A DNA stretch of 64,000 bases from Pseudomonadota bacterium (GCA_005776725.1 SXOO01000217.1:2944-66943), one strand, 5' to 3'. Counted from the stretch's first letter, positions 1 to 64,000 are shown. Notes: generated by a model from the letters alone, not told the origin. Translations and numbers: made by a program.

Positions 1-2220
1 CCTCCCGTCCGCAGAAACACGGCGGGCATACAGTCCCTGATCTGCGCCGCGCTGCTCGCCACCACCGCCGCCTGCCAGACGAGCCGGTCGGGTGACTCCG
101 ACTCGGCCGGATCGAGCGATGCGTTCGGCGTTTCGGACGGTGTGGTCTTCCTGAGCCCCGACACTGCGTGCTGCGACCTCGGTACGCCCTTCGAAGGGCA
201 AGACACCGCGTCTCTCGACCCCGATACCAGCCCCCCGATCGGGTGTGCGGACGACGACGACTGCGGCACGGAGAACCCCTGCGTCGTGAGCGTCTGCGGC
301 GTCGGAGGCACCTGCTCCGTCACGGCGCTGCTCGGAAAACCCTGTGATGACGCCAACGTCTGCACCACCGGAGACGCCTGCGACGCCGAGGGCCGGTGCG
401 CGGGCGGCGCCTCGGTGCTCGAGGAGTCGACCCCGTGCGTCACCTGTACGTGCCACCCGGTTACCGGCGTCGCGTGCGATCCGACGCCCAGCGGCGAGGA
501 GTGCGACGACGGGCACTGCTGCACCACCAACGATCGGTGCGTGGTGTGCGACGGCGACGCCGACTGCAACGAGCTGGGGCGTGCCTGCCGCGGCGCCGCC
601 ACGGCGTGCTCCGACCTGGACCCGTGCACCCTGGATGCCTGCGCGTGCGACGCCGACGACCAGCCCGTCTGCAGCGCGCCGCCGGCCGTTGACGGGGCCC
701 CGTGCGAGGCCGACGCCTTGTTGTGTACCACCGGCGACAGCTGCCTGGATGGCGTCTGCGTCGCTGGCCCCTCAGTGCCGCTGGACGACGGCGACCCGTG
801 CACCCAGGACCTGTGTGTGAAGGGGGAGGTGGTCCACCAGCCGCTGAACGCGGGGCAGTGCGACGACGGCAACGAGTGCACCACCGCCGACCACTGCGCG
901 CTCGGCACCTGCGTGGGCGGCCCCCCGGTGTCTTGCGTGGTGCCCGAGTGCGCGGGTTCCGCTTCCTGCGTGAGCGGGCAGGGGTGCGTGACCGCGTGGC
1001 TGCCGGAGGGCGCGTCGTGCGCGGGCTCTGCGTTGTGCGCCGCGGCGTTCGCCTGTAACGCGGAGCACGTCTGCGCCCCGATCGGACCCAAGACCTGTGA
1101 CGACGGCGACCTCTGCACAGCCGACGCCTGCGACCCCGAGACGGGTGAGTGCGTCTTCACGCCGTCCAACGCGGCGTGTGATCCAGGGGTCGCTTGCGTG
1201 AACGGGGCGTGCGAGCCCCCGGCGGACGACTGTTCCACCTGCCCCTCGACCTGTCTCCCGGATGGCACCTGCTGTCCGATCGACGCGTTCTGCCCAACGA
1301 CCGACACCACGCTCTCGGGCACCCAGAGCTTCTCCGCGGTGTACGTTCCGGTGGGGGTCACCGTCCGTTGCGTGGGGTCCGCCCCGCTGGTGCTGAATGT
1401 CAGCGGCTCCGTGTGGATCGATGGCGTGCTCGCGGCCGACGGTACCAACGCCGGGACAGTCTCGGACAGCCTCGTGACCCCAGGCGCCTGCGGCGGCTTC
1501 GCCGGGGGAGACGGGTTCCGCGATTGCACGAGCTCCGCCACCACGTTCTGCGAGGCCTCCGGGGCCGCGGCGTGTCAGGCGCTCATCAGCCCCAAGGAGA
1601 CCTGGTCCGGCAACGCGTGCACCTACCTCGCGTTCGCGCCCGGTCAGCCGGGTGACGGCCCGGGCGGTGGTTTCGGGGGCCAGATGGCCCATCCGCTGCA
1701 CAACGCGGCCCTGGGGCGGCCGGCGGGCGGCGGCGGCGGGTCTTACGCCTCCTCGGGCGTGGGCGGGACGGGGGGCCAGACCCAGTGCGGCGCGCTCGCG
1801 GGGGGCGCGGCGGGGCCTCCTGGCAGTACGGCGAACCTCCTCCAGGGCGGGTCCGGGGGCGGCGCGGGCGGCATGGCGCGAAACAACGACTGCGGCAGCG
1901 GCTGTACGGCCGGGTGCACGGCGTGGGGCGGCGACGGCGGCGCCGGCGGAGGCGTGGTCCACGTCGTGGCTACGGGGCCGGTCACGGTCAACGGCCTCCT
2001 CACTGCGCGAGGAGGCAACGGAGGCAACGGCGGTGGCGCGGTCTGCACTGGGGCCGGCGGTGGCGGCGCTGGCGGCGTGGTGCGGGTGGTGGCGCCCACG
2101 CTGGTGACGCCCGGCCCGGGTCACATCGACGCGGCTGGCGGCAAGGGAGGGACCTCGTCTTGTGGCCCTGGACAAGGCGCTGGCGGCGCGGGCGGGTCGG
2201 GGGTGGTGGTCGCGCCCTGA
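1..2220 (+). CDS. Cys-rich repeat surface lipoprotein with C-terminal glycine-rich domain (5' end truncated by the window)
   Basis: Frame 1 is open from base 1 and reads PPVRRNTAGIQSLICAALLATTAAC, a hydrophobic stretch plus lipobox-like AAC (Cys at 73-75), so the true start lies before the ORF-track start at 142. Many C-D-D-G-D/N-x-C-T-x-D-x-C repeats. The C-terminal ~300 aa have GGGGG/GSGGG/GAGG motifs alternating with short beta strands. Confidence 0.8.
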   Translation, partial: PPVRRNTAGIQSLICAALLATTAACQTSRSGDSDSAGSSDAFGVSDGVVFLSPDTACCDLGTPFEGQDTASLDPDTSPPIGCADDDDCGTENPCVVSVCGVGGTCSVTALLGKPCDDANVCTTGDACDAEGRCAGGASVLEESTPCVTCTCHPVTGVACDPTPSGEECDDGHCCTTNDRCVVCDGDADCNELGRACRGAATACSDLDPCTLDACACDADDQPVCSAPPAVDGAPCEADALLCTTGDSCLDGVCVAGPSVPLDDGDPCTQDLCVKGEVVHQPLNAGQCDDGNECTTADHCALGTCVGGPPVSCVVPECAGSASCVSGQGCVTAWLPEGASCAGSALCAAAFACNAEHVCAPIGPKTCDDGDLCTADACDPETGECVFTPSNAACDPGVACVNGACEPPADDCSTCPSTCLPDGTCCPIDAFCPTTDTTLSGTQSFSAVYVPVGVTVRCVGSAPLVLNVSGSVWIDGVLAADGTNAGTVSDSLVTPGACGGFAGGDGFRDCTSSATTFCEASGAAACQALISPKETWSGNACTYLAFAPGQPGDGPGGGFGGQMAHPLHNAALGRPAGGGGGSYASSGVGGTGGQTQCGALAGGAAGPPGSTANLLQGGSGGGAGGMARNNDCGSGCTAGCTAWGGDGGAGGGVVHVVATGPVTVNGLLTARGGNGGNGGGAVCTGAGGGGAGGVVRVVAPTLVTPGPGHIDAAGGKGGTSSCGPGQGAGGAGGSGVVVAP

Positions 2221-2228
2221 GAGATCGC

Positions 2229-5057
2229 TTAGCGCTGGCGTCGGCGGCCGAGCCGGAACAGACCGCCGATGGCCGCGGCCAGGAGCACCAAGACAGAGTG
2301 AGGCGGGGCGCCGACTACGGCTGAGTCCATCGAGCACCCGCCTCCCCCCGGAATGACCTCGGTCCTCACGGAGAGATCGCCGGGATCCTGGGTGTCGAAT
2401 CCAGGGCGCTCGATTGGGTCGGCCGAGTCGGGCGCCGTGAACCACGGGCCCGCGTCGGGTGCGCCCCCTTCGGCGGGCTCGGCCACGCGGCCGGGCGGCT
2501 CGGGATCGTGGGAGTCTGGCCACGCGACACCGGCGTCCGGATCACCCGTGGTGTCGTGCGCTGCGGTGCCCACGTCCGGCGCGAGGTTCGTATCGGGAGT
2601 GGCTGTTACGTCGGGTTCATCGGGCGGCGGTCCGCTGACGTCCTCGGCCGGGCAGCCCGAGAGCGGCTCGTAGACGCAGCCGACCCCTGGCTCACAGCTG
2701 TCTGCCGTACACGGGTCCCCATCCGAACAGCTCTTCGCGGCCCCGTTGGCGCAGCCGCCCGCGTTGCAGGACTCGCCCGTGGTGCAGGGGTCGCCGTCGT
2801 CGCAGCCCGCGCCGTTCGGCTTGGGCGAGCAGGTGTCCGTGACCACGCCGTCCACACAGACTAGCGCGCCCGAGCCGGCGCAGCTCCCGGCACCACACGA
2901 CGTGGCGGTGGAGGTGGCGTCTTCATCGGTGTCACCGTCGCAGTCGTCGTCTACCCCGTCACACAGGTCCGCGGCCGATGGGCAGCTGACCCCGCCGAGC
3001 CGGAGGGTGGAGCCGTACGCCGTGGCCGCCCAGCCGCTCGCGTCCGCGAGCATGCCGACGGGGACGAGCGGAGCGAACGCGTCACCCTGGCTGAGGGCGC
3101 AGGTGACGCCGGCGGGCTCGCGGCCGCAGATGTCGGCGCGCCCGTCACCGTTGATGTCTGCGAGCTTGAGGCTCGAGTAATGGCGGAAGTCGTCCCACCC
3201 GTCGGACTCGGCGAAGGCGGGTCCCACGATCTTCGCGCCAAAGGCGGACCCGACGTAGGGAAAGCACGAGACCCCGATGTTGGCCCGCGCGCACAGGTCG
3301 GCGTCGCCGTCCCCGTCGAGGTCGCCAAAGCGCAGCGAGGTGGCGTTGGCGAGGTCGCTCCAGCCGCTGTCGTCGGTGAACCCCGGGCCGGCGAAGACCG
3401 GTCCGAAACCCGAGCCGGTCGAGAGCGCGCACGCCACGCCGCTGGCCAGCCTCACACACGCGTCTGCTCGGCCGTCGTTGTTGAGATCGGGCATCCGAAA
3501 GGAGCCCCAGTAGGCGACGTCCGAGAGGCCCGACCACGCTGGGCCGGCGAGCTCCGGCCCGAAGCCGCTCCCCGTGGAGAGGGAACACACCAGCCCAGAG
3601 GCGCCGAGGCCGCAGACGTCCGCGCGGCCGTCGCCGCTGATGTCCGCAAACCGAATGGAGCCGTGACGGTGCGGCTCGGCCCACCCGGCGGCGTCCGACC
3701 AGGCCGGCCCATTGAGGAGCGCCGACCCCGCGGTGAGCGACTTACACTGGATGCCGGCGCCCGCTCGCGCGCAGACGTCCGCGGCGCCGTCCCCGGTGAC
3801 GTCGGCGAGCCGAATCGTGGAGAAGTACTGCGGCTGACTCCACCCGCTGGCGTCACTCCAGCCTGGGCCCGTCAACGCAGCGCCGAACCCGGTGCCGGTC
3901 GACGGCCAACACGAGACCCCGGAGGCGCTTCGTGCGCAGACGTCGGCCAGGCCGTCGCCGGTGACGTCGGCCATTCGGATCGTCGCGAAGCGCGACTCCA
4001 CATCGAAGCCCGCGGCGTCGGACAGATCAGCGATCGGCCACCCGCTGGTGGAGAAGCCGGTGCCGGACGCGACGTAACACCGGAAGCCCGCCGACGCGCG
4101 CGCGCAAAGGTCGGCGCGCCCATCGCCGTTCACGTCGGTGAACTGGCCCTCGTCGAGGAGGCCGGCCTCCACGATCACCTGGTCCATCCACAGGTCGCAG
4201 GAGGCGGGTGCGCCGGACCCGTCGGCGAAGACGGCGAGGTGGTTCGAGACCACGCGCTCCGAGCCGTCCGAGGGGTCGTTGACCGCCCCCACGCCCTCGA
4301 GCGAGAGCGCGCTCGACCCGCCGCCGTCCAGGTTCAGGGCGGTCCAGGCCCCGAGCTCGACCATGAGCGGGGAGAGCTCCTTGCACGTCATGCCTACGCT
4401 GAGGTCAGTGCGCCCATCCACGATGACCAGGAGCAGCTTCTGGCGGTCGCGCGTGAGGCCCACCACGGTTCGCGGGTGGCGCTCGGGGCAGTGGGAGGGC
4501 GCGATCGGGAAGCTGGTGAGCGTCTGCCCGTCCTTGACCAGGATCGGGTAGCCGCCAACGGCTTCCTTCATCCAAGCGGAGGGATCGCCGAGCACCGGCT
4601 CCTGTAGCGCGATGATCGACCGGTCGGAGCCCAGGGCGACATACCCACGCGACGAGTTGTCGTTGTGCCAGACGGTGCCGTCCCCCATGGCGAGGCCGCT
4701 GGGGTTGTAGTCCGTGTAGGAAAAGAAGTCGCCGTTGATGGCGGCCTGGGCGTCGACGAGGTTGCGAAACGAGCTGGTGGTCCGTTTTTTCTCCGTGGAC
4801 TTCGTCGCTCGCGTCGAGACGCCGCGCGCACACAGATCCACCTCGAGCGCGAAGATCCGCCACGGAGTGCTCGTGACCCGCTTCAGCAGCCGAACGCCCG
4901 GGAACGGGGTGGTCCAGGTGTCGGCCGCGCGCGCGTCCACCGACACACCGGCGAGTAGGCACAGCGCGGCCAGCCAGAACCGTGCCCCGCGCTGTTGACG
5001 TCGGGCGCGCGCGCCGTGGGAGGCGGCAACGGGACCAGGAGGACAAGGCGGCGGCAT
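2229..5057 (-). CDS. Phosphodiester glycosidase (DUF2233/NAGPA-like) + 7 FG-GAP/VCBS-like repeats + Cys-rich region + MYXO-CTERM anchor
   Basis: Signal peptide FWLAALCLLAGVSVDARA. Motifs AINGDFF, RHPRTVVG, IVDGR, ALNLDGGGSS, ERVVSNH. Seven D-x-(N/T/S/D)-(G/N)-D-G-x-A-D-x-C repeats, a CDGVDDDCDG motif, and C-terminal GGGGC-TM-RRRQR. Start uncertain (5057 or 5075). Confidence 0.85.
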   Translation of the reverse strand: MPPPCPPGPVAASHGARARRQQRGARFWLAALCLLAGVSVDARAADTWTTPFPGVRLLKRVTSTPWRIFALEVDLCARGVSTRATKSTEKKRTTSSFRNLVDAQAAINGDFFSYTDYNPSGLAMGDGTVWHNDNSSRGYVALGSDRSIIALQEPVLGDPSAWMKEAVGGYPILVKDGQTLTSFPIAPSHCPERHPRTVVGLTRDRQKLLLVIVDGRTDLSVGMTCKELSPLMVELGAWTALNLDGGGSSALSLEGVGAVNDPSDGSERVVSNHLAVFADGSGAPASCDLWMDQVIVEAGLLDEGQFTDVNGDGRADLCARASAGFRCYVASGTGFSTSGWPIADLSDAAGFDVESRFATIRMADVTGDGLADVCARSASGVSCWPSTGTGFGAALTGPGWSDASGWSQPQYFSTIRLADVTGDGAADVCARAGAGIQCKSLTAGSALLNGPAWSDAAGWAEPHRHGSIRFADISGDGRADVCGLGASGLVCSLSTGSGFGPELAGPAWSGLSDVAYWGSFRMPDLNNDGRADACVRLASGVACALSTGSGFGPVFAGPGFTDDSGWSDLANATSLRFGDLDGDGDADLCARANIGVSCFPYVGSAFGAKIVGPAFAESDGWDDFRHYSSLKLADINGDGRADICGREPAGVTCALSQGDAFAPLVPVGMLADASGWAATAYGSTLRLGGVSCPSAADLCDGVDDDCDGDTDEDATSTATSCGAGSCAGSGALVCVDGVVTDTCSPKPNGAGCDDGDPCTTGESCNAGGCANGAAKSCSDGDPCTADSCEPGVGCVYEPLSGCPAEDVSGPPPDEPDVTATPDTNLAPDVGTAAHDTTGDPDAGVAWPDSHDPEPPGRVAEPAEGGAPDAGPWFTAPDSADPIERPGFDTQDPGDLSVRTEVIPGGGGCSMDSAVVGAPPHSVLVLLAAAIGGLFRLGRRRQR

Positions 5058-5140
5058 CGAGGCTCCACAGGGCACGCGCCGTGGGTTCGGCGCTGGCTCC
5101 AGTGAACGTCACTCATTGCGCCGCGCGGATCAAGCCGGTC

Positions 5141-6562
5141 CTACTCGCGGGCGCCTGCCCTGAAGAGCTCGCGATCGCCGCGGCGGACGAGGAGGGTGAT
5201 CACCTGTCCCTTCGAGACCCGCGCCACGGCCTTGGCCAGGTCCTCCGACGTCCGAACGGCGGCCTTACCCACCTTCAGGATCACGTCGCCAGGCTGCAGT
5301 TGCAGCTTCGCCGCCAGGCTAGAGGGCTCCACCGCGGTGACCACCACCCCGGCCTTCGCGGACAGCTGGAACCGCTGCGCCAGCTCGTCGTTTACGTCGG
5401 ACACCCGGACGCCGAGCGCCGTGGGCCCGGAGTCGCTCGGGGCCTCGCCGACTTCGGGCGCCTCACCCCCGCGTGTGAGCGCGGCTAGCGTGACGTCGAG
5501 GCGCGCTGCCTTGCCGTCGCGCCACAGCTCCACCGTCACGGCGCGGCCCGCGCCCGCGTTCGACGCGAGCCACCGCAGCGACTTCGAGCTGTCGACCCGC
5601 TTCCCGTCGAAGGCGAGGACCACGTCACCGGGGCGGATCCCGGCCTTCTCGGCGGGGCCCCCCGGGACCACCTCGTTCACCAGCGCGCCCGAGGGGGCCG
5701 AGAGGCCCAGCTGGTTGGCGATCTCTTGGTCCACGTCCTGGATCATGAGGCCGAGCATGCTCCGCTTCACGCGGCCGCCGTCCTTCAGCTGCGGGAGCAC
5801 CGTCTTGACCATGTCGATCGGGACGGCGAAGCCGATGCCTTGGCCCGCCGAGTTGATCGCGGTGTTCACCCCCACGACCTCGCCACGCATGTTGATGAGC
5901 GGGCCCCCGGAGTTGCCCGGGTTGATGCTGGCGTCGGTCTGGATGAAGTCCTCGTAGAGGTCGGTCTTGCCGTCCGGAGCCACGCCGACGCGGCCCTTGG
6001 CGCTGACGATCCCGGCGGTGACGGTCTGGGCGAGGCCGAACGGGCTGCCGATGGCAATCACCCAGTCGCCGATCTCCACCTCGTCCGAGCGCCCGAGCGG
6101 CGCCACCGTGAGCCGCTGCCCCGTGGGCTCGAACTTCACGAGCGCGATGTCGGTCTGGGGATCGGTTCCCACCACCTTCGCTTCGAACTCCCGCCGGTCG
6201 GCGAGGCGCACCTTGATGCTCTCGGCCCCGTCGACCACATGGTTGTTGGTGACCACCCAGCCATCGGCGTGGATCACGAAGCCCGTCCCCAGCCCGTCGC
6301 GGTGATGGCCGCGCCGTCCAAAGCCGCCAGGGAGGCCGCTGCGCTTCTCCACACTGATGAACACCACCGCCGGACCGACGTCCTTCACCAGACGGTTGAA
6401 CGAGGTCCGGGCGACGGGGTCGTCCGGCGTGAGCGCGGCCGTGCTGTTCTCCCGTTCGCTCCACAGACGGTCGGCGTGTGCGTCGCGCGGCTCCAGGGAG
6501 AAGCCGGCGCCCAACCCAACGGCCAGCGCCAGCGCGGCCAGGACCCAACGGAGCTGCTTCAT
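5141..6562 (-). CDS. degP: HtrA/Do-family periplasmic serine protease with two PDZ domains
   Basis: Triad motifs TNNHVV, TDIALVK and GNSGGP, plus IQTDASINPG and two PDZ-like regions. ATG at 6562 with GAGAGG RBS and signal/TM segment MKQLRWVLAALALAVG. Confidence 0.93.
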   Translation of the reverse strand: MKQLRWVLAALALAVGLGAGFSLEPRDAHADRLWSERENSTAALTPDDPVARTSFNRLVKDVGPAVVFISVEKRSGLPGGFGRRGHHRDGLGTGFVIHADGWVVTNNHVVDGAESIKVRLADRREFEAKVVGTDPQTDIALVKFEPTGQRLTVAPLGRSDEVEIGDWVIAIGSPFGLAQTVTAGIVSAKGRVGVAPDGKTDLYEDFIQTDASINPGNSGGPLINMRGEVVGVNTAINSAGQGIGFAVPIDMVKTVLPQLKDGGRVKRSMLGLMIQDVDQEIANQLGLSAPSGALVNEVVPGGPAEKAGIRPGDVVLAFDGKRVDSSKSLRWLASNAGAGRAVTVELWRDGKAARLDVTLAALTRGGEAPEVGEAPSDSGPTALGVRVSDVNDELAQRFQLSAKAGVVVTAVEPSSLAAKLQLQPGDVILKVGKAAVRTSEDLAKAVARVSKGQVITLLVRRGDRELFRAGARE

Positions 6563-6624
6563 CTCATACCTCTCAGGTGAGCGGAGTTGCGGTGCCGCGC
6601 CTCCCGCCTGGCGGCGCGCCCCCC

Positions 6625-6652
6625 TTGGGAACTGCCGGTGGCGTGGGGTTCC
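6625..6652 (-). promoter_or_regulatory. Possible ECF (sigmaE-type) promoter for degP
   Basis: Minus strand GGAACC-N16-TCCCAA about 60 bp upstream of the degP ATG resembles GGAACtt-N16-TCnnA. degP genes are classically sigmaE-controlled. Confidence 0.35.
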
Positions 6653-6714
6653 ACGGTCACTGCATCCGGAACCCAAGGGCGCTGCCCGCTATTCCGTGCG
6701 AAGCTCGGCGCGCG

Positions 6715-8541
6715 ATGAACGATTGCCCCCACCGCCCCGAGTGCCCCGGTTGTGATCTGGCCGAGCTGTCATACGAGGCGGGGCTGATGCGCAAGGCCGA
6801 GAGCGTCTCTGCCGCGCTGGCCGAGTATCCCGGCTCGCCCGAGGTTTTGGCCTGCGCTGGCGTAGTCCAGCGCTTCGAGTGGCGGACCCGCGTCAAGTGG
6901 GTGGTGGATGGGGATCGCATCGGCTTGTACGGCCCCGGACACGTGGTGGTCGATACCCCCGAGTGTCGGGTGGCCCCGAGGGCGGCGCTCGAGGTCGCGG
7001 CGATCCTGCGCGAGGCCGCGCGGCGCTTGGGGGAGGGGGACGGCCAGGCCCGGCTCTCCGGCGTCGACCTCCGCGTGACGGAGCGGAGCGAGGTCGCCGT
7101 GGTGCTCATCGTGGAGGCGGAGGAGGGCGCTACGGCGCGCCGGCTCGCGGAGCGCCTCGCCGCCGCCCTCCCCGAGGGTCCCAGCGCAGCGGTGGAGGGC
7201 GCCTCGGCCCGCCCCTGGCGCGTCGTGAGTGTGGCCGCGTCGCATCGGCGCCCCGGCGCCCACACCGTGCTCGGCGGCGCGCCCGAGCCGCTGCGTGGCC
7301 AGTCGGTGATCAGCGACCGGATCGGCCGCTCCACGGCGGCCTTTCCGCCGGGCGCGTTCTCGCAGGCCCACCGCGACGGCGCCACGGCCCTCCACGACGC
7401 TGTCCTAGCGGCTGCTGGCCGGCCCGGGACCGCCGTGGACCTCCACGCCGGCACGGGGGGCATCGCCTTCGCGCTGGCGAAAGTGTCGCGGCGCGTCATC
7501 GCGGTGGAGCCCTTCCCGCCGGCCGCCGACGCCGCGCGGCGGTTGGCACCGCGAAACGTGGAGGTGATTACCGGGCGGGCGGAGGACGCCTGGGGCCGGC
7601 AAGACGGGGCCGGTCGGGGCCCGGGTCGCGAACAGGGCTTCGGCGGAGGGCGACACCCCGAGGGCGGGCCCCAGCGCCCCCGCCGCGAGCACGAGTCGCT
7701 GCGACCGCTGGTTCTGGTAGCCGATCCGCCGCGCACCGGCCTCACGATGGAGAGCATCCGCGCCATGGTGCAAGCCGCACCAGACAGCATCGTGATGGTC
7801 AGCTGCGATCCGCTGACGCTGGCGCGGGATCTCGACGCGTTGCGCTCGCTCGGATACGCCGCCACGACCCCCGCTCAGCCGCTGGACCTGATGCCCTGGA
7901 CACACCACGTGGAGACGGTGGTGCGGCTCGTCCCCGTGCCGCCCGAGGTGGTCACCACACTCGCGGAGGATCTGGTTCTCGCCGAGAAGCCGGCGCTCCT
8001 CCCCACGATCCCGCACCCCGAGTGGCCCGACTCGCTGCTCGATCGAGTGCGGCGCGCGGTCTCTCCCGAGCTTCAGGCCGCGCATCGCCTGGACGTGGGG
8101 ACGAGCGGGCTGGTCGTCTTCAGTCCTCGTGGGTCGCAGGTGCTCCTCGGCGCCGAGAAGACCTACCGCGCGTGGGTGCGCGGGATCACCCGACGGAAGG
8201 GCCACCTGACGATGCCGTTGGACGAGGATGGGCGGAGCGTGCCCGCGTCCACGCACTTCCACCGCCTCCGCGTCGTGGCCGGCCACTCGCTCGTCGAGGC
8301 CACTCTTGGGACGGGGCGACGGCATCAGCTCCGCCGTCACTTCGCCGCGATCGGCCACCCCATCCTCGGTGACGCGCGCTACGGCGACCCCAGGACCAAC
8401 GCGTACGTGTATGCCCGCCACGGCCTCTTCAGGCCCTTCCTGCACGCGGAGCGGCTGGCGCTCCCGGATGGTCACGTCTTCGAGAGCAGCCTGGCGCCGG
8501 ACCTGGCAGCCGCCCTCGCGCGCGCCGAGGCCGAGAGCTAA
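6715..8541 (+). CDS. Fusion: RlmD/TrmA-family RNA m5U methyltransferase + RluA-family pseudouridine synthase
   Basis: N-part: CPHRPECPGC...DTPEC (Fe-S Cys), AFSQAH, DLHAGTGG, DPPRTG, VSCDPLTLARD, PWTHHVE. C-part: EKPA, AHRLDVGTSG (catalytic Asp), TGRRHQLRRH, GHPILGDARYG. Single open frame from ATG 6715. Confidence 0.88.
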   Translation: MNDCPHRPECPGCDLAELSYEAGLMRKAESVSAALAEYPGSPEVLACAGVVQRFEWRTRVKWVVDGDRIGLYGPGHVVVDTPECRVAPRAALEVAAILREAARRLGEGDGQARLSGVDLRVTERSEVAVVLIVEAEEGATARRLAERLAAALPEGPSAAVEGASARPWRVVSVAASHRRPGAHTVLGGAPEPLRGQSVISDRIGRSTAAFPPGAFSQAHRDGATALHDAVLAAAGRPGTAVDLHAGTGGIAFALAKVSRRVIAVEPFPPAADAARRLAPRNVEVITGRAEDAWGRQDGAGRGPGREQGFGGGRHPEGGPQRPRREHESLRPLVLVADPPRTGLTMESIRAMVQAAPDSIVMVSCDPLTLARDLDALRSLGYAATTPAQPLDLMPWTHHVETVVRLVPVPPEVVTTLAEDLVLAEKPALLPTIPHPEWPDSLLDRVRRAVSPELQAAHRLDVGTSGLVVFSPRGSQVLLGAEKTYRAWVRGITRRKGHLTMPLDEDGRSVPASTHFHRLRVVAGHSLVEATLGTGRRHQLRRHFAAIGHPILGDARYGDPRTNAYVYARHGLFRPFLHAERLALPDGHVFESSLAPDLAAALARAEAES

Positions 8542-8545
8542 CGCG

Positions 8546-9319
8546 TCACTGAAACGCGGCTGCGGTGATCACGTAGTCCAGGACGAAGATCGCGATGAAG
8601 CTCGAGACCACGGCGGCCGTGGTGGCCGCGCCCACCCCGCGTGCGCCGCCTGATGCGGCGAGGCCTCTATGACATGCGATGAGTGAGATCGTGGCTCCGA
8701 AGACCACGCTCTTCACCACCCCCACGCTGATGTCCCGTGGTGACAGGTAGCGGTTGATGTTGCGCATGTACGACCCTGGATCGATGCGCATCACCTCCAC
8801 AGCGACGTAGTAGCTGGCGAGCATGCCGAGGACGATGAACAGCATCGTGAGCAGCGGGAGCATGAGCACGCCCGCGACGAGGCGCGGGACCACGAGGTAG
8901 TGGATCGGGCTCACGGCCATGGTCTTGAGCGCGTCGATCTGCTCCGTGACGCGCATCGTGCCGATCTCGGTGGCCATTGCGCTGGCGGCGCGACCCGCCA
9001 CGATCAACGCGGTGAGCACCGGCCCAAGCTCGCGGCACAACGCGATTGCGATCGTGGAGCCCACGAGGCTCTCGGCCTTGAAGCGGCCGAAGCCCTCGAT
9101 GAGCTGAAGCGCGAGCACGAGGCCCGAGAACGTGCCCGTGAGGAACACGATGAACAGGCTGCCCGCTCCGACGAACTCCATCTGCTGCAGGAAGAGCTGG
9201 GCGCGCCAGGGTCGCCGCGGCAGCCAGGCGAGCGACTGCCCGGCCAGGATTGTGAGCTCGCCGATGTCGCGAAGCAGCCCGCCGACCCGTTGCCACACTT
9301 GTTCCAATCCGCGGGTCAT
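8546..9319 (-). CDS. mlaE: MlaE-family ABC transporter permease
   Basis: RELGPVLTALIVAGR, ATEIGTMRVTEQIDALKTMAVSPIHYLVVPR, GARGVGAATTAAVV. ATG at 9319 (257 aa). Confidence 0.93.
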   Translation of the reverse strand: MTRGLEQVWQRVGGLLRDIGELTILAGQSLAWLPRRPWRAQLFLQQMEFVGAGSLFIVFLTGTFSGLVLALQLIEGFGRFKAESLVGSTIAIALCRELGPVLTALIVAGRAASAMATEIGTMRVTEQIDALKTMAVSPIHYLVVPRLVAGVLMLPLLTMLFIVLGMLASYYVAVEVMRIDPGSYMRNINRYLSPRDISVGVVKSVVFGATISLIACHRGLAASGGARGVGAATTAAVVSSFIAIFVLDYVITAAAFQ

Positions 9320-9458
9320 CGGTGGGGACCGAGAACGGTTTGGTCTCTTTCGAAGGTGCGCACCGAAAGTAGTCTTACACGCGTTCTGTCGGAATGCCGA
9401 ACACCGTGTCCGGCGCGCAGCAGCGGCGCGGGGCGTGGGCTGACCGAAGCAGGTGGTG

Positions 9459-11480
9459 ATGTCGCGACTATTGCTCATCGATGACGACGCCGAGTTCCGG
9501 CATACGCTGGCGAGTGCCTTGCGCGATCTCGGCCACACGGTAGTGGAGGCCGGGCGGGCCGCTGACGCGGACGCGGAGCTCGCGCGTGCCTCGGTGGATC
9601 TCTGCGTCCTCGACGGTCTCCTGCCCGACGCGACGGGCCTCGAGTGGTTGGCGCGTCGGCGGGGCGCTGACGACAAGCTGCGCGTGGCCTTCGTCTCGGC
9701 GTACTGGCGCGACGCAGCGTCCCGTTCGCGCCTGCAGCACGAGCTGTGGGTCGACATGATCTTCGTGAAGCCCATCGATCCCCTGTACCTGGCCCACGAG
9801 CTCGACAGCACGCTCGCCTCACCCTCGCCCAGCCCGGTGCTTCGCGACCACCTCCCGGAGCTCCGCTCGCGTTACGCCGCGAATCTCCCAGGCCGAATCG
9901 ACGCGGCCGAGGCCGCGGTGGACCGTGCACACGCGCTGTTCGGGAAGGCCGCCAGCGCTGCGGTGGGGAGCGCGGTCGCTGACGCCGTGCACCTCGCGCA
10001 CCGGCTGCGTGGCACGGCGGGCTCCTATGGCTTCCCGGCAGTGAGCCTCGCGTTCGGCCGCCTGGAGTCGCTGCTCAGGGGGCTCCCGGTGGACGCCGAG
10101 CCGCCGAGCGAGCTCTGGGATGCAGCGACCACCGCCCTCAAGGACGCGCGCGCCGCGGGGCCCGTGCCCCGCCCTATGGGCATCGACGCAGCGCGCGCCC
10201 TCGGGGCTCATCGGGGGCGCGTGCTGCTGCTCGACGACGATCCGGACTTCCTCCGCCTGGTCGCGGCCATCGCGGCGCGTTCCGCGATCGAGGTGATCCC
10301 CGCAACGTCCGAGAAGGACGCCATTGCGATCTGCGCCACGCTGCCGGTTGACGGGGCCATCGTGGACGTCAACGTCGAGGGGCGAGGGACCTATCCGGTC
10401 GTTCGGAAGCTGCGCGCGCTGCCTGGGCGCGAACGGCTGCCAGTGGCGTTCGTCTCGGCCGACAACTCGGTCGCGACGCGCGCCGCCGCGGCGCACGCGG
10501 GCGCTGTGCGGTTCCTCGACAAGCCGGTTGAACCCGACCTGCTCGTGGAGCTCGCCAACGAGCTGGTCTCCCTGGCTCGCCGGAACCACTCGCGGGTGCT
10601 CATCGTGGATGACGACCCCGACTACGTGCAGCTTGCCTCCACACTACTCGGAGACGCTGGGATCGAGAGCATCTCGGCCGGCTCCGTGGACGCCGCGTTG
10701 AATGAGCTGGACGTGCGCCGGCCCGACCTCGTGCTCTGCGACCTCTACCTGCCCATGGGGGATGACGACGTCCGCGCGGTGGGCGGTCTGGATCTCTGCC
10801 GGACCATGCGCCTCTCGCCGCGCTACGACGACATCCCCGTGGTGCTCGTGACTGCGCGTCCGGACGTGGCGAGCCGCTTGGAGGCGTTTCGCGCTGGCGC
10901 CGATGACTACGTGGTGAAGCCCGTGATCCCGGAGGAGCTGCTCGCCCGCGTGCGGGTGCGGCTGGACCGCGCGCACCTCATCCGGCGCGCAGCCGAGATC
11001 GACCCTACGACTGGGCTGATGGTGCGGCGTGCGTTCGCTCGGCAGCTGGCGTCGGCGCTGTCGGAGGCCCGCCGGCACGGCCGCCCGCTGTCCGTGGCGC
11101 TCATCGACCTGGATCACTTCAAGGGCGTGAACGACACGCAGGGCCACCTGGCCGGCGACCGCGTGCTCGAGGGGATCGGCGCGCTGATGCGGCGGAGCTT
11201 CCGCGTCTACGACATCGTGGGTCGCTGGGGGGGGGAGGAGCTCGTTGTGGCGTTTCCCGGCGAAGCACGGCAAGTCGCTGCCGTGGTGACCGAGCGGTTG
11301 CTCGCCGAGACGCGGGAGCTCGCCTTCGAAGGCGACAAGGGCACGTTCTCGGTGACGTTCACCGCCGGCGTGGCGAGCTCGGACGAGGCGCCCACGCTGG
11401 AGGCGCTGATGACCATCACCGACCGACGGCTCTACCTTGGCAAGCGTCAGGGAAGGGCGCGCGTGGTGCGGGACGGTTGA
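9459..11480 (+). CDS. Multi-receiver diguanylate cyclase, REC-Hpt-REC-REC-GGDEF
   Basis: Three receiver domains (IDDD..VLDG..KP; LDDD..IVDV..KP; VDDD..LCDL..KP), Hpt AHRLRGTAGSYG, DLDHFKGVNDTQGHLAGD, RVYD I-site and RWGGEEL active site. Confidence 0.9.
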   Translation: MSRLLLIDDDAEFRHTLASALRDLGHTVVEAGRAADADAELARASVDLCVLDGLLPDATGLEWLARRRGADDKLRVAFVSAYWRDAASRSRLQHELWVDMIFVKPIDPLYLAHELDSTLASPSPSPVLRDHLPELRSRYAANLPGRIDAAEAAVDRAHALFGKAASAAVGSAVADAVHLAHRLRGTAGSYGFPAVSLAFGRLESLLRGLPVDAEPPSELWDAATTALKDARAAGPVPRPMGIDAARALGAHRGRVLLLDDDPDFLRLVAAIAARSAIEVIPATSEKDAIAICATLPVDGAIVDVNVEGRGTYPVVRKLRALPGRERLPVAFVSADNSVATRAAAAHAGAVRFLDKPVEPDLLVELANELVSLARRNHSRVLIVDDDPDYVQLASTLLGDAGIESISAGSVDAALNELDVRRPDLVLCDLYLPMGDDDVRAVGGLDLCRTMRLSPRYDDIPVVLVTARPDVASRLEAFRAGADDYVVKPVIPEELLARVRVRLDRAHLIRRAAEIDPTTGLMVRRAFARQLASALSEARRHGRPLSVALIDLDHFKGVNDTQGHLAGDRVLEGIGALMRRSFRVYDIVGRWGGEELVVAFPGEARQVAAVVTERLLAETRELAFEGDKGTFSVTFTAGVASSDEAPTLEALMTITDRRLYLGKRQGRARVVRDG

Positions 11481-11510
11481 CCTGTCCCGGCAGCGCCCGA
11501 TCGGTCCAGC

Positions 11511-12077
11511 TCAGAACGGGATGTCGTCGTCCGTGAAGGTGCCGCCCTGGGGGCCCGACGGGCCTCCGCCGAAGCCGCCGCCACCCTGAGGGGGCGGGCC
11601 ACCCGGAGGCGGGCCGTCGTACCCACCGCTGTTTCCGCCGCGTGGCGCGCCGCCACCGCCCTGGGGACGACCGCCGTAACCGCCGCCACCGCCGCCGCCG
11701 CGCGGCGCGCCGCCTTGGGGAGCTTCGTAGCCGCCCTCGCCCTGCTCCTGTCGGCCGCCGAGGAACTGCAGCGCCTGCACCTTGACCTCGGTGGTGTAGC
11801 GCTTGGCGCCCTCTTTGTCTTGCCACTCGCGGGTCTCGAGCTTGCCCTCGATGTAGACCTCACGGCCCTTCTTCAGGTACTGCCCGGCGAGCTCCGCAGT
11901 GCGACCCCAGGCAACGATGCGGTGCCACTCGGTCTTGTCCTGCTTCTGGCCGTTCTTGTCGGTATAGCCCTCGTCCGTGGCGATATTGAAGTTGGCCACG
12001 GCCTGGCCGCCCGGCGTGTAGCGCACGTCTGGATCAGCGCCCAGACGCCCGATCAGGATGACTTTGTTGACGGACAC
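11511..12077 (-). CDS. ssb: Single-stranded DNA-binding protein
   Basis: [34 protein letters not shown], Gly/Pro-rich linker and acidic tip DDDIPF. GTG at 12077 with GGAGAG RBS. Confidence 0.97.
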
Positions 12078-12180
12078 GAGAACTCTCCCCGGTGGATGGA
12101 TGCCGTGGGATACCACTGAACAGACGAGACGTAAAGTCGGCTTCGCACGGGGCGTTGGCCGTGTTGGCGGCGTGTCGCGA

Positions 12181-12903
12181 TCAGGGGTTCATGGGGGGGA
12201 GAGCCGCTGGGCGGCGACCCACGAAGAGGTTCGTCCCGCCGAAGTTGAAGCGCTTCACGGAGACGTCCTGCAGCCCGGCGGCGCGCATCAGATCCATGAA
12301 CTCGGGTGGCGTGGGGAAGCGGGCGATGGACTCGTGGAGGTAGTGGTATTCACGCGCACCAGAGAGCGCGGCGCCGATGCGCGGCACCACCTTGTGGACG
12401 TAGAAGCGCGCGAAGGGCCCAAGGAGGCCCTCGGGCTCCCCCAGCTCGAGCACGGCGACGTAGCCGCCGGGCCGCACCACCCGCGCGAGCTCTCGCAGGC
12501 CCTTGGCCCGATCGGGCACGTTGCGGATGCCGAAGCTGATCGCGGCGGCGTCGAAGCGCGCATCGGCGAATGGCAGAGCCTCGCAGTCCCCGAGCTCCAG
12601 GGAGATCCTCGCGCCGAGCCCCCGCCGCTCCACTTTCGTGCGGCCGACCGCGAGCATCTCGCGGCTGGGGTCCACCCCCACCACGCGGGCCTCGGGGTGT
12701 GCAGCCGCGGCGGCGAGCGCTACGTCTGCCGTGCCCGTGGCGACGTCCAGCACCTGGCTGAGCGGGCGCCCCAGCGCTCGGACCAGGGCGCGGCGCCACC
12801 GGCCGTCCATGCCGAAGCTGAGGACGCGGTTCAAGAGGTCGTAGCGGGCGGCGATGCGATCGAACATCTCGCCGCTGCCGCCTCGCGCCAGGGGCTCGCT
12901 CAT
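12181..12903 (-). CDS. menG: Demethylmenaquinone methyltransferase (MenG/UbiE)
   Basis: [49 protein letters not shown] overlaps the upstream stop (ATGA 12900-12903). Confidence 0.94.
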
Positions 12904-14015
12904 GCCCGGCGGCTCACTGCGCTGTCGATAACTGCCTCGAGGGCGCCTCGGGCCATCGACTCGGGCAGCCGCGCCAGCGCGTCCCGCGCCAGCTGGGCCT
13001 GAGCCTCGGCGAAGCGGCGCGTGGCCTCCACGGCGCCGGTCGCGCGCACGCGCTCCAGGATCGCGCGCACGCCGTCGGCCGTGTCGCCCTTGTCCGCCAT
13101 GGCGCTGAGGGCGGCTTCCAGCGCCGGAAGAAAGCCCGGATCCGCCTCGCTCGCGAGGATGAACGGCCACGTGAGCTTCCCCTCGCGGAGGTCGGCGAGG
13201 ACGTCCTTGCCGGTCGTGGCGGTGTCGCCGGTGAGATCGAGCACGTCGTCCATCAGCTGAAACGCCACGCCGAGGGCGTTGCCCGCCTGGCCGAGCGTGG
13301 CGAGCGTGTCGCCATCGAGCCCGCCGGCCGTCCCGCCCGCCACGAGGCCCCACCGAAACAGCCCGGCGGTCTTGCCCTGAACCACACTCAGATAGACCTC
13401 TCGGCTGGGGTTGAGCCGACCCCGCTGCTCGAGCTGGATTGCCTCGGCGGACACCATCTCGTGGATGGTCTCGAGCAGGCTCGACAGCAGGCGGCGGTGT
13501 CCCACGCTCTCCACCAGCTTCAGCGCGTGGACGAGCAGGTGGTCGCCCGCGAGGACGCTGGCGGAGTTGCCGAACACCATCCGGGCGGTGGGCGCCCCCC
13601 GCCGCTCCGTGCCCTCGTCGATCACGTCGTCGTGCAGCAGCGTCGCGTTGTGCACCAGCTCGCACGCGATGGCGAGGTCCCGCACGCCGCGATCGAGCGG
13701 CGCTCCCGGGGCTGTGGGGCGCGTGAGCTCGCGCCCGCCGAGCCGCGCGCCCAGGAGCACGCACAGCGGCCGAATCCGCTTCCCCGGCCGGGCGAGCAAG
13801 TAACGAGCGGCGCGCAGGGCAAGGTCGCCGACCTCCTCTCGGGTGGTGGCGGCGTGAGAGAGGTCCGTGGTGGCCTGGATCGCTGTCTCGAGCTCGACGA
13901 GGTCGTCCTGGAGCCAGCGGCGGAGCTCCTCCAGACGGACGGCCAGCGGAGCGAGCCCCACGCGACGAGAGACGTCTTCGAGTGGGAGCAGGACATCGCG
14001 GGTGTCGGGGGTCAT
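12900..14015 (-). CDS. Long-chain trans-polyprenyl diphosphate synthase (IspB/HepT-like)
   Basis: GKRIRP, FARM HNATLLHDDVID (small Ala at -5, typical of long-chain enzymes), RRG, GKTAGLF, SARM FQLMDDVLD, GKDVLADLREGK. ATG at 14015 with AGGAGG RBS. Confidence 0.92.
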   Translation of the reverse strand: MTPDTRDVLLPLEDVSRRVGLAPLAVRLEELRRWLQDDLVELETAIQATTDLSHAATTREEVGDLALRAARYLLARPGKRIRPLCVLLGARLGGRELTRPTAPGAPLDRGVRDLAIACELVHNATLLHDDVIDEGTERRGAPTARMVFGNSASVLAGDHLLVHALKLVESVGHRRLLSSLLETIHEMVSAEAIQLEQRGRLNPSREVYLSVVQGKTAGLFRWGLVAGGTAGGLDGDTLATLGQAGNALGVAFQLMDDVLDLTGDTATTGKDVLADLREGKLTWPFILASEADPGFLPALEAALSAMADKGDTADGVRAILERVRATGAVEATRRFAEAQAQLARDALARLPESMARGALEAVIDSAVSRRA

Positions 14016-16414
14016 AGGGAGCCTCCTGTGATGACGGTGCGTGCGCGTATTCGCGAAGTCTTGCCAAGCGCATCCACGGGGAGCCGTGGGGTGTGCGTGG
14101 CCGTGTCGGGCTGTTGGAGCCGCGGGAGGTGGGCGCGCGAGAACGCCAGCACCTCCTCGGGGAGCGCCGTGCCGGTGTAGAGCGCGTGCGGGCGCTCGCC
14201 CCACTCGGGGTCTGCGAGGCCGGTGACCAACACCTCGCCGATCCCCGGGCAGGCGGAGAGGCCGGCCTCGATCGCGGCGGGATCGAGGTTTACGCCGCCA
14301 GAGATGATGGTGTCGTCGGCGCGGCCGCTGATGGTCACGGCGCCGTGCGGATCGAGGATGCCGACGTCGCGAGTGACGAGGCGTCCTCGCGCGATGGGCC
14401 CCTCCACCGTCAGCTGGGTCCCGCGGGGGCCCGGGATCAGCCCAAGGCGCGCGAACGCGAGCGGGGCGACGGGCGCGCCATGCGGGGCGCCGGGCGGCTC
14501 GGTGGCCACCTGAGACGCGGTCTCCGTCATGCCCCAGGTGAGCACGATCGGCAGGTGCCGGGCGCGGGCGAGGAGCTCCGGAGCAGCGGGAGCGCCGCCG
14601 ACCAGGATCGCGCGAACGGACGGGGCGACGGGGCGCTCGCCCAGCGCCGCCACCACCCGCTCGAGCTGCGCGGGGACCAGCGAGAGGAGCGAGAGCTGCC
14701 CCGTGACCAGCTGCTCAGCCACCGCGTCGGCGTCGAAGCGCGCGCCCAGGAGCCGCGCGGTGGTGGCGCCCCACGCGGCACGTTCGAGGATCATGAGCCC
14801 GCCCACGCGGTCGAGGGGCAGGCAGAGGCCCCACACGTCGTCGAGTGCGTGGCCCAGCCGCATCGCCGAGCCGAACGCGGACAGCGTGGCCTGGAGCGCG
14901 CCGAGGCGGACGGCGCTGGGCGCCCCGGTGGTCCCCGACGTGTGGACAAGGTACCGATCGGCGTCCGCGGCCGAGTCGCGCTCGGGCAGCTCGGGGCCTG
15001 GTGGCAGGGCTCCGACCACCGCGTCGGCGTCACCTGCGTCCCCCGGGGTGGCGATCGCTCCCAGCCAGGTGGCCGCGTGGATGCGCTCCGCGGCGTCGAG
15101 GAGGGAACCCTGACACCTGGCGAGCGGCACCGCGACCCGGTCGCCCGTGCGGACCCCGGCGGCGTGGAGCGCGCCTGCGAGGGAAGCGACTCGGCTCCTC
15201 AGCGCGGACCAGGTCACGGTCTGCTCCCCGAGCACCAGCGCGGGGTGACCCGGTCGTGCGCGGGCCGCCGCCGCGACGGGGTGCGGGAGGTCGGTTGGGC
15301 CAGGCCTCGCCGACAGCGCGTCGGCGCGTCGCGTGGGCGCCACGCCCAGGCCGGGCGCGGAGGCAGTGATGCGGGCACGGGTGATCGCGAGCGGCTCGGC
15401 CACGTCAACGCCAGGCGTGGTGGTGTGCGACAAGCCGTGCGCGCGCACGCCGATCCCCTCGGCGTTCAGCGCGAGCGCCACGTGAGCGGCGCCTGCGCGT
15501 CCTACGGCGCTGTCCAGCGCGTGGGTGACCAGCACCGCAAGGCCACGGGCGTGCGCCGCGCGGGCTGTCCGGAGCGCCGCGTGCAGCCCGGTGAAGGCGG
15601 GCTTCACCACGATCCCTGCCGTGCCGGCGGGGAGCCTCGAGAGGGCGCGCGCCACCTCGACGTGAGCCGCGGCGAGGTCGGCGTTGGGGGCTCGGAGGGT
15701 CTCGGTTGTGGCCTCGATGAGGAGCTCACGCAGCGACTCGTCCGCGAAGCGCGGCGGCCCCCCGGCGGCCCCGGGCTCCTCAACGAGCTCCAAGTTCAGC
15801 GCGGCGAGCGCGGCTGTGTCGACGGGGGCGCCGTTGCAGTCCGCCCTCAGCGCGAGGGAGGCCGGCAGCTCGGCGCGCACGGCGCGAAGCAGCCCAAGCC
15901 CACCTTGTGTCGTGCTGCTCGACGAGGTCGCCGAGAGCTTCACCTTCAGCGTGGTGTAGCCCTCGGCCACAGCGGCTCGGGCCGAAGCCAGGTTGTCCAC
16001 CAGCGCGTGGACCTCCACCTCCGGCGTCGCGTCGGCGGCCGTGAGCACACGCCAGAGGGGCAGGCCGGCGCGCCGCGCCTCCAGGTCCGCCAGCGCCAGC
16101 TCCACGCACCAGCGCGCCTCGGCGCTCAGCGCGTTCCACAGGTCGGAGCGCGGGAGCGCAAAGAACGGCGCGGGAAGGGGGCTCGCGTCACGGGCGGAGG
16201 CCTCGAGCGCTCCGCCGGCGAGCTCGCGCGCGGCGGCTACCAGCTCGGCTCGGAGGCCGGGCGCGGGCTGCCACGGGCACGCGTCGCCTGTCCCGGTCAC
16301 GCCGTCCGCCCCCACGACGTGGAGCAGGAATCCTTCACGGTGGCTCAGCCCGCGGATCGGCACGCAGAGCGGGATCCGGTAGGCCTCGACGCGGGCGAGC
16401 GCGATGGGCGTCAC
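14012..16414 (-). CDS. menC-menE: Fusion: o-succinylbenzoate synthase (MenC) + o-succinylbenzoate-CoA ligase (MenE)
   Basis: Enolase-superfamily motifs TLKVK, RADCNG, VEEP, ADES, VVKP, then adenylation motifs HTSGTTG, TWGMTETASQ, TRDVG, GRADDTIISGG, LGK. GTG at 16414 overlaps the menA stop. Sits in the men cluster. Confidence 0.85.
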   Translation of the reverse strand: MTPIALARVEAYRIPLCVPIRGLSHREGFLLHVVGADGVTGTGDACPWQPAPGLRAELVAAARELAGGALEASARDASPLPAPFFALPRSDLWNALSAEARWCVELALADLEARRAGLPLWRVLTAADATPEVEVHALVDNLASARAAVAEGYTTLKVKLSATSSSSTTQGGLGLLRAVRAELPASLALRADCNGAPVDTAALAALNLELVEEPGAAGGPPRFADESLRELLIEATTETLRAPNADLAAAHVEVARALSRLPAGTAGIVVKPAFTGLHAALRTARAAHARGLAVLVTHALDSAVGRAGAAHVALALNAEGIGVRAHGLSHTTTPGVDVAEPLAITRARITASAPGLGVAPTRRADALSARPGPTDLPHPVAAAARARPGHPALVLGEQTVTWSALRSRVASLAGALHAAGVRTGDRVAVPLARCQGSLLDAAERIHAATWLGAIATPGDAGDADAVVGALPPGPELPERDSAADADRYLVHTSGTTGAPSAVRLGALQATLSAFGSAMRLGHALDDVWGLCLPLDRVGGLMILERAAWGATTARLLGARFDADAVAEQLVTGQLSLLSLVPAQLERVVAALGERPVAPSVRAILVGGAPAAPELLARARHLPIVLTWGMTETASQVATEPPGAPHGAPVAPLAFARLGLIPGPRGTQLTVEGPIARGRLVTRDVGILDPHGAVTISGRADDTIISGGVNLDPAAIEAGLSACPGIGEVLVTGLADPEWGERPHALYTGTALPEEVLAFSRAHLPRLQQPDTATHTPRLPVDALGKTSRIRARTVITGGSL

Positions 16415-17286
16415 GAGACCACCCCCACGGCCAGCAGGATCCCGTAGCACAGCGTGGCTCGGGCCGTGCCAGCGAGGCGCGCGTTGAGCTCGGCGCCGTC
16501 CGTTCGATACACGCCCCAGAGCTCTCGGAGGGCGAGGGGGAGTGCGCCGAGCGCGAAGAGCCAGGCTACCTGGCCTCGCGCCGCCGCGATCACCGGCACC
16601 GCGAACGCCAGCGCCATCCAGGCGGCGTATTCGACGCGCGCGAAGGCGGGGCCGAAGCGGACCGCGAGCGTGCGCTTGCCGGCCTTCGCGTCCGTGTGCC
16701 GGTCGCGCAGGTTGTTGACCACCAGGATCGCCGTGGAGAGCGCGCCGATCCCTGCGCCACACAAGAGCGCGTCGGTGGGCCAGCCGCCCGTCTGGGCGTA
16801 GGTGGTTCCGGCCACCGCGACCAACCCGAAGAACACGAAGACGAAGAGGTCCGCCACGCCCAGGTACGCGAGCGGGTAAGGCCCGCCGGTGTAGAGCCAA
16901 CCGGACAGCAGGCTGAGCGCGCCGATCGCGACGATCGGCCAACCCGCGACGCTGACGAGATAGAGTCCAGCGGCGAAGGCGACCCCGAAGGCCGCGAGGG
17001 CGACGGACTTTACCGTCCCAGGCGTGAGCCAACCCTGCTGCGTGGCGCGGCGCGGGCCGAGCCGCTCCTCAGTGTCGGCGCCACGACGGAAGTCTTCATA
17101 GTCATTGAAGAGGTTCGTCCCGATCTGGATGCCCAGGGCGCCAACGAGGCAGGCAGCGGCCGCCCCGAGGTGCACCCCGCCGTGAGCGTGGGCCACAGCG
17201 GTGCCCAGCACGACCGGGGCGATCCCGGCCGTGAGCGTCTTCGGCCTCATCGCCAGAAGGACGGCGCGCGCGCGACCCACGCTCAT
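16411..17286 (-). CDS. menA: 1,4-dihydroxy-2-naphthoate polyprenyltransferase
   Basis: RPKTL, QIGTNLFNDYED..RGAD, YTGGPYPLAY, NNLRD..TD..AGKRTLAVR, multiple TM helices. Confidence 0.96.
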   Translation of the reverse strand: MSVGRARAVLLAMRPKTLTAGIAPVVLGTAVAHAHGGVHLGAAAACLVGALGIQIGTNLFNDYEDFRRGADTEERLGPRRATQQGWLTPGTVKSVALAAFGVAFAAGLYLVSVAGWPIVAIGALSLLSGWLYTGGPYPLAYLGVADLFVFVFFGLVAVAGTTYAQTGGWPTDALLCGAGIGALSTAILVVNNLRDRHTDAKAGKRTLAVRFGPAFARVEYAAWMALAFAVPVIAAARGQVAWLFALGALPLALRELWGVYRTDGAELNARLAGTARATLCYGILLAVGVVS

Positions 17287-18920
17287 GGCACGCTCGCGGC
17301 CGCGGTCCGCGCGGCCTCCATCGCGTCACGTCGCCGGCGCTGACTGGCCTCGCGGTCTACCCGCACCACCAGCACCTCCAGGCCGCGGATCGGTCTCTCG
17401 AGGGCCTGGAACAGCGCGTCGCGCTCTGTCACCACGGTCACCGGCGCCACGGCCGCGGCCAGCGCGGCCACGTCCGTGTGCTGCGGCGTGAGGAAGCACC
17501 GCTCGAAGGCGGGGTGCGCAGCGATGGGCAGGTAGCCGAAGATCCCCCCGCCGCCGTTGTCGACCACGACCACGCGCAGCGGGACGCCCAGCTCGGCCGC
17601 AGAGAGCAGGCCCGAGAGGTCGTGGCGGAACGCCAGGTCTCCGAGCAGCACCGTGGTTGGCGCCGGGGTGGGGCTAGGAGCCGAGCTCCCGGACCCCCGC
17701 AGCGCCGCCCCTGCCGCGGTGCTGATGAGCCCGTCGATCCCATTGGCGCCACGGTTGACCAGGACCCGCGCGCGCCCCGAAGCGGCGAAGAGGTCCACGT
17801 CTCGGATCGGCATGCTCGAGGCGATCACCACGACGTCCGCGGCGCTCGTACCGAGCGTGGCGCGCGCCACCACGCCCTCCCAGAGCCCCTCGGAGGTCGC
17901 GGCGTCCAGCGCCTCTCCGGCCGCGCGGTCGAGCGCGAGCCAGCGCGGGAGGTCGGCCCGGGGGGACTCACCCGGCTCGAGCGAGGTGAGTGCGGCCCCG
18001 GCCGGGCCCGGCAGCCAGGCCTCGGCGCGGCAGCTGGGATCGTGGAGCGCGGAGCCCAGGAGCCAGAGCGGAGCTTCCAGGGCGGCCAGCCACTCCTGGA
18101 CCGCCCGAGTGGTGGGGACGTGCCCCACGCGGACGACGAGGTCCGGCTTGGGCGCGTGGGCCAGGATCACCTCCGTGCGATGCACCAACGGGGCCTCGAG
18201 CCCCGAGAAGCGGAGCCCGCTGGCGGCGTCTGCCACGATCGGCCACCCGAGGCGCCGCGCTGCGCCGACGAGCTGCTCTTCGCAGCCCTCGAGGTGAGCC
18301 CCGGCCACGAAGATCCCACGCCGCGAGCGGCGCACCGCAGCGACCAGGGCGTCAACGTCCGGGGTGGCGGGTTGGGTCCGTGGCGCGGGGCGCGGCGCAG
18401 GGGCCGCGAAGCGCTCGCCGGAGGCCCACACCGGCTCCGTGAACGACAGATTCAGGTGAGCGGGCCCCGGCACCGCCAGGGCCTCCAGCGCCACGAGGCG
18501 GCAATGGGCGGCTGAGCTCGTCTCGGGCAGCGCGAACGCCGCGCGCACATGGGCGCCGAAGAGGCGGGTCTGGTCTACGGTCTGGGGCGCGCCGACGTAC
18601 TGCGCGGCGGCCGGTCGGTCGGCCGTGAGCGCCAACACCCGGGCTCCCGTGGCGTTCGCCTCGACCAGCGCGGGCAGCCAGTGCGCCCCTGCGCTCCCCG
18701 AGGTGCAGACCAGCGCCCCCGGCCCCTCGAGCCGCGACAGGCCCAGCGCGACGAACGCCGCCGAGCGCTCGTCGACCAGCATGCGGAGGTCGAGGCCCAG
18801 CTCCAGGGCGGCGAGGATCAAGGGGGTGGAGCGCGATCCCGGCGAGGCGAGCACCGTGCGGACGCCGCCGTCGCGGAGCGCCGCGAGCACGGCGCCGGCG
18901 CGCTCGAGGTTGCTGCTCAC
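17283..18920 (-). CDS. menD: SEPHCHC synthase (ThDP-dependent)
   Basis: SPGSRSTPL, DERSAAFVALG, CTSGSA, LTADRP, ASSMPIRD, NRGANGIDG, GDLAFRHD, NGGGGIF. GTG at 18920 overlaps the menF stop. Confidence 0.94.
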   Translation of the reverse strand: MSSNLERAGAVLAALRDGGVRTVLASPGSRSTPLILAALELGLDLRMLVDERSAAFVALGLSRLEGPGALVCTSGSAGAHWLPALVEANATGARVLALTADRPAAAQYVGAPQTVDQTRLFGAHVRAAFALPETSSAAHCRLVALEALAVPGPAHLNLSFTEPVWASGERFAAPAPRPAPRTQPATPDVDALVAAVRRSRRGIFVAGAHLEGCEEQLVGAARRLGWPIVADAASGLRFSGLEAPLVHRTEVILAHAPKPDLVVRVGHVPTTRAVQEWLAALEAPLWLLGSALHDPSCRAEAWLPGPAGAALTSLEPGESPRADLPRWLALDRAAGEALDAATSEGLWEGVVARATLGTSAADVVVIASSMPIRDVDLFAASGRARVLVNRGANGIDGLISTAAGAALRGSGSSAPSPTPAPTTVLLGDLAFRHDLSGLLSAAELGVPLRVVVVDNGGGGIFGYLPIAAHPAFERCFLTPQHTDVAALAAAVAPVTVVTERDALFQALERPIRGLEVLVVRVDREASQRRRRDAMEAARTAAASVP

Positions 18921-20122
18921 GACGCGGTCTCCACGAGGCGGAGCGCAGACCCGATGGTGGCGAGCTTCAGCTCGGTCTCGTGCCACTCGGCCGCGGGCTC
19001 CGAGCCCCGGACGATCCCCGCGCCGGCGAAGGCCACGGCCCGCTCGGGCGACACCACCGCGGAGCGGATCGCCACGGCGAAGAGTCCATCGCCCGACGGC
19101 GTGGTGAAGCCTACCGGTCCGGCGTAGAGCCCGCGGTCGAGAGGTTCTTCGGCGCGGAGCCACGCGTCGGCCTCCGCCGAGGGATAGCCGCCCACTGCCG
19201 GCGTGGGGTGGAGGGCCTGCGCCAGCGCCTGGGCCGTGACCCCGGGGCGCAACCGCGCCCTGATCGGGCTCACGAGGTGCTGGACCGCGGGGAGCCGCAG
19301 GAGCTGCACACGTCCCACCTCCAGGCCCACCACGAAGGGCCTGAGGCGCGCGGCGATGGCTCGCGCCACCACCGCTTGCTCCTCTCGATCCTTCTCGCTC
19401 TCGAGCAGGCGTCGGCCCAGCGCCTGATCCTCGTCCGAGTCGGCGGCGCGCGGCGCAGTCCCCGCCACGGCGTGCGTCTCGAGCTCACCGCGGACCACAC
19501 TGACCAGGGTCTCGGGCGTGGCTCCCAGGAAGGTCCGTCGCCCGTCGCCCACGGCGAAGACGATGCTGGCTGCGTGTCTGGCGAGCAGGATCTCCAGGAT
19601 CGCGCAGGGGTCGAAGGCGTAGCCGCTCGGGGCGACCACCTCGGCTGACCGCGCGAGGACCACCTTCTCGAGGTGGCCCGCTCCAATCTCGGCGACCGCG
19701 CGCCCGACTCGGGCCTCGAACGCTGACTGAGCCTCGAGCGGGACGAAATCCGGCGCGCGGTGGTGCATCTGCTCGAGGTTGGGCCCCGCGGCAGGCAGCG
19801 GCCCCCCGGCGATCGTGTCTCCGCGGTGGCGGAACCAGCACGCGGTGGGCACGAAGGCCGGGACCTCCGGCCACGCGATCCCTGACCGCTCTCGAGGGGA
19901 GACGTCGTTCCTGTAGCCCATGGCGCCGACCCAGCTCGGCAGCCCGCCGGCGAGCCCGTCGGGGGAGCCTCCGCCGACCGCGGCCAGCTCCACCCGCCGC
20001 ACCGGATCACGCAGGTAGAACCACGGGCGGCGGCAGGTGGCGAGCGCCCGCAGCGGCACCTCGCGCCACGGCACGTCCCGCGGGCGGCTCTGGTCGGTGG
20101 GTGTGGGGGCTCCGTCTGACAA
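18917..20122 (-). CDS. menF: Isochorismate synthase
   Basis: KVVLAR, FLGATPETL, AVAGT, KDREEQ, VQHL, LHPTPAVGGYP, DRGLYAGPVG, FAVAIRS, FAGAGIV, EWHETELK. TTG start uncertain. Confidence 0.9.
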   Translation of the reverse strand: MSDGAPTPTDQSRPRDVPWREVPLRALATCRRPWFYLRDPVRRVELAAVGGGSPDGLAGGLPSWVGAMGYRNDVSPRERSGIAWPEVPAFVPTACWFRHRGDTIAGGPLPAAGPNLEQMHHRAPDFVPLEAQSAFEARVGRAVAEIGAGHLEKVVLARSAEVVAPSGYAFDPCAILEILLARHAASIVFAVGDGRRTFLGATPETLVSVVRGELETHAVAGTAPRAADSDEDQALGRRLLESEKDREEQAVVARAIAARLRPFVVGLEVGRVQLLRLPAVQHLVSPIRARLRPGVTAQALAQALHPTPAVGGYPSAEADAWLRAEEPLDRGLYAGPVGFTTPSGDGLFAVAIRSAVVSPERAVAFAGAGIVRGSEPAAEWHETELKLATIGSALRLVETAS

Positions 20123-20126
20123 AGGC

Positions 20127-20150
20127 GTTGTTTATAACCTCTTGAACAAC
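20127..20150. promoter_or_regulatory. Palindromic operator candidate 1 (GTTGTTTA-N8-TGAACAAC)
   Basis: 8-bp inverted repeat with 1 mismatch, directly upstream of menF. Just downstream of a possible minus-strand promoter TTGCCA-N17-TAGAAC (20187-20159). Confidence 0.65.
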
Positions 20151-20201
20151 ACGGCGGCGTTCTAGCTCACGTATAGTGCGTTGGCAATCGAGTCGTGCGC
20201 C

Positions 20202-20225
20202 GTTGTTCACGTTGGCTTGGACAAC
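20202..20225. promoter_or_regulatory. Palindromic operator candidate 2 (GTTGTTCA-N8-TGGACAAC)
   Basis: Same consensus and spacing as operator 1. Overlaps the -35 box of the regulator's promoter. Confidence 0.65.
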
Positions 20226-20240
20226 GCGGCGTGCTAGGCT
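20212..20240 (+). promoter_or_regulatory. sigma70-type promoter of the GbsR-like gene (likely leaderless transcript)
   Basis: TTGGCT-N17-TAGGCT with an extended TGn. The ATG at 20248 lies 7 nt after the -10 box, with no SD. Confidence 0.5.
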
Positions 20241-20247
20241 CGCCACG

Positions 20248-20790
20248 ATGAACCCCTCCTCTCTCGACCGCCGAGTCCTCGCCGCGTGCGACGCTGCTGG
20301 CGCCTTCATCGAGTACTGGGGCTTCAAGGCGATCCACGGGCGTGTCTGGACGCTGGTGGCGATCTCGCGCGCTCCGCTCAGCCAGACCGAGGTGGCTGAG
20401 CGCCTCGGCGTCTCCCGGTCGCTCGTGAGCCAGGCCGTGGCCGATCTCGAGTCTCGTGGGCTGCTTCGGCAAGCCGGGGAGGGGAGGAAAGCGCCGCTTC
20501 AGGCGGTGTGGGACGTCTGGCCGGTGATCGCCGACGTCCTCAGGAAGCGCGAGTGGCAGATGCTGGACGAGGCGCGCCTCTCGCTAGAGGCCGCGCTGGA
20601 AGAGGCCGAGCTGTCCCCGGCGGGGGACATCGATCCCGGCCGCGTACGCGTGCTGCTCTCCATGACCGAGATCGCGCAGACGTTCGTGGGGGTGCTCATC
20701 GCGCTCCGCGTGCCCGCCAGCGTGGAGAAAGTGGCCGACTGGATGGGTCGCGCGCGGCTGCTGGTTCAGACGCTGCGCGGCGTCGGCTGA
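20248..20790 (+). CDS. GbsR/MarR-family winged-helix transcriptional regulator
   Basis: FIEYWGF..IHGRVWTLV..S..PLSQTEVAERLGVSRSLVSQAVADLE..GLL..G.RK...A..DVW......LRKRE matches the GbsR/CydE (COG1510) pattern. Confidence 0.85.
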   Translation: MNPSSLDRRVLAACDAAGAFIEYWGFKAIHGRVWTLVAISRAPLSQTEVAERLGVSRSLVSQAVADLESRGLLRQAGEGRKAPLQAVWDVWPVIADVLRKREWQMLDEARLSLEAALEEAELSPAGDIDPGRVRVLLSMTEIAQTFVGVLIALRVPASVEKVADWMGRARLLVQTLRGVG

Positions 20791-20858
20791 GCTCTTTCAC
20801 GGAGCGCCTCGGCGCTCTCGGTGGGTGCGTGCCTGCGAGCCCTCCAGCCCGGGACAGC

Positions 20859-21707
20859 TCAGGGGTGTGGCCGGCAGATCACGTTGATGGCGTCTCGGTC
20901 CCCGAGGGCAGCGATGCGCGCCCGGATGTCCACCACCGGGGTGGTGCCGTCGAGCTCGAAGAAGTCGTAGCCACCGAGCAGGCCGAGCAGCGCCTCGAAC
21001 GAGTCGCCCGCTTTTCGCTGCCAGTAGTCGCTCACCTCCACGATCATGATGGGGCGATCACGCCTCAGTATCTCGGTTGCGCCGCGCAGGATCTTGGTCT
21101 CGAAGCCGTCCACGTCGAGCTTGATGAGGTCGACCTTGGCGATCCCCTTGCGGGCGCAGTAGGTGTCGAGCCGTGAGAACGTGACGGCCCCCTGCTCGGT
21201 CAGGCTGTCGCCCTGCGCCTTGTATTGCGACTGGAACGCGTAGGCCGCCTGATCCTGGTCCGCGTCCGAGAGCGCCATTCTCTCGGGGACCACGTTCCGC
21301 AGCTCGGGGTTCAAGCTCAGGTTGCGTTGGAGCTTCCCAAAGGCCCACTCGGTGGGCTCGAACGCGTAGACACGGCCACCGGGTCCCACACGGCGCGCAA
21401 GCGGCAGGCAGTGCGCGCCGATGTTGGCGCCGATGTCGAGCACGGTCATGCCTTCGCGGGTGAGCGCGTCCAGCGCGGCGGTGGTCCCGCGCTCGAAGAA
21501 GCCCTCGAGGTAGATGTGGCGATCGATGTGCTGATCGAGGTCGAGCTCCCAGTGGAGGCCACCCCGCTCAGCGGTGACCTTCTTGCCAGCGAATCGACCC
21601 TTCACCCAGCGGTCCAGCGCGACCAGCGGTCGGGCCAGAGGACGACCGGGGAGGCGACGATAGAGGGACAGCGCAGCTCTGCGAATCCCGATGAGCAGCT
21701 CACTCAC
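20859..21707 (-). CDS. FkbM-family SAM-dependent methyltransferase
   Basis: VLDIGANIG, VYAFEP, MALSD, RLD, VDLIKLDVDGFETKILRGA, IVEV. GTG at 21707 with GAGG RBS. Confidence 0.9.
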   Translation of the reverse strand: MSELLIGIRRAALSLYRRLPGRPLARPLVALDRWVKGRFAGKKVTAERGGLHWELDLDQHIDRHIYLEGFFERGTTAALDALTREGMTVLDIGANIGAHCLPLARRVGPGGRVYAFEPTEWAFGKLQRNLSLNPELRNVVPERMALSDADQDQAAYAFQSQYKAQGDSLTEQGAVTFSRLDTYCARKGIAKVDLIKLDVDGFETKILRGATEILRRDRPIMIVEVSDYWQRKAGDSFEALLGLLGGYDFFELDGTTPVVDIRARIAALGDRDAINVICRPHP

Positions 21708-21750
21708 AGAACACCTCGACTCAAAGCACCGGGTATCGGCTCCGGTGAAA

Positions 21751-23337
21751 TCATGTCTGACCCCGCGCGGCGCTGCCTGGCCGTGGCCGTCGGAGCAGCC
21801 GTGCGAAGAGCGCCTCGCTGGCGCCGAAGTACGGCGCATCCCGCCCCGCAAAGGCCCGATGCCCCACCACGATTCCGGCGCCGGCCACCCCCAGCGAGAG
21901 GACAGTCCCGACCCACGCGCCCACGCCCAGCCGAAGGGCAACGGCGCCTGTGGCGATGCCAGCGAGCCCGATGAGCGCGTGGACGCCCAGCAGCGAAGGG
22001 AGCCCGGGGAGCATCCCGCGCAGCACGGGGCCCGGACTCGCCCCCCCGTTGGCCAGCTCGGCGGCCTTCCAGGCCAGCACGAGACAGCCGAGCGGGTAGC
22101 AGAGCGCCGCGAGCCCGGCGCCATGAAGGTGCCAGTGTGGCGTGAGGATGAGCAGCAGCACCAGCATGGAGCCACCGCCCACGAGCGTGGCCGCCGCCAC
22201 CACGTCGGGTCGGCTGCGGCCGGTGAGGTAGTAGTACGGGACCACGTTCAGCGCATGGAGCCCGTAAGCCGCGAGCAGCCAGGCGAAGATCCCGGATGCC
22301 GCTTCGGCGCGCGCGGCGCCCACCCACGCAGGCAGGAAGACGGGGCCCACCGCGGCGGCGAGCGTGACCACGCCGGCGGAGAAGAGGAGGCTGGCGCGCC
22401 ATGCGGTGGGGAACTGGCGCGCGTCATCGTTGCGGTCGCCCGACGCGAAGTGCGGCATGAGCACGCGGCCGGCCGCGATGGCGACCTGATGGACCTTTGA
22501 GGCCAGCGCCTGGGCGAGGGCGTAGCTCGCTACGGCCTCCAGCCCGAGGACCGACCCAACGACCAGCTTGTCGAGCTGGCCGATCGCGAGGGTGCCCGCT
22601 GAGGTGACGGAGCTGTACATCCCGAAGCCGAGGAGTCGCCGCGACGTGGGCAGGAAGTCGAGCTGGTCCCACTTCACCGGCTGCAGCTCACGCGCTACGG
22701 AGACGAGACCGACGATGGCGGTTGCCCATGTGACGGCGACGGTGGCCACGACGAGGCCGATGAAGCCTGAGCCGATGGCGAGGGCGAGCCAGCCAACGAT
22801 CAGCGCGGTGACGGCGCGGCCCATGACCAGGAGCTGCGATGCCCGGAACCGGTTCAGCCCCTCGAAGACCCCCGAAGCCACCGTGAACAGCACCGTCGGC
22901 AAGACCCCGATGGAGACGAGTCGCAGCGCACGCACGGCGAGCTCGGCTTCGTCGCCCCGAAGCTTCAGGAGGTGGACGGCGATCGGCTCGGCGAGCACCA
23001 CCATGATCAGGGTCGCAAGCAGCGCCAGGACCGTGAAGACGAGCGACGCGGAGGTGACGATTCGCGTGAGGGCGAGGCCCGGGGGCACGGCGGCATCACC
23101 GCCCCCGCGTGCCCCGGCGACGAGGGCGGTGGTGGCCTCACCGAGGCTCAAGTTGAGGATCCCGGTGAAGGCCAGGATGGCGATGCACAGCGTCCAGAGC
23201 CCGAAGGTCCGGTCGCCGAGGTAGCTGAGATAGAGAGGGGTGCTGACGAGCGCCACCAGCGTGGGCACCGCGAAACCCGCGAGGCTCCAGAGCGTGTTAC
23301 CAGCCAGGAGGCCGGCGCGGGTGGCTTGGCTAGTCAT
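21751..23337 (-). CDS. Wzx/MOP-family oligosaccharide flippase
   Basis: ~14 hydrophobic segments, LGDRTFG, LSLGEA, QLDKLVVGSVLG...VASYALA. Start 23337 (ATG) or 23382. Confidence 0.8.
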   Translation of the reverse strand: MTSQATRAGLLAGNTLWSLAGFAVPTLVALVSTPLYLSYLGDRTFGLWTLCIAILAFTGILNLSLGEATTALVAGARGGGDAAVPPGLALTRIVTSASLVFTVLALLATLIMVVLAEPIAVHLLKLRGDEAELAVRALRLVSIGVLPTVLFTVASGVFEGLNRFRASQLLVMGRAVTALIVGWLALAIGSGFIGLVVATVAVTWATAIVGLVSVARELQPVKWDQLDFLPTSRRLLGFGMYSSVTSAGTLAIGQLDKLVVGSVLGLEAVASYALAQALASKVHQVAIAAGRVLMPHFASGDRNDDARQFPTAWRASLLFSAGVVTLAAAVGPVFLPAWVGAARAEAASGIFAWLLAAYGLHALNVVPYYYLTGRSRPDVVAAATLVGGGSMLVLLLILTPHWHLHGAGLAALCYPLGCLVLAWKAAELANGGASPGPVLRGMLPGLPSLLGVHALIGLAGIATGAVALRLGVGAWVGTVLSLGVAGAGIVVGHRAFAGRDAPYFGASEALFARLLRRPRPGSAARGQT

Positions 23338-23503
23338 GTTGGGCGCCGGCACTCTAACCCTCGAGGGCGTCTTGGTTGCCACTCAGGGCGCGACTTTTCA
23401 TCGAGTCACCGGGCTCCGCTGTCCTCGGCCCCGGCGCCTCGAATCGCTTCCCCGCGAACGGCGCGACGGGGTTCTTCTTTGGGCCCGCGATTGAGGCTGC
23501 GCG

Positions 23504-25243
23504 TCACTCGGGAGGCGGGGTGCAGCCGTCGACCCCGAGGGAGTCGGTGGTGACCGTGGGGTAGTCGCCCTGGAGCGGCAGCAGTGTGGGGTCGTGCAGC
23601 TCGAGCGGAGCCGTCCACGAGTCGTCCATGATCTCGGGCAGCTGCGTCAGCGTGAAGGCGTTCCAGTCGGTGCACCAGACGCCCGCGGCCTCGCGCAGCG
23701 ACGTGCTGATGCTGGAGGTTGGCGTGCCCAGGTCGTAGAGGGCCACGTCGTCCTCGGCCGAGGCGCCCGCGAGGCCCGCAATGGCCCGCCCGAACTTCGA
23801 GTCGGCACCTCGACGCGTGAGGTAGATGACCCGGTCACACCCGGCGTTGCGCAGCGCCAGGACCGGGGCCAGGTCCGGCCAGCCGCCTGCAGAGATGTTG
23901 CCGTCCGGTAGCTCCTTGCCGCGCGAGAGCCCGGGCTCTGCGGGCGACATGGAGATCGCCAGGCGCCAGGTGGCGGGCCCCAGCGCCATGGCCTTCTGGC
24001 TCTTGAGATCAGGGAAGCCGAGGGCATTGTCGACCACCGGCTTCGTGTGTTTGCTCTGGCCCCAATACCCGGCCCGTACGTCCGCGAACGAGGGCTCGAA
24101 CGCCCAGGTCCCCAGCGCCATGAAGTCTGCGTACGCCTTCTTCCACTGCGTCGCGGCGTTTCCCAGGAACACACTGGTGATCGCCATAGCGCGAAGCTTC
24201 GCGCCCACGGGCTCGTCGATGCGGTTCTTCGCGCTGTTCTCCTGCGGGATGAAGCCCGAGCGCCACGTGGCGAGGAGCTCGGCGAAGCGCGACCCGCAGG
24301 TCCCACTGCCGCCCAGGGGTAGCGCAGCGACCTCCGGCCACGGGAGCCCGCGGCCGGGCAGGGCGCACCCCGCCAGGATGGCCTCCCACTCCGGCAGGTC
24401 GACGGGGCCGTAGCCGGCGTAGAAGCTGCCGATCCGCCCCAGCTTCTCGGCGAAGCCCTCGAAGCTGACCACGCCCGGGCGCAGGAAGATCTCCGCCGAG
24501 TCGGCGCTGAACGCCCCGAAGGTGGAGAGCGCCGCCCAGACCATGGGCACGTAGGCGAGCGGGTCGTCGGACTCCGTGAGGAGGTCCAGGATCTCGGCGT
24601 TGATGATGTCCTTCACGTCGTCCGAGTCGAACAACGTGAGCAGGGCGTCCAGCGCCTGCTCGAGCTTGCCGTTGGCCACGGCTTCGCCCACGCCCTGGGC
24701 CTTGGCCTGCTCCACCAGCGCGAGCAGCACGCCCACGGCGACCGCTTCGTCGCGTTCGGTCATGGCCTGGATGTAGCCGTAGAGCGACTTGTACATGAAG
24801 CCGAGGCGCGCGCCGGCCTCGACCGGAGTGCACGCCTTCTTCGCGCAGGTCTTCACCGCGGGGTGGATGTGCATCGACTCCGTGAAGAAGGCCGTGATCG
24901 AGGCTGAGCTCCCTCCGGCGACCCCGTCCAAGGGGCCGAACGTCTCCACGATCCGCGCCATCGCCGCGAAGTGCGCCGTGATCAGCTCGCCGTTCCCGCG
25001 GATCGCCACACACAGCGTCTTCTTTGGCTCCGGCGGTTTCGGCGTGTCGGTGGACGTGGCGTCTGCCGGCGCCGGCGTGGTGTCTCGGGCGTCCTCCGGC
25101 GCCGGAGCGTCGTCGGGTAGCGGAGTGGTATCCAGGGCGCTCGGCGTGTCGGTGGGGCCGATGACGTCTGCCGCCGTGAGGGGCGTGCTCTGCGTGGTGG
25201 CCGCCTCGCAAGCTAGCGCCAGGAGCAAGACAAGGCGCTTCAT
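23504..25243 (-). CDS. Lipoprotein with divergent patatin-like motifs
   Basis: MKRLVLLLALAC lipobox, Pro/Thr/Asp linker, then CVAIRGNG, VAGGSSAS, SMSPAEPG and SAGGWPD in the order of the patatin blocks. ATG overlaps the upstream stop. Confidence 0.6.
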   Translation of the reverse strand: MKRLVLLLALACEAATTQSTPLTAADVIGPTDTPSALDTTPLPDDAPAPEDARDTTPAPADATSTDTPKPPEPKKTLCVAIRGNGELITAHFAAMARIVETFGPLDGVAGGSSASITAFFTESMHIHPAVKTCAKKACTPVEAGARLGFMYKSLYGYIQAMTERDEAVAVGVLLALVEQAKAQGVGEAVANGKLEQALDALLTLFDSDDVKDIINAEILDLLTESDDPLAYVPMVWAALSTFGAFSADSAEIFLRPGVVSFEGFAEKLGRIGSFYAGYGPVDLPEWEAILAGCALPGRGLPWPEVAALPLGGSGTCGSRFAELLATWRSGFIPQENSAKNRIDEPVGAKLRAMAITSVFLGNAATQWKKAYADFMALGTWAFEPSFADVRAGYWGQSKHTKPVVDNALGFPDLKSQKAMALGPATWRLAISMSPAEPGLSRGKELPDGNISAGGWPDLAPVLALRNAGCDRVIYLTRRGADSKFGRAIAGLAGASAEDDVALYDLGTPTSSISTSLREAAGVWCTDWNAFTLTQLPEIMDDSWTAPLELHDPTLLPLQGDYPTVTTDSLGVDGCTPPPE

Positions 25244-26820
25244 ACGAGGTCCTCGAGGCCGTAGCCGGTCAGGCGGTTGTGGTAGTAGTACGCGAGCTCC
25301 TGCGAGTCGCACTGGATCCGGTCGCCTTCGCGCCACGCGGCGCGGTTGCGGTGGTAGCTGGCGAAGTAACGCAGCGCCTGTCCCACCACCTCATCCGCGC
25401 TCTTGCCCTCGAGATCGGGGGCCAGGCCAAGGCGCCCCGCGGCCGCACGCTCCCGGATGCCCACGAGGAGGCGCTCCACGGCGGCGAGCACGTCCGACAA
25501 GACGAAGCCCGTGGGGCCTGCGCCCTCCTTGAGCACACGGTACAGGTCGGCGCCCGGGTGCTTCTTGCGGGTGAGGAGGTGGATGGCGAACGCCAGGACG
25601 TGGGTGCTCTGCATGCGGGCGATCCGCGCGAGAGAGCCCACCAGGTGATCCGCCAGCTCGCTGGTGTATTCGTGGTCACGCTGTGCGTCGTGGACCACTT
25701 TGCCGTCGCGCATCACGTAACGCGTGATGTCCACCGGCCGACCGCGTTGGTCCACGCTCCGCCCCTGGAAGTCGACGCGGTTGCCGAAGGGGTCCATCGG
25801 CTCGCCGAACGTGATGTGGATGCGGCTGTCGAGGGCCATCAGGTCGCGGAAGAACGACGCGATCCGCTCGAGGCGGCTGAACTCGTCGTCGATGATGATG
25901 TACCGCGACTTGCCCACGTCCTTCAGGTAGTCCTCGATCAGCGTCTCCGCCTCGAGCACCAGCCCATACGAGATGTCGCAGGGCACGAAGTAGAGGTTGG
26001 GCTGGCGCTTCCCGCTCTCGAGGTTGTGCTGGTACGCGGTGAGCGCCGAGCCGAGCAGGCCCTTCTTGAGTCGCCGCTCCACGCTCCCCGACCGTGAGCG
26101 AGTCCCCCCTGGGAAGAAGAGGTGATGGTAGCCGAGCTCCATCGTGTAGGTGGCGTACTCCTTGAGCACGTCCTTGTAGAGCTCGGCCTTCTTGCGGCGG
26201 TCGATCCGGTACGCCCCGAGGTGGTTCATGAAGAAGCCTATGAGGCGGTTCGTGAACAGGTTGAGTCCCGCGCCGTAGGTGAGCGGCGGGAGCCCCACGA
26301 GGTACGCGGTGTAGCCGAGCACGATCGAGTCGAGGTTCGAGAGGTGCGTGGGCGTGACCACCACCGTCCCCTTCTGCGAGAGGCGCCGGACCGCCTCCGT
26401 CTCCCCGTGGATCGCCACGTTGTCGGCGAGGCGGAGCGCTTGCTTCGGGTCTTTGAGGGCGCGCACCGGATCCAGCGAGTTGAGCAGCAGCCCGAGCGCC
26501 GTGGGCACGGTGCTGGTGACGGCCCGGTACATCCGCGGATCGAACGAGCCCATGATGTCGTCTACGAAGCGAGCGATGACCTCCTTGCCCAGGTCGCGTA
26601 GCGCGGTGGGGTTGGCGGAGTCGAGGCGCTTCGCCACCTTGCCCCAGTAGGCCGGGTCGCCGCTCTCCCACTGATATCGGGGGCCATTGAGGCGCATGCG
26701 CTCGTGGTAGAGCGTGTCGGCGAGCACGTCGTGGAGGACGCCCGCCGGGCGCTTCTCGAGCTGGTCGAGGACCCGGCTCGTGACCTCGGTGCGGGTCAGC
26801 TGCTTGTGTTCGGCGCGCAA
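25240..26820 (-). CDS. Glycerol-3-phosphate O-acyltransferase (PlsB/GPAT-like acyltransferase domain)
   Basis: PTHLSNLD (HxxxxD), GAGLNLF, GAYRIDRR, FFPGGTRSRSG, KKGLL. TTG at 26820 with GAGGAG RBS. Confidence 0.85.
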   Translation of the reverse strand: MRAEHKQLTRTEVTSRVLDQLEKRPAGVLHDVLADTLYHERMRLNGPRYQWESGDPAYWGKVAKRLDSANPTALRDLGKEVIARFVDDIMGSFDPRMYRAVTSTVPTALGLLLNSLDPVRALKDPKQALRLADNVAIHGETEAVRRLSQKGTVVVTPTHLSNLDSIVLGYTAYLVGLPPLTYGAGLNLFTNRLIGFFMNHLGAYRIDRRKKAELYKDVLKEYATYTMELGYHHLFFPGGTRSRSGSVERRLKKGLLGSALTAYQHNLESGKRQPNLYFVPCDISYGLVLEAETLIEDYLKDVGKSRYIIIDDEFSRLERIASFFRDLMALDSRIHITFGEPMDPFGNRVDFQGRSVDQRGRPVDITRYVMRDGKVVHDAQRDHEYTSELADHLVGSLARIARMQSTHVLAFAIHLLTRKKHPGADLYRVLKEGAGPTGFVLSDVLAAVERLLVGIRERAAAGRLGLAPDLEGKSADEVVGQALRYFASYHRNRAAWREGDRIQCDSQELAYYYHNRLTGYGLEDLV

Positions 26821-26864
26821 GGGCAGAGCTCCTCGAGGTGAAACGGGCTCAGGGGCGCCCAACT

Positions 26865-28913
26865 CTAACGCGGTTCGAGGTGATTCCGGAACTCGCGGGT
26901 GGCCACGAGCAGCTCTCGCACCCGCGCTACCTCGCCCGGGTTCGCGCCGCGGGCCGAGGCCACCTCGAGCACGCGCTCTGCGTCCGTGAAGCGCCCGAGG
27001 GCGATCTGCGCCTCCGCCGCGCGCAGGGCGGTGTCTGCCCCGGCGCCCGCGTCGAGCTGGCGGCGCGTCTCCAGAATGGCGCCCTCGTAGTCCCCTGCTA
27101 CGAAGCGATGAAACGCAGCCTGAGGGCCTTCGAGCGCGCCCGCGGGGACCAGCCGATTCGCCGCAGCCCACTCCGGGGCGCGGGCGAGCACGGCGCCGAC
27201 GTCCAGGCCGGCGGCGCGGTCGAAGGCCACGCCGTGACGCGCCCAGTACATCGCGACCCGGTTGAAGTTGGCGTCGTTCCGCGGGTGGTCCCGCAGGTAG
27301 ATCGCGAAGCCCGCCGACCGGTAGACGAGGCGCCACCACGGCACGCCTTCGAGGTGGCGCAGCGTCGCGGTGGCGACGTAGGGCCACCCCGGTCCGCCCA
27401 CACCGAAGAAGATGTCGACCCCGTAGTCCTCGAGCAGCTCGAGGTACGGGCGCCCGTCGGTGGGGCGCACCCCGCCGCTCTCGATCACGTCGTAGTCCTT
27501 GGCCACCGCGGCGGAGTAGTGCTCCGTACGACCGTCGATGAACGTCCGAATCCGCGGCGCGAGGTGGTAACCGAGGTAGGCGCCCAGCGTGTAGTTGTTG
27601 AACATCCGGCCTTCGACGCCCGCCTCGGAGAGGAACGTGGCGCCTTCGCCCGCGAACGACGTGTGGTTCACGGCCGTGCGGAGATACAGGCCCGGGTCGG
27701 CGGGACGCCCGCCGGCCGGCCAGCCCGGCACGTCGCTCATGAGGAGCAGCCAGAACCCGTAAGTGGGGAGGGCGGCCACGAGGCTGAGCGCCCCTCCCGC
27801 GGCCGGGGCGTGGAGTGTGGGCGCGAGCCTCCCGGCCACGCGCGTGGCGTACAGGAGGGGCAGGAACGACAGCCACATGAAGCGGAACGAGATGAGGTAA
27901 GCGGCAGCCCCTGCGATCCCCATGAGGACCGCGGGAAGGTCGAGCAGACGGCCGGCCTCCGAGGGCGGCGTCGCCACGGACGCCCCGGTCGTGGAGGGGG
28001 GTGAGTTGCCGGCGGGCCGCGCTGCCCGAGCGGCCGCCACGGCCGCCGCCCCGAACAGCAGCAGCACCAGCCCGCCACAGAGCCAGCCGAGGCCGGACAG
28101 CATTGGGCTGTTGTCGCTGGGATCCAGGGGGTTGAAGGGGTACCAGTCGTCGACGACGTCCCAGATCGCGTGCTCACTCTGCGACGTGAAGAACGTCACG
28201 TGCTGCGCGAGGCCTCGTGGGTTGAGCGCGGTGACCAGGACGCCCAGGCCGATGAACGTGGCCAGCGCGCGGAACACCTCGCGGGGTCGCGGGTCCTCCG
28301 GCGTTCCCGGTGGCCGCGTCTCCAGGCGCTCCAGCAGCGCCCCCAGCGCCCCCGCGCCCGCGACAGCGAAAGCGATGAGGAAGAGCGAGTGCGCGTTCAC
28401 CCAGAACACGGCCACCGCCAGCGCCATCGCCAGCTGCGCCCGTCGAGTCCGCTGCGGATCCTCGAGCACCCAGCCGTAGATCAGCAGCGCCGCGAGGATA
28501 GAGAAGAGATCGGCGCGGGTTTGATAGAGGCGCGGGTAGGTCAACACCGCCCAGAGCACGAAGCCCAGTGATGCCAACCCGGCGCCCCCGGCGGCTCGGC
28601 GGAAGAGCCGCCAAGCGAGCGCGAGGATGGCCACCACCAGGACGGCGTGAAACGCCCGCAGCCCCTGGAAGCCGAGCTGGTCCTGGACGAGGTAGTAGAG
28701 CACCTCGCTCAGCCACTCATGGGGCGTGGGCTTCACGTCCCCGTGCGTGAACAGCATCGGCTCGCTCTGCGCCAACGGCCCCTCGGCCGCGTAGAGCTCC
28801 CCCATCTTCAGGTAGTACCAGTTGTCCGCCGTGGCGAGCGGGCGGGCAGACAGGAGCAGGATCAACACGGCCGCCCCGAGAGCGGCGAGGGCGGCCACGG
28901 CGCGGGTGATCAC
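26865..28913 (-). CDS. Polytopic membrane protein, GT-C-glycosyltransferase-like, with periplasmic domain and short TPR tail
   Basis: N-terminal TM then D-N-W-Y-Y-L-K-M-G loop, HEWLSE, WVNAHSLF, many TMs, FNNYTLGAYL, FIDGR, C-terminal TPR-like helices. Confidence 0.6.
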   Translation of the reverse strand: MITRAVAALAALGAAVLILLLSARPLATADNWYYLKMGELYAAEGPLAQSEPMLFTHGDVKPTPHEWLSEVLYYLVQDQLGFQGLRAFHAVLVVAILALAWRLFRRAAGGAGLASLGFVLWAVLTYPRLYQTRADLFSILAALLIYGWVLEDPQRTRRAQLAMALAVAVFWVNAHSLFLIAFAVAGAGALGALLERLETRPPGTPEDPRPREVFRALATFIGLGVLVTALNPRGLAQHVTFFTSQSEHAIWDVVDDWYPFNPLDPSDNSPMLSGLGWLCGGLVLLLFGAAAVAAARAARPAGNSPPSTTGASVATPPSEAGRLLDLPAVLMGIAGAAAYLISFRFMWLSFLPLLYATRVAGRLAPTLHAPAAGGALSLVAALPTYGFWLLLMSDVPGWPAGGRPADPGLYLRTAVNHTSFAGEGATFLSEAGVEGRMFNNYTLGAYLGYHLAPRIRTFIDGRTEHYSAAVAKDYDVIESGGVRPTDGRPYLELLEDYGVDIFFGVGGPGWPYVATATLRHLEGVPWWRLVYRSAGFAIYLRDHPRNDANFNRVAMYWARHGVAFDRAAGLDVGAVLARAPEWAAANRLVPAGALEGPQAAFHRFVAGDYEGAILETRRQLDAGAGADTALRAAEAQIALGRFTDAERVLEVASARGANPGEVARVRELLVATREFRNHLEPR

Positions 28914-28915
28914 GT

Positions 28916-29995
28916 TCAGCTGAGCTCGATCCGCTTCTGGACGATCTTCGCGAGGTCGGCCTCGCCCAGGCCCAGCCGCGCGGCGCCCTCGATGAACTTC
29001 GGGGCGCGGGTCCCGTCGCGGTCAACGAAGACGCTCTTCAGCCCCTTCGCCTCGCGGATGGTCTCGATCCAGTCCAGGATCACGCGGTCCATCGCCACCG
29101 GATCGGTGGAGACCGCGATCTCGTTCTTCGCCTCACGGAACCGCTTGTCCTGGGGCCCCCCGTGGTAGAGCACGCGCAGCGCGTCGCAGATCACGAGGCG
29201 CACCTTGCCGCCCAGCTGCTCGTGGTTGTAGACCCGGGCCACGTTGCAGATTCCGTCGTGGAAGCAGGCGGTCTTGCACTTCTCCCGGCTGCAGTGGAAG
29301 TGCGGGACGGTCTCGATGTTGCCGTAAGCGACGTTCTTCAGGGCGCCCGTCACCCCGGTGAGATCGTGGTCCTTCGGGACGCAGACGTTGATGACGGCGG
29401 TGACCTTGCGGGCGATCTTGGCGAGCCGCGCCTCGGAGAGATCGCCTCGCCGGTTGCGGCCGTCGACGGGTGTTGCGTCGTCTTCGTAGCCGAGGGTCTT
29501 GTGGTAGTGCACCGGGAAGTTCCCGGGTTTGCCCTTCATACCGGGGCCCAGCGCGCGGAACCCGCCAGTCTTCATCCGCGACCCATACTGGTCGTAGATG
29601 ATCACGTTCTCCTTCGGGACGCCGGCGGCGTGCACTGCCTCGGCCACCGCGAACGCGGTCGCGGGATGTACGGACGAGTGCGGCGACCCGAGCGTGTTGA
29701 TCTTCACGCCCACCACGTCGCCAGGCTTCACGAAGCGCGCCATGGCCGCGCCGGGCGTGGCTTCGCCCGTGAACTCGGTGAGGGCGCGCGCCACCATGAC
29801 GCGGACCACCTCTTCGTTGGTCTTGATCACCTCGCTGGTGGCGCCCGGGTGAAAGACCCGGAGCACGAAGCCCTTCCCGGGGGTGGCGGCTTGCGCAGTA
29901 GCGGGCACGCCCAACACGGTGGTGGCCGCCAGCGTGGCGGTGGCCCGGGTCAGGAAGTCTCGGCGGCTCTGCGCGGGCGCGGGGATCTCGGTCAC
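28916..29995 (-). CDS. Tat-exported DUF362-domain protein
   Basis: SRRDFL twin-arginine signal, VKPGDVVGVKIN, INVCVPKDH, GVTGALKN, STDPVAMD, AARLGLG. Confidence 0.85.
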   Translation of the reverse strand: MTEIPAPAQSRRDFLTRATATLAATTVLGVPATAQAATPGKGFVLRVFHPGATSEVIKTNEEVVRVMVARALTEFTGEATPGAAMARFVKPGDVVGVKINTLGSPHSSVHPATAFAVAEAVHAAGVPKENVIIYDQYGSRMKTGGFRALGPGMKGKPGNFPVHYHKTLGYEDDATPVDGRNRRGDLSEARLAKIARKVTAVINVCVPKDHDLTGVTGALKNVAYGNIETVPHFHCSREKCKTACFHDGICNVARVYNHEQLGGKVRLVICDALRVLYHGGPQDKRFREAKNEIAVSTDPVAMDRVILDWIETIREAKGLKSVFVDRDGTRAPKFIEGAARLGLGEADLAKIVQKRIELS

Positions 29996-30073
29996 GTGGG
30001 CTCCCTCCGGTGGTCCCGGAAGATGCCATAGACGCGTGGGAGGTGCGACCCCCGGCCCGGCCCGGTCTCCGGC

Positions 30074-30295
30074 TTACGCCGCTTGTGCCCCGAGGCCCTG
30101 CCCCATGCGACGCTCGAGCTCACCGGCGCTCGGCATCCGGGTGGGGTGCGCGCCGAAGGCGTCCTCGAGGGCGCTCACGAGCAGCGCGGTGGCGTCCGTA
30201 TCGTTTCCGGTGAGCTGTCCGGCCTGAACGTACGCGCGGGCCAGGATCGCTTCGAAGGCGCTGATCACGGTCATCGGGGTGAGCTCGGCGTTCAT
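30074..30295 (-). CDS. Small hypothetical protein (73 aa)
   Basis: ATG at 30295 with strong GGAGG RBS, own sigma54-like promoter, amphipathic helical sequence MNAELTPMTVISAFEAILARAY... Confidence 0.7.
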   Translation of the reverse strand: MNAELTPMTVISAFEAILARAYVQAGQLTGNDTDATALLVSALEDAFGAHPTRMPSAGELERRMGQGLGAQAA

Positions 30296-30334
30296 GAGAT
30301 TCCTCCAGTGGAAACAGGGTCGGGACACTTCCCT

Positions 30335-30350
30335 AGCAGGCGGCGTGCCA
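30335..30350 (-). promoter_or_regulatory. sigma54 (-24/-12) promoter
   Basis: Minus strand TGGCACG-CCGC-CTGCT with exact GG-N10-GC spacing, ~40 bp upstream of the 73-aa ORF. Confidence 0.75.
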
Positions 30351-30413
30351 GCGCGCTGCACGGCCGCCGATCCGATGATGACGCGGCCTGACCAGGCCTC
30401 GGGAGGCCGCCTC

Positions 30414-30462
30414 TGTGAAAAAACGACTCCGGCGTGCCACAGGGCTGTGTCATTTTGTCTTC
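30414..30462. promoter_or_regulatory. Candidate enhancer-binding-protein sites (UAS) for the 30335 sigma54 promoter
   Basis: Two 17-mers, TGTGAAAAAACGACTCC (30414-30430) and TGTGTCATTTTGTCTTC (30446-30462), offset by 32 bp (~3 helical turns) and ~90-140 bp upstream of the predicted start site. Confidence 0.4.
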
Positions 30463-30547
30463 GCCGCCCGATCGTCCGGGTCGCGAGCCCCTTCGCGGCT
30501 CTGGCGCCTTGCTTGCCTTCTCCCGAGGACGCTTCAGAATCGCCCAA

Positions 30548-31429
30548 GTGTTGGACGAGCCCCTCCTCAAGTTCCTCGAGCTCTGCCGTGTGCGCCTGGG
30601 CGCCGACGATGTCCGCGCGGAGATCGGAGGCCGCGAGCCCACGGGTGCCGGCCTCCTCCACGCCCCGCTCAAGCCCAATGTCCGTGTTGTGGCCGTGTTC
30701 GATGCGCCGCTCCTCGACGGCACCCGGCTGCAGGAGCGCCTCGACGGGCTAGTCGCTGCCTACGCGGGTTGGCTGGCCTCGGAGGCGCCCGAGCGGGCGC
30801 TGCCAGTCGACATTCACGGGGGGCAACCCGCTGCCGCCCTCGAGGCTGCGCTTCACGCGCTGATGACCCGAACGCAGGCGATCCGAGCCATGGTGGTGGA
30901 CGAGCAGTCGCCCATCGTCTGGGGCACGTCGCACCCTGACGCGCTGCCCACGGACATCGCCACAGCCAGCTCCCTCGCGCACACGGCGGCGGCCTTGGCG
31001 CGCGTCGGACTCGACCTGGCGGTGCTGCTCACGGAGTCCGCCGCCGACACGGAGACCGCGCTTGCGGGCTCGCTGCTCTCTCCCGCGGAGAAGCGGGGCA
31101 TCCACGGCGTGGTATCGGGCCTCCTCGAGCACGGCGTGCTGAAGACGCGAGCGGACTGGACCCACGACATCCTCGCTGCGCGAGCGATCGTGGCCACCCG
31201 CCGGCAGCGCGACGTGAGCCTGGTGCGCGAGCCTCCGCTCGGGGTCGTGGCCAAGGGCTTCGCAAACATCTACCGGCTGCTGCTGGTCTTCGAGGGGCGC
31301 TTCTCGCCCCTCCAGGCCGAGGCGGCGATCATCCAGGCCGTCCCGGCAATCGAGGGCCTGGTCACGCGCCTCCCGCCGGTGGACCCGGCGCCGGGTGGCG
31401 GCAAAGTAGTGGCTCTCCGCTCGCGTTGA
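30548..31429 (+). CDS. Hypothetical protein, possible roadblock/GAF-like fold
   Basis: Coding-like composition; [18 protein letters not shown] ... [14 protein letters not shown] ... [13 protein letters not shown] start 30548 uncertain. Confidence 0.6.
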
Positions 31430-31454
31430 GGCCAGGCGCACAAGCGGTTATAAG
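31426..31454 (+). promoter_or_regulatory. sigma70-type promoter for tal
   Basis: TTGAGG-N17-TATAAG, 27 bp upstream of the ATG at 31482. Confidence 0.5.
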
Positions 31455-31481
31455 CGCGGCCCACAGCCTCGGAGCCGCACC

Positions 31482-32126
31482 ATGAAGTTCTTCATCGACA
31501 CCGCCGACATCGCCCAAATTCGTGAAGCCGTCTCGTGGGGGATCTGCGACGGGGTCACCACCAACCCGTCCCTGGTCGCCAAGACCAAGAAGCCGCTTGC
31601 ACAAGTGATCGAAGAGATCACCAGCGTGGTCGACGGACCGATCTCGATCGAGGTCACCGCGCTCGACTTCGAAGGCATGATGAGCGAGGCCCGCCGGATC
31701 GCCGCGATCAAGAGCAACGTCGTGGTCAAGATCCCGCTCACCAAGGCGGGCATCCAGGCCACGAAGGCCTGCAGCGACGCCGGGATCAAGACCAACGTCA
31801 CCCTCTGCTTCTCGGCCGCTCAAGCGCGGCTCGCGGCCAAGGCGGGCGCCACCTACATCTCGCCGTTCATCGGGCGGCTCGACGATGTGGCGAACGAGGG
31901 CATGCAGATCATCGAAGACATCACCACGATCTACGGCAACTACGGCTTCGACACCCAGGTGCTCGTGGCCAGTGTACGCCACCCGATCCACGTGGTTCAG
32001 GCCGCCCGCCTCGGCGCCGATGTGTGCACGGTGCCGTTCGACGTGCTCGACAAGCTGTTCCTGCACCCGCTCACCGACATCGGGCTCGCGAAGTTCATGG
32101 AAGACTGGAAGAAGGTCCCCACCTGA
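31482..32126 (+). CDS. tal: Transaldolase, small TalC/Fsa-like family
   Basis: [20 protein letters not shown] (Schiff-base Lys), [19 protein letters not shown]. Glu in ISIEV and Phe in SPFIGR indicate transaldolase rather than FSA. Confidence 0.95.
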
Positions 32127-32129
32127 GCC

Positions 32130-33110
32130 GTGGCTGAGCCGGCCCCACCGCCTTTCGACGCCGCCGTGCGGCTCGACGCATGGGAGCCGGACTACGGTCC
32201 GGAGGTCGCGTTCGACGCCGAGACGCCCCCGCTCGGCCGCGTCGACCTCACCGTGGAGCGCGCCGACTGGGCGCCCGTGCTCCCGCCGCCTGGCGGTCCG
32301 CGCCGCCAGATCGTCTTCGTCGATGGCGTTCGCCGCCTGGAGACCCGCCTCATCGTACCTGCGCCCGCGGGCGTGGCGCACGGCGTCCTCGGAAGCTGCG
32401 CCGCCGGTGTCGTGCGTGTGGGCGAGGGGGCCGCGTTCGGGGAGTCTGTCATCCGCCGCGTCCTGCTCACCGGAGGCGGCGTGCTAGGCCGCCACGGGCG
32501 GATCGCGCCTGACCTGGTGTTCGAGCCGGAGAGCGTGGAGGCGTATGACCGCGAGGCCCCGGTGATCGCGTTCCACACGGCCATGCGCTCGCTCGAAGCC
32601 GGCATCGCCCACGCCCTGCTCGCCGCCGGCGAGCTCGTGGTGCTGGATGGTCCGCTCACCTTCGACACCACCACGCCCGGTGGCGTCGGCCTGATCAAGC
32701 GCCTCACCAACCTGCACCTCGAGCCTGACCGCGCTGGCCTCCTCGAGCGGCTCCCGGTGGGCGCCCGCACCCCGATGTTCACCCTCGACTCGGGGGGCCG
32801 CTACGGTCGCCTCGCCTGGTACCTGCGGCTCTCCGACCCGCTGCTGGGGATGACCCGGCTCGGCGGTGTGGTTCGCCTGGAGGTGCTCGAGGGGCTCGGC
32901 CTCGAAGCGGCGCGCGCCCTCGCGGGGCTCACGGCGGTGGCGTTGCCCGGCCTGGCGTCGACCTTGGCGCGCGACGCACGCGCACCGGCGAATCTCCTGC
33001 CCGTTGGAGCCCTGGAGTCGCGGCTCCGCCACTCGCTGGGCGACCCGGAGCTCATCCGGAGGCGGATCTGGGCCGCCTTCGCGCGATGGGACGTGGCTTC
33101 GGGCGCTTGA
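32130..33110 (+). CDS. NurA-like nuclease (RNase H fold)
   Basis: IVFVDGVRR, MRSLE, VVLDGPL, GLIKR, GARTPMF, WYLRL, RAPANLLPVGALESRLRHSLGD. Confidence 0.75.
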   Translation: MAEPAPPPFDAAVRLDAWEPDYGPEVAFDAETPPLGRVDLTVERADWAPVLPPPGGPRRQIVFVDGVRRLETRLIVPAPAGVAHGVLGSCAAGVVRVGEGAAFGESVIRRVLLTGGGVLGRHGRIAPDLVFEPESVEAYDREAPVIAFHTAMRSLEAGIAHALLAAGELVVLDGPLTFDTTTPGGVGLIKRLTNLHLEPDRAGLLERLPVGARTPMFTLDSGGRYGRLAWYLRLSDPLLGMTRLGGVVRLEVLEGLGLEAARALAGLTAVALPGLASTLARDARAPANLLPVGALESRLRHSLGDPELIRRRIWAAFARWDVASGA

Positions 33111-33181
33111 TCCCGCCCCGCTTGGCACCTACCATCCTCGGGTCCCGCGCCCGCCTGGCCGCGACGCCCTGGAGGCCCCTG

Positions 33182-36100
33182 ATGACCATCCCGTCGCGAC
33201 TCTCGCCCGGAGTCCCCGAAGCGGCGCCCCACGGGGTGGCGACGGTCGCCCTCGCACGCCTCCTGGCCGTGGCTCTGACGCTGGCCGGGGTCTCGGCCTG
33301 CCAGGTCGACAGTGACGGCGCATCGCCGGACGTGGCCACGGGCGGCGTAGACTTCGTGGCGCCCCCGCGCGTCCCCGAAGCGCCGCCGGAGCCCAGCCTC
33401 GGCTTTCCGCCGGAGCACCCGCAGCGGGTCACGCTCGGAACACCCGAGGACGGGGTCCCGGATCCCGCCGCGAAGGTCGAGCTGCTCTCAGTTGAGCCCG
33501 CGGTGGGCACCGCCGAGGGGGGCGACATCGTGGTCCTCCGCGGCTCAGGGTTCACGGAGAACGCCGGGGTCCGCTTCGGCGAGGCTCCGTCGCCGCTCGT
33601 GTTCGTGGTGGACGACACCTGGATCAACGCGACCACGCCGCCCGGGGCTCCTGGTCCGGTGGACGTACGGGTAACGTTGCCGTCCGGTCCCGAGGCGGTC
33701 CTCGAGGCCAGCTTCACGTACGAGGCGGACTTCTCGGTGCTCTCCGTCGTGCCCACCGAGGGGCCGGCTGAAGGCGGGATGCCCCTGACTGTCTTGGGTA
33801 CGGGGTTCGTCCCCGGGACCCAGGTCATGGTGGGTGACCGCGTCGCGGTGAACACCGAAGTCGTCTCGCCTACAGAGCTTCGTGCGCTCCTGCCGCCCGG
33901 GGCGCCGGGGGTCGTAGACGTCCGCGCCGTCCTCGTAGGGCAGGCCGTGTCCACCCTGGAGCGGGCCTTCCGGTACCGCGCACCGCCCAACGTCACCAGC
34001 GTCGCGCCGTTGTCGGGCCCCACGGTGGGCGGCAACGAGCTCGTGCTCCAAGGGCAGCACCTCGGGCCGGTCACCTCGGTGGAGATTGGCGGTGTCCCGG
34101 CCGAGATCGTCGGCGTTGACTCGGACGGCACAGCGCTCCGTGTGATCGCGCCGCCCTCTGCAGCGGGTCGCGTGGGGCTAGAGGTCGAGTCGCCGGACGG
34201 CGTCGCGGCGCTCGAGGACGCCTACGTGTACGTCGGCGCGGACGCGCCTGGTGTCAGGCTGTGGAACGCCGTCCCGAACAAGGGACCCCTCGCCGGAGGC
34301 ACGGCGGTGGCGCTGGTCGTCGGCGGGCTCGTCGACGCACCCGTCCAGGTCAGCTTTGGCGCCGCCGACGCGCAGGTCGTGGCGGTGGATCCGGTGGCCG
34401 GTCGCGTCACCGTGGTCTCACCACCGGGAACGGCCGGCCCAGCGCAGGTGCGGGTGACGCAGGGCGACGCGTCGGACGTGCTCACGGCCGGCTTCACGTA
34501 CGTCAACGCGCCCGTGGTCGTCTCGCTCTCCCCGGCCTCAGGGAGCCAGTCGGGCGGTCAGCTGGTGTTCGCGTCGGGCGAGGGGCTCAACGGAGGCGAG
34601 CTCAACGTGACCGTCGGCGGGATCCCGGCCGGGGAGGTCCAATCCGGCTCCTCGGGTCAGCTCGGCTTCATCGCGCCGCCGTGCTCTCCGGGGCTGCACG
34701 ACGTCGTGGTGTCCGTGGGTGACCACTCGGTCCTCGTCCCCGGCGCTTATCTCTGCCGCCCCGATGAGTTCGCCGTGCTCGCGATGGACCCCGCCGAAGC
34801 GGCACGCTCAGGCGGCGCCCTCGTGCGGCTGCTGGGAACCGGGCTGCCCGATGACCTCGAGGTGCGCATCGCGGGACAACCCGTCGGCGTCGAGTGGGAG
34901 TCGTCTGGAGCCGCTTGGGTGCGCGTGCCGCGCGGCGAGGAGGGGCCCACCGAGGTCGTGGTCACGTCGCCCAGCCTCGGGACCGAGTCGCGCCTGCCTG
35001 GGGGCCTCCTGCTCGTGAACCCGGAGGACCGCAAGGCGGCCACCTGGGGAGAGCTGGCGGAGCACTCCGTCAACGTCACGCTGATCGACGGGGGCACCGG
35101 AGCCCTCCTCGAAGGCGCCACCGCCGTGGTCAACCCAGGCACGGGCGACTATACGTGCACCACGGATGATCGCGGGCAGTGCACGGTGTCCGCCAAGAAC
35201 CTCGCGGGGTCGTTCACGGTCACGGGCGCCAAGCCGCAGTTCTCGGCCTACACCATCGCCGGGACGTCGGCGCGGCACGTGACCATGTTCCTCCGAGCGC
35301 AGGCTCCCCCGGGGCAACAGGCGCCGCCGGGTCAGCCCGGAGAGCAGTCACCCAGCGTGGATATCAACACGCTGCTCGGCACCATCTCGGGTCGGGTGGT
35401 CGGCATCGGGAAGTACGTCGTCCCGCCCACCCCCAGCTGCGCCCTCGTCGGCTCCCCCGACGGGCAGCAGTGTGCGCCGTGCGCCGTCGATGACCAGTGC
35501 GCGGCCGGCCTCACCTGCCACAGCTTGCTCGACACCGGCGCCTGGTGCTTCAAGGGCTGCGTGTCGGACGGCGACTGTGGCACGGGCTTTCGGTGCTCCG
35601 CCCTTGGCGGCGCCGCGCGTTGCGTCCCCGGCGGCGGACAGCCCAAGGCGCGGTGCGAGACCTCGCGGCGCTCGTTCTTTGGCGAGAACCCGAGCGCAGG
35701 ACCTCTCGCAGACGTCGACCTCGAGGATGGTACCTACGCGGTGGAGTCGCGCCTCGGCGAGGTCACGGTGTACTGCATCGCCGGCTACATCTCGGAGCCG
35801 AGTGGCGTCTTCATCCCAACGGTCATGGGCAAGGCCTCCACGATCATCGTGCACCTCGGCGAGTCGATCCCGGACGTGGACGTGGTCCTCGACATCCCCC
35901 TCTCGCGCCCCGTCACCGGCCACCTCTTCGACCTCCCGTACCACGAGCAGGGGATCGGCGAGCCCTATCTGCGGCACGCCATCGATCTGGGCGCCGAGGG
36001 GTGGATCCCCATGCCGGAGACGCCCACCTATCGCGACGGCGACCTCCTGTACTTCGTCGGCTACCCAGAGACGCTCGAGGCGTTCGGCCCCGAGGCGTCC

Positions 36101-37378
36101 TACACGTTCTACGGCGGGATCAACGCCGCCTCGTCGGGAGACGTGCCGGCGAGCTATCGACTCCTCGCAGAGGTCGACAGCCTCGACGCCGATCCGGTGC
36201 TGGTCAGGGACACCGCCGGTTGGCGCGGCGGCGAGACCGGGATGGGCTTCGACCTCTCCGCAGTGGCAGCGACCAGCGCGGACGAGCTGTGGGCAGTGGG
36301 CCCGAAGGGGCGCGTGGTGCACCGCGGGCCTCTTGGCTTCGACGCTCAGCCCAAGAGCACCAGCGCCGACCTCCACGCGCTCTGGGTGGAGTCCGCTACC
36401 TCGCTCTGGGCCGCTGGGGATTCTGGGACGATCCTCCGCTTTGGCGGCGCGGCGTGGGCGAAGGAGGCCGCTGTTGACCTGACGGGTCCCGTCACCTGGG
36501 CGATCCGCGGGATCGGGAGGGACGTCGCGGTGGGGGAGGGCGGCGTGCTCGAGCGCGACGCGGGCGGGGTCTGGCGCGCCGCCACCGTGCTCCACGCGAA
36601 GGGCCTATGGGCTGTCACGCAAGACGCTGACGGCACGGTCATCGCGGTCGGCGACGCCGGCCGAGTCGTACGCCGCGTCGGGACGAAGTGGACCGTGGAG
36701 CTGGTCTCCCCGTCGCTCGACTGGCGCACCGTCGCCGTTGCGGGTAATCGCGTCTTCGCCGCTGGGCGATCGGGCGCGATCGGGATCCTGTCTGGGGGCG
36801 TCTGGAGCACCGACTCGCTCGGCCGCCGCGACTGGAACGGGGCGCTAGCCATGCCTTCGGGCGACGTAGTCCTCGTGGGCGCGGCGGGCAGCGTGGCGCG
36901 TTATGACGCGGCGCTCGATGAGTGGGAGCTGGAGCCGACTGACCGCGATGGACTCGAGCTCCGCGGGGTGACGACTCAAGGCGACGAGCTCGTGGCGGTG
37001 GGGCGGGCGTCGCTGCCCCTGGGCCCCTGGATGGCGTTTCCGCGGCCCGTGAACCCCCTGTCCAACCAGCTGCGGCTGCCCGGATATGTGGAGTGGCGGC
37101 ACCTCGACCCCGATCCGGGCCCCACGTTCAACCAGCTCTTCATGGCGTCGAGCGACGGATTTAATGTGTGGACCGTGATCGCCGCCGGTCACCTGAGCCG
37201 GGTCGAGCTCCCGCCACTGGACGTGCTCATCGGCTACGATCCGGTCCCCACCGGGGCGAAGTACTTCAACCTCACGAGGGGCCTCAACCCGTCCTTCAAG
37301 ATCGACGGATACCGATTCAACCAGTTCTCGATGTGGCAGCGCACCACCTGGTCCCTCGCGTTTGGGGGCTTCTACTGA
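33182..37378 (+). CDS. Large lipoprotein with ~6 IPT/TIG repeats, Cys-rich module and beta-propeller
   Basis: Lipobox LAGVSAC. Repeated S(V/L)xPxxGxxxGGxxxxxxGxGF...F(T/R)Y units, a carboxypeptidase-regulatory-like segment, a C..D..C module and (L/V)WAxGxxG propeller repeats. Confidence 0.85.
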   Translation: MTIPSRLSPGVPEAAPHGVATVALARLLAVALTLAGVSACQVDSDGASPDVATGGVDFVAPPRVPEAPPEPSLGFPPEHPQRVTLGTPEDGVPDPAAKVELLSVEPAVGTAEGGDIVVLRGSGFTENAGVRFGEAPSPLVFVVDDTWINATTPPGAPGPVDVRVTLPSGPEAVLEASFTYEADFSVLSVVPTEGPAEGGMPLTVLGTGFVPGTQVMVGDRVAVNTEVVSPTELRALLPPGAPGVVDVRAVLVGQAVSTLERAFRYRAPPNVTSVAPLSGPTVGGNELVLQGQHLGPVTSVEIGGVPAEIVGVDSDGTALRVIAPPSAAGRVGLEVESPDGVAALEDAYVYVGADAPGVRLWNAVPNKGPLAGGTAVALVVGGLVDAPVQVSFGAADAQVVAVDPVAGRVTVVSPPGTAGPAQVRVTQGDASDVLTAGFTYVNAPVVVSLSPASGSQSGGQLVFASGEGLNGGELNVTVGGIPAGEVQSGSSGQLGFIAPPCSPGLHDVVVSVGDHSVLVPGAYLCRPDEFAVLAMDPAEAARSGGALVRLLGTGLPDDLEVRIAGQPVGVEWESSGAAWVRVPRGEEGPTEVVVTSPSLGTESRLPGGLLLVNPEDRKAATWGELAEHSVNVTLIDGGTGALLEGATAVVNPGTGDYTCTTDDRGQCTVSAKNLAGSFTVTGAKPQFSAYTIAGTSARHVTMFLRAQAPPGQQAPPGQPGEQSPSVDINTLLGTISGRVVGIGKYVVPPTPSCALVGSPDGQQCAPCAVDDQCAAGLTCHSLLDTGAWCFKGCVSDGDCGTGFRCSALGGAARCVPGGGQPKARCETSRRSFFGENPSAGPLADVDLEDGTYAVESRLGEVTVYCIAGYISEPSGVFIPTVMGKASTIIVHLGESIPDVDVVLDIPLSRPVTGHLFDLPYHEQGIGEPYLRHAIDLGAEGWIPMPETPTYRDGDLLYFVGYPETLEAFGPEASYTFYGGINAASSGDVPASYRLLAEVDSLDADPVLVRDTAGWRGGETGMGFDLSAVAATSADELWAVGPKGRVVHRGPLGFDAQPKSTSADLHALWVESATSLWAAGDSGTILRFGGAAWAKEAAVDLTGPVTWAIRGIGRDVAVGEGGVLERDAGGVWRAATVLHAKGLWAVTQDADGTVIAVGDAGRVVRRVGTKWTVELVSPSLDWRTVAVAGNRVFAAGRSGAIGILSGGVWSTDSLGRRDWNGALAMPSGDVVLVGAAGSVARYDAALDEWELEPTDRDGLELRGVTTQGDELVAVGRASLPLGPWMAFPRPVNPLSNQLRLPGYVEWRHLDPDPGPTFNQLFMASSDGFNVWTVIAAGHLSRVELPPLDVLIGYDPVPTGAKYFNLTRGLNPSFKIDGYRFNQFSMWQRTTWSLAFGGFY

Positions 37379-39708
37379 GCCCGAAGCTGCTGGTTATCTT
37401 CGGGCTCGTCGCGTGTTCCCAAGAGGTGCCGTGCCCTGTCGTAGGCGGGTGCGGGGTCCCCGACGGGTGGGAGGCCGTGGACGCGGCGCCTGACGCAGCG
37501 GCGTCCGTCGACCAGTTCAGCCCGCCCGACGCACCGGACGCCGTGATCCCGGATGTCACCGACCCCGTGCCGGACGTGGGCCCCGCGCTGGAGGTGGAAG
37601 CCCTTCCAGACATTGCAGCCGCCGACGCGGGCGGGGATCTCCAGAACCCGGAAGACACCAGCGACCCCGCCGATGCCACGCCCGGGGTCGACATCGAGGT
37701 CCCTTTCGATCCCTGCGACGACGAGAACCCCTGCACGATCGACGAGACGATCGATGGAAAGTGCACCAACACCTACCAGTACGGGATCTGCTGTAACGCG
37801 AACGCCATGTGCAACGACGACGACCCCTGCACCGAGGACTTGTGTGCGCAGGGGCTCTGCGTTCACGCCCCCAGCTGCTGCGTTGCCGATAGCGACTGCG
37901 CCGATCCCGACGGGTCGTGCAGCCTGGATCGCTGCGTGAACGGGGCGTGCCTCCACACGCCCACCGGCGCGGCGGGCTGCTGCACGTCCCTGATGTTCGA
38001 GGCCACCTTCGATGACGGGACGACCGGTGGCATGCAGGTGAGCAACACCTTCCTGGACGTGGGCTGGCACGTCTCGGACGCCGTGGAAGCCACCACGCCT
38101 CCCGGGTCTCTGCGCTACGCCCGCTTCGGCGGCCCGGACTACGATAGCGGGGTCGAGCACCGGGGCCGTACCGCGCTTCCGCCGATGGTCCTTCCCCCCG
38201 GAGTCCGGACCTTCCTGCGCTTCGACCTGCTCCTCGACATCGAGCCCGGCCTGGCGTTCGACCTCTTCAAGGTCGAGCTCGTGGACCTTGGCCTCGCCCC
38301 GGTGGGCCAGGAACTCGCGCCCAGCGCCGAGCAGCTGGACACGGTCCCGATCGTGACCCTCTGGGACAAGTCCAAGGCCGTGCTGTTCTTCGACTGGCAG
38401 CCGGTGGACATCGAGCTCACGGCGTGGGCCGGCCACGCAGTGATCCTCAGGTTCTCCTTCGACACGGTCGACAACCAGGCCAACGATCAGACCGGGGTGT
38501 TCCTCGACGGCCTGCGGGTAGACTCAGAGTGCACCGCCAACTCCTGCTCCCTGGACGTCGAGTGCGCGGACGACTCTCCCTACACCGAAGATCGCTGCCT
38601 CGTGCCATCCGGCGAGACCGTCGGCGGCTGCGCCTACACGCAGAGCTCCACGTATTGCGGCAGCTCGTCCGAGTGCGACGACGGCGAGCCGTGCACCGTG
38701 AACTCGTGCGTCCAGGGCGTCTGCCAGTTCTCGCCGTCTCCGTCGTGCTGCCTCGCAGACGCCCAGTGCGATGATGGCAACGCATGCACAGCCGACGACT
38801 GCATTGGGCTCGGCGGCCCCAACGGCGGGTACTGCATCAACGTCCACTTAGCGGGATGTTGCCTCGGGCAGTCGGACTGCGAGGACGGAAACCCATGCAC
38901 GGTGGACGCGTGCCCTTTCGCAGGGCAGAAGTGCGCGCACACGCTCATCGCCGGTTGCTGCGCAGGCAACGGCGACTGCGCCGACACCGACCCGTGCACC
39001 CTCGACCTCTGCGACGTGGGGAGCTGCGTCTACGACGTCGCCTGCTGCGCCAGCGACGCCGGCTGCGACGACAGTGACGTATGCACCGCCGATCACTGCG
39101 TCTCGGGTGTCTGCGCACACGACCTCATCGGGGCGCCCGCCTGCTGCATTGCCACCCTCTTCAACGCCGACTTCACCTCGGGCTCTACCAGCGGGTTCTC
39201 CGGGCTCTTCGACTCGAACAACGGCGATGGAGTGACCTGGCTCGCGGTCACGAACGACGGGGCGCAGAGCCCAAGCGGGGCCTACCACTTCGGCAGCTAC
39301 GGCGGCACCTATGCCACTGGCGAGCGGGTGCGCGGCATCACGGAGTCGGGTCCGTTCTTCGTGCCGGTCGTGAACGCCGTGGAGCTGTCGTTCTTCATGC
39401 GCCTCGAGAACGAGTGGTCCATGGGGGCAGGCAACATCGCGTGGGACCGCTTCGAGGTGAGCGTGCGCCTGCCCGACGACAATGTGGTCGGCATCTGGTC
39501 CAGCGTGGACGGCGTCCCGCAATGGTGGACCGGGAGCGTCGACGCGCCGACTGGCGCCGAGTGGGTTCGAGTGGAGGACATCGACCTCTCCCCGTTCCGA
39601 GGGATGGCGGTGAGGCTGCGCTTCGAGTTCGACTCCGTGGACGACGAGGCCAACGCGTTCGGTGGTCTTTGGGTGGACGACGTTCTGGTCGCCGCCTCCT
39701 GCGAGTGA
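37375..39708 (+). CDS. Cys-rich repeat lipoprotein with two jelly-roll (MAM/CBM-like) domains
   Basis: Lipobox LLVIFGLVAC, ~8 CC...C-D-D-x-x-x-C-T-x-D-x-C repeats, two F-x-A-x-F...LRFxFD(T/S)VD...G-x-x-x-D domains. The likely start is a CTG overlapping the upstream TGA. Confidence 0.8.
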   Translation: MSPKLLVIFGLVACSQEVPCPVVGGCGVPDGWEAVDAAPDAAASVDQFSPPDAPDAVIPDVTDPVPDVGPALEVEALPDIAAADAGGDLQNPEDTSDPADATPGVDIEVPFDPCDDENPCTIDETIDGKCTNTYQYGICCNANAMCNDDDPCTEDLCAQGLCVHAPSCCVADSDCADPDGSCSLDRCVNGACLHTPTGAAGCCTSLMFEATFDDGTTGGMQVSNTFLDVGWHVSDAVEATTPPGSLRYARFGGPDYDSGVEHRGRTALPPMVLPPGVRTFLRFDLLLDIEPGLAFDLFKVELVDLGLAPVGQELAPSAEQLDTVPIVTLWDKSKAVLFFDWQPVDIELTAWAGHAVILRFSFDTVDNQANDQTGVFLDGLRVDSECTANSCSLDVECADDSPYTEDRCLVPSGETVGGCAYTQSSTYCGSSSECDDGEPCTVNSCVQGVCQFSPSPSCCLADAQCDDGNACTADDCIGLGGPNGGYCINVHLAGCCLGQSDCEDGNPCTVDACPFAGQKCAHTLIAGCCAGNGDCADTDPCTLDLCDVGSCVYDVACCASDAGCDDSDVCTADHCVSGVCAHDLIGAPACCIATLFNADFTSGSTSGFSGLFDSNNGDGVTWLAVTNDGAQSPSGAYHFGSYGGTYATGERVRGITESGPFFVPVVNAVELSFFMRLENEWSMGAGNIAWDRFEVSVRLPDDNVVGIWSSVDGVPQWWTGSVDAPTGAEWVRVEDIDLSPFRGMAVRLRFEFDSVDDEANAFGGLWVDDVLVAASCE

Positions 39709-39807
39709 GCTTCACAGCGCCCGCAGTTGAGTTTGGCGGCGTTCTCCCGCATAACACCGGCCCGCTCGCGACCGTCCGCGAGCCCCACGGCAGCCGGGAG
39801 GCGCATC

Positions 39808-41565
39808 GTGTCCGAGGTCTTCAGCGGGTTCTCGCCAGCCCACTTCGACGCCTACGCCGAGGCAAAGTGGAAGAAGAACAGCCACGTACGCGAGCGTACG
39901 GCGGCTGGCGAGGTCGCGGGCCGAGCGCTCGAGGCCGCGCGGCGTAGCGCGTTTCCTGACGCCACCGACTTCCAGGTCGGCGTCACTCAGGACGCTGCCG
40001 GCATCCTCAACAACTGGACGGTCGACGCGAAGTGCGTGTTTCTCCACCGAAACACCGCGGAGCTAGAGCGAATCCAGCCGCTGCTCGCGTATGAGCGGCA
40101 ACACGCCGGATTCCCGTCCGACACCGAGGCGCATCACTCCGAAGCGATCCTCGGCCTTCAGCTCGACGCCGCCGGCGTCGAGGTCGGCCTCAGGATTCAC
40201 CGCCACGCGGCGCTCGATCGCCGCAATATCCTCGCGCTCCTCGGCGATTCGAACGGGCTGTCCACTCTGCTCGATGCGCTGCGTGCGCTCCCGGAGTCCA
40301 TCGCGCTCTCGGCCGGCCGGGAGGTCAAGCTCGCGCCGCTGATCGATGAAGCGTGGCTCCGTGCCGCGCTGGCGGGCAATGCAGACTGGCTGGCGATCGG
40401 GGCCTTCTTCGGCCGGAACGAGGCGGTTACGGGCTCACCGGAGCTGGTGGGTGCCGCCGCCCGCGTCCTAGCGGCGCTCGAGCCCGTCTATCGGCTGTTC
40501 ACCTGGCGCGACGACAACGACCGCGTCGGAGGCGTGGAGCGGCTAGCGCGCGTTCCGAGCCCGGCCGAGGCAGACGGCGCGGAGCCCGCACAGGCGGCGC
40601 CGCAAGAGACGAGGGAGGAGGCGCAGCAGCGCGCGCGGGGCTACCGCCCGGGCTGGCTCGGCTCCGAACCTCGTCGCGAAGACTCGCCACGCGAGCCGCG
40701 TCGTCGGCCGGCGCCCGACGCCGCGTCGTGGAACCCACCGCAGCTCCAGCGGCCAGCCGTGGAGGAGGCGCGGGGTCCGTCTTCCCGAGCGCGTGAACGC
40801 GCGGCCGAGCTCTCGCGGTCTGCGGAGGGCTGGACGTACAACGGCCCTGTCCGGCCTCGCCCCGAGCCGGAGCGGCGCGACGAGCCACCCCGGCGCGACG
40901 ACGGCCCCCGCCGGGACGATCGTGACCGCCGTGGTTCCTTCCAGGGGGGCGACCCCCAGAGTTCCGGACGTCCCGGCTGGGAGCCCGGGCGTGGCCCCCC
41001 CCACGGGGGCGACCGGCAGGGGCCGCCGGGGCGCCGTGACTCCGGAGGGCCTGGCGGGCACCCGAGGGACGGCGTTGGACCCGGGGGCCGCCGCGATGGA
41101 GGCCCTGCTGGAGGCCCCCCGCGGGATGGCCGAGGACCCGACGGCCGCCGCGATTCGGAGCAGCAGGGCGGCCGACAATGGGACGGCGGGAACCGGGGCC
41201 GTGAGCCCGGTGGCCCGGGACGCGGCGGTGACGCGCGCGGCCCTGGAGACCGCGATGCTCGCCGTGGGCCCTCAGACGGTCGCGGCCGCGGCGACGGCGG
41301 CGGTCCACGTCGCGACGATCGTCGTCCTCGTGAAGACGAAGCGCCGCGTCCCCCGCCGCCGCGCAAGCAGATCAGCTGGCGCGACGCGGAGGGCGCTCCG
41401 GTCGTCAAGGACGCTGTGCGCCTCACCGGCGGGCTCTTCGCCGGAAAGATCGGTCAGGTCGTCGAGATCTCCGGCAAAGGCCGCCTCACGGTCGCGCTCG
41501 GCGAGGGCGCCGCCGCGATCGAGGTGGGGCCCGAGGCGGTGGTCAAGGTGGTCGCGGAGAGCTGA
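39808..41565 (+). CDS. Hypothetical protein: DUF1054-like N-domain, Arg/Gly/Asp/Pro disordered linker, C-terminal KOW-like domain
   Basis: GTG with GGGAGG RBS, FSGFSPAHFDAY N-terminus, ~250-aa low-complexity region, VRLTGGLFAGKIGQVVEI..KGRLTVALG (KOW). Confidence 0.7.
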   Translation: MSEVFSGFSPAHFDAYAEAKWKKNSHVRERTAAGEVAGRALEAARRSAFPDATDFQVGVTQDAAGILNNWTVDAKCVFLHRNTAELERIQPLLAYERQHAGFPSDTEAHHSEAILGLQLDAAGVEVGLRIHRHAALDRRNILALLGDSNGLSTLLDALRALPESIALSAGREVKLAPLIDEAWLRAALAGNADWLAIGAFFGRNEAVTGSPELVGAAARVLAALEPVYRLFTWRDDNDRVGGVERLARVPSPAEADGAEPAQAAPQETREEAQQRARGYRPGWLGSEPRREDSPREPRRRPAPDAASWNPPQLQRPAVEEARGPSSRARERAAELSRSAEGWTYNGPVRPRPEPERRDEPPRRDDGPRRDDRDRRGSFQGGDPQSSGRPGWEPGRGPPHGGDRQGPPGRRDSGGPGGHPRDGVGPGGRRDGGPAGGPPRDGRGPDGRRDSEQQGGRQWDGGNRGREPGGPGRGGDARGPGDRDARRGPSDGRGRGDGGGPRRDDRRPREDEAPRPPPPRKQISWRDAEGAPVVKDAVRLTGGLFAGKIGQVVEISGKGRLTVALGEGAAAIEVGPEAVVKVVAES

Positions 41566-43474
41566 GCGGCAGGCTTCGGAGCCGCAACTCGTGCTCCGCC
41601 TGCAGTCGGCCCCGCTCTTCGCTGCGGCGAACGAGCAGCAGGGCCAGCGTGGCGGCAAGGACCACTGCGACCAGGACAAGGACCACAATCCAACGAAACA
41701 ACGGGTGCGCAGTCACTGCAGGCGTCGTGGCCCGCAAGTCGACCACCTGAGTACCCGCGTGCAGCGTGACGTCGTCGTCCTCCTCCACGGTGGCACGGGG
41801 CAGCGAAGTCGAGCTCGCGGAGCGGCCCTGCTCGGGGCGCTCCGGGGTGCGCGCCGCCGTGGCCGACGGGAGGCGTGCCGCAAAGGCCTCGTGCGCCGCA
41901 CGGATCGCGCTCGCGTCCACCGCCATGGTTCGAGCGTTGGTCTCTTCGGGTGAGGCCGCGCCTGCGCCTCCGGCGCTGGTGGCGTTCCAGGAGGCGCCCT
42001 CGTCCAGCACCGAGTCGCGGCGGAAGAACTGCGTGCTGGCGTTCTGGTCCACTTCGACCTGGGCTTCGACGCGTGGCGGATCTCGGAGGGGGGCGGTGGG
42101 GCTGGCCAAGACCGGCAGGGGCGGGGGCCCGGTGCGACCAGTCTCGGTGCGTCGCGGCGGTTCAGGCGGCGGGCCTTGTCGTGTCGACTTCCTGGGCTCG
42201 GCCGCGGATTCGCCGAGCCACGGCGGCGGCTCGTTGGGACGCCGATCGGACGCCCTGGGGATCTTGGGCTCTTCCTCGCGGTTGAAGACGCGGGTGGCCG
42301 TGGAGGGGTCGAGCCAGTCGAGGTCGATCCCCCCTCCACTCGACGGCGCGCCCAGCTGGAAGATGACGCTCGCGTCCGACGGCGCGAACTCGTCCCGGCG
42401 CATGTTTTGACTCCCCCGCAGCTGTGAATCGGGGCCGGGCGGATTCGTGTCTGGCCTGGCGACCGGGCTGGGGGCCGCCGCGGGGGCGGCGAGACCGCGG
42501 CGCTTCGAGTCTGTCGGCGGCGGTCCCGCTGCCGGCGCGAGGAGCTGGCGCATCGTGTCGGCGAGCCGAATCGCCGGCTGCACTCGGGCGAGCGGGACCA
42601 GGAAGCGGGCGAGCGCCTCACGGACAGACTCGGCGCTCTGAAAACGCGCGGTGACGTCGCGAGCGAGGAGGCGAGCCACGATCCCGTCGAGCTCCGGGGG
42701 ACAGTCGGGCCGGAGATCGCGGATCCGCGGGATGGGCATAGAGCGGACGTCGTGCAGGATGGCGAGGGGGTTCGTGGGGCCGTCGTCGCGTCGGAACAGC
42801 GGGCGGCTGGCCAGCGTCTCCCAGAGGCAGATGCCCAGAGAGAAGAGGTCGGAGCGCTGGTCCACGTCGTGCGCGCCGGCCTGCTCGGGTGACATGTAGA
42901 AGAACTTGCCCTTGATGACTCCCACCTGGGTCTGCTGGATCTGCGTGGCGACCTTGGCGATGCCGAAGTCGATGAGCTTCACGTGTCCGTCTGCGGACAG
43001 CAGCACGTTCTGAGGCGAGATGTCGCGATGGATGAGGCCCAACGGCTTGCCGCGCTTGTCCTTGACCTGATGGGCGAAGGCGAGCGCCGCGGCGACCTCG
43101 TGGCCGATGTAGGCCACGACGTCCACCGGGAATGGCGCGCCGTGCGCCGCCGCGCACTCCTGGGCCCGTGCCAGGTCGCACCCGTCGATGAACTCCATCA
43201 CGAGGAAGTAGCGACCGGCCCACTGCCCGAGGTCGAACACCTGACCCACGTTCGGGTGGTTCAGCTGAACGGCGATCCGAGCCTCCTCCACCATCATCCG
43301 GTGGAAGTGCTTATCCTCCGCGTAGCGCGGGTGGATCATCTTCAGCGCTACGAGGCGATCTCCACCGCTGAGCGAGTGCGCTTGCGCGAGGAAGATCTCC
43401 GCCATGCCGCCGGTGGCGATCTTGCGGATGAGGGTGTAGTCGCCGAAGCGTGCCGGGAGCGAGTCGGTGCTCAC
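41543..43474 (-). CDS. Membrane-anchored Ser/Thr protein kinase (Hanks type)
   Basis: IATGGMAEIF, VALK, HRDISPQN, DFGIAK, GKFFYMSPEQ, DLFSLG, Pro-rich linker and C-terminal TM. GTG at 43474. Confidence 0.95.
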   Translation of the reverse strand: MSTDSLPARFGDYTLIRKIATGGMAEIFLAQAHSLSGGDRLVALKMIHPRYAEDKHFHRMMVEEARIAVQLNHPNVGQVFDLGQWAGRYFLVMEFIDGCDLARAQECAAAHGAPFPVDVVAYIGHEVAAALAFAHQVKDKRGKPLGLIHRDISPQNVLLSADGHVKLIDFGIAKVATQIQQTQVGVIKGKFFYMSPEQAGAHDVDQRSDLFSLGICLWETLASRPLFRRDDGPTNPLAILHDVRSMPIPRIRDLRPDCPPELDGIVARLLARDVTARFQSAESVREALARFLVPLARVQPAIRLADTMRQLLAPAAGPPPTDSKRRGLAAPAAAPSPVARPDTNPPGPDSQLRGSQNMRRDEFAPSDASVIFQLGAPSSGGGIDLDWLDPSTATRVFNREEEPKIPRASDRRPNEPPPWLGESAAEPRKSTRQGPPPEPPRRTETGRTGPPPLPVLASPTAPLRDPPRVEAQVEVDQNASTQFFRRDSVLDEGASWNATSAGGAGAASPEETNARTMAVDASAIRAAHEAFAARLPSATAARTPERPEQGRSASSTSLPRATVEEDDDVTLHAGTQVVDLRATTPAVTAHPLFRWIVVLVLVAVVLAATLALLLVRRSEERGRLQAEHELRLRSLPLSSPRPP

Positions 43475-43514
43475 GAGGGATGGCAACGTACCACGGCTTC
43501 TGTATCTTCGTCGT

Positions 43515-44408
43515 GTGTTCCGAACCTTCGTCACCGTCTGCCTCGTCCTAGCCTGCAGCCGACCGGCTCCGCCTCCGCCCACCGAGTCCGAGGCTGAGCG
43601 CCTGTGCCGAGACGGCCGCGCTCGCCTGGCCGACGGAGACAAGAAGGCCGCACGCGCCCACTTCGAGCGAGCGGCCGAGGTGGCGCCGCGCGAGCCGCAT
43701 GGCAGGCTCGGGCTCGCCCTGCTCGAGGTTCTCGAGGGCAACACCCCGGCCGCACAGGAACAGCTGCTGGCCCTTCGAGCTGGCGGGATCGCCCCCGAGA
43801 GCGAGGCCGCCTGGTTCGTGGCCTTCTTGGACGCCCGCCGTCACTTTCCCGCCGTCCTCGAGGCCCCGCCGCTGCCGGACGTCGCACCCGCACCGGCCCC
43901 CGCGCCGGCGCCCGCGGCCGAGCCCTCGATCAGCGGCGACGACCTAGCGTTGGTGGCCGACTTTCGCCGAGGGGACTACGAGGCGGTGCGGCGCGCCATC
44001 GAGCCGCAGGCCTCGCCCTCCACGTTCCGCATGAAGCTGCTCGCTGACGCGTACTACAACCTCCAGGACTGGACCCGCGCAGTGCGGACCTACCGCCTCG
44101 TGCTCCGTGACGAACCCGGCAACGAGCCGGTCACGCAGTACCTGGCCGACGCCTTGGTGAGGCTGGAGCGCTATGACGACGCCATAGGCTTCTACCGGAC
44201 GCTAGCCGAGGCTCACCCCACTCGCCCGGGCTTCTGGCGGCTCATCGGCGACGCCGCAGCCGCGAAGGGGGATGCCGAGGTCGCCCTGGCGGCGTACCTC
44301 AAGGCGCGCGACGCCGGGTACGACGACCCGAGCCTGGAGGGCGTGCTGCGCACGCTCCAGGCCAAGCTCCCTGGGGCGCCCGATTCAGTGCCCGGGCCAA
44401 CTCCGTGA
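43515..44408 (+). CDS. TPR-repeat lipoprotein
   Basis: VFRTFVTVCLVLAC lipobox and several TPR helix pairs (LADAYYNLQDW..A..Y, LADALVRLERY..A..Y). Divergent from the kinase, 40 bp apart. Confidence 0.82.
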   Translation: MFRTFVTVCLVLACSRPAPPPPTESEAERLCRDGRARLADGDKKAARAHFERAAEVAPREPHGRLGLALLEVLEGNTPAAQEQLLALRAGGIAPESEAAWFVAFLDARRHFPAVLEAPPLPDVAPAPAPAPAPAAEPSISGDDLALVADFRRGDYEAVRRAIEPQASPSTFRMKLLADAYYNLQDWTRAVRTYRLVLRDEPGNEPVTQYLADALVRLERYDDAIGFYRTLAEAHPTRPGFWRLIGDAAAAKGDAEVALAAYLKARDAGYDDPSLEGVLRTLQAKLPGAPDSVPGPTP

Positions 44409-44439
44409 CGTGATCGCTCGGCTGTGGTGAAATTATCCC

Positions 44440-45216
44440 GTGCCTCGTGACATCGACATCCAGGCGATGCAGCTCAGGGAGCTCGAAGGGCTCAGCAACA
44501 CCCTCGAGGTGCTCCGGCGCAAGTACGACCAGTACTTCATCGGCCTAGAGAAGGTGGAGCCTGGGCTCGAGCGGGAGCAGTTCGAGAGGGCGCTCGCGAA
44601 GTCCAAGCTCCTTCGCTCGCCGCTCAACACAGTGCGCTACCGGTACGGCGAGTTCCTCGCGCGCGTCCGGCTCTACCAGGGGCATTGGCAGCGAGTACTT
44701 CGCGAGATCGAAGAGGGAACGTACCGTCGCGGCGCGACCACCATGGCCGAACGACAAGCGGCACAGCGGGCCGAGGTGGCGCTCCGACGGGCTCAGGGGC
44801 TGGAGCCCTCCGACGACTCGGCACCCAACACCGCGGGGCGCGACGACGGGATCGAGGTGCGTCGGGTACACACCACGGCCAAGTCCGCGGAGGCCTTCCT
44901 CGCCCAGTTCCTCGGCGGCAACACCTCGGCGGAGCTCCCCGCCCTGCGCGAGTTGCCGCGGCCCCAGCCGCCCGCGGCGCGCCCTCCTGACGCCGGCGTT
45001 CAGCGGAGCCCCGTCGCCACGCTCTTCGACGCCTACGTGGCGGCAAAGAAGGAGCGGGGCGACGACGTGTCCAAGATGAGCCTGTCGGCCTTCTCGAAGT
45101 CCCTCGAGAAGCAACGCGAGCAGGCGCGGACCCAACTCGGCGCGGACGTGGAGCTGAAGCTCAAGGTCACGCCAGAGAAGGTGTCGGTGATCGCGGTCAA
45201 GAAGCGCGAGGGGTAG
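44440..45216 (+). CDS. MXAN_5187 C-terminal-domain-like protein
   Basis: LRRKYDQYFIGLEKVEP ... W.RVLREIEEGTYRR ... LFDAYVAAKKERG...F.KSL.KQ, a pattern typical of this myxobacterial family. Confidence 0.7.
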   Translation: MPRDIDIQAMQLRELEGLSNTLEVLRRKYDQYFIGLEKVEPGLEREQFERALAKSKLLRSPLNTVRYRYGEFLARVRLYQGHWQRVLREIEEGTYRRGATTMAERQAAQRAEVALRRAQGLEPSDDSAPNTAGRDDGIEVRRVHTTAKSAEAFLAQFLGGNTSAELPALRELPRPQPPAARPPDAGVQRSPVATLFDAYVAAKKERGDDVSKMSLSAFSKSLEKQREQARTQLGADVELKLKVTPEKVSVIAVKKREG

Positions 45217-45294
45217 TAGCCGCCCAGGCGCCACCCACGCGCCAGCTCAGCGCTGGCCGTCCAAGAGTCTTGTCTGCCGCCGAGCCCCCGTTGG

Positions 45295-47597
<2,303 letters not shown>

Positions 47598-47601
<4 letters not shown>

Positions 47602-49190
47602 ACCGGCACGACGCCTCGCCGCCGCCACGGCCGCTCGACCGTCTTGTTCTTGGTCAGCTCGAGGCCGTGGAGCAGCACGGCGCGCGTGTCCCTGGGGTCG
47701 ATGACCTCGTCCACGAACGCGTGCGCGGCCACCTTCGTCACGTTGATGTGCGGCCGGATGGCGTCGGCCATCTGCTTCACCATGGCCTCCCGGACCTCTG
47801 GGGTCGGTGCGGCCTGAAGGGCCTTGGACGCGGCGATCGACACCATGCCCTCCGGCCCCATGACGCTGATCTCCGCCGTGGGCCAGGCCACGAACACGTC
47901 CGGCTCGTACGCGCGCCCGTTCATGACGTAATACCCGGCGCCGTAGCCCTTCCGGACCACCACGGTCAGCTTCGGTACCGTCGCGTCAGCCACAGCGAAC
48001 AGCATCTTCGCGCCGTGCCGGATGATGCCCTCGCGCTCGACCTTGGACCCGATGAGGAAGCCGGGCACGTCTTGCAGGAAGACCAAAGGCACCCGGTACG
48101 CGTCGCACAGCGTGACGAAGCGCGCCGCCTTGTCCGCCGCGTTGACGTCGAGGACGCCGCCCAACATCTTCGGGTTGTTCGCCACGAAGCCCACCGGGAA
48201 GCCCCCGATTCGCGCGAAGGCGGTCACGATGTTCTTGGCCCACTTGGGCTTCATCTCGAGCAGCTCGCCGTCGTCCACCAGCAGCTCGATGAGCTTGCGC
48301 ATGTCGTAGCTGGCCTTCGGGTTGTCGGGCAGGAGGTCGAGGATGCGGTCATCGAGGCGCTCGGACTCCTTCGGGGCGTACGCTCTCCGCGGCGGGGCGT
48401 CGTTGCAGGAGGACGGCAGGAACGACAGGAAGCGCTTGATGGAGTCGAGGCAGTCCTGATCGGACTTGAACTCCTGGTCCGCCACGCCGGACTCCTCGTT
48501 GTGGACTCGGCTACCGCCCAGCTCCTCTTCGGTGATGTCCTCACCCACCGCCGCCTTGACAAGCGGTGGGCCGCCGAGCGCCATGGAGCTGGTCTTCCGC
48601 ACCATGGGCACGTAATCCGCGAGGCCGGGGATGTAGGCGGTGCCGGCCGCGCCGGGTCCCACCATCGCGGCCACCTGCGGGACCACCCCGGACATGTGCA
48701 CCTGCTCGCGGAACAGGTAGCCCGAGTCAGCGAAGTACGAGATCGTGGACGCTTGGTTGAGGCCTCCCTTCGGGTGCAGGCGGGCCCCGGCCGAGTCGAT
48801 GAGCCAGACGATAGGGATCCGCTGGCGCAGCGCCGTCTCTCGGAGCCGCGTCACCTTGACCTCGCCGGTCATGCCGATGCTGCCGCCCAGAACGGTGAAG
48901 TCGTACGCGGCGCAGGCCACGAGCCGCCCGTCGATGCGGCCCGTGCCGGTGATCACACCGTCCGCCGGCGCCAGGACGTCTTTTATCTCCTCGTTACCCA
49001 CGTGGAACGTGGCCAGGGAGCCGAACTCCTGGAAGGTCCCGGCGTCGAAGAGGTAGGCGATGCGCTCGCGCGCCGTGAGCTTCCCGCGTTCGTGCTGGCG
49101 GGCCACCCGCTCGGCGCCGCCCATCTCGGCGATCTCGGCGCGGCGCCGCTCGAGCTCGGCCACCATCTGACGCATCCGATTCTCGGTCAT
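47598..49190 (-). CDS. Acyl-CoA carboxylase carboxyltransferase (beta) subunit
   Basis: GKLTARERI, DFTVLGGS, DSAGARL, GGPPLVKAAVGE, ELGG, DKAARFV..CD, DVPGFLIG, RKGYGAGY, WPTAEISVMGPEG. Confidence 0.95.
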
Positions 49191-49357
49191 CTCGCAGCTC
49201 CTCCCGGCAACAGGGCCGGCGGAGCGTAGGGGGCGAGGGGCCGGGGGGTCAACGGTGTTAGGAAGTTAACGCGTCGCCCACACCGAGTTATGCACGCTCA
49301 CCCCGGTGACGGACGGATAGTAATGCAAAAACAGCATGTTGCGCTTGACAAGAAGGT

Positions 49358-49373
49358 TGGCTCGGCCATTGCA
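49358..49373 (+). promoter_or_regulatory. sigma54 (-24/-12) promoter of the barrel/metalloprotease operon
   Basis: TGGCTCG-GCCA-TTGCA with exact GG-N10-GC spacing, one mismatch to TGGCACG-N4-TTGCW. Upstream near-palindrome GTGTTA-N6-TAACGC (49255-49272) at an enhancer-like distance. Confidence 0.7.
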
Positions 49374-49528
49374 TACCGCTTTCGCGCCGTCGCACCTGAA
49401 TCCGGGGGGCCGCGAGCGCGAAGTGCCTTGGAAAGCTGCGGTTTATGCCTCGGATTTCCCTTGCAGCAGCATGGGCGCGGGACTACAACCGCCTGTCTTC
49501 AAGGCCGGTAGAAGGTCGGAGGAAACGC

Positions 49529-50617
49529 GTGAAGCTCTGGAAGACCCTCATCGCAGCAACCGCAGCGCTCTTCGTGAGCGCGCCCTCTGCGGTCGCCGGC
49601 GAGAAGCAAAAAAAGGACAACGCCTCGGCCACCGCTGCCGCGCCTGCGCCGGCTGCGAAGTCGTGGATGAGCCGCTTCAACGGCTCGCTCGTCTACGAGA
49701 ACGCGCTCGGGATGGGCACGTTCACGACCAAGGGCGAGTCGGCCCAGCCGCTGTGGAACATGTCCTACAGCGTGCGGCTCGGATACCTGCTCCACGAAGC
49801 GTCGAAGCTCAGGCTCACGCTCCGGCTCGACATGGATCAGAACGTCGTCGAGAACTACGCGTCCGCCAACACCCGGCCGCACCAGTTCCAGCTGTACGAC
49901 ATCCGACTCAGCCTCGGCCAGGGCGCCTTCGTCGGGTTCGTCGCGGACGGCTTCGGCCCCATGAGCGACAAGGGTGAGCGCCAGCCGGTGCTCAGCTTCG
50001 ACTGGTCCACCACCCTCATCTTCCCCACGGCCAAGGCGTCGCAGCTGGCCAACAAGTACCTCGGCGTCAGCGGCGGGCTCACCACCCACTTCACGCCGTT
50101 GAGCTGGATGGACCTTCGCTACGGCTTCGGCGTCACGAAGAACTTCAACCGGTTCACGAATCAGGTGCTCGACGTGTCGGACGTGTCCCTCCCCACGCCC
50201 TCCCGGGCGAACGGCGCGGAGAACGTGGCCGAAGGCCTCGTCGCGCTGGGCGGAGCGAACCTCGAGTGGTCGTTGTCACACGACATCGGCCTCGACTTCA
50301 GCTGGGGCGTCGGGCTTGGAGACATGGGCTTCACGCTCGGCTGGACCTACTTCCAGAGCATGACCTACGCCAACTTCACCAAGGACGAGCTGTCTTCGGA
50401 GTTTGCCAAGGCCGGCCGCGGCTACTCCGACCTCATGCGCGGCGTGGTTGAGGTCAGCTGGGCTCCGATTACCCACTTCGCGGTGGGTCTCGGCTGGCTC
50501 GTCGATCAGACCCCCAAGAACACGTCGGACGGCTCGTTCCGCTTCCCGTGGTGGGACACCACCAACGGCGCGGACAACGTCCAAACCTTCTATCTCGACC
50601 TCGTCGCCAGCTTCTGA
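49529..50617 (+). CDS. Outer-membrane beta-barrel protein (~12 strands)
   Basis: GGAGG RBS + GTG, Sec signal KLWKTLIAATAALFVSAPSAVA, ~12 amphipathic strands with aromatic ends, and BAM-type C-terminus FYLDLVASF. Confidence 0.8.
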   Translation: MKLWKTLIAATAALFVSAPSAVAGEKQKKDNASATAAAPAPAAKSWMSRFNGSLVYENALGMGTFTTKGESAQPLWNMSYSVRLGYLLHEASKLRLTLRLDMDQNVVENYASANTRPHQFQLYDIRLSLGQGAFVGFVADGFGPMSDKGERQPVLSFDWSTTLIFPTAKASQLANKYLGVSGGLTTHFTPLSWMDLRYGFGVTKNFNRFTNQVLDVSDVSLPTPSRANGAENVAEGLVALGGANLEWSLSHDIGLDFSWGVGLGDMGFTLGWTYFQSMTYANFTKDELSSEFAKAGRGYSDLMRGVVEVSWAPITHFAVGLGWLVDQTPKNTSDGSFRFPWWDTTNGADNVQTFYLDLVASF

Positions 50618-50676
50618 GGTCGCTCCCAATGTTTTTTCACGATAGCTCCGCCTCTTTTCCTGCGAGGGAGAACCCT

Positions 50677-53600
50677 ATGACTCAGCGGCCCCATGGATGG
50701 CTCCGTTCCGCGTTCGCGGTCGGGCTCGTCGGCCTTCTCGCGTCGAGCTGTGCCGAGGAAGTCGGCGACATCGACCGGACGTCCCCGAACAAGCTCAAGA
50801 AGACCCAGTTCGCTGGCTCTTGGTACTTCCTCCAGACGATGATCGACGTGCCGCAGCAGACGGCGCAGGGCTTCATCGGCAACACCAACTTCGGCAACAG
50901 CGCCAAGGTGGTGTTCGAGCTCACCGAGGACTGGCTGTACGTCCTGCCCATGCAGGAGACGGTTCAGTTCTCGGAGAAGCCGTACAAGGTGAAGAAGATC
51001 CGGAACTACTGGGAGCCGGGCCAGTCCCACGAGTTCGTCGAGCTCTACGTCGGCGAGCCCATCGCCGCGTTCCCGGTCGAGTCGCACTTCGACGTACGCC
51101 GCGAGTACAGCACCTCGACGGGCAAGCAGTCGAACGTGATCAGCGAGAACGCCACGGATCGCGTCTGGCACGAGCGCGAGTACGTCCGCATCAACTGGGG
51201 CGGCAACGCGGTCACCGACTGGATGTTCCCGCTCGGCTCCTCGCAGATGAGCTCCGTTGACCACTACGTGCAGGGCGTCGAAGACCAGACCCTGCGGCCC
51301 GACGGCGCCGGTACGAACCCGGACATCGCCGAGTTCGAGGGCGACTACATGTCGTTCGTCACGAAGGCGTTCGTCGCGCCGTCGGAGGCCAACTGGCAGG
51401 GCTACCTCTGCGACCCCTACGGCGTGTCCAACAAGGACTGCGCGGGCTCCGTCATCAAGGTGCGCCACAGCTTCAAGCGAGCTGATGCCACGCCGGACGT
51501 CGAGACCTTCGTCTACACGAACCGCGAGCACATGGACAAGTTCGGCTTCTTCCTCGCCGAGCGGCACGCGTACGACAGCCTGTGGGACCTCACCGAGTCC
51601 AAGCGCGACTACAAGGCGCAGCGCTGGAACCTCTGGCAGAGCACCTGGGATTACCGGAAGTACGTTGACGGCGTCGCTCAGGACAAGACCGAGGACGTCA
51701 TCCTCGGCACCGACGGCCAGCCGCTGCGCTGCCGCGACCACGTCGACTGCGGCACCGACGACAAGGTGCTCGACTTCACGGCGCTCCGCTGCGTCAAGGA
51801 CTCCATCTACGAGGCGGGTACCTGCAAGCGCGGCACGCTGCACAAGCTCGCCGACCGCGGGCTCCGCCCCATCATCTATCACATGAGCGCGCTCATGCCG
51901 GATGACGGCGAGCGGCAGTGGATGCGCCAGCAGTTCTACAAGAGCGCAGACGAGTGGTCGCGCGTGTACAAAGACGCCGTGGCCTGGGGCCTCGCGCTCG
52001 AGGACAAGGGCCAGTACTGGACGCGGGCCTGCGAGACGAACGCTGACTGCACCAAGGGCCGCAGCGACGTTCTGGTGGACCACGCGTTCCCCATGCCGCA
52101 GCTCGTCGATGGCGCCGCGAAGGCCGTAGGCTGCTCGGCGACCAACCCGTGCGCCAAGAACCAGAACTGCAAGAACGACGCGCAGTATGGTGACGTGTGC
52201 CACTGGAACGAGTCCGGCGAGCTGGTGGTCGAGTACGACCAGAAGACCGGCACCCGCAAGGGCACCGTCGTGATCTACGAGAACGCCGGCAAGTACGCGG
52301 TCGCGCTGGTGCAAGACGGCCAGACGCCCCCGTCGGGTGCGGCTGTCCGCTTCGTCAATGTGTCCGGCGCCGACGCCACGCTCACCGCCAATGGCGCGAC
52401 GCTCGCTCTCTCAGGCAAGCCGGCCGACAGCGGCTGGTACGAGGAGGTCATCGGGCAGACCGCCGGTGACGTCACGTTCGCCGCCGGCGGCAAGACCACC
52501 GCCCTCAAGCTCGCCAACAGCGGCGACTACGTCGTCGTCCTCACCGCCGACGGCCTCTACGCCGCTGGCGCGCTCCGCGCCTCGGGTGACGGGCTCCGCT
52601 TCTATTATGCCAGCGCGTCCACGAGCCTGATCGAGGCCGGCCTCAACGGGGCCCGGATCGTCGATTACTTCGGAGCCGGCCAGCTCAGCGCGTACGCGCC
52701 GCAGCCCTTCGACGAGGCTCGCGTCGTCGTGACCGCGCTGGGCGCCCAGGGCGACGTCACCTGCTTCTTTGCCGGCCACGAGGGCCGCTGCTCCGGTTGG
52801 TCGGCCTCGTGGTCCGAGGACGACAACAAGAAGGTCGCCGAGTACAAGGCCACGCTGCCGGACATGTTCCTCCTGTGTGAGAACCAGTACGACGCGGCCA
52901 ACGAGCAGAAGAACTTCGACGCCGCGAAGAGCGCGGGCGACACGCAGGCCGACCGCGGCAAGAACTGGGAGCTCGAGGCGGCCGCCCTGAATGACGGCCG
53001 TTACTCGGTGGCGGGCAAGAACCCGTACAACACCGGGCTCGGCCAGAACCAGAACGTCCCGGGGATCTTCAACCCCTGCCGCGACCTCGTGGCGGGTGAT
53101 CCCACCGCGCTGAAGAAGATCGGCGACATGCGCTACAACTACATCTACTGGGTCGCCGAGAACCAGGCGGCCAGCCCGCTCGGCTACGGCCCGAGCGCGG
53201 GTGACCCCGAGACCGGGCAGCTCGTCTGGGGCACCGCGTACATCTATGGCGCCCCCACGCTCACCTACGGCCAGGCGTCGAAGGACCTCGCCGACATCGT
53301 CAACGGCGTCACCGACCCGGCCGACGTGGTCACCGGAAAGTACATCCGCGACTTCGTGCAGCGGAAGGGGGACGTCCTCCCGCAGGACAACTCCGGCACG
53401 CTCTTCGAGGGCGGACTCGCTCACGCAGAGCACGCCCACGAGCACCCGCAGTTCGACGCTGCGGGCGTGGTGCACCCCGCCTTCGATCCCTTCAAGAACG
53501 AAGAGATCGTGCGCTTCATGACCGACAAGGCGTTCCAGAAGCAGCTGCTCCTGGGTCTGCCCACCGTGTCGGACAACATGGTCTCGGCCCGCCTCGACGC

Positions 53601-55881
53601 CATCCGCGGCACGGCCCTCGAGGACATGATGATCAACGACGAGGTGCGCTTCGCCGTCGGTGGCTCCCTGGAGAGCGCGCCGACCACCAACGCGCTCCGC
53701 GAGAAGCTCAGCCCGGCCTCGTGGGCCTCGGGCAAGGTTGCCCGCGCCGAGCTCAGCCAAGGTCGGAACAAGGCCCTGGCGAAGGCGCCGTGCTCCTTCG
53801 ACCGCGAGTTCATGGACGACAACATCTACGGTATGGCGAAGGAGTTCTTCTGCACGGATGACGAGCGCGCCGCGGGCACCAAGGAGTGCCTCGAGGGCGA
53901 CGACCTCCGGTGGAAGATCACCGTCCGCATCGCCTCGGGCCTCATCGAGCACGAGATCGGTCACACGATGGGCCTTCGCCACAACTTCGGAGGCTCGCCC
54001 GACCTCTTCAACTTCCACGACCAGTACTACGAGGTTCGTGAGAAGGAGCAGATCTACTGCAAGTCGGACGGCCACTGTGACGAGGACTACGGCGAGACCT
54101 GCCTCCTCCAGACGGCGTGCAGCGCGTCGAACCCCTGCCCGGGCGGCCTCACCTGCGTGACCGGTCAGTGCGTCGACGGCATCGGTGTGCAGACGGGCCT
54201 CTGCGCCCTCGATGGGACGCCCGTCGAGAAGCTCGCGCCCCGCGCGAAGATGACCGAGCAGGAGCGCCTGAACAAGCTCTCCGAGTACCAGTACAGCACG
54301 GTCATGGACTACGGCGGCACCTTCAACGCCGACGTGCACGGCCTCGGCAAGTACGACTACGCGGCGATCAAGTTCGGCTACCTCAAGATGGTCGACATCT
54401 ACACCGACACCTCCAAGATCCGGGAGCGCATCGCCTCGCTGTCCGAGCGCTACGGCAACGACCCGTCGAACTTCGCCTACTTCCTCGACACCGACGGATG
54501 GCGCTACGCGGGCGTGCTGTTCTCACCGTTCTACTATCTCGAGAACTACATCGGCGTGGAGCAGAACAAGAAGCGCCGCGCGGCCTCGTACGAGCAGGTC
54601 AAGCTCGAGAAGGAGATGGTCACGAACTACGACTCGGGTGAGCTCTACTGGAGCTACATCGAGGTGCCCTACCGCTTCTGCTCCGATGAGTTCAACGGCA
54701 ACCTCGGCTGTTACACCTGGGATACCGGCGTGGACGTTGGCGAGATCGTGCACAACGCCATCGGCAAGGTCGACGAGTACTACATCATCGATGCATTCAA
54801 GCGGGAGAGCCTGTTCAAGGGCGGCGACTCCTTCATCCGCAGCTACTACAGCCGCCTCCTCACGAGGTACCTGAATGTGCTCGCGGACAGCGGTCGCTAC
54901 TTCGCCATCTACGACAACATCTTCCGCGATCGGTCGTGGTACCCGGACTTCTCGAGCAACATCTACTCGCTCGGGACCCTGGCCAGCGCCGCTCAGCGCT
55001 CGTTCAACCACCTCGCTCAGATGATCGCGGCGCCGGCGCCGGGCTCCTTCGAGCAAGGCAGCGACGGGGTGTACCGCAACATCAGCTACGAGGAGGTCGC
55101 GGGCGCCGACCTGACGGTCCCCGTGGGCGTCGGCAAGTTCCCGTACACGCAGTTTCTCTCGCCCGAGTTCTACGGGTTCGAGAACCACGTGCTCTTCGTG
55201 GGCGGCTTCTGGTCGAAGCTCGCGGCCCTCGAGACGCTGACGGACAGCACCTTCTACTCGTCCTCTGACTGGGTCGGCGAGCAGCTGCCCACGGGCCGGA
55301 GCACGTCGGTCGGCTTCAACACGCTCTACCAGCGCGAGATGACGAACCTCCTCGGCGGCCTCATCGCCGAGTCGCTCGGCGAGTACAGCGGCCTCGCGGA
55401 CGTGGGCACGGACGGCAAGCCCGTATTCCGGACCCGCGACCTCTTCAACCCGGCCGATGGTGCGGGCGCCCCGTCGGTGGAGCCGAGCCTCAACAACCTG
55501 AGCCTCAAGCTCTACGCCACCTGGTACGGCATGGCCAACCTGCCCGCCGGCTTCGACCCGAGCTTCACGGACGCGATGGCTGTGTTCCTCGAGGGCCACG
55601 GCGACGAGTACGACCTCACCACCACGGCGTCTGGCGTGGAGATGACGGAGTTCAAGGATCCCTTCGGCGGCAAGACCTACCGGGCCTACGCGCCGAACTA
55701 CGACTCCGGCCGTATCGCACCGGCGTACACCATCGTTCAGCGCGCTCAGGCGGCGCGCGAAGCGTGGGAGAACGCGTCGGGCCAGGCCAGGCTGGAGCTC
55801 GAGCGCCAGATGAAGAAGGACATCGAGGTTCTCGATGCCCTCCGCAGCTTCCAATCCGTTTACGGCAGCCTCACCTACTGA
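50677..55881 (+). CDS. Giant zinc-dependent metalloprotease lipoprotein (metzincin, EcxA/DUF4953-like), 1734 aa
   Basis: ATG at 50677 with GAGGGAG RBS, lipobox LLASSC, HEIGHTMGLRHNF, Met-turn STVMDY, inserted Cys modules and an Ig-like (DUF4397-like, VRFVNVS) region. Confidence 0.88.
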   Translation: MTQRPHGWLRSAFAVGLVGLLASSCAEEVGDIDRTSPNKLKKTQFAGSWYFLQTMIDVPQQTAQGFIGNTNFGNSAKVVFELTEDWLYVLPMQETVQFSEKPYKVKKIRNYWEPGQSHEFVELYVGEPIAAFPVESHFDVRREYSTSTGKQSNVISENATDRVWHEREYVRINWGGNAVTDWMFPLGSSQMSSVDHYVQGVEDQTLRPDGAGTNPDIAEFEGDYMSFVTKAFVAPSEANWQGYLCDPYGVSNKDCAGSVIKVRHSFKRADATPDVETFVYTNREHMDKFGFFLAERHAYDSLWDLTESKRDYKAQRWNLWQSTWDYRKYVDGVAQDKTEDVILGTDGQPLRCRDHVDCGTDDKVLDFTALRCVKDSIYEAGTCKRGTLHKLADRGLRPIIYHMSALMPDDGERQWMRQQFYKSADEWSRVYKDAVAWGLALEDKGQYWTRACETNADCTKGRSDVLVDHAFPMPQLVDGAAKAVGCSATNPCAKNQNCKNDAQYGDVCHWNESGELVVEYDQKTGTRKGTVVIYENAGKYAVALVQDGQTPPSGAAVRFVNVSGADATLTANGATLALSGKPADSGWYEEVIGQTAGDVTFAAGGKTTALKLANSGDYVVVLTADGLYAAGALRASGDGLRFYYASASTSLIEAGLNGARIVDYFGAGQLSAYAPQPFDEARVVVTALGAQGDVTCFFAGHEGRCSGWSASWSEDDNKKVAEYKATLPDMFLLCENQYDAANEQKNFDAAKSAGDTQADRGKNWELEAAALNDGRYSVAGKNPYNTGLGQNQNVPGIFNPCRDLVAGDPTALKKIGDMRYNYIYWVAENQAASPLGYGPSAGDPETGQLVWGTAYIYGAPTLTYGQASKDLADIVNGVTDPADVVTGKYIRDFVQRKGDVLPQDNSGTLFEGGLAHAEHAHEHPQFDAAGVVHPAFDPFKNEEIVRFMTDKAFQKQLLLGLPTVSDNMVSARLDAIRGTALEDMMINDEVRFAVGGSLESAPTTNALREKLSPASWASGKVARAELSQGRNKALAKAPCSFDREFMDDNIYGMAKEFFCTDDERAAGTKECLEGDDLRWKITVRIASGLIEHEIGHTMGLRHNFGGSPDLFNFHDQYYEVREKEQIYCKSDGHCDEDYGETCLLQTACSASNPCPGGLTCVTGQCVDGIGVQTGLCALDGTPVEKLAPRAKMTEQERLNKLSEYQYSTVMDYGGTFNADVHGLGKYDYAAIKFGYLKMVDIYTDTSKIRERIASLSERYGNDPSNFAYFLDTDGWRYAGVLFSPFYYLENYIGVEQNKKRRAASYEQVKLEKEMVTNYDSGELYWSYIEVPYRFCSDEFNGNLGCYTWDTGVDVGEIVHNAIGKVDEYYIIDAFKRESLFKGGDSFIRSYYSRLLTRYLNVLADSGRYFAIYDNIFRDRSWYPDFSSNIYSLGTLASAAQRSFNHLAQMIAAPAPGSFEQGSDGVYRNISYEEVAGADLTVPVGVGKFPYTQFLSPEFYGFENHVLFVGGFWSKLAALETLTDSTFYSSSDWVGEQLPTGRSTSVGFNTLYQREMTNLLGGLIAESLGEYSGLADVGTDGKPVFRTRDLFNPADGAGAPSVEPSLNNLSLKLYATWYGMANLPAGFDPSFTDAMAVFLEGHGDEYDLTTTASGVEMTEFKDPFGGKTYRAYAPNYDSGRIAPAYTIVQRAQAAREAWENASGQARLELERQMKKDIEVLDALRSFQSVYGSLTY

Positions 55882-55912
55882 TCCGGGCAAGAAGGACGAA
55901 AGGGACAACCCA

Positions 55913-58900
55913 ATGAAGACCATGTTTCGTCATCTCTTCGCCTTGACGCTCGCGGGCGGCGCGGCCACGGCCGTCGGCTGTGCTCAGGAGCTCGAAGAGA
56001 TCAATCGCGTTCAGAACAACGTCACCAAGAAGGCCGACCTTCGCGGTGAGTGGTACTACCGCCAGACGGTGGTGGATGCGCCGTACACGTCGCTCGAGTT
56101 CTTCCCGGGCAATCAGAGCATGCTCTCTCGGGGCGTGTTCGAGATTCAGTCGGGGACGCTCTACTTCTTCCGGACGTACGAGCTGATGATCGGCGGCGAG
56201 ACCCTCGGTGCCGCCTCCGACATCGACACGCCTCTCTACGAGGTCGACGCCAACGGCGAGGTCGTGATCGACGCGAAGACGGGCAAGCCGAAGCCGGTCA
56301 CCTACCTCCGGCGCGTAGGCGACGAGCTCGTCACGGTGCAGAAGTACGTCTATCGCGGGGTGCCGCTCGCGGCCTTCCCGATCGAGAAGCACTTCGACAT
56401 CCAGCAGGGCTACAACCCGTTCACTGGTGAGGCCACCAACGTCACGGACGAGAACAGCTCGGATCGGCAGTGGTGGGAGACGGAGTACATGCGCGTCAAC
56501 TGGGGGGCCTCGAGCTTCAAGCCGGTCGACAGCGTGTCCAACGGCTCGGGCGGCACCAGCGTCGAGGAGTACTTCGACGAGGAGCGGGAGCCCGCCGAGG
56601 CCCCGGTGTACGAGCGCTCGGCCACGGGCGACCTCACGTACTTCGACTATCTGAGCCGCAAGACGATGGGCGCGCCCACGTCGTACCTCGAGGACTACGG
56701 CGTCATCCCGTCGTGCCTCTACTACCCCTGGTATCTCGGGCAGGTCGCTGAGTGCGTCTCGGAGCGCGTCACGTTCCGCGAGGCCTTCAAGCGGGTCGAG
56801 CCCAGCGACTACGTCGCTTGGGACTACGACGACAAGAACCTGAAGAAGTTCGGCTTCTTCCGGAACGAGCGCTCGCAGTACGACGCGGTGTACGGCAACA
56901 CGTTCTCGGGTGCGTCCCGCCGGATTCAGCGGCACCGCATGTGGGAGACCTACGTCGTCAAGCAGGGCGCTGCGTGCGACCTGGCGGCCGACTCGGACGC
57001 GCAGAACAGCTGCCAGGCTGGCGAGGTCTGTGAGGCCCTCGCCGACGGCAAGGCCTTCTGCGTGAACGCCGACGCCAACGACCGGCTCGACTACTCGAAG
57101 ATGACCCCGAAGCCGGTGGTCTACTACATGAGCGAGCAGTACCCCCGTGAGCTCGTGCCCGAGGCGGTGCAGCTAGCGGCCAACTGGTCCACGCCGCTCG
57201 TCGACGTCGTCGCGGTCCGCAAGGGCACGGCGCCGGAGCACCCGATGTTCATCGTGTGCGAGAACAACCGCGCCGAGGCCGCTGCCGCCATGCAGGCCCT
57301 CGGCAAGGACGTGAACAACGCGGCCGATGTCGAGGAGGCCCAGAAGGCTGGTCTGCTCGGCGAGATCGACCCGACGTTCTGCGCCGACATGGACAAGACC
57401 AAGCGCTTCGGCGACCTGCGCTACTCGCTCCTCGCGTCGGTGAACGCGCCGATCTCGTACGGCCTGTACGGGTACGGCCCGTCCAGCGCCGACGCGCTGT
57501 CGGGCGAGAACCTGTCGGCCAACGCCTATATGTACACGCCGGCGATGAAGCAGGGCGCGAACATGGCGATGGTGGCCATCGAGCTCCAGACCGGTATCCG
57601 CAGCTTCTGGGAGAGCGTCTACGCCAACCACGTCCGGGACGTCGGCGAGAAGGGCCGACTCGGCGCCGCCCAGGGCGGGCTGCCGAAGTACACGCTGGCC
57701 ACCGCGCGCCTCGCGGCCAAGGGCCTGCTCACGCCGGACGTGCGCGAGCGGCTCGAGACGATGGGCGTGGAGAAGACCGACGGCGCGTACGCCGAGAACC
57801 GGATGGCGCTGCTGGCCAAGAACGCTCCGGAGCTCGCGGCTGAGCTCGTCACGGAGGACGTGAAGGTCATGCTTCGCGACCCGTCCCTCGCCTTCCCGGA
57901 GAAGGACACCACCGACAAGCTCGTGGCCCGCGCCGGTATGCAGGTCTGGGGACACCACCGCGGCAACCTCGGCAAGAAGCTCGAGGAGATGCGGGTCAAC
58001 AGCACGCGGGCCTGCCGCTTCGAGGACCACTTCGCCGACAACGCCATCCTCGGTCTCGCTCGTGAGTACGGCCAGGCGATGGATCAGGCCGTCTGCGATG
58101 CTGCGAAGGCGTCCGGGAACCCGCACTTCGACTTCCAGGTGTTCGAGGAGTACCAGGGTCCTTGCGACTCCGAGGGCGCCGAGAGCGCCGATGGCCTCCT
58201 CAAGTGCGTGAACGTCGCCACGGGTGCTTCGCAGGAGGGTCTCTTCTGGGAGAACCGCTGCTCCGTCGGCCAGCTCAAGGCGCAGATCGCCAACGCGGTC
58301 GTCGACCTCGAGCAGACCAACCCGTACTACTTCGCCAACGACTACTTCCCGCCGGACCCGATCTACACGAACACCAAGCACGAGTCGCTCAACGCGGCCC
58401 AGATGGTGATCCGTGACGCGATCGAGGCCAAGCGCGGAGAGCTCGTCACGGCCCTCTACAAGCGCATCTACCAGGGTGTGGCGGAGCACGAGGTCGGTCA
58501 CACCCTCGGCCTGCGCCACAACTTCGAGGCGTCGACTGACGCCATCAACTTCGGCAAGGAGTACTGGGACCTCAAGGGCAAGTTCGGGCAGGACGGGAAG
58601 TTCCACGCGACCGATATGTTCGCCGGTGAGACCGCGTACCAGACCAAGAACATGATGCGCCAGATGCAGAGCGCCTCGGTCATGGACTACAGCGCGAAGT
58701 TCAACGACCGCTTCCAGGGCGTCGGCTACTACGACCGCGCTGCCATCCGCTACGGCTACGGTGGCCTCGTCGAGGTGTTCAACAAGACGCCGGACACCGA
58801 GCAATTCGCCAAGTACATGGAGGATCCTGCCGATACGGATCCCTCCAACACCGCGCTCGTGCCGGATCTCTCGACCACCCCGCTCGAGAGTGTGTTCAAG

Positions 58901-60289
58901 CGCCTGCACTACACGCGTATCCCAGACCTGTACAAGGCAGACGCCGAGAACGCGATCAACAACCTGTACGACCGCAAGTTCGTGCCGGTGACCACCCTCG
59001 ACGACACCGTGGTCGAGGTTCCCTACCGGTTCTGCTCCGACGAGCTCTCGTACCGCATCCCGACGTGCGCCACGCGCGACTCGGGTGCGGACTCCTTCGA
59101 GATCGTGCGCAACGCCCTCGAGGACTACGAGCAGTACTGGCCCATCTGGGGCTACTGGCACGAGAGCCTCTTGTTCCAGCCGTCCATCTACTACAACCGC
59201 GTGGCGTTCACGTTCGGCGCGATCAAGATGCAGCTGCAGTGGTGGGCCCTCGAGGTCCAGCGCTTCAACCGCAACGGCTGGTGGCAGGACCGCTTCGGCA
59301 CCACGTGGGACCAGGACGAGAACGCGGGCCTCAACGGCGCGGTCGCTGTTCAGGACTCCCTCAACGTCCTCGCCGCGGCCTTCGGTCGCCCGGAGCCCGG
59401 TACGCACGGCTACAACGTGAAGAAGAACGTGTACGAGCCGCTGCCGTACCTCGATAGCTCGCTCTACTCGAACTACAAGCTGATCACGCCGATCAACTGC
59501 GACGCCCGCGACCTCTACCCCGCGTACGACTACGACGGCTACCTGCCGATCGCCACGCGCGCCGGCGCCATCTACGACCGCCTCGTGGCGTTCGAGGTGC
59601 TCGCTGACCCGACGGGTATGTTCATCGCGAACGACCAGCAGAACGACGTGACCAAGTACCTCCTCAGCTACTACACGCTGTTCCCGAAGGAGCTCATGAA
59701 CCTCTACTCCGGCATGGTCGCGAACAAGACGGACCTCTGGGGCTGGTACATGGTCACCAACGACAAGGGCACCCCCGACCACTGCGTGCGCCGCAACATC
59801 CGTGGGCCCGAGGCGAAGTCCATCGACGAGATGACCGCCGAGCTGGTGCCTGGCCAGAAGGTTTGGGCCCTGAATCCCGAGCCGGAGTACACGTTCCCGA
59901 CCACGCGCTTCCGCGTCCCCATGCTGGCGGCGCTCTACGGCCTCTCGATGTTCAACGACGCCTACGACCAGTCCTTTACGGACGTCACGCGCGTCTTCGT
60001 GGACGGCCACAAGGACGGGATCACGCCCAGCGATGACGCTGACGTGGTGAGCTTCACGGATCCGCTGAGCGGCAAGACCTACTCCGCCACGGTATCGAAG
60101 TTCTCCAGCGGGCTCTTCCACCCGGGCAAGTACATGATCGAGCGGCTCGAGGCCGAGCTCGCCGAGTACAACGACCTGAGCGAGCTGCAGGAGAACTACA
60201 ACTACAGCGAGTACCAGTTCGTGATCGACAAGCTCGAGCTGCTCCGCGGTATGAACGCGGCGTACGACGGGACTGCGGTCTACTTCTAG
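55913..60289 (+). CDS. Second giant zinc metalloprotease lipoprotein, paralog of the preceding gene, 1458 aa
   Basis: ATG at 55913, lipobox TAVGC, HEVGHTLGLRHNF, Met-turn SVMDY. Shares W.(F/Y).QT..D.P, AAFP.E.HFD, KFGFF..ER, GD.RY, GYGPS..D..G, VPYRFCSDE and F.DP..GKTY with its neighbour. Confidence 0.9.
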   Translation: MKTMFRHLFALTLAGGAATAVGCAQELEEINRVQNNVTKKADLRGEWYYRQTVVDAPYTSLEFFPGNQSMLSRGVFEIQSGTLYFFRTYELMIGGETLGAASDIDTPLYEVDANGEVVIDAKTGKPKPVTYLRRVGDELVTVQKYVYRGVPLAAFPIEKHFDIQQGYNPFTGEATNVTDENSSDRQWWETEYMRVNWGASSFKPVDSVSNGSGGTSVEEYFDEEREPAEAPVYERSATGDLTYFDYLSRKTMGAPTSYLEDYGVIPSCLYYPWYLGQVAECVSERVTFREAFKRVEPSDYVAWDYDDKNLKKFGFFRNERSQYDAVYGNTFSGASRRIQRHRMWETYVVKQGAACDLAADSDAQNSCQAGEVCEALADGKAFCVNADANDRLDYSKMTPKPVVYYMSEQYPRELVPEAVQLAANWSTPLVDVVAVRKGTAPEHPMFIVCENNRAEAAAAMQALGKDVNNAADVEEAQKAGLLGEIDPTFCADMDKTKRFGDLRYSLLASVNAPISYGLYGYGPSSADALSGENLSANAYMYTPAMKQGANMAMVAIELQTGIRSFWESVYANHVRDVGEKGRLGAAQGGLPKYTLATARLAAKGLLTPDVRERLETMGVEKTDGAYAENRMALLAKNAPELAAELVTEDVKVMLRDPSLAFPEKDTTDKLVARAGMQVWGHHRGNLGKKLEEMRVNSTRACRFEDHFADNAILGLAREYGQAMDQAVCDAAKASGNPHFDFQVFEEYQGPCDSEGAESADGLLKCVNVATGASQEGLFWENRCSVGQLKAQIANAVVDLEQTNPYYFANDYFPPDPIYTNTKHESLNAAQMVIRDAIEAKRGELVTALYKRIYQGVAEHEVGHTLGLRHNFEASTDAINFGKEYWDLKGKFGQDGKFHATDMFAGETAYQTKNMMRQMQSASVMDYSAKFNDRFQGVGYYDRAAIRYGYGGLVEVFNKTPDTEQFAKYMEDPADTDPSNTALVPDLSTTPLESVFKRLHYTRIPDLYKADAENAINNLYDRKFVPVTTLDDTVVEVPYRFCSDELSYRIPTCATRDSGADSFEIVRNALEDYEQYWPIWGYWHESLLFQPSIYYNRVAFTFGAIKMQLQWWALEVQRFNRNGWWQDRFGTTWDQDENAGLNGAVAVQDSLNVLAAAFGRPEPGTHGYNVKKNVYEPLPYLDSSLYSNYKLITPINCDARDLYPAYDYDGYLPIATRAGAIYDRLVAFEVLADPTGMFIANDQQNDVTKYLLSYYTLFPKELMNLYSGMVANKTDLWGWYMVTNDKGTPDHCVRRNIRGPEAKSIDEMTAELVPGQKVWALNPEPEYTFPTTRFRVPMLAALYGLSMFNDAYDQSFTDVTRVFVDGHKDGITPSDDADVVSFTDPLSGKTYSATVSKFSSGLFHPGKYMIERLEAELAEYNDLSELQENYNYSEYQFVIDKLELLRGMNAAYDGTAVYF

Positions 60290-60299
60290 TCCTCACCTG

Positions 60300-60358
60300 A
60301 GCCCGGGGCCGCGCGAGCGCCAAACTTCGAGTTGGCGCTCGGGCACGACCCACGGGCT
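60300..60358 (+). other. Long GC-rich hairpin after the protease operon
   Basis: Perfect CGAGCGCCAA/TTGGCGCTCG stem (60314-60341), extended by AGCCCG/CGGGCT. Confidence 0.6.
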
Positions 60359-60422
60359 GTGGGCCGCCCCCTGACGGTGCCCTGGAGGCCCCGCTCACCG
60401 GGAGCGAAACAACACCCGCTGT

Positions 60423-60457
60423 CACGACGCCGGCCTCGCGCCGGCGTTCGTGTTTCT
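60423..60457 (+). terminator. Likely intrinsic terminator
   Basis: CACGACGCCGGC-loop-GCCGGCGTTCGTG followed by TTTCT (short U tract). Confidence 0.5.
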
Positions 60458-60510
60458 GGATACCGGTGCGCGCCGTTGACAGGCCGGCCGGGCGAAGGGA
60501 CAACCGCGCA

Positions 60511-61449
60511 GTGCTCGCCACCGCCAAGGACCTCGATCGTGTACTGGCCCGGCGTTTCCTCGTCGTGGCGGGGAAGGGCGGAGTGGGCAAGTCCACCGTC
60601 TCGGCGGTGCTGGCGCGCGTCGCCGCGGGTCGGGGCAAGCGGGTGCTCGTGGTGGAGCTGGGCGGGCGAGAGCGCGTAGCGCGCCTCCTCGGGCACCCCG
60701 AGCCGGTGGGCTATACGCCCACGCGCGTCCTCCCCAATGTCCACGTCATCAACGTGCAGCCGGGCGTGGCCCAGCGCGAGTACGGATTGATGAAGCTGCG
60801 CTTCGAGCGTGTCTACGACCTCGTCTTCGAGAACCCCCTCATGCGTTCGCTCACGCGGTGGATCCCGGGGATGAACGAGCTCGTGTTGATCGGCAAGGCC
60901 TGGCACCTCGAGCAGGAGCGGGAAGCGGGGCGGCCGCGGTGGGACACGCTCATCGTGGATGCGCCCGCAACGGGGCACGGGATCTCGCTCTTGCAGCTGC
61001 CGCATGTCGTCACCGAGAACGTGAAGCGCGGACCGCTCGCCGAAGAGGTGCTGGTGATCCGTGACATGCTCACCGACGCCGACCGCACCTGTATGAGCCT
61101 CGTCACACTGTGCGAGGAGATGCCCGTGCGCGAGACGCTCGACCTCGAGCGCGCGATGCAAGACACGCTGCGTATCGCGCCGGGCCTGCTCGTCTTGAAC
61201 GGGCTCTATCCCGAGCGTCCGACGCCGGCGGTCCAGCACCGGTTGGCCCAGCTCGAGGGCAGCTCCAGCGCTGCCCGCGCGGCGCTGTTCCTGTCGGAGC
61301 GGCGGCGCGTACAAGAGAGTCACCGCGCGCTGCTCGACAGCCGCTCACAGCTCCCTCAGGTGGCGCTGCCTTACGTCTTCCGGCCAGAGTTCGACGCGGC
61401 GGCCGTGGAGTCCCTCGCGCGTGAGCTCGAGCACTCGACGACCTGTTGA
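60511..61449 (+). CDS. ArsA/Get3-related P-loop ATPase (Rv3679-like)
   Basis: VAGKGGVGKST deviant Walker A, IPGMNEL, IVDAPATGH, TLCEEMPVRET, LVLNG. GTG at 60511 follows TTGACA-N17-GACAAC. Confidence 0.85.
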   Translation: MLATAKDLDRVLARRFLVVAGKGGVGKSTVSAVLARVAAGRGKRVLVVELGGRERVARLLGHPEPVGYTPTRVLPNVHVINVQPGVAQREYGLMKLRFERVYDLVFENPLMRSLTRWIPGMNELVLIGKAWHLEQEREAGRPRWDTLIVDAPATGHGISLLQLPHVVTENVKRGPLAEEVLVIRDMLTDADRTCMSLVTLCEEMPVRETLDLERAMQDTLRIAPGLLVLNGLYPERPTPAVQHRLAQLEGSSSAARAALFLSERRRVQESHRALLDSRSQLPQVALPYVFRPEFDAAAVESLARELEHSTTC

Positions 61450-61464
61450 GCCAAGGAGCCCCTC

Positions 61465-62784
61465 ATGTCCAATGAGCCCCTGCCACGCGGCGTTCAGCCG
61501 CTTGGCGCGACGCCGTTCGGTAGTCGGACGGTCGAGGCGTTCCGCCTCGACAACGGCCTCCGCCTCGTGGTCCTCCCGCAGCCGCGAGGTAGCGTGTTCG
61601 CCTGGCATACCTGGTTTGGCGTCGGGTCGAGGCACGAGCTACCGGGCCGCACGGGGATCGCCCACCTGTTCGAACACATGATGTTCAAGGCGACCCATCG
61701 CTTCGGCGACGGCGAGTTCGACCGCGCGATGGAGGCCCGGGGGGCGCAAACCAACGCCGCCACGTGGCTCGATTGGACCTACTACCACGAGGTGCTGCCC
61801 GTCTCGGCGGAGAACCTCGACTTCGTCGCCGAGGTCGAGGCAGACCGCATGGTGAACCTGCGCGTCGACCACGGGCAGCTCACGGCAGAGCGCGAGGTGG
61901 TGCTCAACGAGCGCCGGTATCGCGTGGATGACGATCCCGAAGGGCGCCTCGGCGAGCGCCTCTCCTCGCTGCTCTTCGGCGCCGAGCACCCTTACGGCTG
62001 GCCCACGATCGGCTGGTTGCCCGACATCGAGGCGATCTCCACCGGCGACTGCGAGGACTTCTACAAGACTTGGTACGCGCCCAACAACGCCACGGTCGTG
62101 GTCGCCGGCGGCGTGGGCGTCCACGAGGTGGTGGCGCGGGTCGCGGCGCGTTACGGCGGGCTCTCGGCCTCAACCCTGCCACAGCGTCCGACGCCCCCGG
62201 ACCTGAGGCCATCGGCGCCGCGCAGGGACGAGCTCCTCCTTCCCCTCAGCGCCGACCGCCTGCACTTCGGCTGGGTCGGGCCAGCGCTGGATACGCCCGA
62301 CAACGCGGCGATCGAGGTGGCAGTGGAGCTGCTCGTTGGCGGCGAGTCCTCGCGCCTCGTCCGTCGCCTCGTGGATGAGCTGGAGCTGGCGACCAGCGTC
62401 GACGGATTCGCGCCCCAGTTCCGCTACCCCGGGCCGATGGAGCTCTTCGTGTCTGCCCGCGAGCCGGGGGCCGGCGAGGCCATAGAGGCCGAGATCGTCT
62501 CGGGGCTCGAAGCGCTGGGCGCCGAGGTTCCGCTGGAGCGGGAGGTGCGTCGCGCCAAGAACCAGCTGGAGGCCTCGACGTACCGCTCGAACTACTCGGC
62601 CAACGCGGTCGCAGGGAAGCTGGGTTTCTACGACGCTACGGTCGGAGACTTCTCCGGGTTCCAGCGTCACATCGATCGGGTTCGCGAGGTCACTCCCGAC
62701 GATGTCCGCCGTGTCGCGCGGACCTACCTCGACCCACAGCGTCGCGCGGTCGTCATCGGTCGTCCCGACGGGAGCGCCACATGA
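61465..62784 (+). CDS. M16B zinc peptidase, catalytic subunit
   Basis: LDNGL, VGSRHE...GIAHLFEHMMFK (inverted HxxEH), NAAT, EREVVLNERR, HPYGWPTIG, WYAPNNA. AAGGAG RBS. Confidence 0.93.
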   Translation: MSNEPLPRGVQPLGATPFGSRTVEAFRLDNGLRLVVLPQPRGSVFAWHTWFGVGSRHELPGRTGIAHLFEHMMFKATHRFGDGEFDRAMEARGAQTNAATWLDWTYYHEVLPVSAENLDFVAEVEADRMVNLRVDHGQLTAEREVVLNERRYRVDDDPEGRLGERLSSLLFGAEHPYGWPTIGWLPDIEAISTGDCEDFYKTWYAPNNATVVVAGGVGVHEVVARVAARYGGLSASTLPQRPTPPDLRPSAPRRDELLLPLSADRLHFGWVGPALDTPDNAAIEVAVELLVGGESSRLVRRLVDELELATSVDGFAPQFRYPGPMELFVSAREPGAGEAIEAEIVSGLEALGAEVPLEREVRRAKNQLEASTYRSNYSANAVAGKLGFYDATVGDFSGFQRHIDRVREVTPDDVRRVARTYLDPQRRAVVIGRPDGSAT

Positions 62785-64000
62785 GCCCCCCTGTGATCGC
62801 AATCGAGGAGCGCGAGTACCCCTACGCGTTCGTCGAGCTCGCCTTTCCCCGCGGCGGGCGCCTCGACCCGGAGGGGCTCGAGGGCCTCACCACCGTGACC
62901 GCGGAGATGCTGCTCCGCGGCGCCGGTCCGCTCGGGTACGAGGCCTTTCAGGAGGCGCTCGAGGACCTCGGGGCGTCGCTGGACGTCACGGCCACGCGCG
63001 AGGCGGTGATCGTGTCCGGAGAGTGCCTCACCGCGTCGTGCGACCAGTTCTTCGCCCTCGTACGCGACGCGTTGCTCCGTCCGCGGCTCGAGGCGAAGGA
63101 GCTGGACCGCGTGGTTCGCCAGTTCGTGGCCGAGCTCGAAGAGGTGAAGGACAACGACGAAGAGCTGGCGCAAGAGGCGTTTGTCCAGCTGCTCCTGGCG
63201 CCCGATCCGGGCTCTCGACCGCTCCGCGGGACGCCCACCTCGTTGAAGCGCATTCGAATCCGCGACATCAAGCAATGCGCCGAGCGCCTCCTCGTCAGCG
63301 AGGGGACTGTCCTCGGGTCCGCGGGCGACCTCGACAGCGAGACCCTGGACGCAGCCCTCGGGCGCGGCCTCGGTCTCCCGGACCGACCGCTCCCTCCTAC
63401 GGCGCCGTGGCTGGCGCGCCCGGCCGAGGGCATCGAGGTCTGGTTGGTCGACAAGCCCGACCGGACGCAGACGCAGATCTTCGCCGGTCACGCCGCCCCC
63501 GCGATCACCCACCCCGACATCCACGCGCTCACGGTGGCCAACACGATCTTCGGGGGAACGTTCACCGCCCGCCTCTCCCACGAGATCCGGGAGAAGCGCG
63601 GCTGGTCGTACGGGGCCTACTCCACGTTCGCCGCGGGTCGTGATCTGCCCGGTGCCCCCGACACGGGCTCCTTCTGGTTCCGCTATTACCCGGCCACGAA
63701 GGACGCCATCCCCGCTTTGTCGCTGGGCCTCGAGATGCTGCGCGCGTTCGCCGCCGAGGGGCCGACCGAAGCCGAGGTCGAGTTCGCGAAGCGCTACCTG
63801 TTGAACCAGCTGCCCTTCCGGACGGAGACGCCGATGAAGCGCCTCGCCGAGGCGATCCAGTGTCGCCTCTTGGGCCTGCCACCCGACGCCCTCGAGCGCC
63901 ACCTCGCGGCGGTGGCCGCGCTGGAGCGTCCGGCCGTGGCGGCTGCGGCGGCGAGGTGGCTGCGCCCTGACGACCTCCGCGTCGTCATGGTGTGCACGGC
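62781..64000 (+). CDS. M16B peptidase non-catalytic partner subunit (runs off the window)
   Basis: Not in the ORF track. The ATG overlaps the upstream TGA and reads MSPPVIAIEEREYPYAFVELAFPRGGRLDPEGLEGLTTVTAEMLLRG (no HxxEH). Later GGTFTARLSHEIREKRGWSYGAYS carries the R/Y pair. Confidence 0.88.
   Translation, partial: MSPPVIAIEEREYPYAFVELAFPRGGRLDPEGLEGLTTVTAEMLLRGAGPLGYEAFQEALEDLGASLDVTATREAVIVSGECLTASCDQFFALVRDALLRPRLEAKELDRVVRQFVAELEEVKDNDEELAQEAFVQLLLAPDPGSRPLRGTPTSLKRIRIRDIKQCAERLLVSEGTVLGSAGDLDSETLDAALGRGLGLPDRPLPPTAPWLARPAEGIEVWLVDKPDRTQTQIFAGHAAPAITHPDIHALTVANTIFGGTFTARLSHEIREKRGWSYGAYSTFAAGRDLPGAPDTGSFWFRYYPATKDAIPALSLGLEMLRAFAAEGPTEAEVEFAKRYLLNQLPFRTETPMKRLAEAIQCRLLGLPPDALERHLAAVAALERPAVAAAAARWLRPDDLRVVMVCT

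Follow-up and report, generated by a model that had tools for sequence, protein, structure and literature searches.

A locus of an uncultured myxobacterium was found to carry three co-oriented genes between a sigma-54-type promoter and a terminator-like hairpin, the first (g1) for an outer-membrane beta-barrel and the other two (g2 and g3) for giant paralogous lipoproteins with metzincin motifs. Since the three-gene unit is kept class-wide and has no studied match, it is probably a hitherto undescribed cell-envelope device for protein digestion. A literature search retrieved no paper on a module made of a barrel and paired metzincins, in line with an earlier note on this DNA, which knew of no characterised system of this kind. 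The reading favoured here, tentatively and at somewhat less than even confidence, is that g1, g2 and g3 form one sigma-54-driven transcription unit that builds an outer-membrane proteolytic module. The features are listed below, with coordinates counted in the window, i.e., the whole stretch of 64,000 nucleotides that was analysed.

49358-49373, + strand: sigma-54-type promoter element (-24 GG / -12 GC), TGGCTCGGCCATTGCA
49529-50617, + strand: g1, 362-aa outer-membrane 12-stranded beta-barrel (signal peptide, AF2 model)
50677-55881, + strand: g2, 1734-aa lipoprotein with EcxA/DUF4953-type metzincin motif (motifs and PF16313)
55913-60289, + strand: g3, 1458-aa lipoprotein, paralogue of g2, metzincin (motifs, PF16313 and AF2 model)
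60426-60458, + strand: terminator-like hairpin GACGCCGGC-ctcgc-GCCGGCGTT with T-rich tail (9 pairs, 7 of them G-C)

Promoter, terminator and codon use

The genes are separated by 59 bp (g1/g2) and 31 bp (g2/g3), as the earlier note had it and the ORF coordinates bear out, and the start codons of g1 and g2 are preceded by GGAGGA and GAGGGAG, respectively. About 155 nt before the g1 start, the promoter element agrees with TGGCACG-N4-TTGCW at 11 of the 12 specified positions. In 8 of the 21 orthologous loci, a site with at least 10 of 12 matches precedes g1 at a similar distance, one of these sites being perfect (12/12), against a chance rate of about 0.012-0.016 such sites per 600 nt per strand. 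Together with rpoN, found in the genome on contig C154, these sites uphold the near-consensus sigma-54 promoter proposed before, and a promoter scan of 49100-60700 detected no sigma-70-like site. A palindrome had also been claimed upstream, but searching 49190-49530 for inverted repeats (seed 6) gave only a 9-nt, 89% repeat at 49200-49248, which is not convincing as an activator site. A scan of 39 ORFs in the window (the operon's three genes, 8 flanking and 28 further ORFs) detected no Sigma54_activat domain; the sigma-54 enhancer-binding protein may be encoded elsewhere.

The stem-loop downstream occupies 60426-60448 and starts 137 nt beyond the g3 stop, so that a hairpin with a T-rich tail does lie where a terminator region had been reported. 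Since a terminator scan gave a site count no higher than in shuffled sequence, the sole argument for the hairpin is its placement after the last gene. GC3 of the operon genes (0.917-0.935) falls at the 89th-97th percentile of a crude reference set of 3467 long high-GC3 ORFs from the same genome, which agrees with the C/G-ending codon use described earlier. However, the genome is 70% G+C and nearly all its genes prefer C/G-ending codons (background TTC 0.93, AAG 0.93), and codon use is thus a weaker sign of high expression than had been suggested.

The barrel

The g1 product has the features of an outer-membrane beta-barrel, namely an N-terminal signal peptide (...SAVA), a closed antiparallel barrel and a C-terminal aromatic residue. 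Its AF2 model (pLDDT 88.2, pTM 0.83) contains 12 long strands, and the chain ends in ...VASF with a terminal Phe, both as anticipated from the sequence. The last residue is F or Y in 19 of the 19 g1 orthologues listed from the 21 loci, the g1 frames of the other two lying outside the list. Only about 25 low-confidence residues separate the signal peptide from the first strand in the model. No Pfam or NCBIfam family matched g1 at E<=0.1, and its relatives amount to 1392 cluster representatives at E<=1e-3. The most conserved motifs, GxGTF, PTSxxSQ, RAxGAE and FRFP(F/W)WD, would lie in extracellular loops according to the usual topology of outer-membrane proteins.

Structural comparison by VIA-align placed g1 nearest to the COG4313 channel 4rl8 (Z 16.7), KdgM 4pr7 (Z 16.5) and FapF 5o65 (Z 16.2). 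The other neighbours were Tsx, OmpG, autotransporter beta-domains (Z 13-14.5) and, with KdgM, the VhGalP and NanC porins (Z 15.4-16.5, NanC at 15.4); Foldseek returned FapF at 9.5e-9 and COG4313 at 2e-6. By Z score, 4rl8 is level with KdgM and FapF. The nearest folds include polypeptide-conducting 12-stranded barrels (FapF, autotransporter beta-domains); as these are tied with the substrate channels (COG4313, KdgM, NanC), the fold cannot decide between export and uptake. Membership of g1 in COG4313/PF13557 (Phenol_MetA_deg) by sequence was rejected, with no match at E<=0.1. Among the ESM Atlas look-alikes of g1 are Phenol_MetA_deg/SphA-type clusters carrying PF13557, which serve as leads only.

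The two proteases

Both g2 and g3 are metzincins, by an extended zinc motif and Met-turn in each and by the catalytic fold of the g3 model. The zinc motif of g2 is HEIGHTMGLRH (residues 1092-1102, nt 53950-53982) with Met-turn M1210, and that of g3 is HEVGHTLGLRH (residues 859-869, nt 58487-58519) with Met-turn M924; with the lipoboxes LLASSC (Cys25) in g2 and AVGC (Cys23) in g3, these motifs match the earlier description of two metzincin lipoproteins. Residue +2, directly after the lipid-bearing Cys, is Ala in both. In Myxococcus, Lys at +2 keeps lipoproteins in the inner membrane. By these signals, g2 and g3 would receive a lipid anchor and be directed to the outer membrane. A script recovered the lipobox in 19 of 21 g2 and 17 of 21 g3 orthologues, with GLTDC and LLPAC visible in two of the four g3 sequences missed. 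HExxHxx[G/S]xxH and [VIL]MDY occur in all 21 g2 orthologues, one of which has S for G, and among 56 g3 relatives C23, H859, H863, G866, H869, M924 and Y926 are invariant, while E860 is at least 90% conserved.

The two proteins exceed the PF16313 cut-off of 24.2 bits (g2 32.2, g3 45.8), with partial coverage of profile positions 16-35 and 7-35, respectively, of 316. No PDB chain matched either of them by sequence. The AF2 model of g3 residues 23-1222 (pLDDT 81.8, pTM 0.85) can be read as an N-terminal beta-rich domain, a metzincin core broken by a mainly helical insert, and a C-terminal domain. VIA-align rows 1-27 for this 1200-residue model were all zinc metallopeptidases (Z 10.0-5.8), led by EcxA 4l6t (Z 10.0, rmsd 3.3 A, 190 residues aligned). 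Foldseek of the same model returned nothing at E<=0.001; support for the metzincin fold comes from the VIA-align scores (Z 10-6) together with the motifs. Both g2 and g3 would be catalytically active zinc endopeptidases and belong to the EcxA/DUF4953 branch of the metzincins.

BLASTP aligned g2 and g3 collinearly, with 27% identity over the N-terminal ~430 aa (E 2e-35) and 26% over the C-terminal ~540 aa (E 2e-34). Relative to g3, g2 has an extra stretch of ~340 aa (about 437-779), as well as a Cys-rich insert between zinc motif and Met-turn. A third paralogue of g2 and g3 occurs in the same genome, with no adjacent barrel.

Conservation and descent

The same-strand order g1-g2-g3 was observed in all 21 loci that were read completely, in two of which g1 is known just from weaker matches and the barrel tree, and is kept among families in which the g2 or g3 orthologues are just 35-58% identical to those of the window. 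Protease genes are near-universal in the class (40/41 genomes), and the barrel adjoins g2 in 32 of the 41, of which 28 were linked via single-sequence matches and 4 more via a barrel profile. Family f8 lacks a barrel beside the g2-g3 pair: the barrel is unlinked in five genomes and was not found in one. Profile search of five f8 genomes located the barrel elsewhere in four, including G040, where it lies beside a prolyl-tRNA synthetase-like gene, and found none in G032 (95% complete).

Other Myxococcota carry a two-gene form, or dyad, composed of the barrel and a single paralogue of ~1270-1460 aa. The barrel lies directly upstream of the protease in five of the six contigs fetched and downstream in the sixth, and the six dyad barrels make up one clade (support 100/99) separate from the triad barrels. 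The two-gene form is older than the triad. The g2, g3 and dyad proteases fall into three separate groups. Median summed bits are higher inside the groups (996, 877 and 562, respectively) than across groups (338-366), and 21/21 g2, 21/21 g3 and 6/7 dyad proteases have their nearest neighbour in their own group. The g2-g3 duplication, already thought old from the collinear blocks, therefore predates the families of the class, and both copies were retained. Barrel and protease have co-diversified, the barrel clades in the tree following the type of the neighbouring protease.

In a phylum sample of 151 Myxococcota genomes, where related genomes are not independent, the barrel is present in 66 of 68 protease-positive genomes and in 13 of the 83 in which the protease family was not found. 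Such an asymmetry would be expected from a one-way dependence, in which the protease requires the barrel but the barrel does not require the protease. Barrel relatives in Bradymonadales adjoin MutS, or an IgGFc-binding-like protein and a kinase. Barrels without protease, or beside unrelated genes, indicate that the barrel family has protease-independent roles. The neighbourhood comparison, the chief test by which the earlier proposal of a complex could have been refuted, thus came out in its favour, with the linkage in 32 genomes and an independent dyad elsewhere, while the term "dedicated" proved too strong in view of family f8, the 13 protease-free genomes and the barrels beside unrelated genes.

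Comparison with known systems

EcxA, the A subunit of the E. coli EcxAB toxin, belongs to the secreted proteases. The extended zinc motif and Met-turn are shared by g2, g3 and EcxA/PF16313, and a homologue of the dyad protease from a cultured organism is named "EcxA zinc-binding domain-containing protein" in UniRef. In contrast to EcxA, the g2 and g3 chains are 6-7 times longer and are lipoproteins with an N-terminal beta-rich domain, a large insert in the catalytic domain and a C-terminal domain of ~430 aa; the partner is a barrel rather than the B pentamer of EcxAB.

The genes next to Slam (DUF560) encode surface lipoproteins, TbpB, fHbp and others. The present locus resembles this arrangement in that a barrel gene lies beside genes for large lipoproteins, which by co-occurrence seem to be barrel-dependent. 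Slam clients were reportedly predicted by such a logic (PMC5449769). Nevertheless, g1 has no DUF560 match (Pfam, E<=0.1), has 12 strands where Slam has 14, lacks the N-terminal periplasmic TPR domain and would have giant metzincins as clients; with neither DUF560 nor TPR domain, g1 was ruled out as a Slam translocon.

With the 12-stranded barrels 4rl8, FapF (5o65), KdgM/NanC and autotransporter beta-domains, g1 shares strand number and overall fold, but sequence identity is 6-12%, no Pfam family is common to them and the loop motifs of g1 are its own. Autotransporter (type Va) and two-partner secretion were also rejected: the barrel is a separate 362-aa 12-stranded protein, neither fused nor of the Omp85-type 16-stranded TpsB kind, and the "passengers" g2 and g3 are separate genes with lipoprotein signal peptides. 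SusCD/RagAB loci of Bacteroidota are operons of an outer-membrane barrel and surface lipoproteins for polymer use. Unlike these, g1 is not a 22-stranded TonB-dependent transporter, g2 and g3 are enzymes and not SusD-like lids, and the phylum is another.

Possible mechanisms

In the favoured mechanism, g1 would insert in the outer membrane as a 12-stranded barrel, and g2 and g3 would be lipidated, sent to the outer membrane and active there as zinc endopeptidases. The two would be non-redundant and most likely work either next to each other or joined in a heteromer. Their membrane partner would be the barrel, each protease requiring its cognate barrel for placement and retention on the outer face, and the surface g2-g3 pair would cut extracellular protein, whether prey, matrix or detrital.

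Alternatively, and rather unlikely, g2 and g3 would cleave protein extracellularly or within the outer-membrane layer, and the barrel would be a substrate-specific uptake channel for the products, either peptides or hydrophobic or acidic fragments, by a SusCD/RagAB-like logic with no TonB-dependent transporter. The folds nearest to g1 (the COG4313 channel, KdgM/VhGalP/NanC porins, Tsx and OmpG) and the Phenol_MetA_deg/SphA-type look-alikes agree with uptake, as do the protease-free and unlinked barrels, which a general channel would produce, and the position of the barrel as first operon gene. However, a channel for the products would be expected to need the protease, whereas nearly all protease genomes have the barrel and many barrels have no protease. 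Furthermore, barrel clades that track protease type fit protein-protein recognition better than generic small-peptide uptake, and g1 falls outside PF13557 and every porin Pfam family.

Proteases facing the periplasm are a less probable alternative still, in which g2 and g3, anchored in the inner outer-membrane leaflet, would degrade envelope proteins or process them, for quality control or maturation, and the barrel would serve as their substrate, regulator or docking site. By default, lipoproteins sorted by Lol are exposed to the periplasm unless a surface-export route exists, and a core envelope function would fit both the near-universal presence in the class and a stable housekeeping neighbourhood, with HflX and a carboxyltransferase upstream of the operon in the window and HflX again in genome G024. 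On the other hand, the size of the two proteases (160-190 kDa), their large additional domains, a codon bias above average and sigma-54 control point to a regulated, abundant digestive function more than to housekeeping; EcxA, the closest solved relative of the catalytic domain, is among secreted proteases, and the failure to find the family in 83 of 151 Myxococcota genomes is contrary to an essential envelope role. Co-transcription with no joint mechanism, in which the barrel would be an unremarkable outer-membrane protein that shares its promoter with two proteases, is very improbable: the unlinked barrel of f8, the barrel paralogues beside unrelated genes and the barrel-less third protease paralogue speak for it, but the order kept in all 21 loci across diverged families, the second, separately evolving barrel-protease pairing in other classes with a barrel tree split to match, and the barrel in 66 of 68 protease genomes speak against it.

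Barrel-dependent placement of the g2/g3 proteolytic module at the outer membrane thus stands as the leading, still provisional, explanation, in which physical contact, surface exposure and substrates are presumed. Counting against it are the unlinked barrel of f8, the protease-free barrel relatives, the third paralogue without a barrel, the tie of the g1 fold between channels and exporters and the empty Foldseek result for the g3 model, and a 12-stranded lumen is narrow for the passage of 160-190-kDa proteins. A bolder extension, which we consider unlikely, is that the g1 family constitutes a third device for surface-lipoprotein placement, unrelated to Slam and the LptD route, which each giant EcxA-type metzincin lipoprotein of Myxococcota needs to reach the surface and stay there, with paralogues of barrel and protease matched. 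If so, g2 and g3 would pair as a heterodimeric "jaw" on the surface of cells that live as predators or saprophytes.

Operon layout and control signals

Between positions 49255 and 60457, three long co-oriented reading frames, each high in third-position G+C, encode a 12-stranded outer-membrane barrel (g1) and two giant metzincin lipoproteins (g2 and g3). The layout proposed in the earlier note, three genes separated by gaps of 59 and 31 bp, was borne out by the reading-frame coordinates, and the sigma-54 promoter before g1 and the hairpin/terminator region after g3 were likewise recovered; the palindrome claimed upstream of the promoter was unconfirmed by an inverted-repeat search.

Features of the g1-g2-g3 operon
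49358-49373, + strand: sigma-54-type site TGGCTCGGCCATTGCA, 11 of the 12 specified positions of TGGCACG-N4-TTGCW
49529-50617, + strand: g1, 362 aa; GTG start with GGAGGA 7 bases before it; signal peptide MKLWKTLIAATAALFVSAPSAVA; C-terminus ...LVASF
50677-55881, + strand: g2, 1734 aa; ATG start preceded by GAGGGAG; lipobox LLASSC closing the signal peptide
55913-60289, + strand: g3, 1458 aa; AVGC at the signal peptide end
60426-60458, + strand: terminator-like hairpin of 9 pairs, followed by a T-rich tail

The window's genome encodes rpoN. Furthermore, 8 of the 21 loci have, at a comparable distance upstream of g1, a site matching at least 10 of the 12 positions (12/12 in one case), against a chance expectation of about 0.3 across the 21. 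No sigma-70-like promoter was detected in 49100-60700, and no Rfam family matched the leader and the rest of the region (49150-60600, E<=0.1).

The operon's G+C (0.64-0.68) lies below that of its flanks (mostly 0.68-0.75) because of codon positions 1 and 2, whose G+C of 0.51-0.52 falls in the 1st-2nd percentile of the genome's long ORFs. Such a composition would fit a Lys/Asn/Tyr/Asp-rich secreted protein with codon bias somewhat above average. The high expression previously argued from codon use found its counterpart in a GC3 of 0.92-0.935, at the 89th-97th percentile of the long ORFs, which hints only weakly, if at all, at high expression.

An ArsA/Get3-like ATPase gene (60466-61449) lies directly after the terminator, and two adjoining M16 (insulinase-type) peptidase genes occupy 61465-62784 and 62781 to the window end. 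On the - strand at 45295-47628, a 777-aa frame contains an HflX-type GTPase (residues 215-518) and a thiopurine-methyltransferase-like domain (563-751), owing either to a gene fusion or to two genes having been taken for one; the HflX at the matching place in genome G024 has 574 aa, without the methyltransferase. At 142-5075 and 33086-39705 the window encodes several large, apparently secreted proteins bearing Dictyostelium-type Cys repeats, FG-GAP repeats or IPT/TIG domains, among them a 1430-aa TIG-repeat protein.

The barrel family

g1, an outer-membrane protein with 12 strands, belongs to an undescribed family. It matched no Pfam and no NCBIfam family; when a profile was run against 1.84 billion cluster representatives, 1392 relatives were returned at E<=1e-3. 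The AlphaFold2 model, for which 77 of these relatives were aligned, has twelve long strands (pLDDT 88.2, pTM 0.83), so that the description of g1 as a ~12-strand barrel ending in Phe was upheld. VIA-align placed the COG4313 channel 4rl8 first (Z 16.7), then KdgM (16.5), FapF (16.2), VhGalP (15.7) and NanC (15.4), with autotransporter beta-domains, OMPLA and Tsx in lower rows, while Foldseek ranked FapF best (9.5e-9) and COG4313 second (2e-6). The top structural matches are tied; the modelled fold is that of a 12-stranded outer-membrane barrel and nothing narrower. The strongest-conserved motifs, GxGTF, PTSxxSQ, RAxGAE and FRFP(F/W)WD, appear to sit between strands, where the AlphaFold2 strand list and standard OMP topology would place them on the putative extracellular side.

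The paired metzincin lipoproteins

The catalytic domain of g2 and g3 groups with EcxA/DUF4953-type metzincins. The two proteins are collinear, 27% identical across the N-terminal ~430 residues and 26% across the C-terminal ~540; the zinc motif falls between these aligned blocks, and the extra length of g2 consists mainly of a stretch at ~437-779 and a Cys-rich insert separating the zinc motif from the Met-turn. The metzincin motifs and lipoboxes described earlier are indeed intact. Among 56 g3 relatives, no substitution occurs at the lipobox Cys, H859, H863, G866, H869, M924 or Y926, and conservation of E860 is at least 90%; HExxHxx(G/S)xxH and [VIL]MDY are kept in 21 of the 21 g2 orthologues read. 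Common to both families is the motif A/T-E/Q-D/E-x-G-D/E-I-D-R-T/V-Q, which follows the predicted lipid-bearing Cys.

The only Pfam family in g2 and g3 was PF16313 (DUF4953, 'Met-zincin'), which scored above cut-off with an alignment spanning just 20-29 of 316 positions. NCBIfam gave no match for g2 and a sub-threshold one for g3 (NF038122, 13.6 bits vs a cut-off of 80). Searching the PDB by sequence with g3 yielded no match at E<=1; a profile of the 56 relatives reached 15 chains (serralysins and stromelysin-1) at E 0.33-0.75, over the zinc motif only. The AlphaFold2 model of g3 residues 23-1222 (pLDDT 81.8, pTM 0.85) had no Foldseek match in the PDB at E<=0.001, and matches in the ESM Atlas were DUF4953 clusters only. 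By VIA-align, rows 1-27 were zinc metallopeptidases without exception, with EcxA (4l6t) best at Z 10.0 (rmsd 3.3 A, 190 residues), followed by Pseudomonas alkaline protease (Z 9.0) and proMMP-9 (Z 8.5). The aligned ranges (~290-380 to ~930 of the model) and the secondary structure suggest that some 280 residues, mostly helical, are inserted into the metzincin core. Beta structure dominates the N-terminal ~270 residues, whose matches, all weak (Z <=5.7), were small beta-barrels and lipocalin-like folds.

Two structural candidates were rejected. A long disordered tether threading the barrel is contradicted by the g3 model, where the confident part sets in at about mature residue 11, leaving no room for a long linker. 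Against a beta-signal at the lipoprotein C-termini, a helix is predicted there, and F or Y is the last residue in ~13 of 21 g2 orthologues and in roughly half the g3 ones.

Median summed bits were 996, 877 and 562 within the g2, g3 and a third, single-paralogue group, against 338-366 between groups. Because the three groups are separate, the g2/g3 duplication is older than the families of the class; the old duplication suspected from the divergence of the two genes therefore stands, at 26-27% identity. Both copies have been retained with intact catalytic residues.

Besides its one barrel and the g2-g3 pair, the window's genome has a third paralogue on another contig (C255, 5292-9107), ~1220 aa from the likely start within a stop-to-stop frame of 1271 aa, with lipobox FLAGC followed by AQELAD; it has no adjoining barrel. 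A 1533-aa ORF lies upstream in divergent orientation, and downstream (9217-11283) a 688-aa frame with an internal signal-peptide-like start ends in ...SAGF and might encode a larger outer-membrane protein.

Linkage within the class

The class (GTDB UBA9042) was surveyed in 41 genomes from 16 families. Single-sequence searches found g2 and g3 relatives in 40 of the 41 and the barrel in 35, and comparison of the coordinates of these matches put the barrel of 28 genomes directly next to a g2 homologue and in the same orientation; for G002, the barrel contig has 1479 bases and ends 42 codons into g2. In G009, G017, G024 and G034, a divergent barrel missed by the single-sequence search was found by profile immediately upstream of g2, bringing barrel-g2 adjacency to 32/41. 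The order g1, g2-type, g3-type is constant in 21 of 21 loci (the window and 20 fetched). The nine genomes without the adjacency are six of family f8 and three others: G003, 80% complete, showed fragments only; G011 yielded neither barrel nor protease relatives; and the protease matches of G035 were weak only.

The synteny foreseen in the earlier note thus held in adjacency and order and gave way in one family, f8, where the barrel was either unlinked or not found. In five f8 genomes (G014, G021, G028, G036 and G040) the barrel is on a different contig from g2-g3, and in G032 (95% complete) none was found, the barrel profile included. When five f8 genomes were searched with that profile, four had a single barrel each, unlinked to g2-g3; that of G040 adjoins a prolyl-tRNA synthetase-like gene. 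Adjacency of the barrel to the proteases is dispensable, as f8 shows. At the f8 loci of G040 (L029) and G014 (L035), the divergent genes upstream of g2 encode a conserved protein of 192 aa and a secreted one of ~520 aa, the latter ending in ...F and with weak TPR matches.

Distribution in the phylum and the barrel tree

In an even sample of 151 Myxococcota genomes, strong g3-type matches occurred only inside the class (28/28), and weaker protease matches (1e-21 to 1e-49) in 40 of the 123 other genomes, as single proteins in frames of mostly ~1230-1630 aa. The barrel profile matched 79 of the 151 genomes: 66 of 68 protease-positive and 13 of 83 protease-negative ones, at thresholds that differ (1e-20 for the protease, 1e-5 for the barrel) and among related genomes that are not independent. 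The association is asymmetric: a protease without a barrel is a rare exception, whereas barrels do occur without proteases.

Outside the class, a barrel paralogue may be paired with a single ~1300-aa protease paralogue (a dyad, against the triad g1-g2-g3). On six dyad contigs, chosen for barrel and single-protease matches within a few kb, the barrel is directly upstream on the same strand in five and downstream in G047. The two matches lie 9-10 kb apart on one contig in G068 and G109, and ~360 kb apart in G052, a complete 5.0-Mb genome of the family holding Bradymonas and Persicimonas; the two-gene form is present in G159 of that family. Homologues of the dyad protease with 52-53% identity are annotated in cultured Persicimonas caeni and Bradymonas sediminis, under the UniRef name 'EcxA zinc-binding domain-containing protein'.

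A maximum-likelihood tree of 33 barrels unites the six dyad barrels in a single clade (100/99), separate from all triad barrels, and places the unlinked barrels of G040 and G024 among the latter. Barrel lineages track the kind of adjoining protease. Two triad-type barrels each are carried by G024 (loci L030/L034) and G009 (L063), the divergent one beside g2 and the other unlinked; the unlinked one groups with the window's g1 (100/100), and in G024 adjoins a Cu/Zn superoxide dismutase-domain gene. These two-barrel genomes hint at duplication of the barrel or its exchange between lineages.

Distant barrel relatives in Bradymonadales/Lujinxingia have no protease within 10 kb; some adjoin MutS, and others are preceded by genes for an IgGFc-binding-like protein and a Ser/Thr kinase. 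The barrel adjoins mutS in loci L021, L022 and L025, and follows a ~710-730-aa IgGFc-binding-domain protein (scanned or matched by ORF size) in L017, L018, L020, L027 and L028. An ORF of ~1220-1250 aa intervenes in L018, L026, L027 and L028; where scanned (L018, L027), it proved to be a Ser/Thr kinase that also bears AAA and TPR domains.

Proposed function and comparison with known systems

Owing to the results on gene order, co-occurrence and the barrel tree, a functional tie between the barrel and protease families appears very likely. In the tentatively favoured model, held at somewhat under an even chance, the barrel would be the element on which the protease lipoprotein depends for placement or retention, with the proteases exposed at the surface. 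Alternatively, the proteases would cut protein and the barrel channel take up the products. The modelled barrel fold is compatible with both and cannot separate them; however, the asymmetry between barrel and protease and the matching of their lineages would fit dependence of the lipoprotein on the barrel better than a mere uptake channel, and digestion with import is considered rather unlikely. A complex prediction of barrel residues 36-362 with g3 residues 23-352, using alignments for each, scored 0.00 (mark 0.32) and is evidence neither way. That the enzymes are envelope proteases facing the periplasm seems improbable, and that barrel and proteases share no joint mechanism more improbable still.

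Outer-membrane barrels with lipoprotein partners, as well as metzincin lipoproteins, are kinds already known. From Slam, g1 differs in lacking both DUF560 and a TPR domain, and in having 12 strands instead of 14; neither SusCD nor autotransporters fit the module. Literature searches on DUF4953, and on Bradymonadales, predation and metalloprotease combined, found no paper. Among the matches listed for Myxococcota metalloproteases, lipoproteins, outer membrane and sigma-54, none concerned the module by title and abstract start, nor did any of those listed for surface lipoproteins and Slam or for EcxA, metzincins and M66. As far as these listed matches reach, the claim that no characterised system has this architecture was sustained, and there is a real chance that the module hides a new route of lipoprotein placement.

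In conclusion, an undescribed barrel family is tied to an undescribed protease family by gene order, co-occurrence and co-diversification, and therefore a specific barrel-client dependence is open to test; experiments are possible because cultured Bradymonas and Persicimonas species carry a close homologue of the dyad protease. The finding bears on how Gram-negatives other than Neisseria and Bacteroidota place large lipoproteins on their surface. Myxococcota live by digestion of prey and detritus, and this conserved, probably abundant pair of predicted outer-membrane zinc proteases, of 160-190 kDa, is a candidate for a core component of that predatory or detrital lifestyle.
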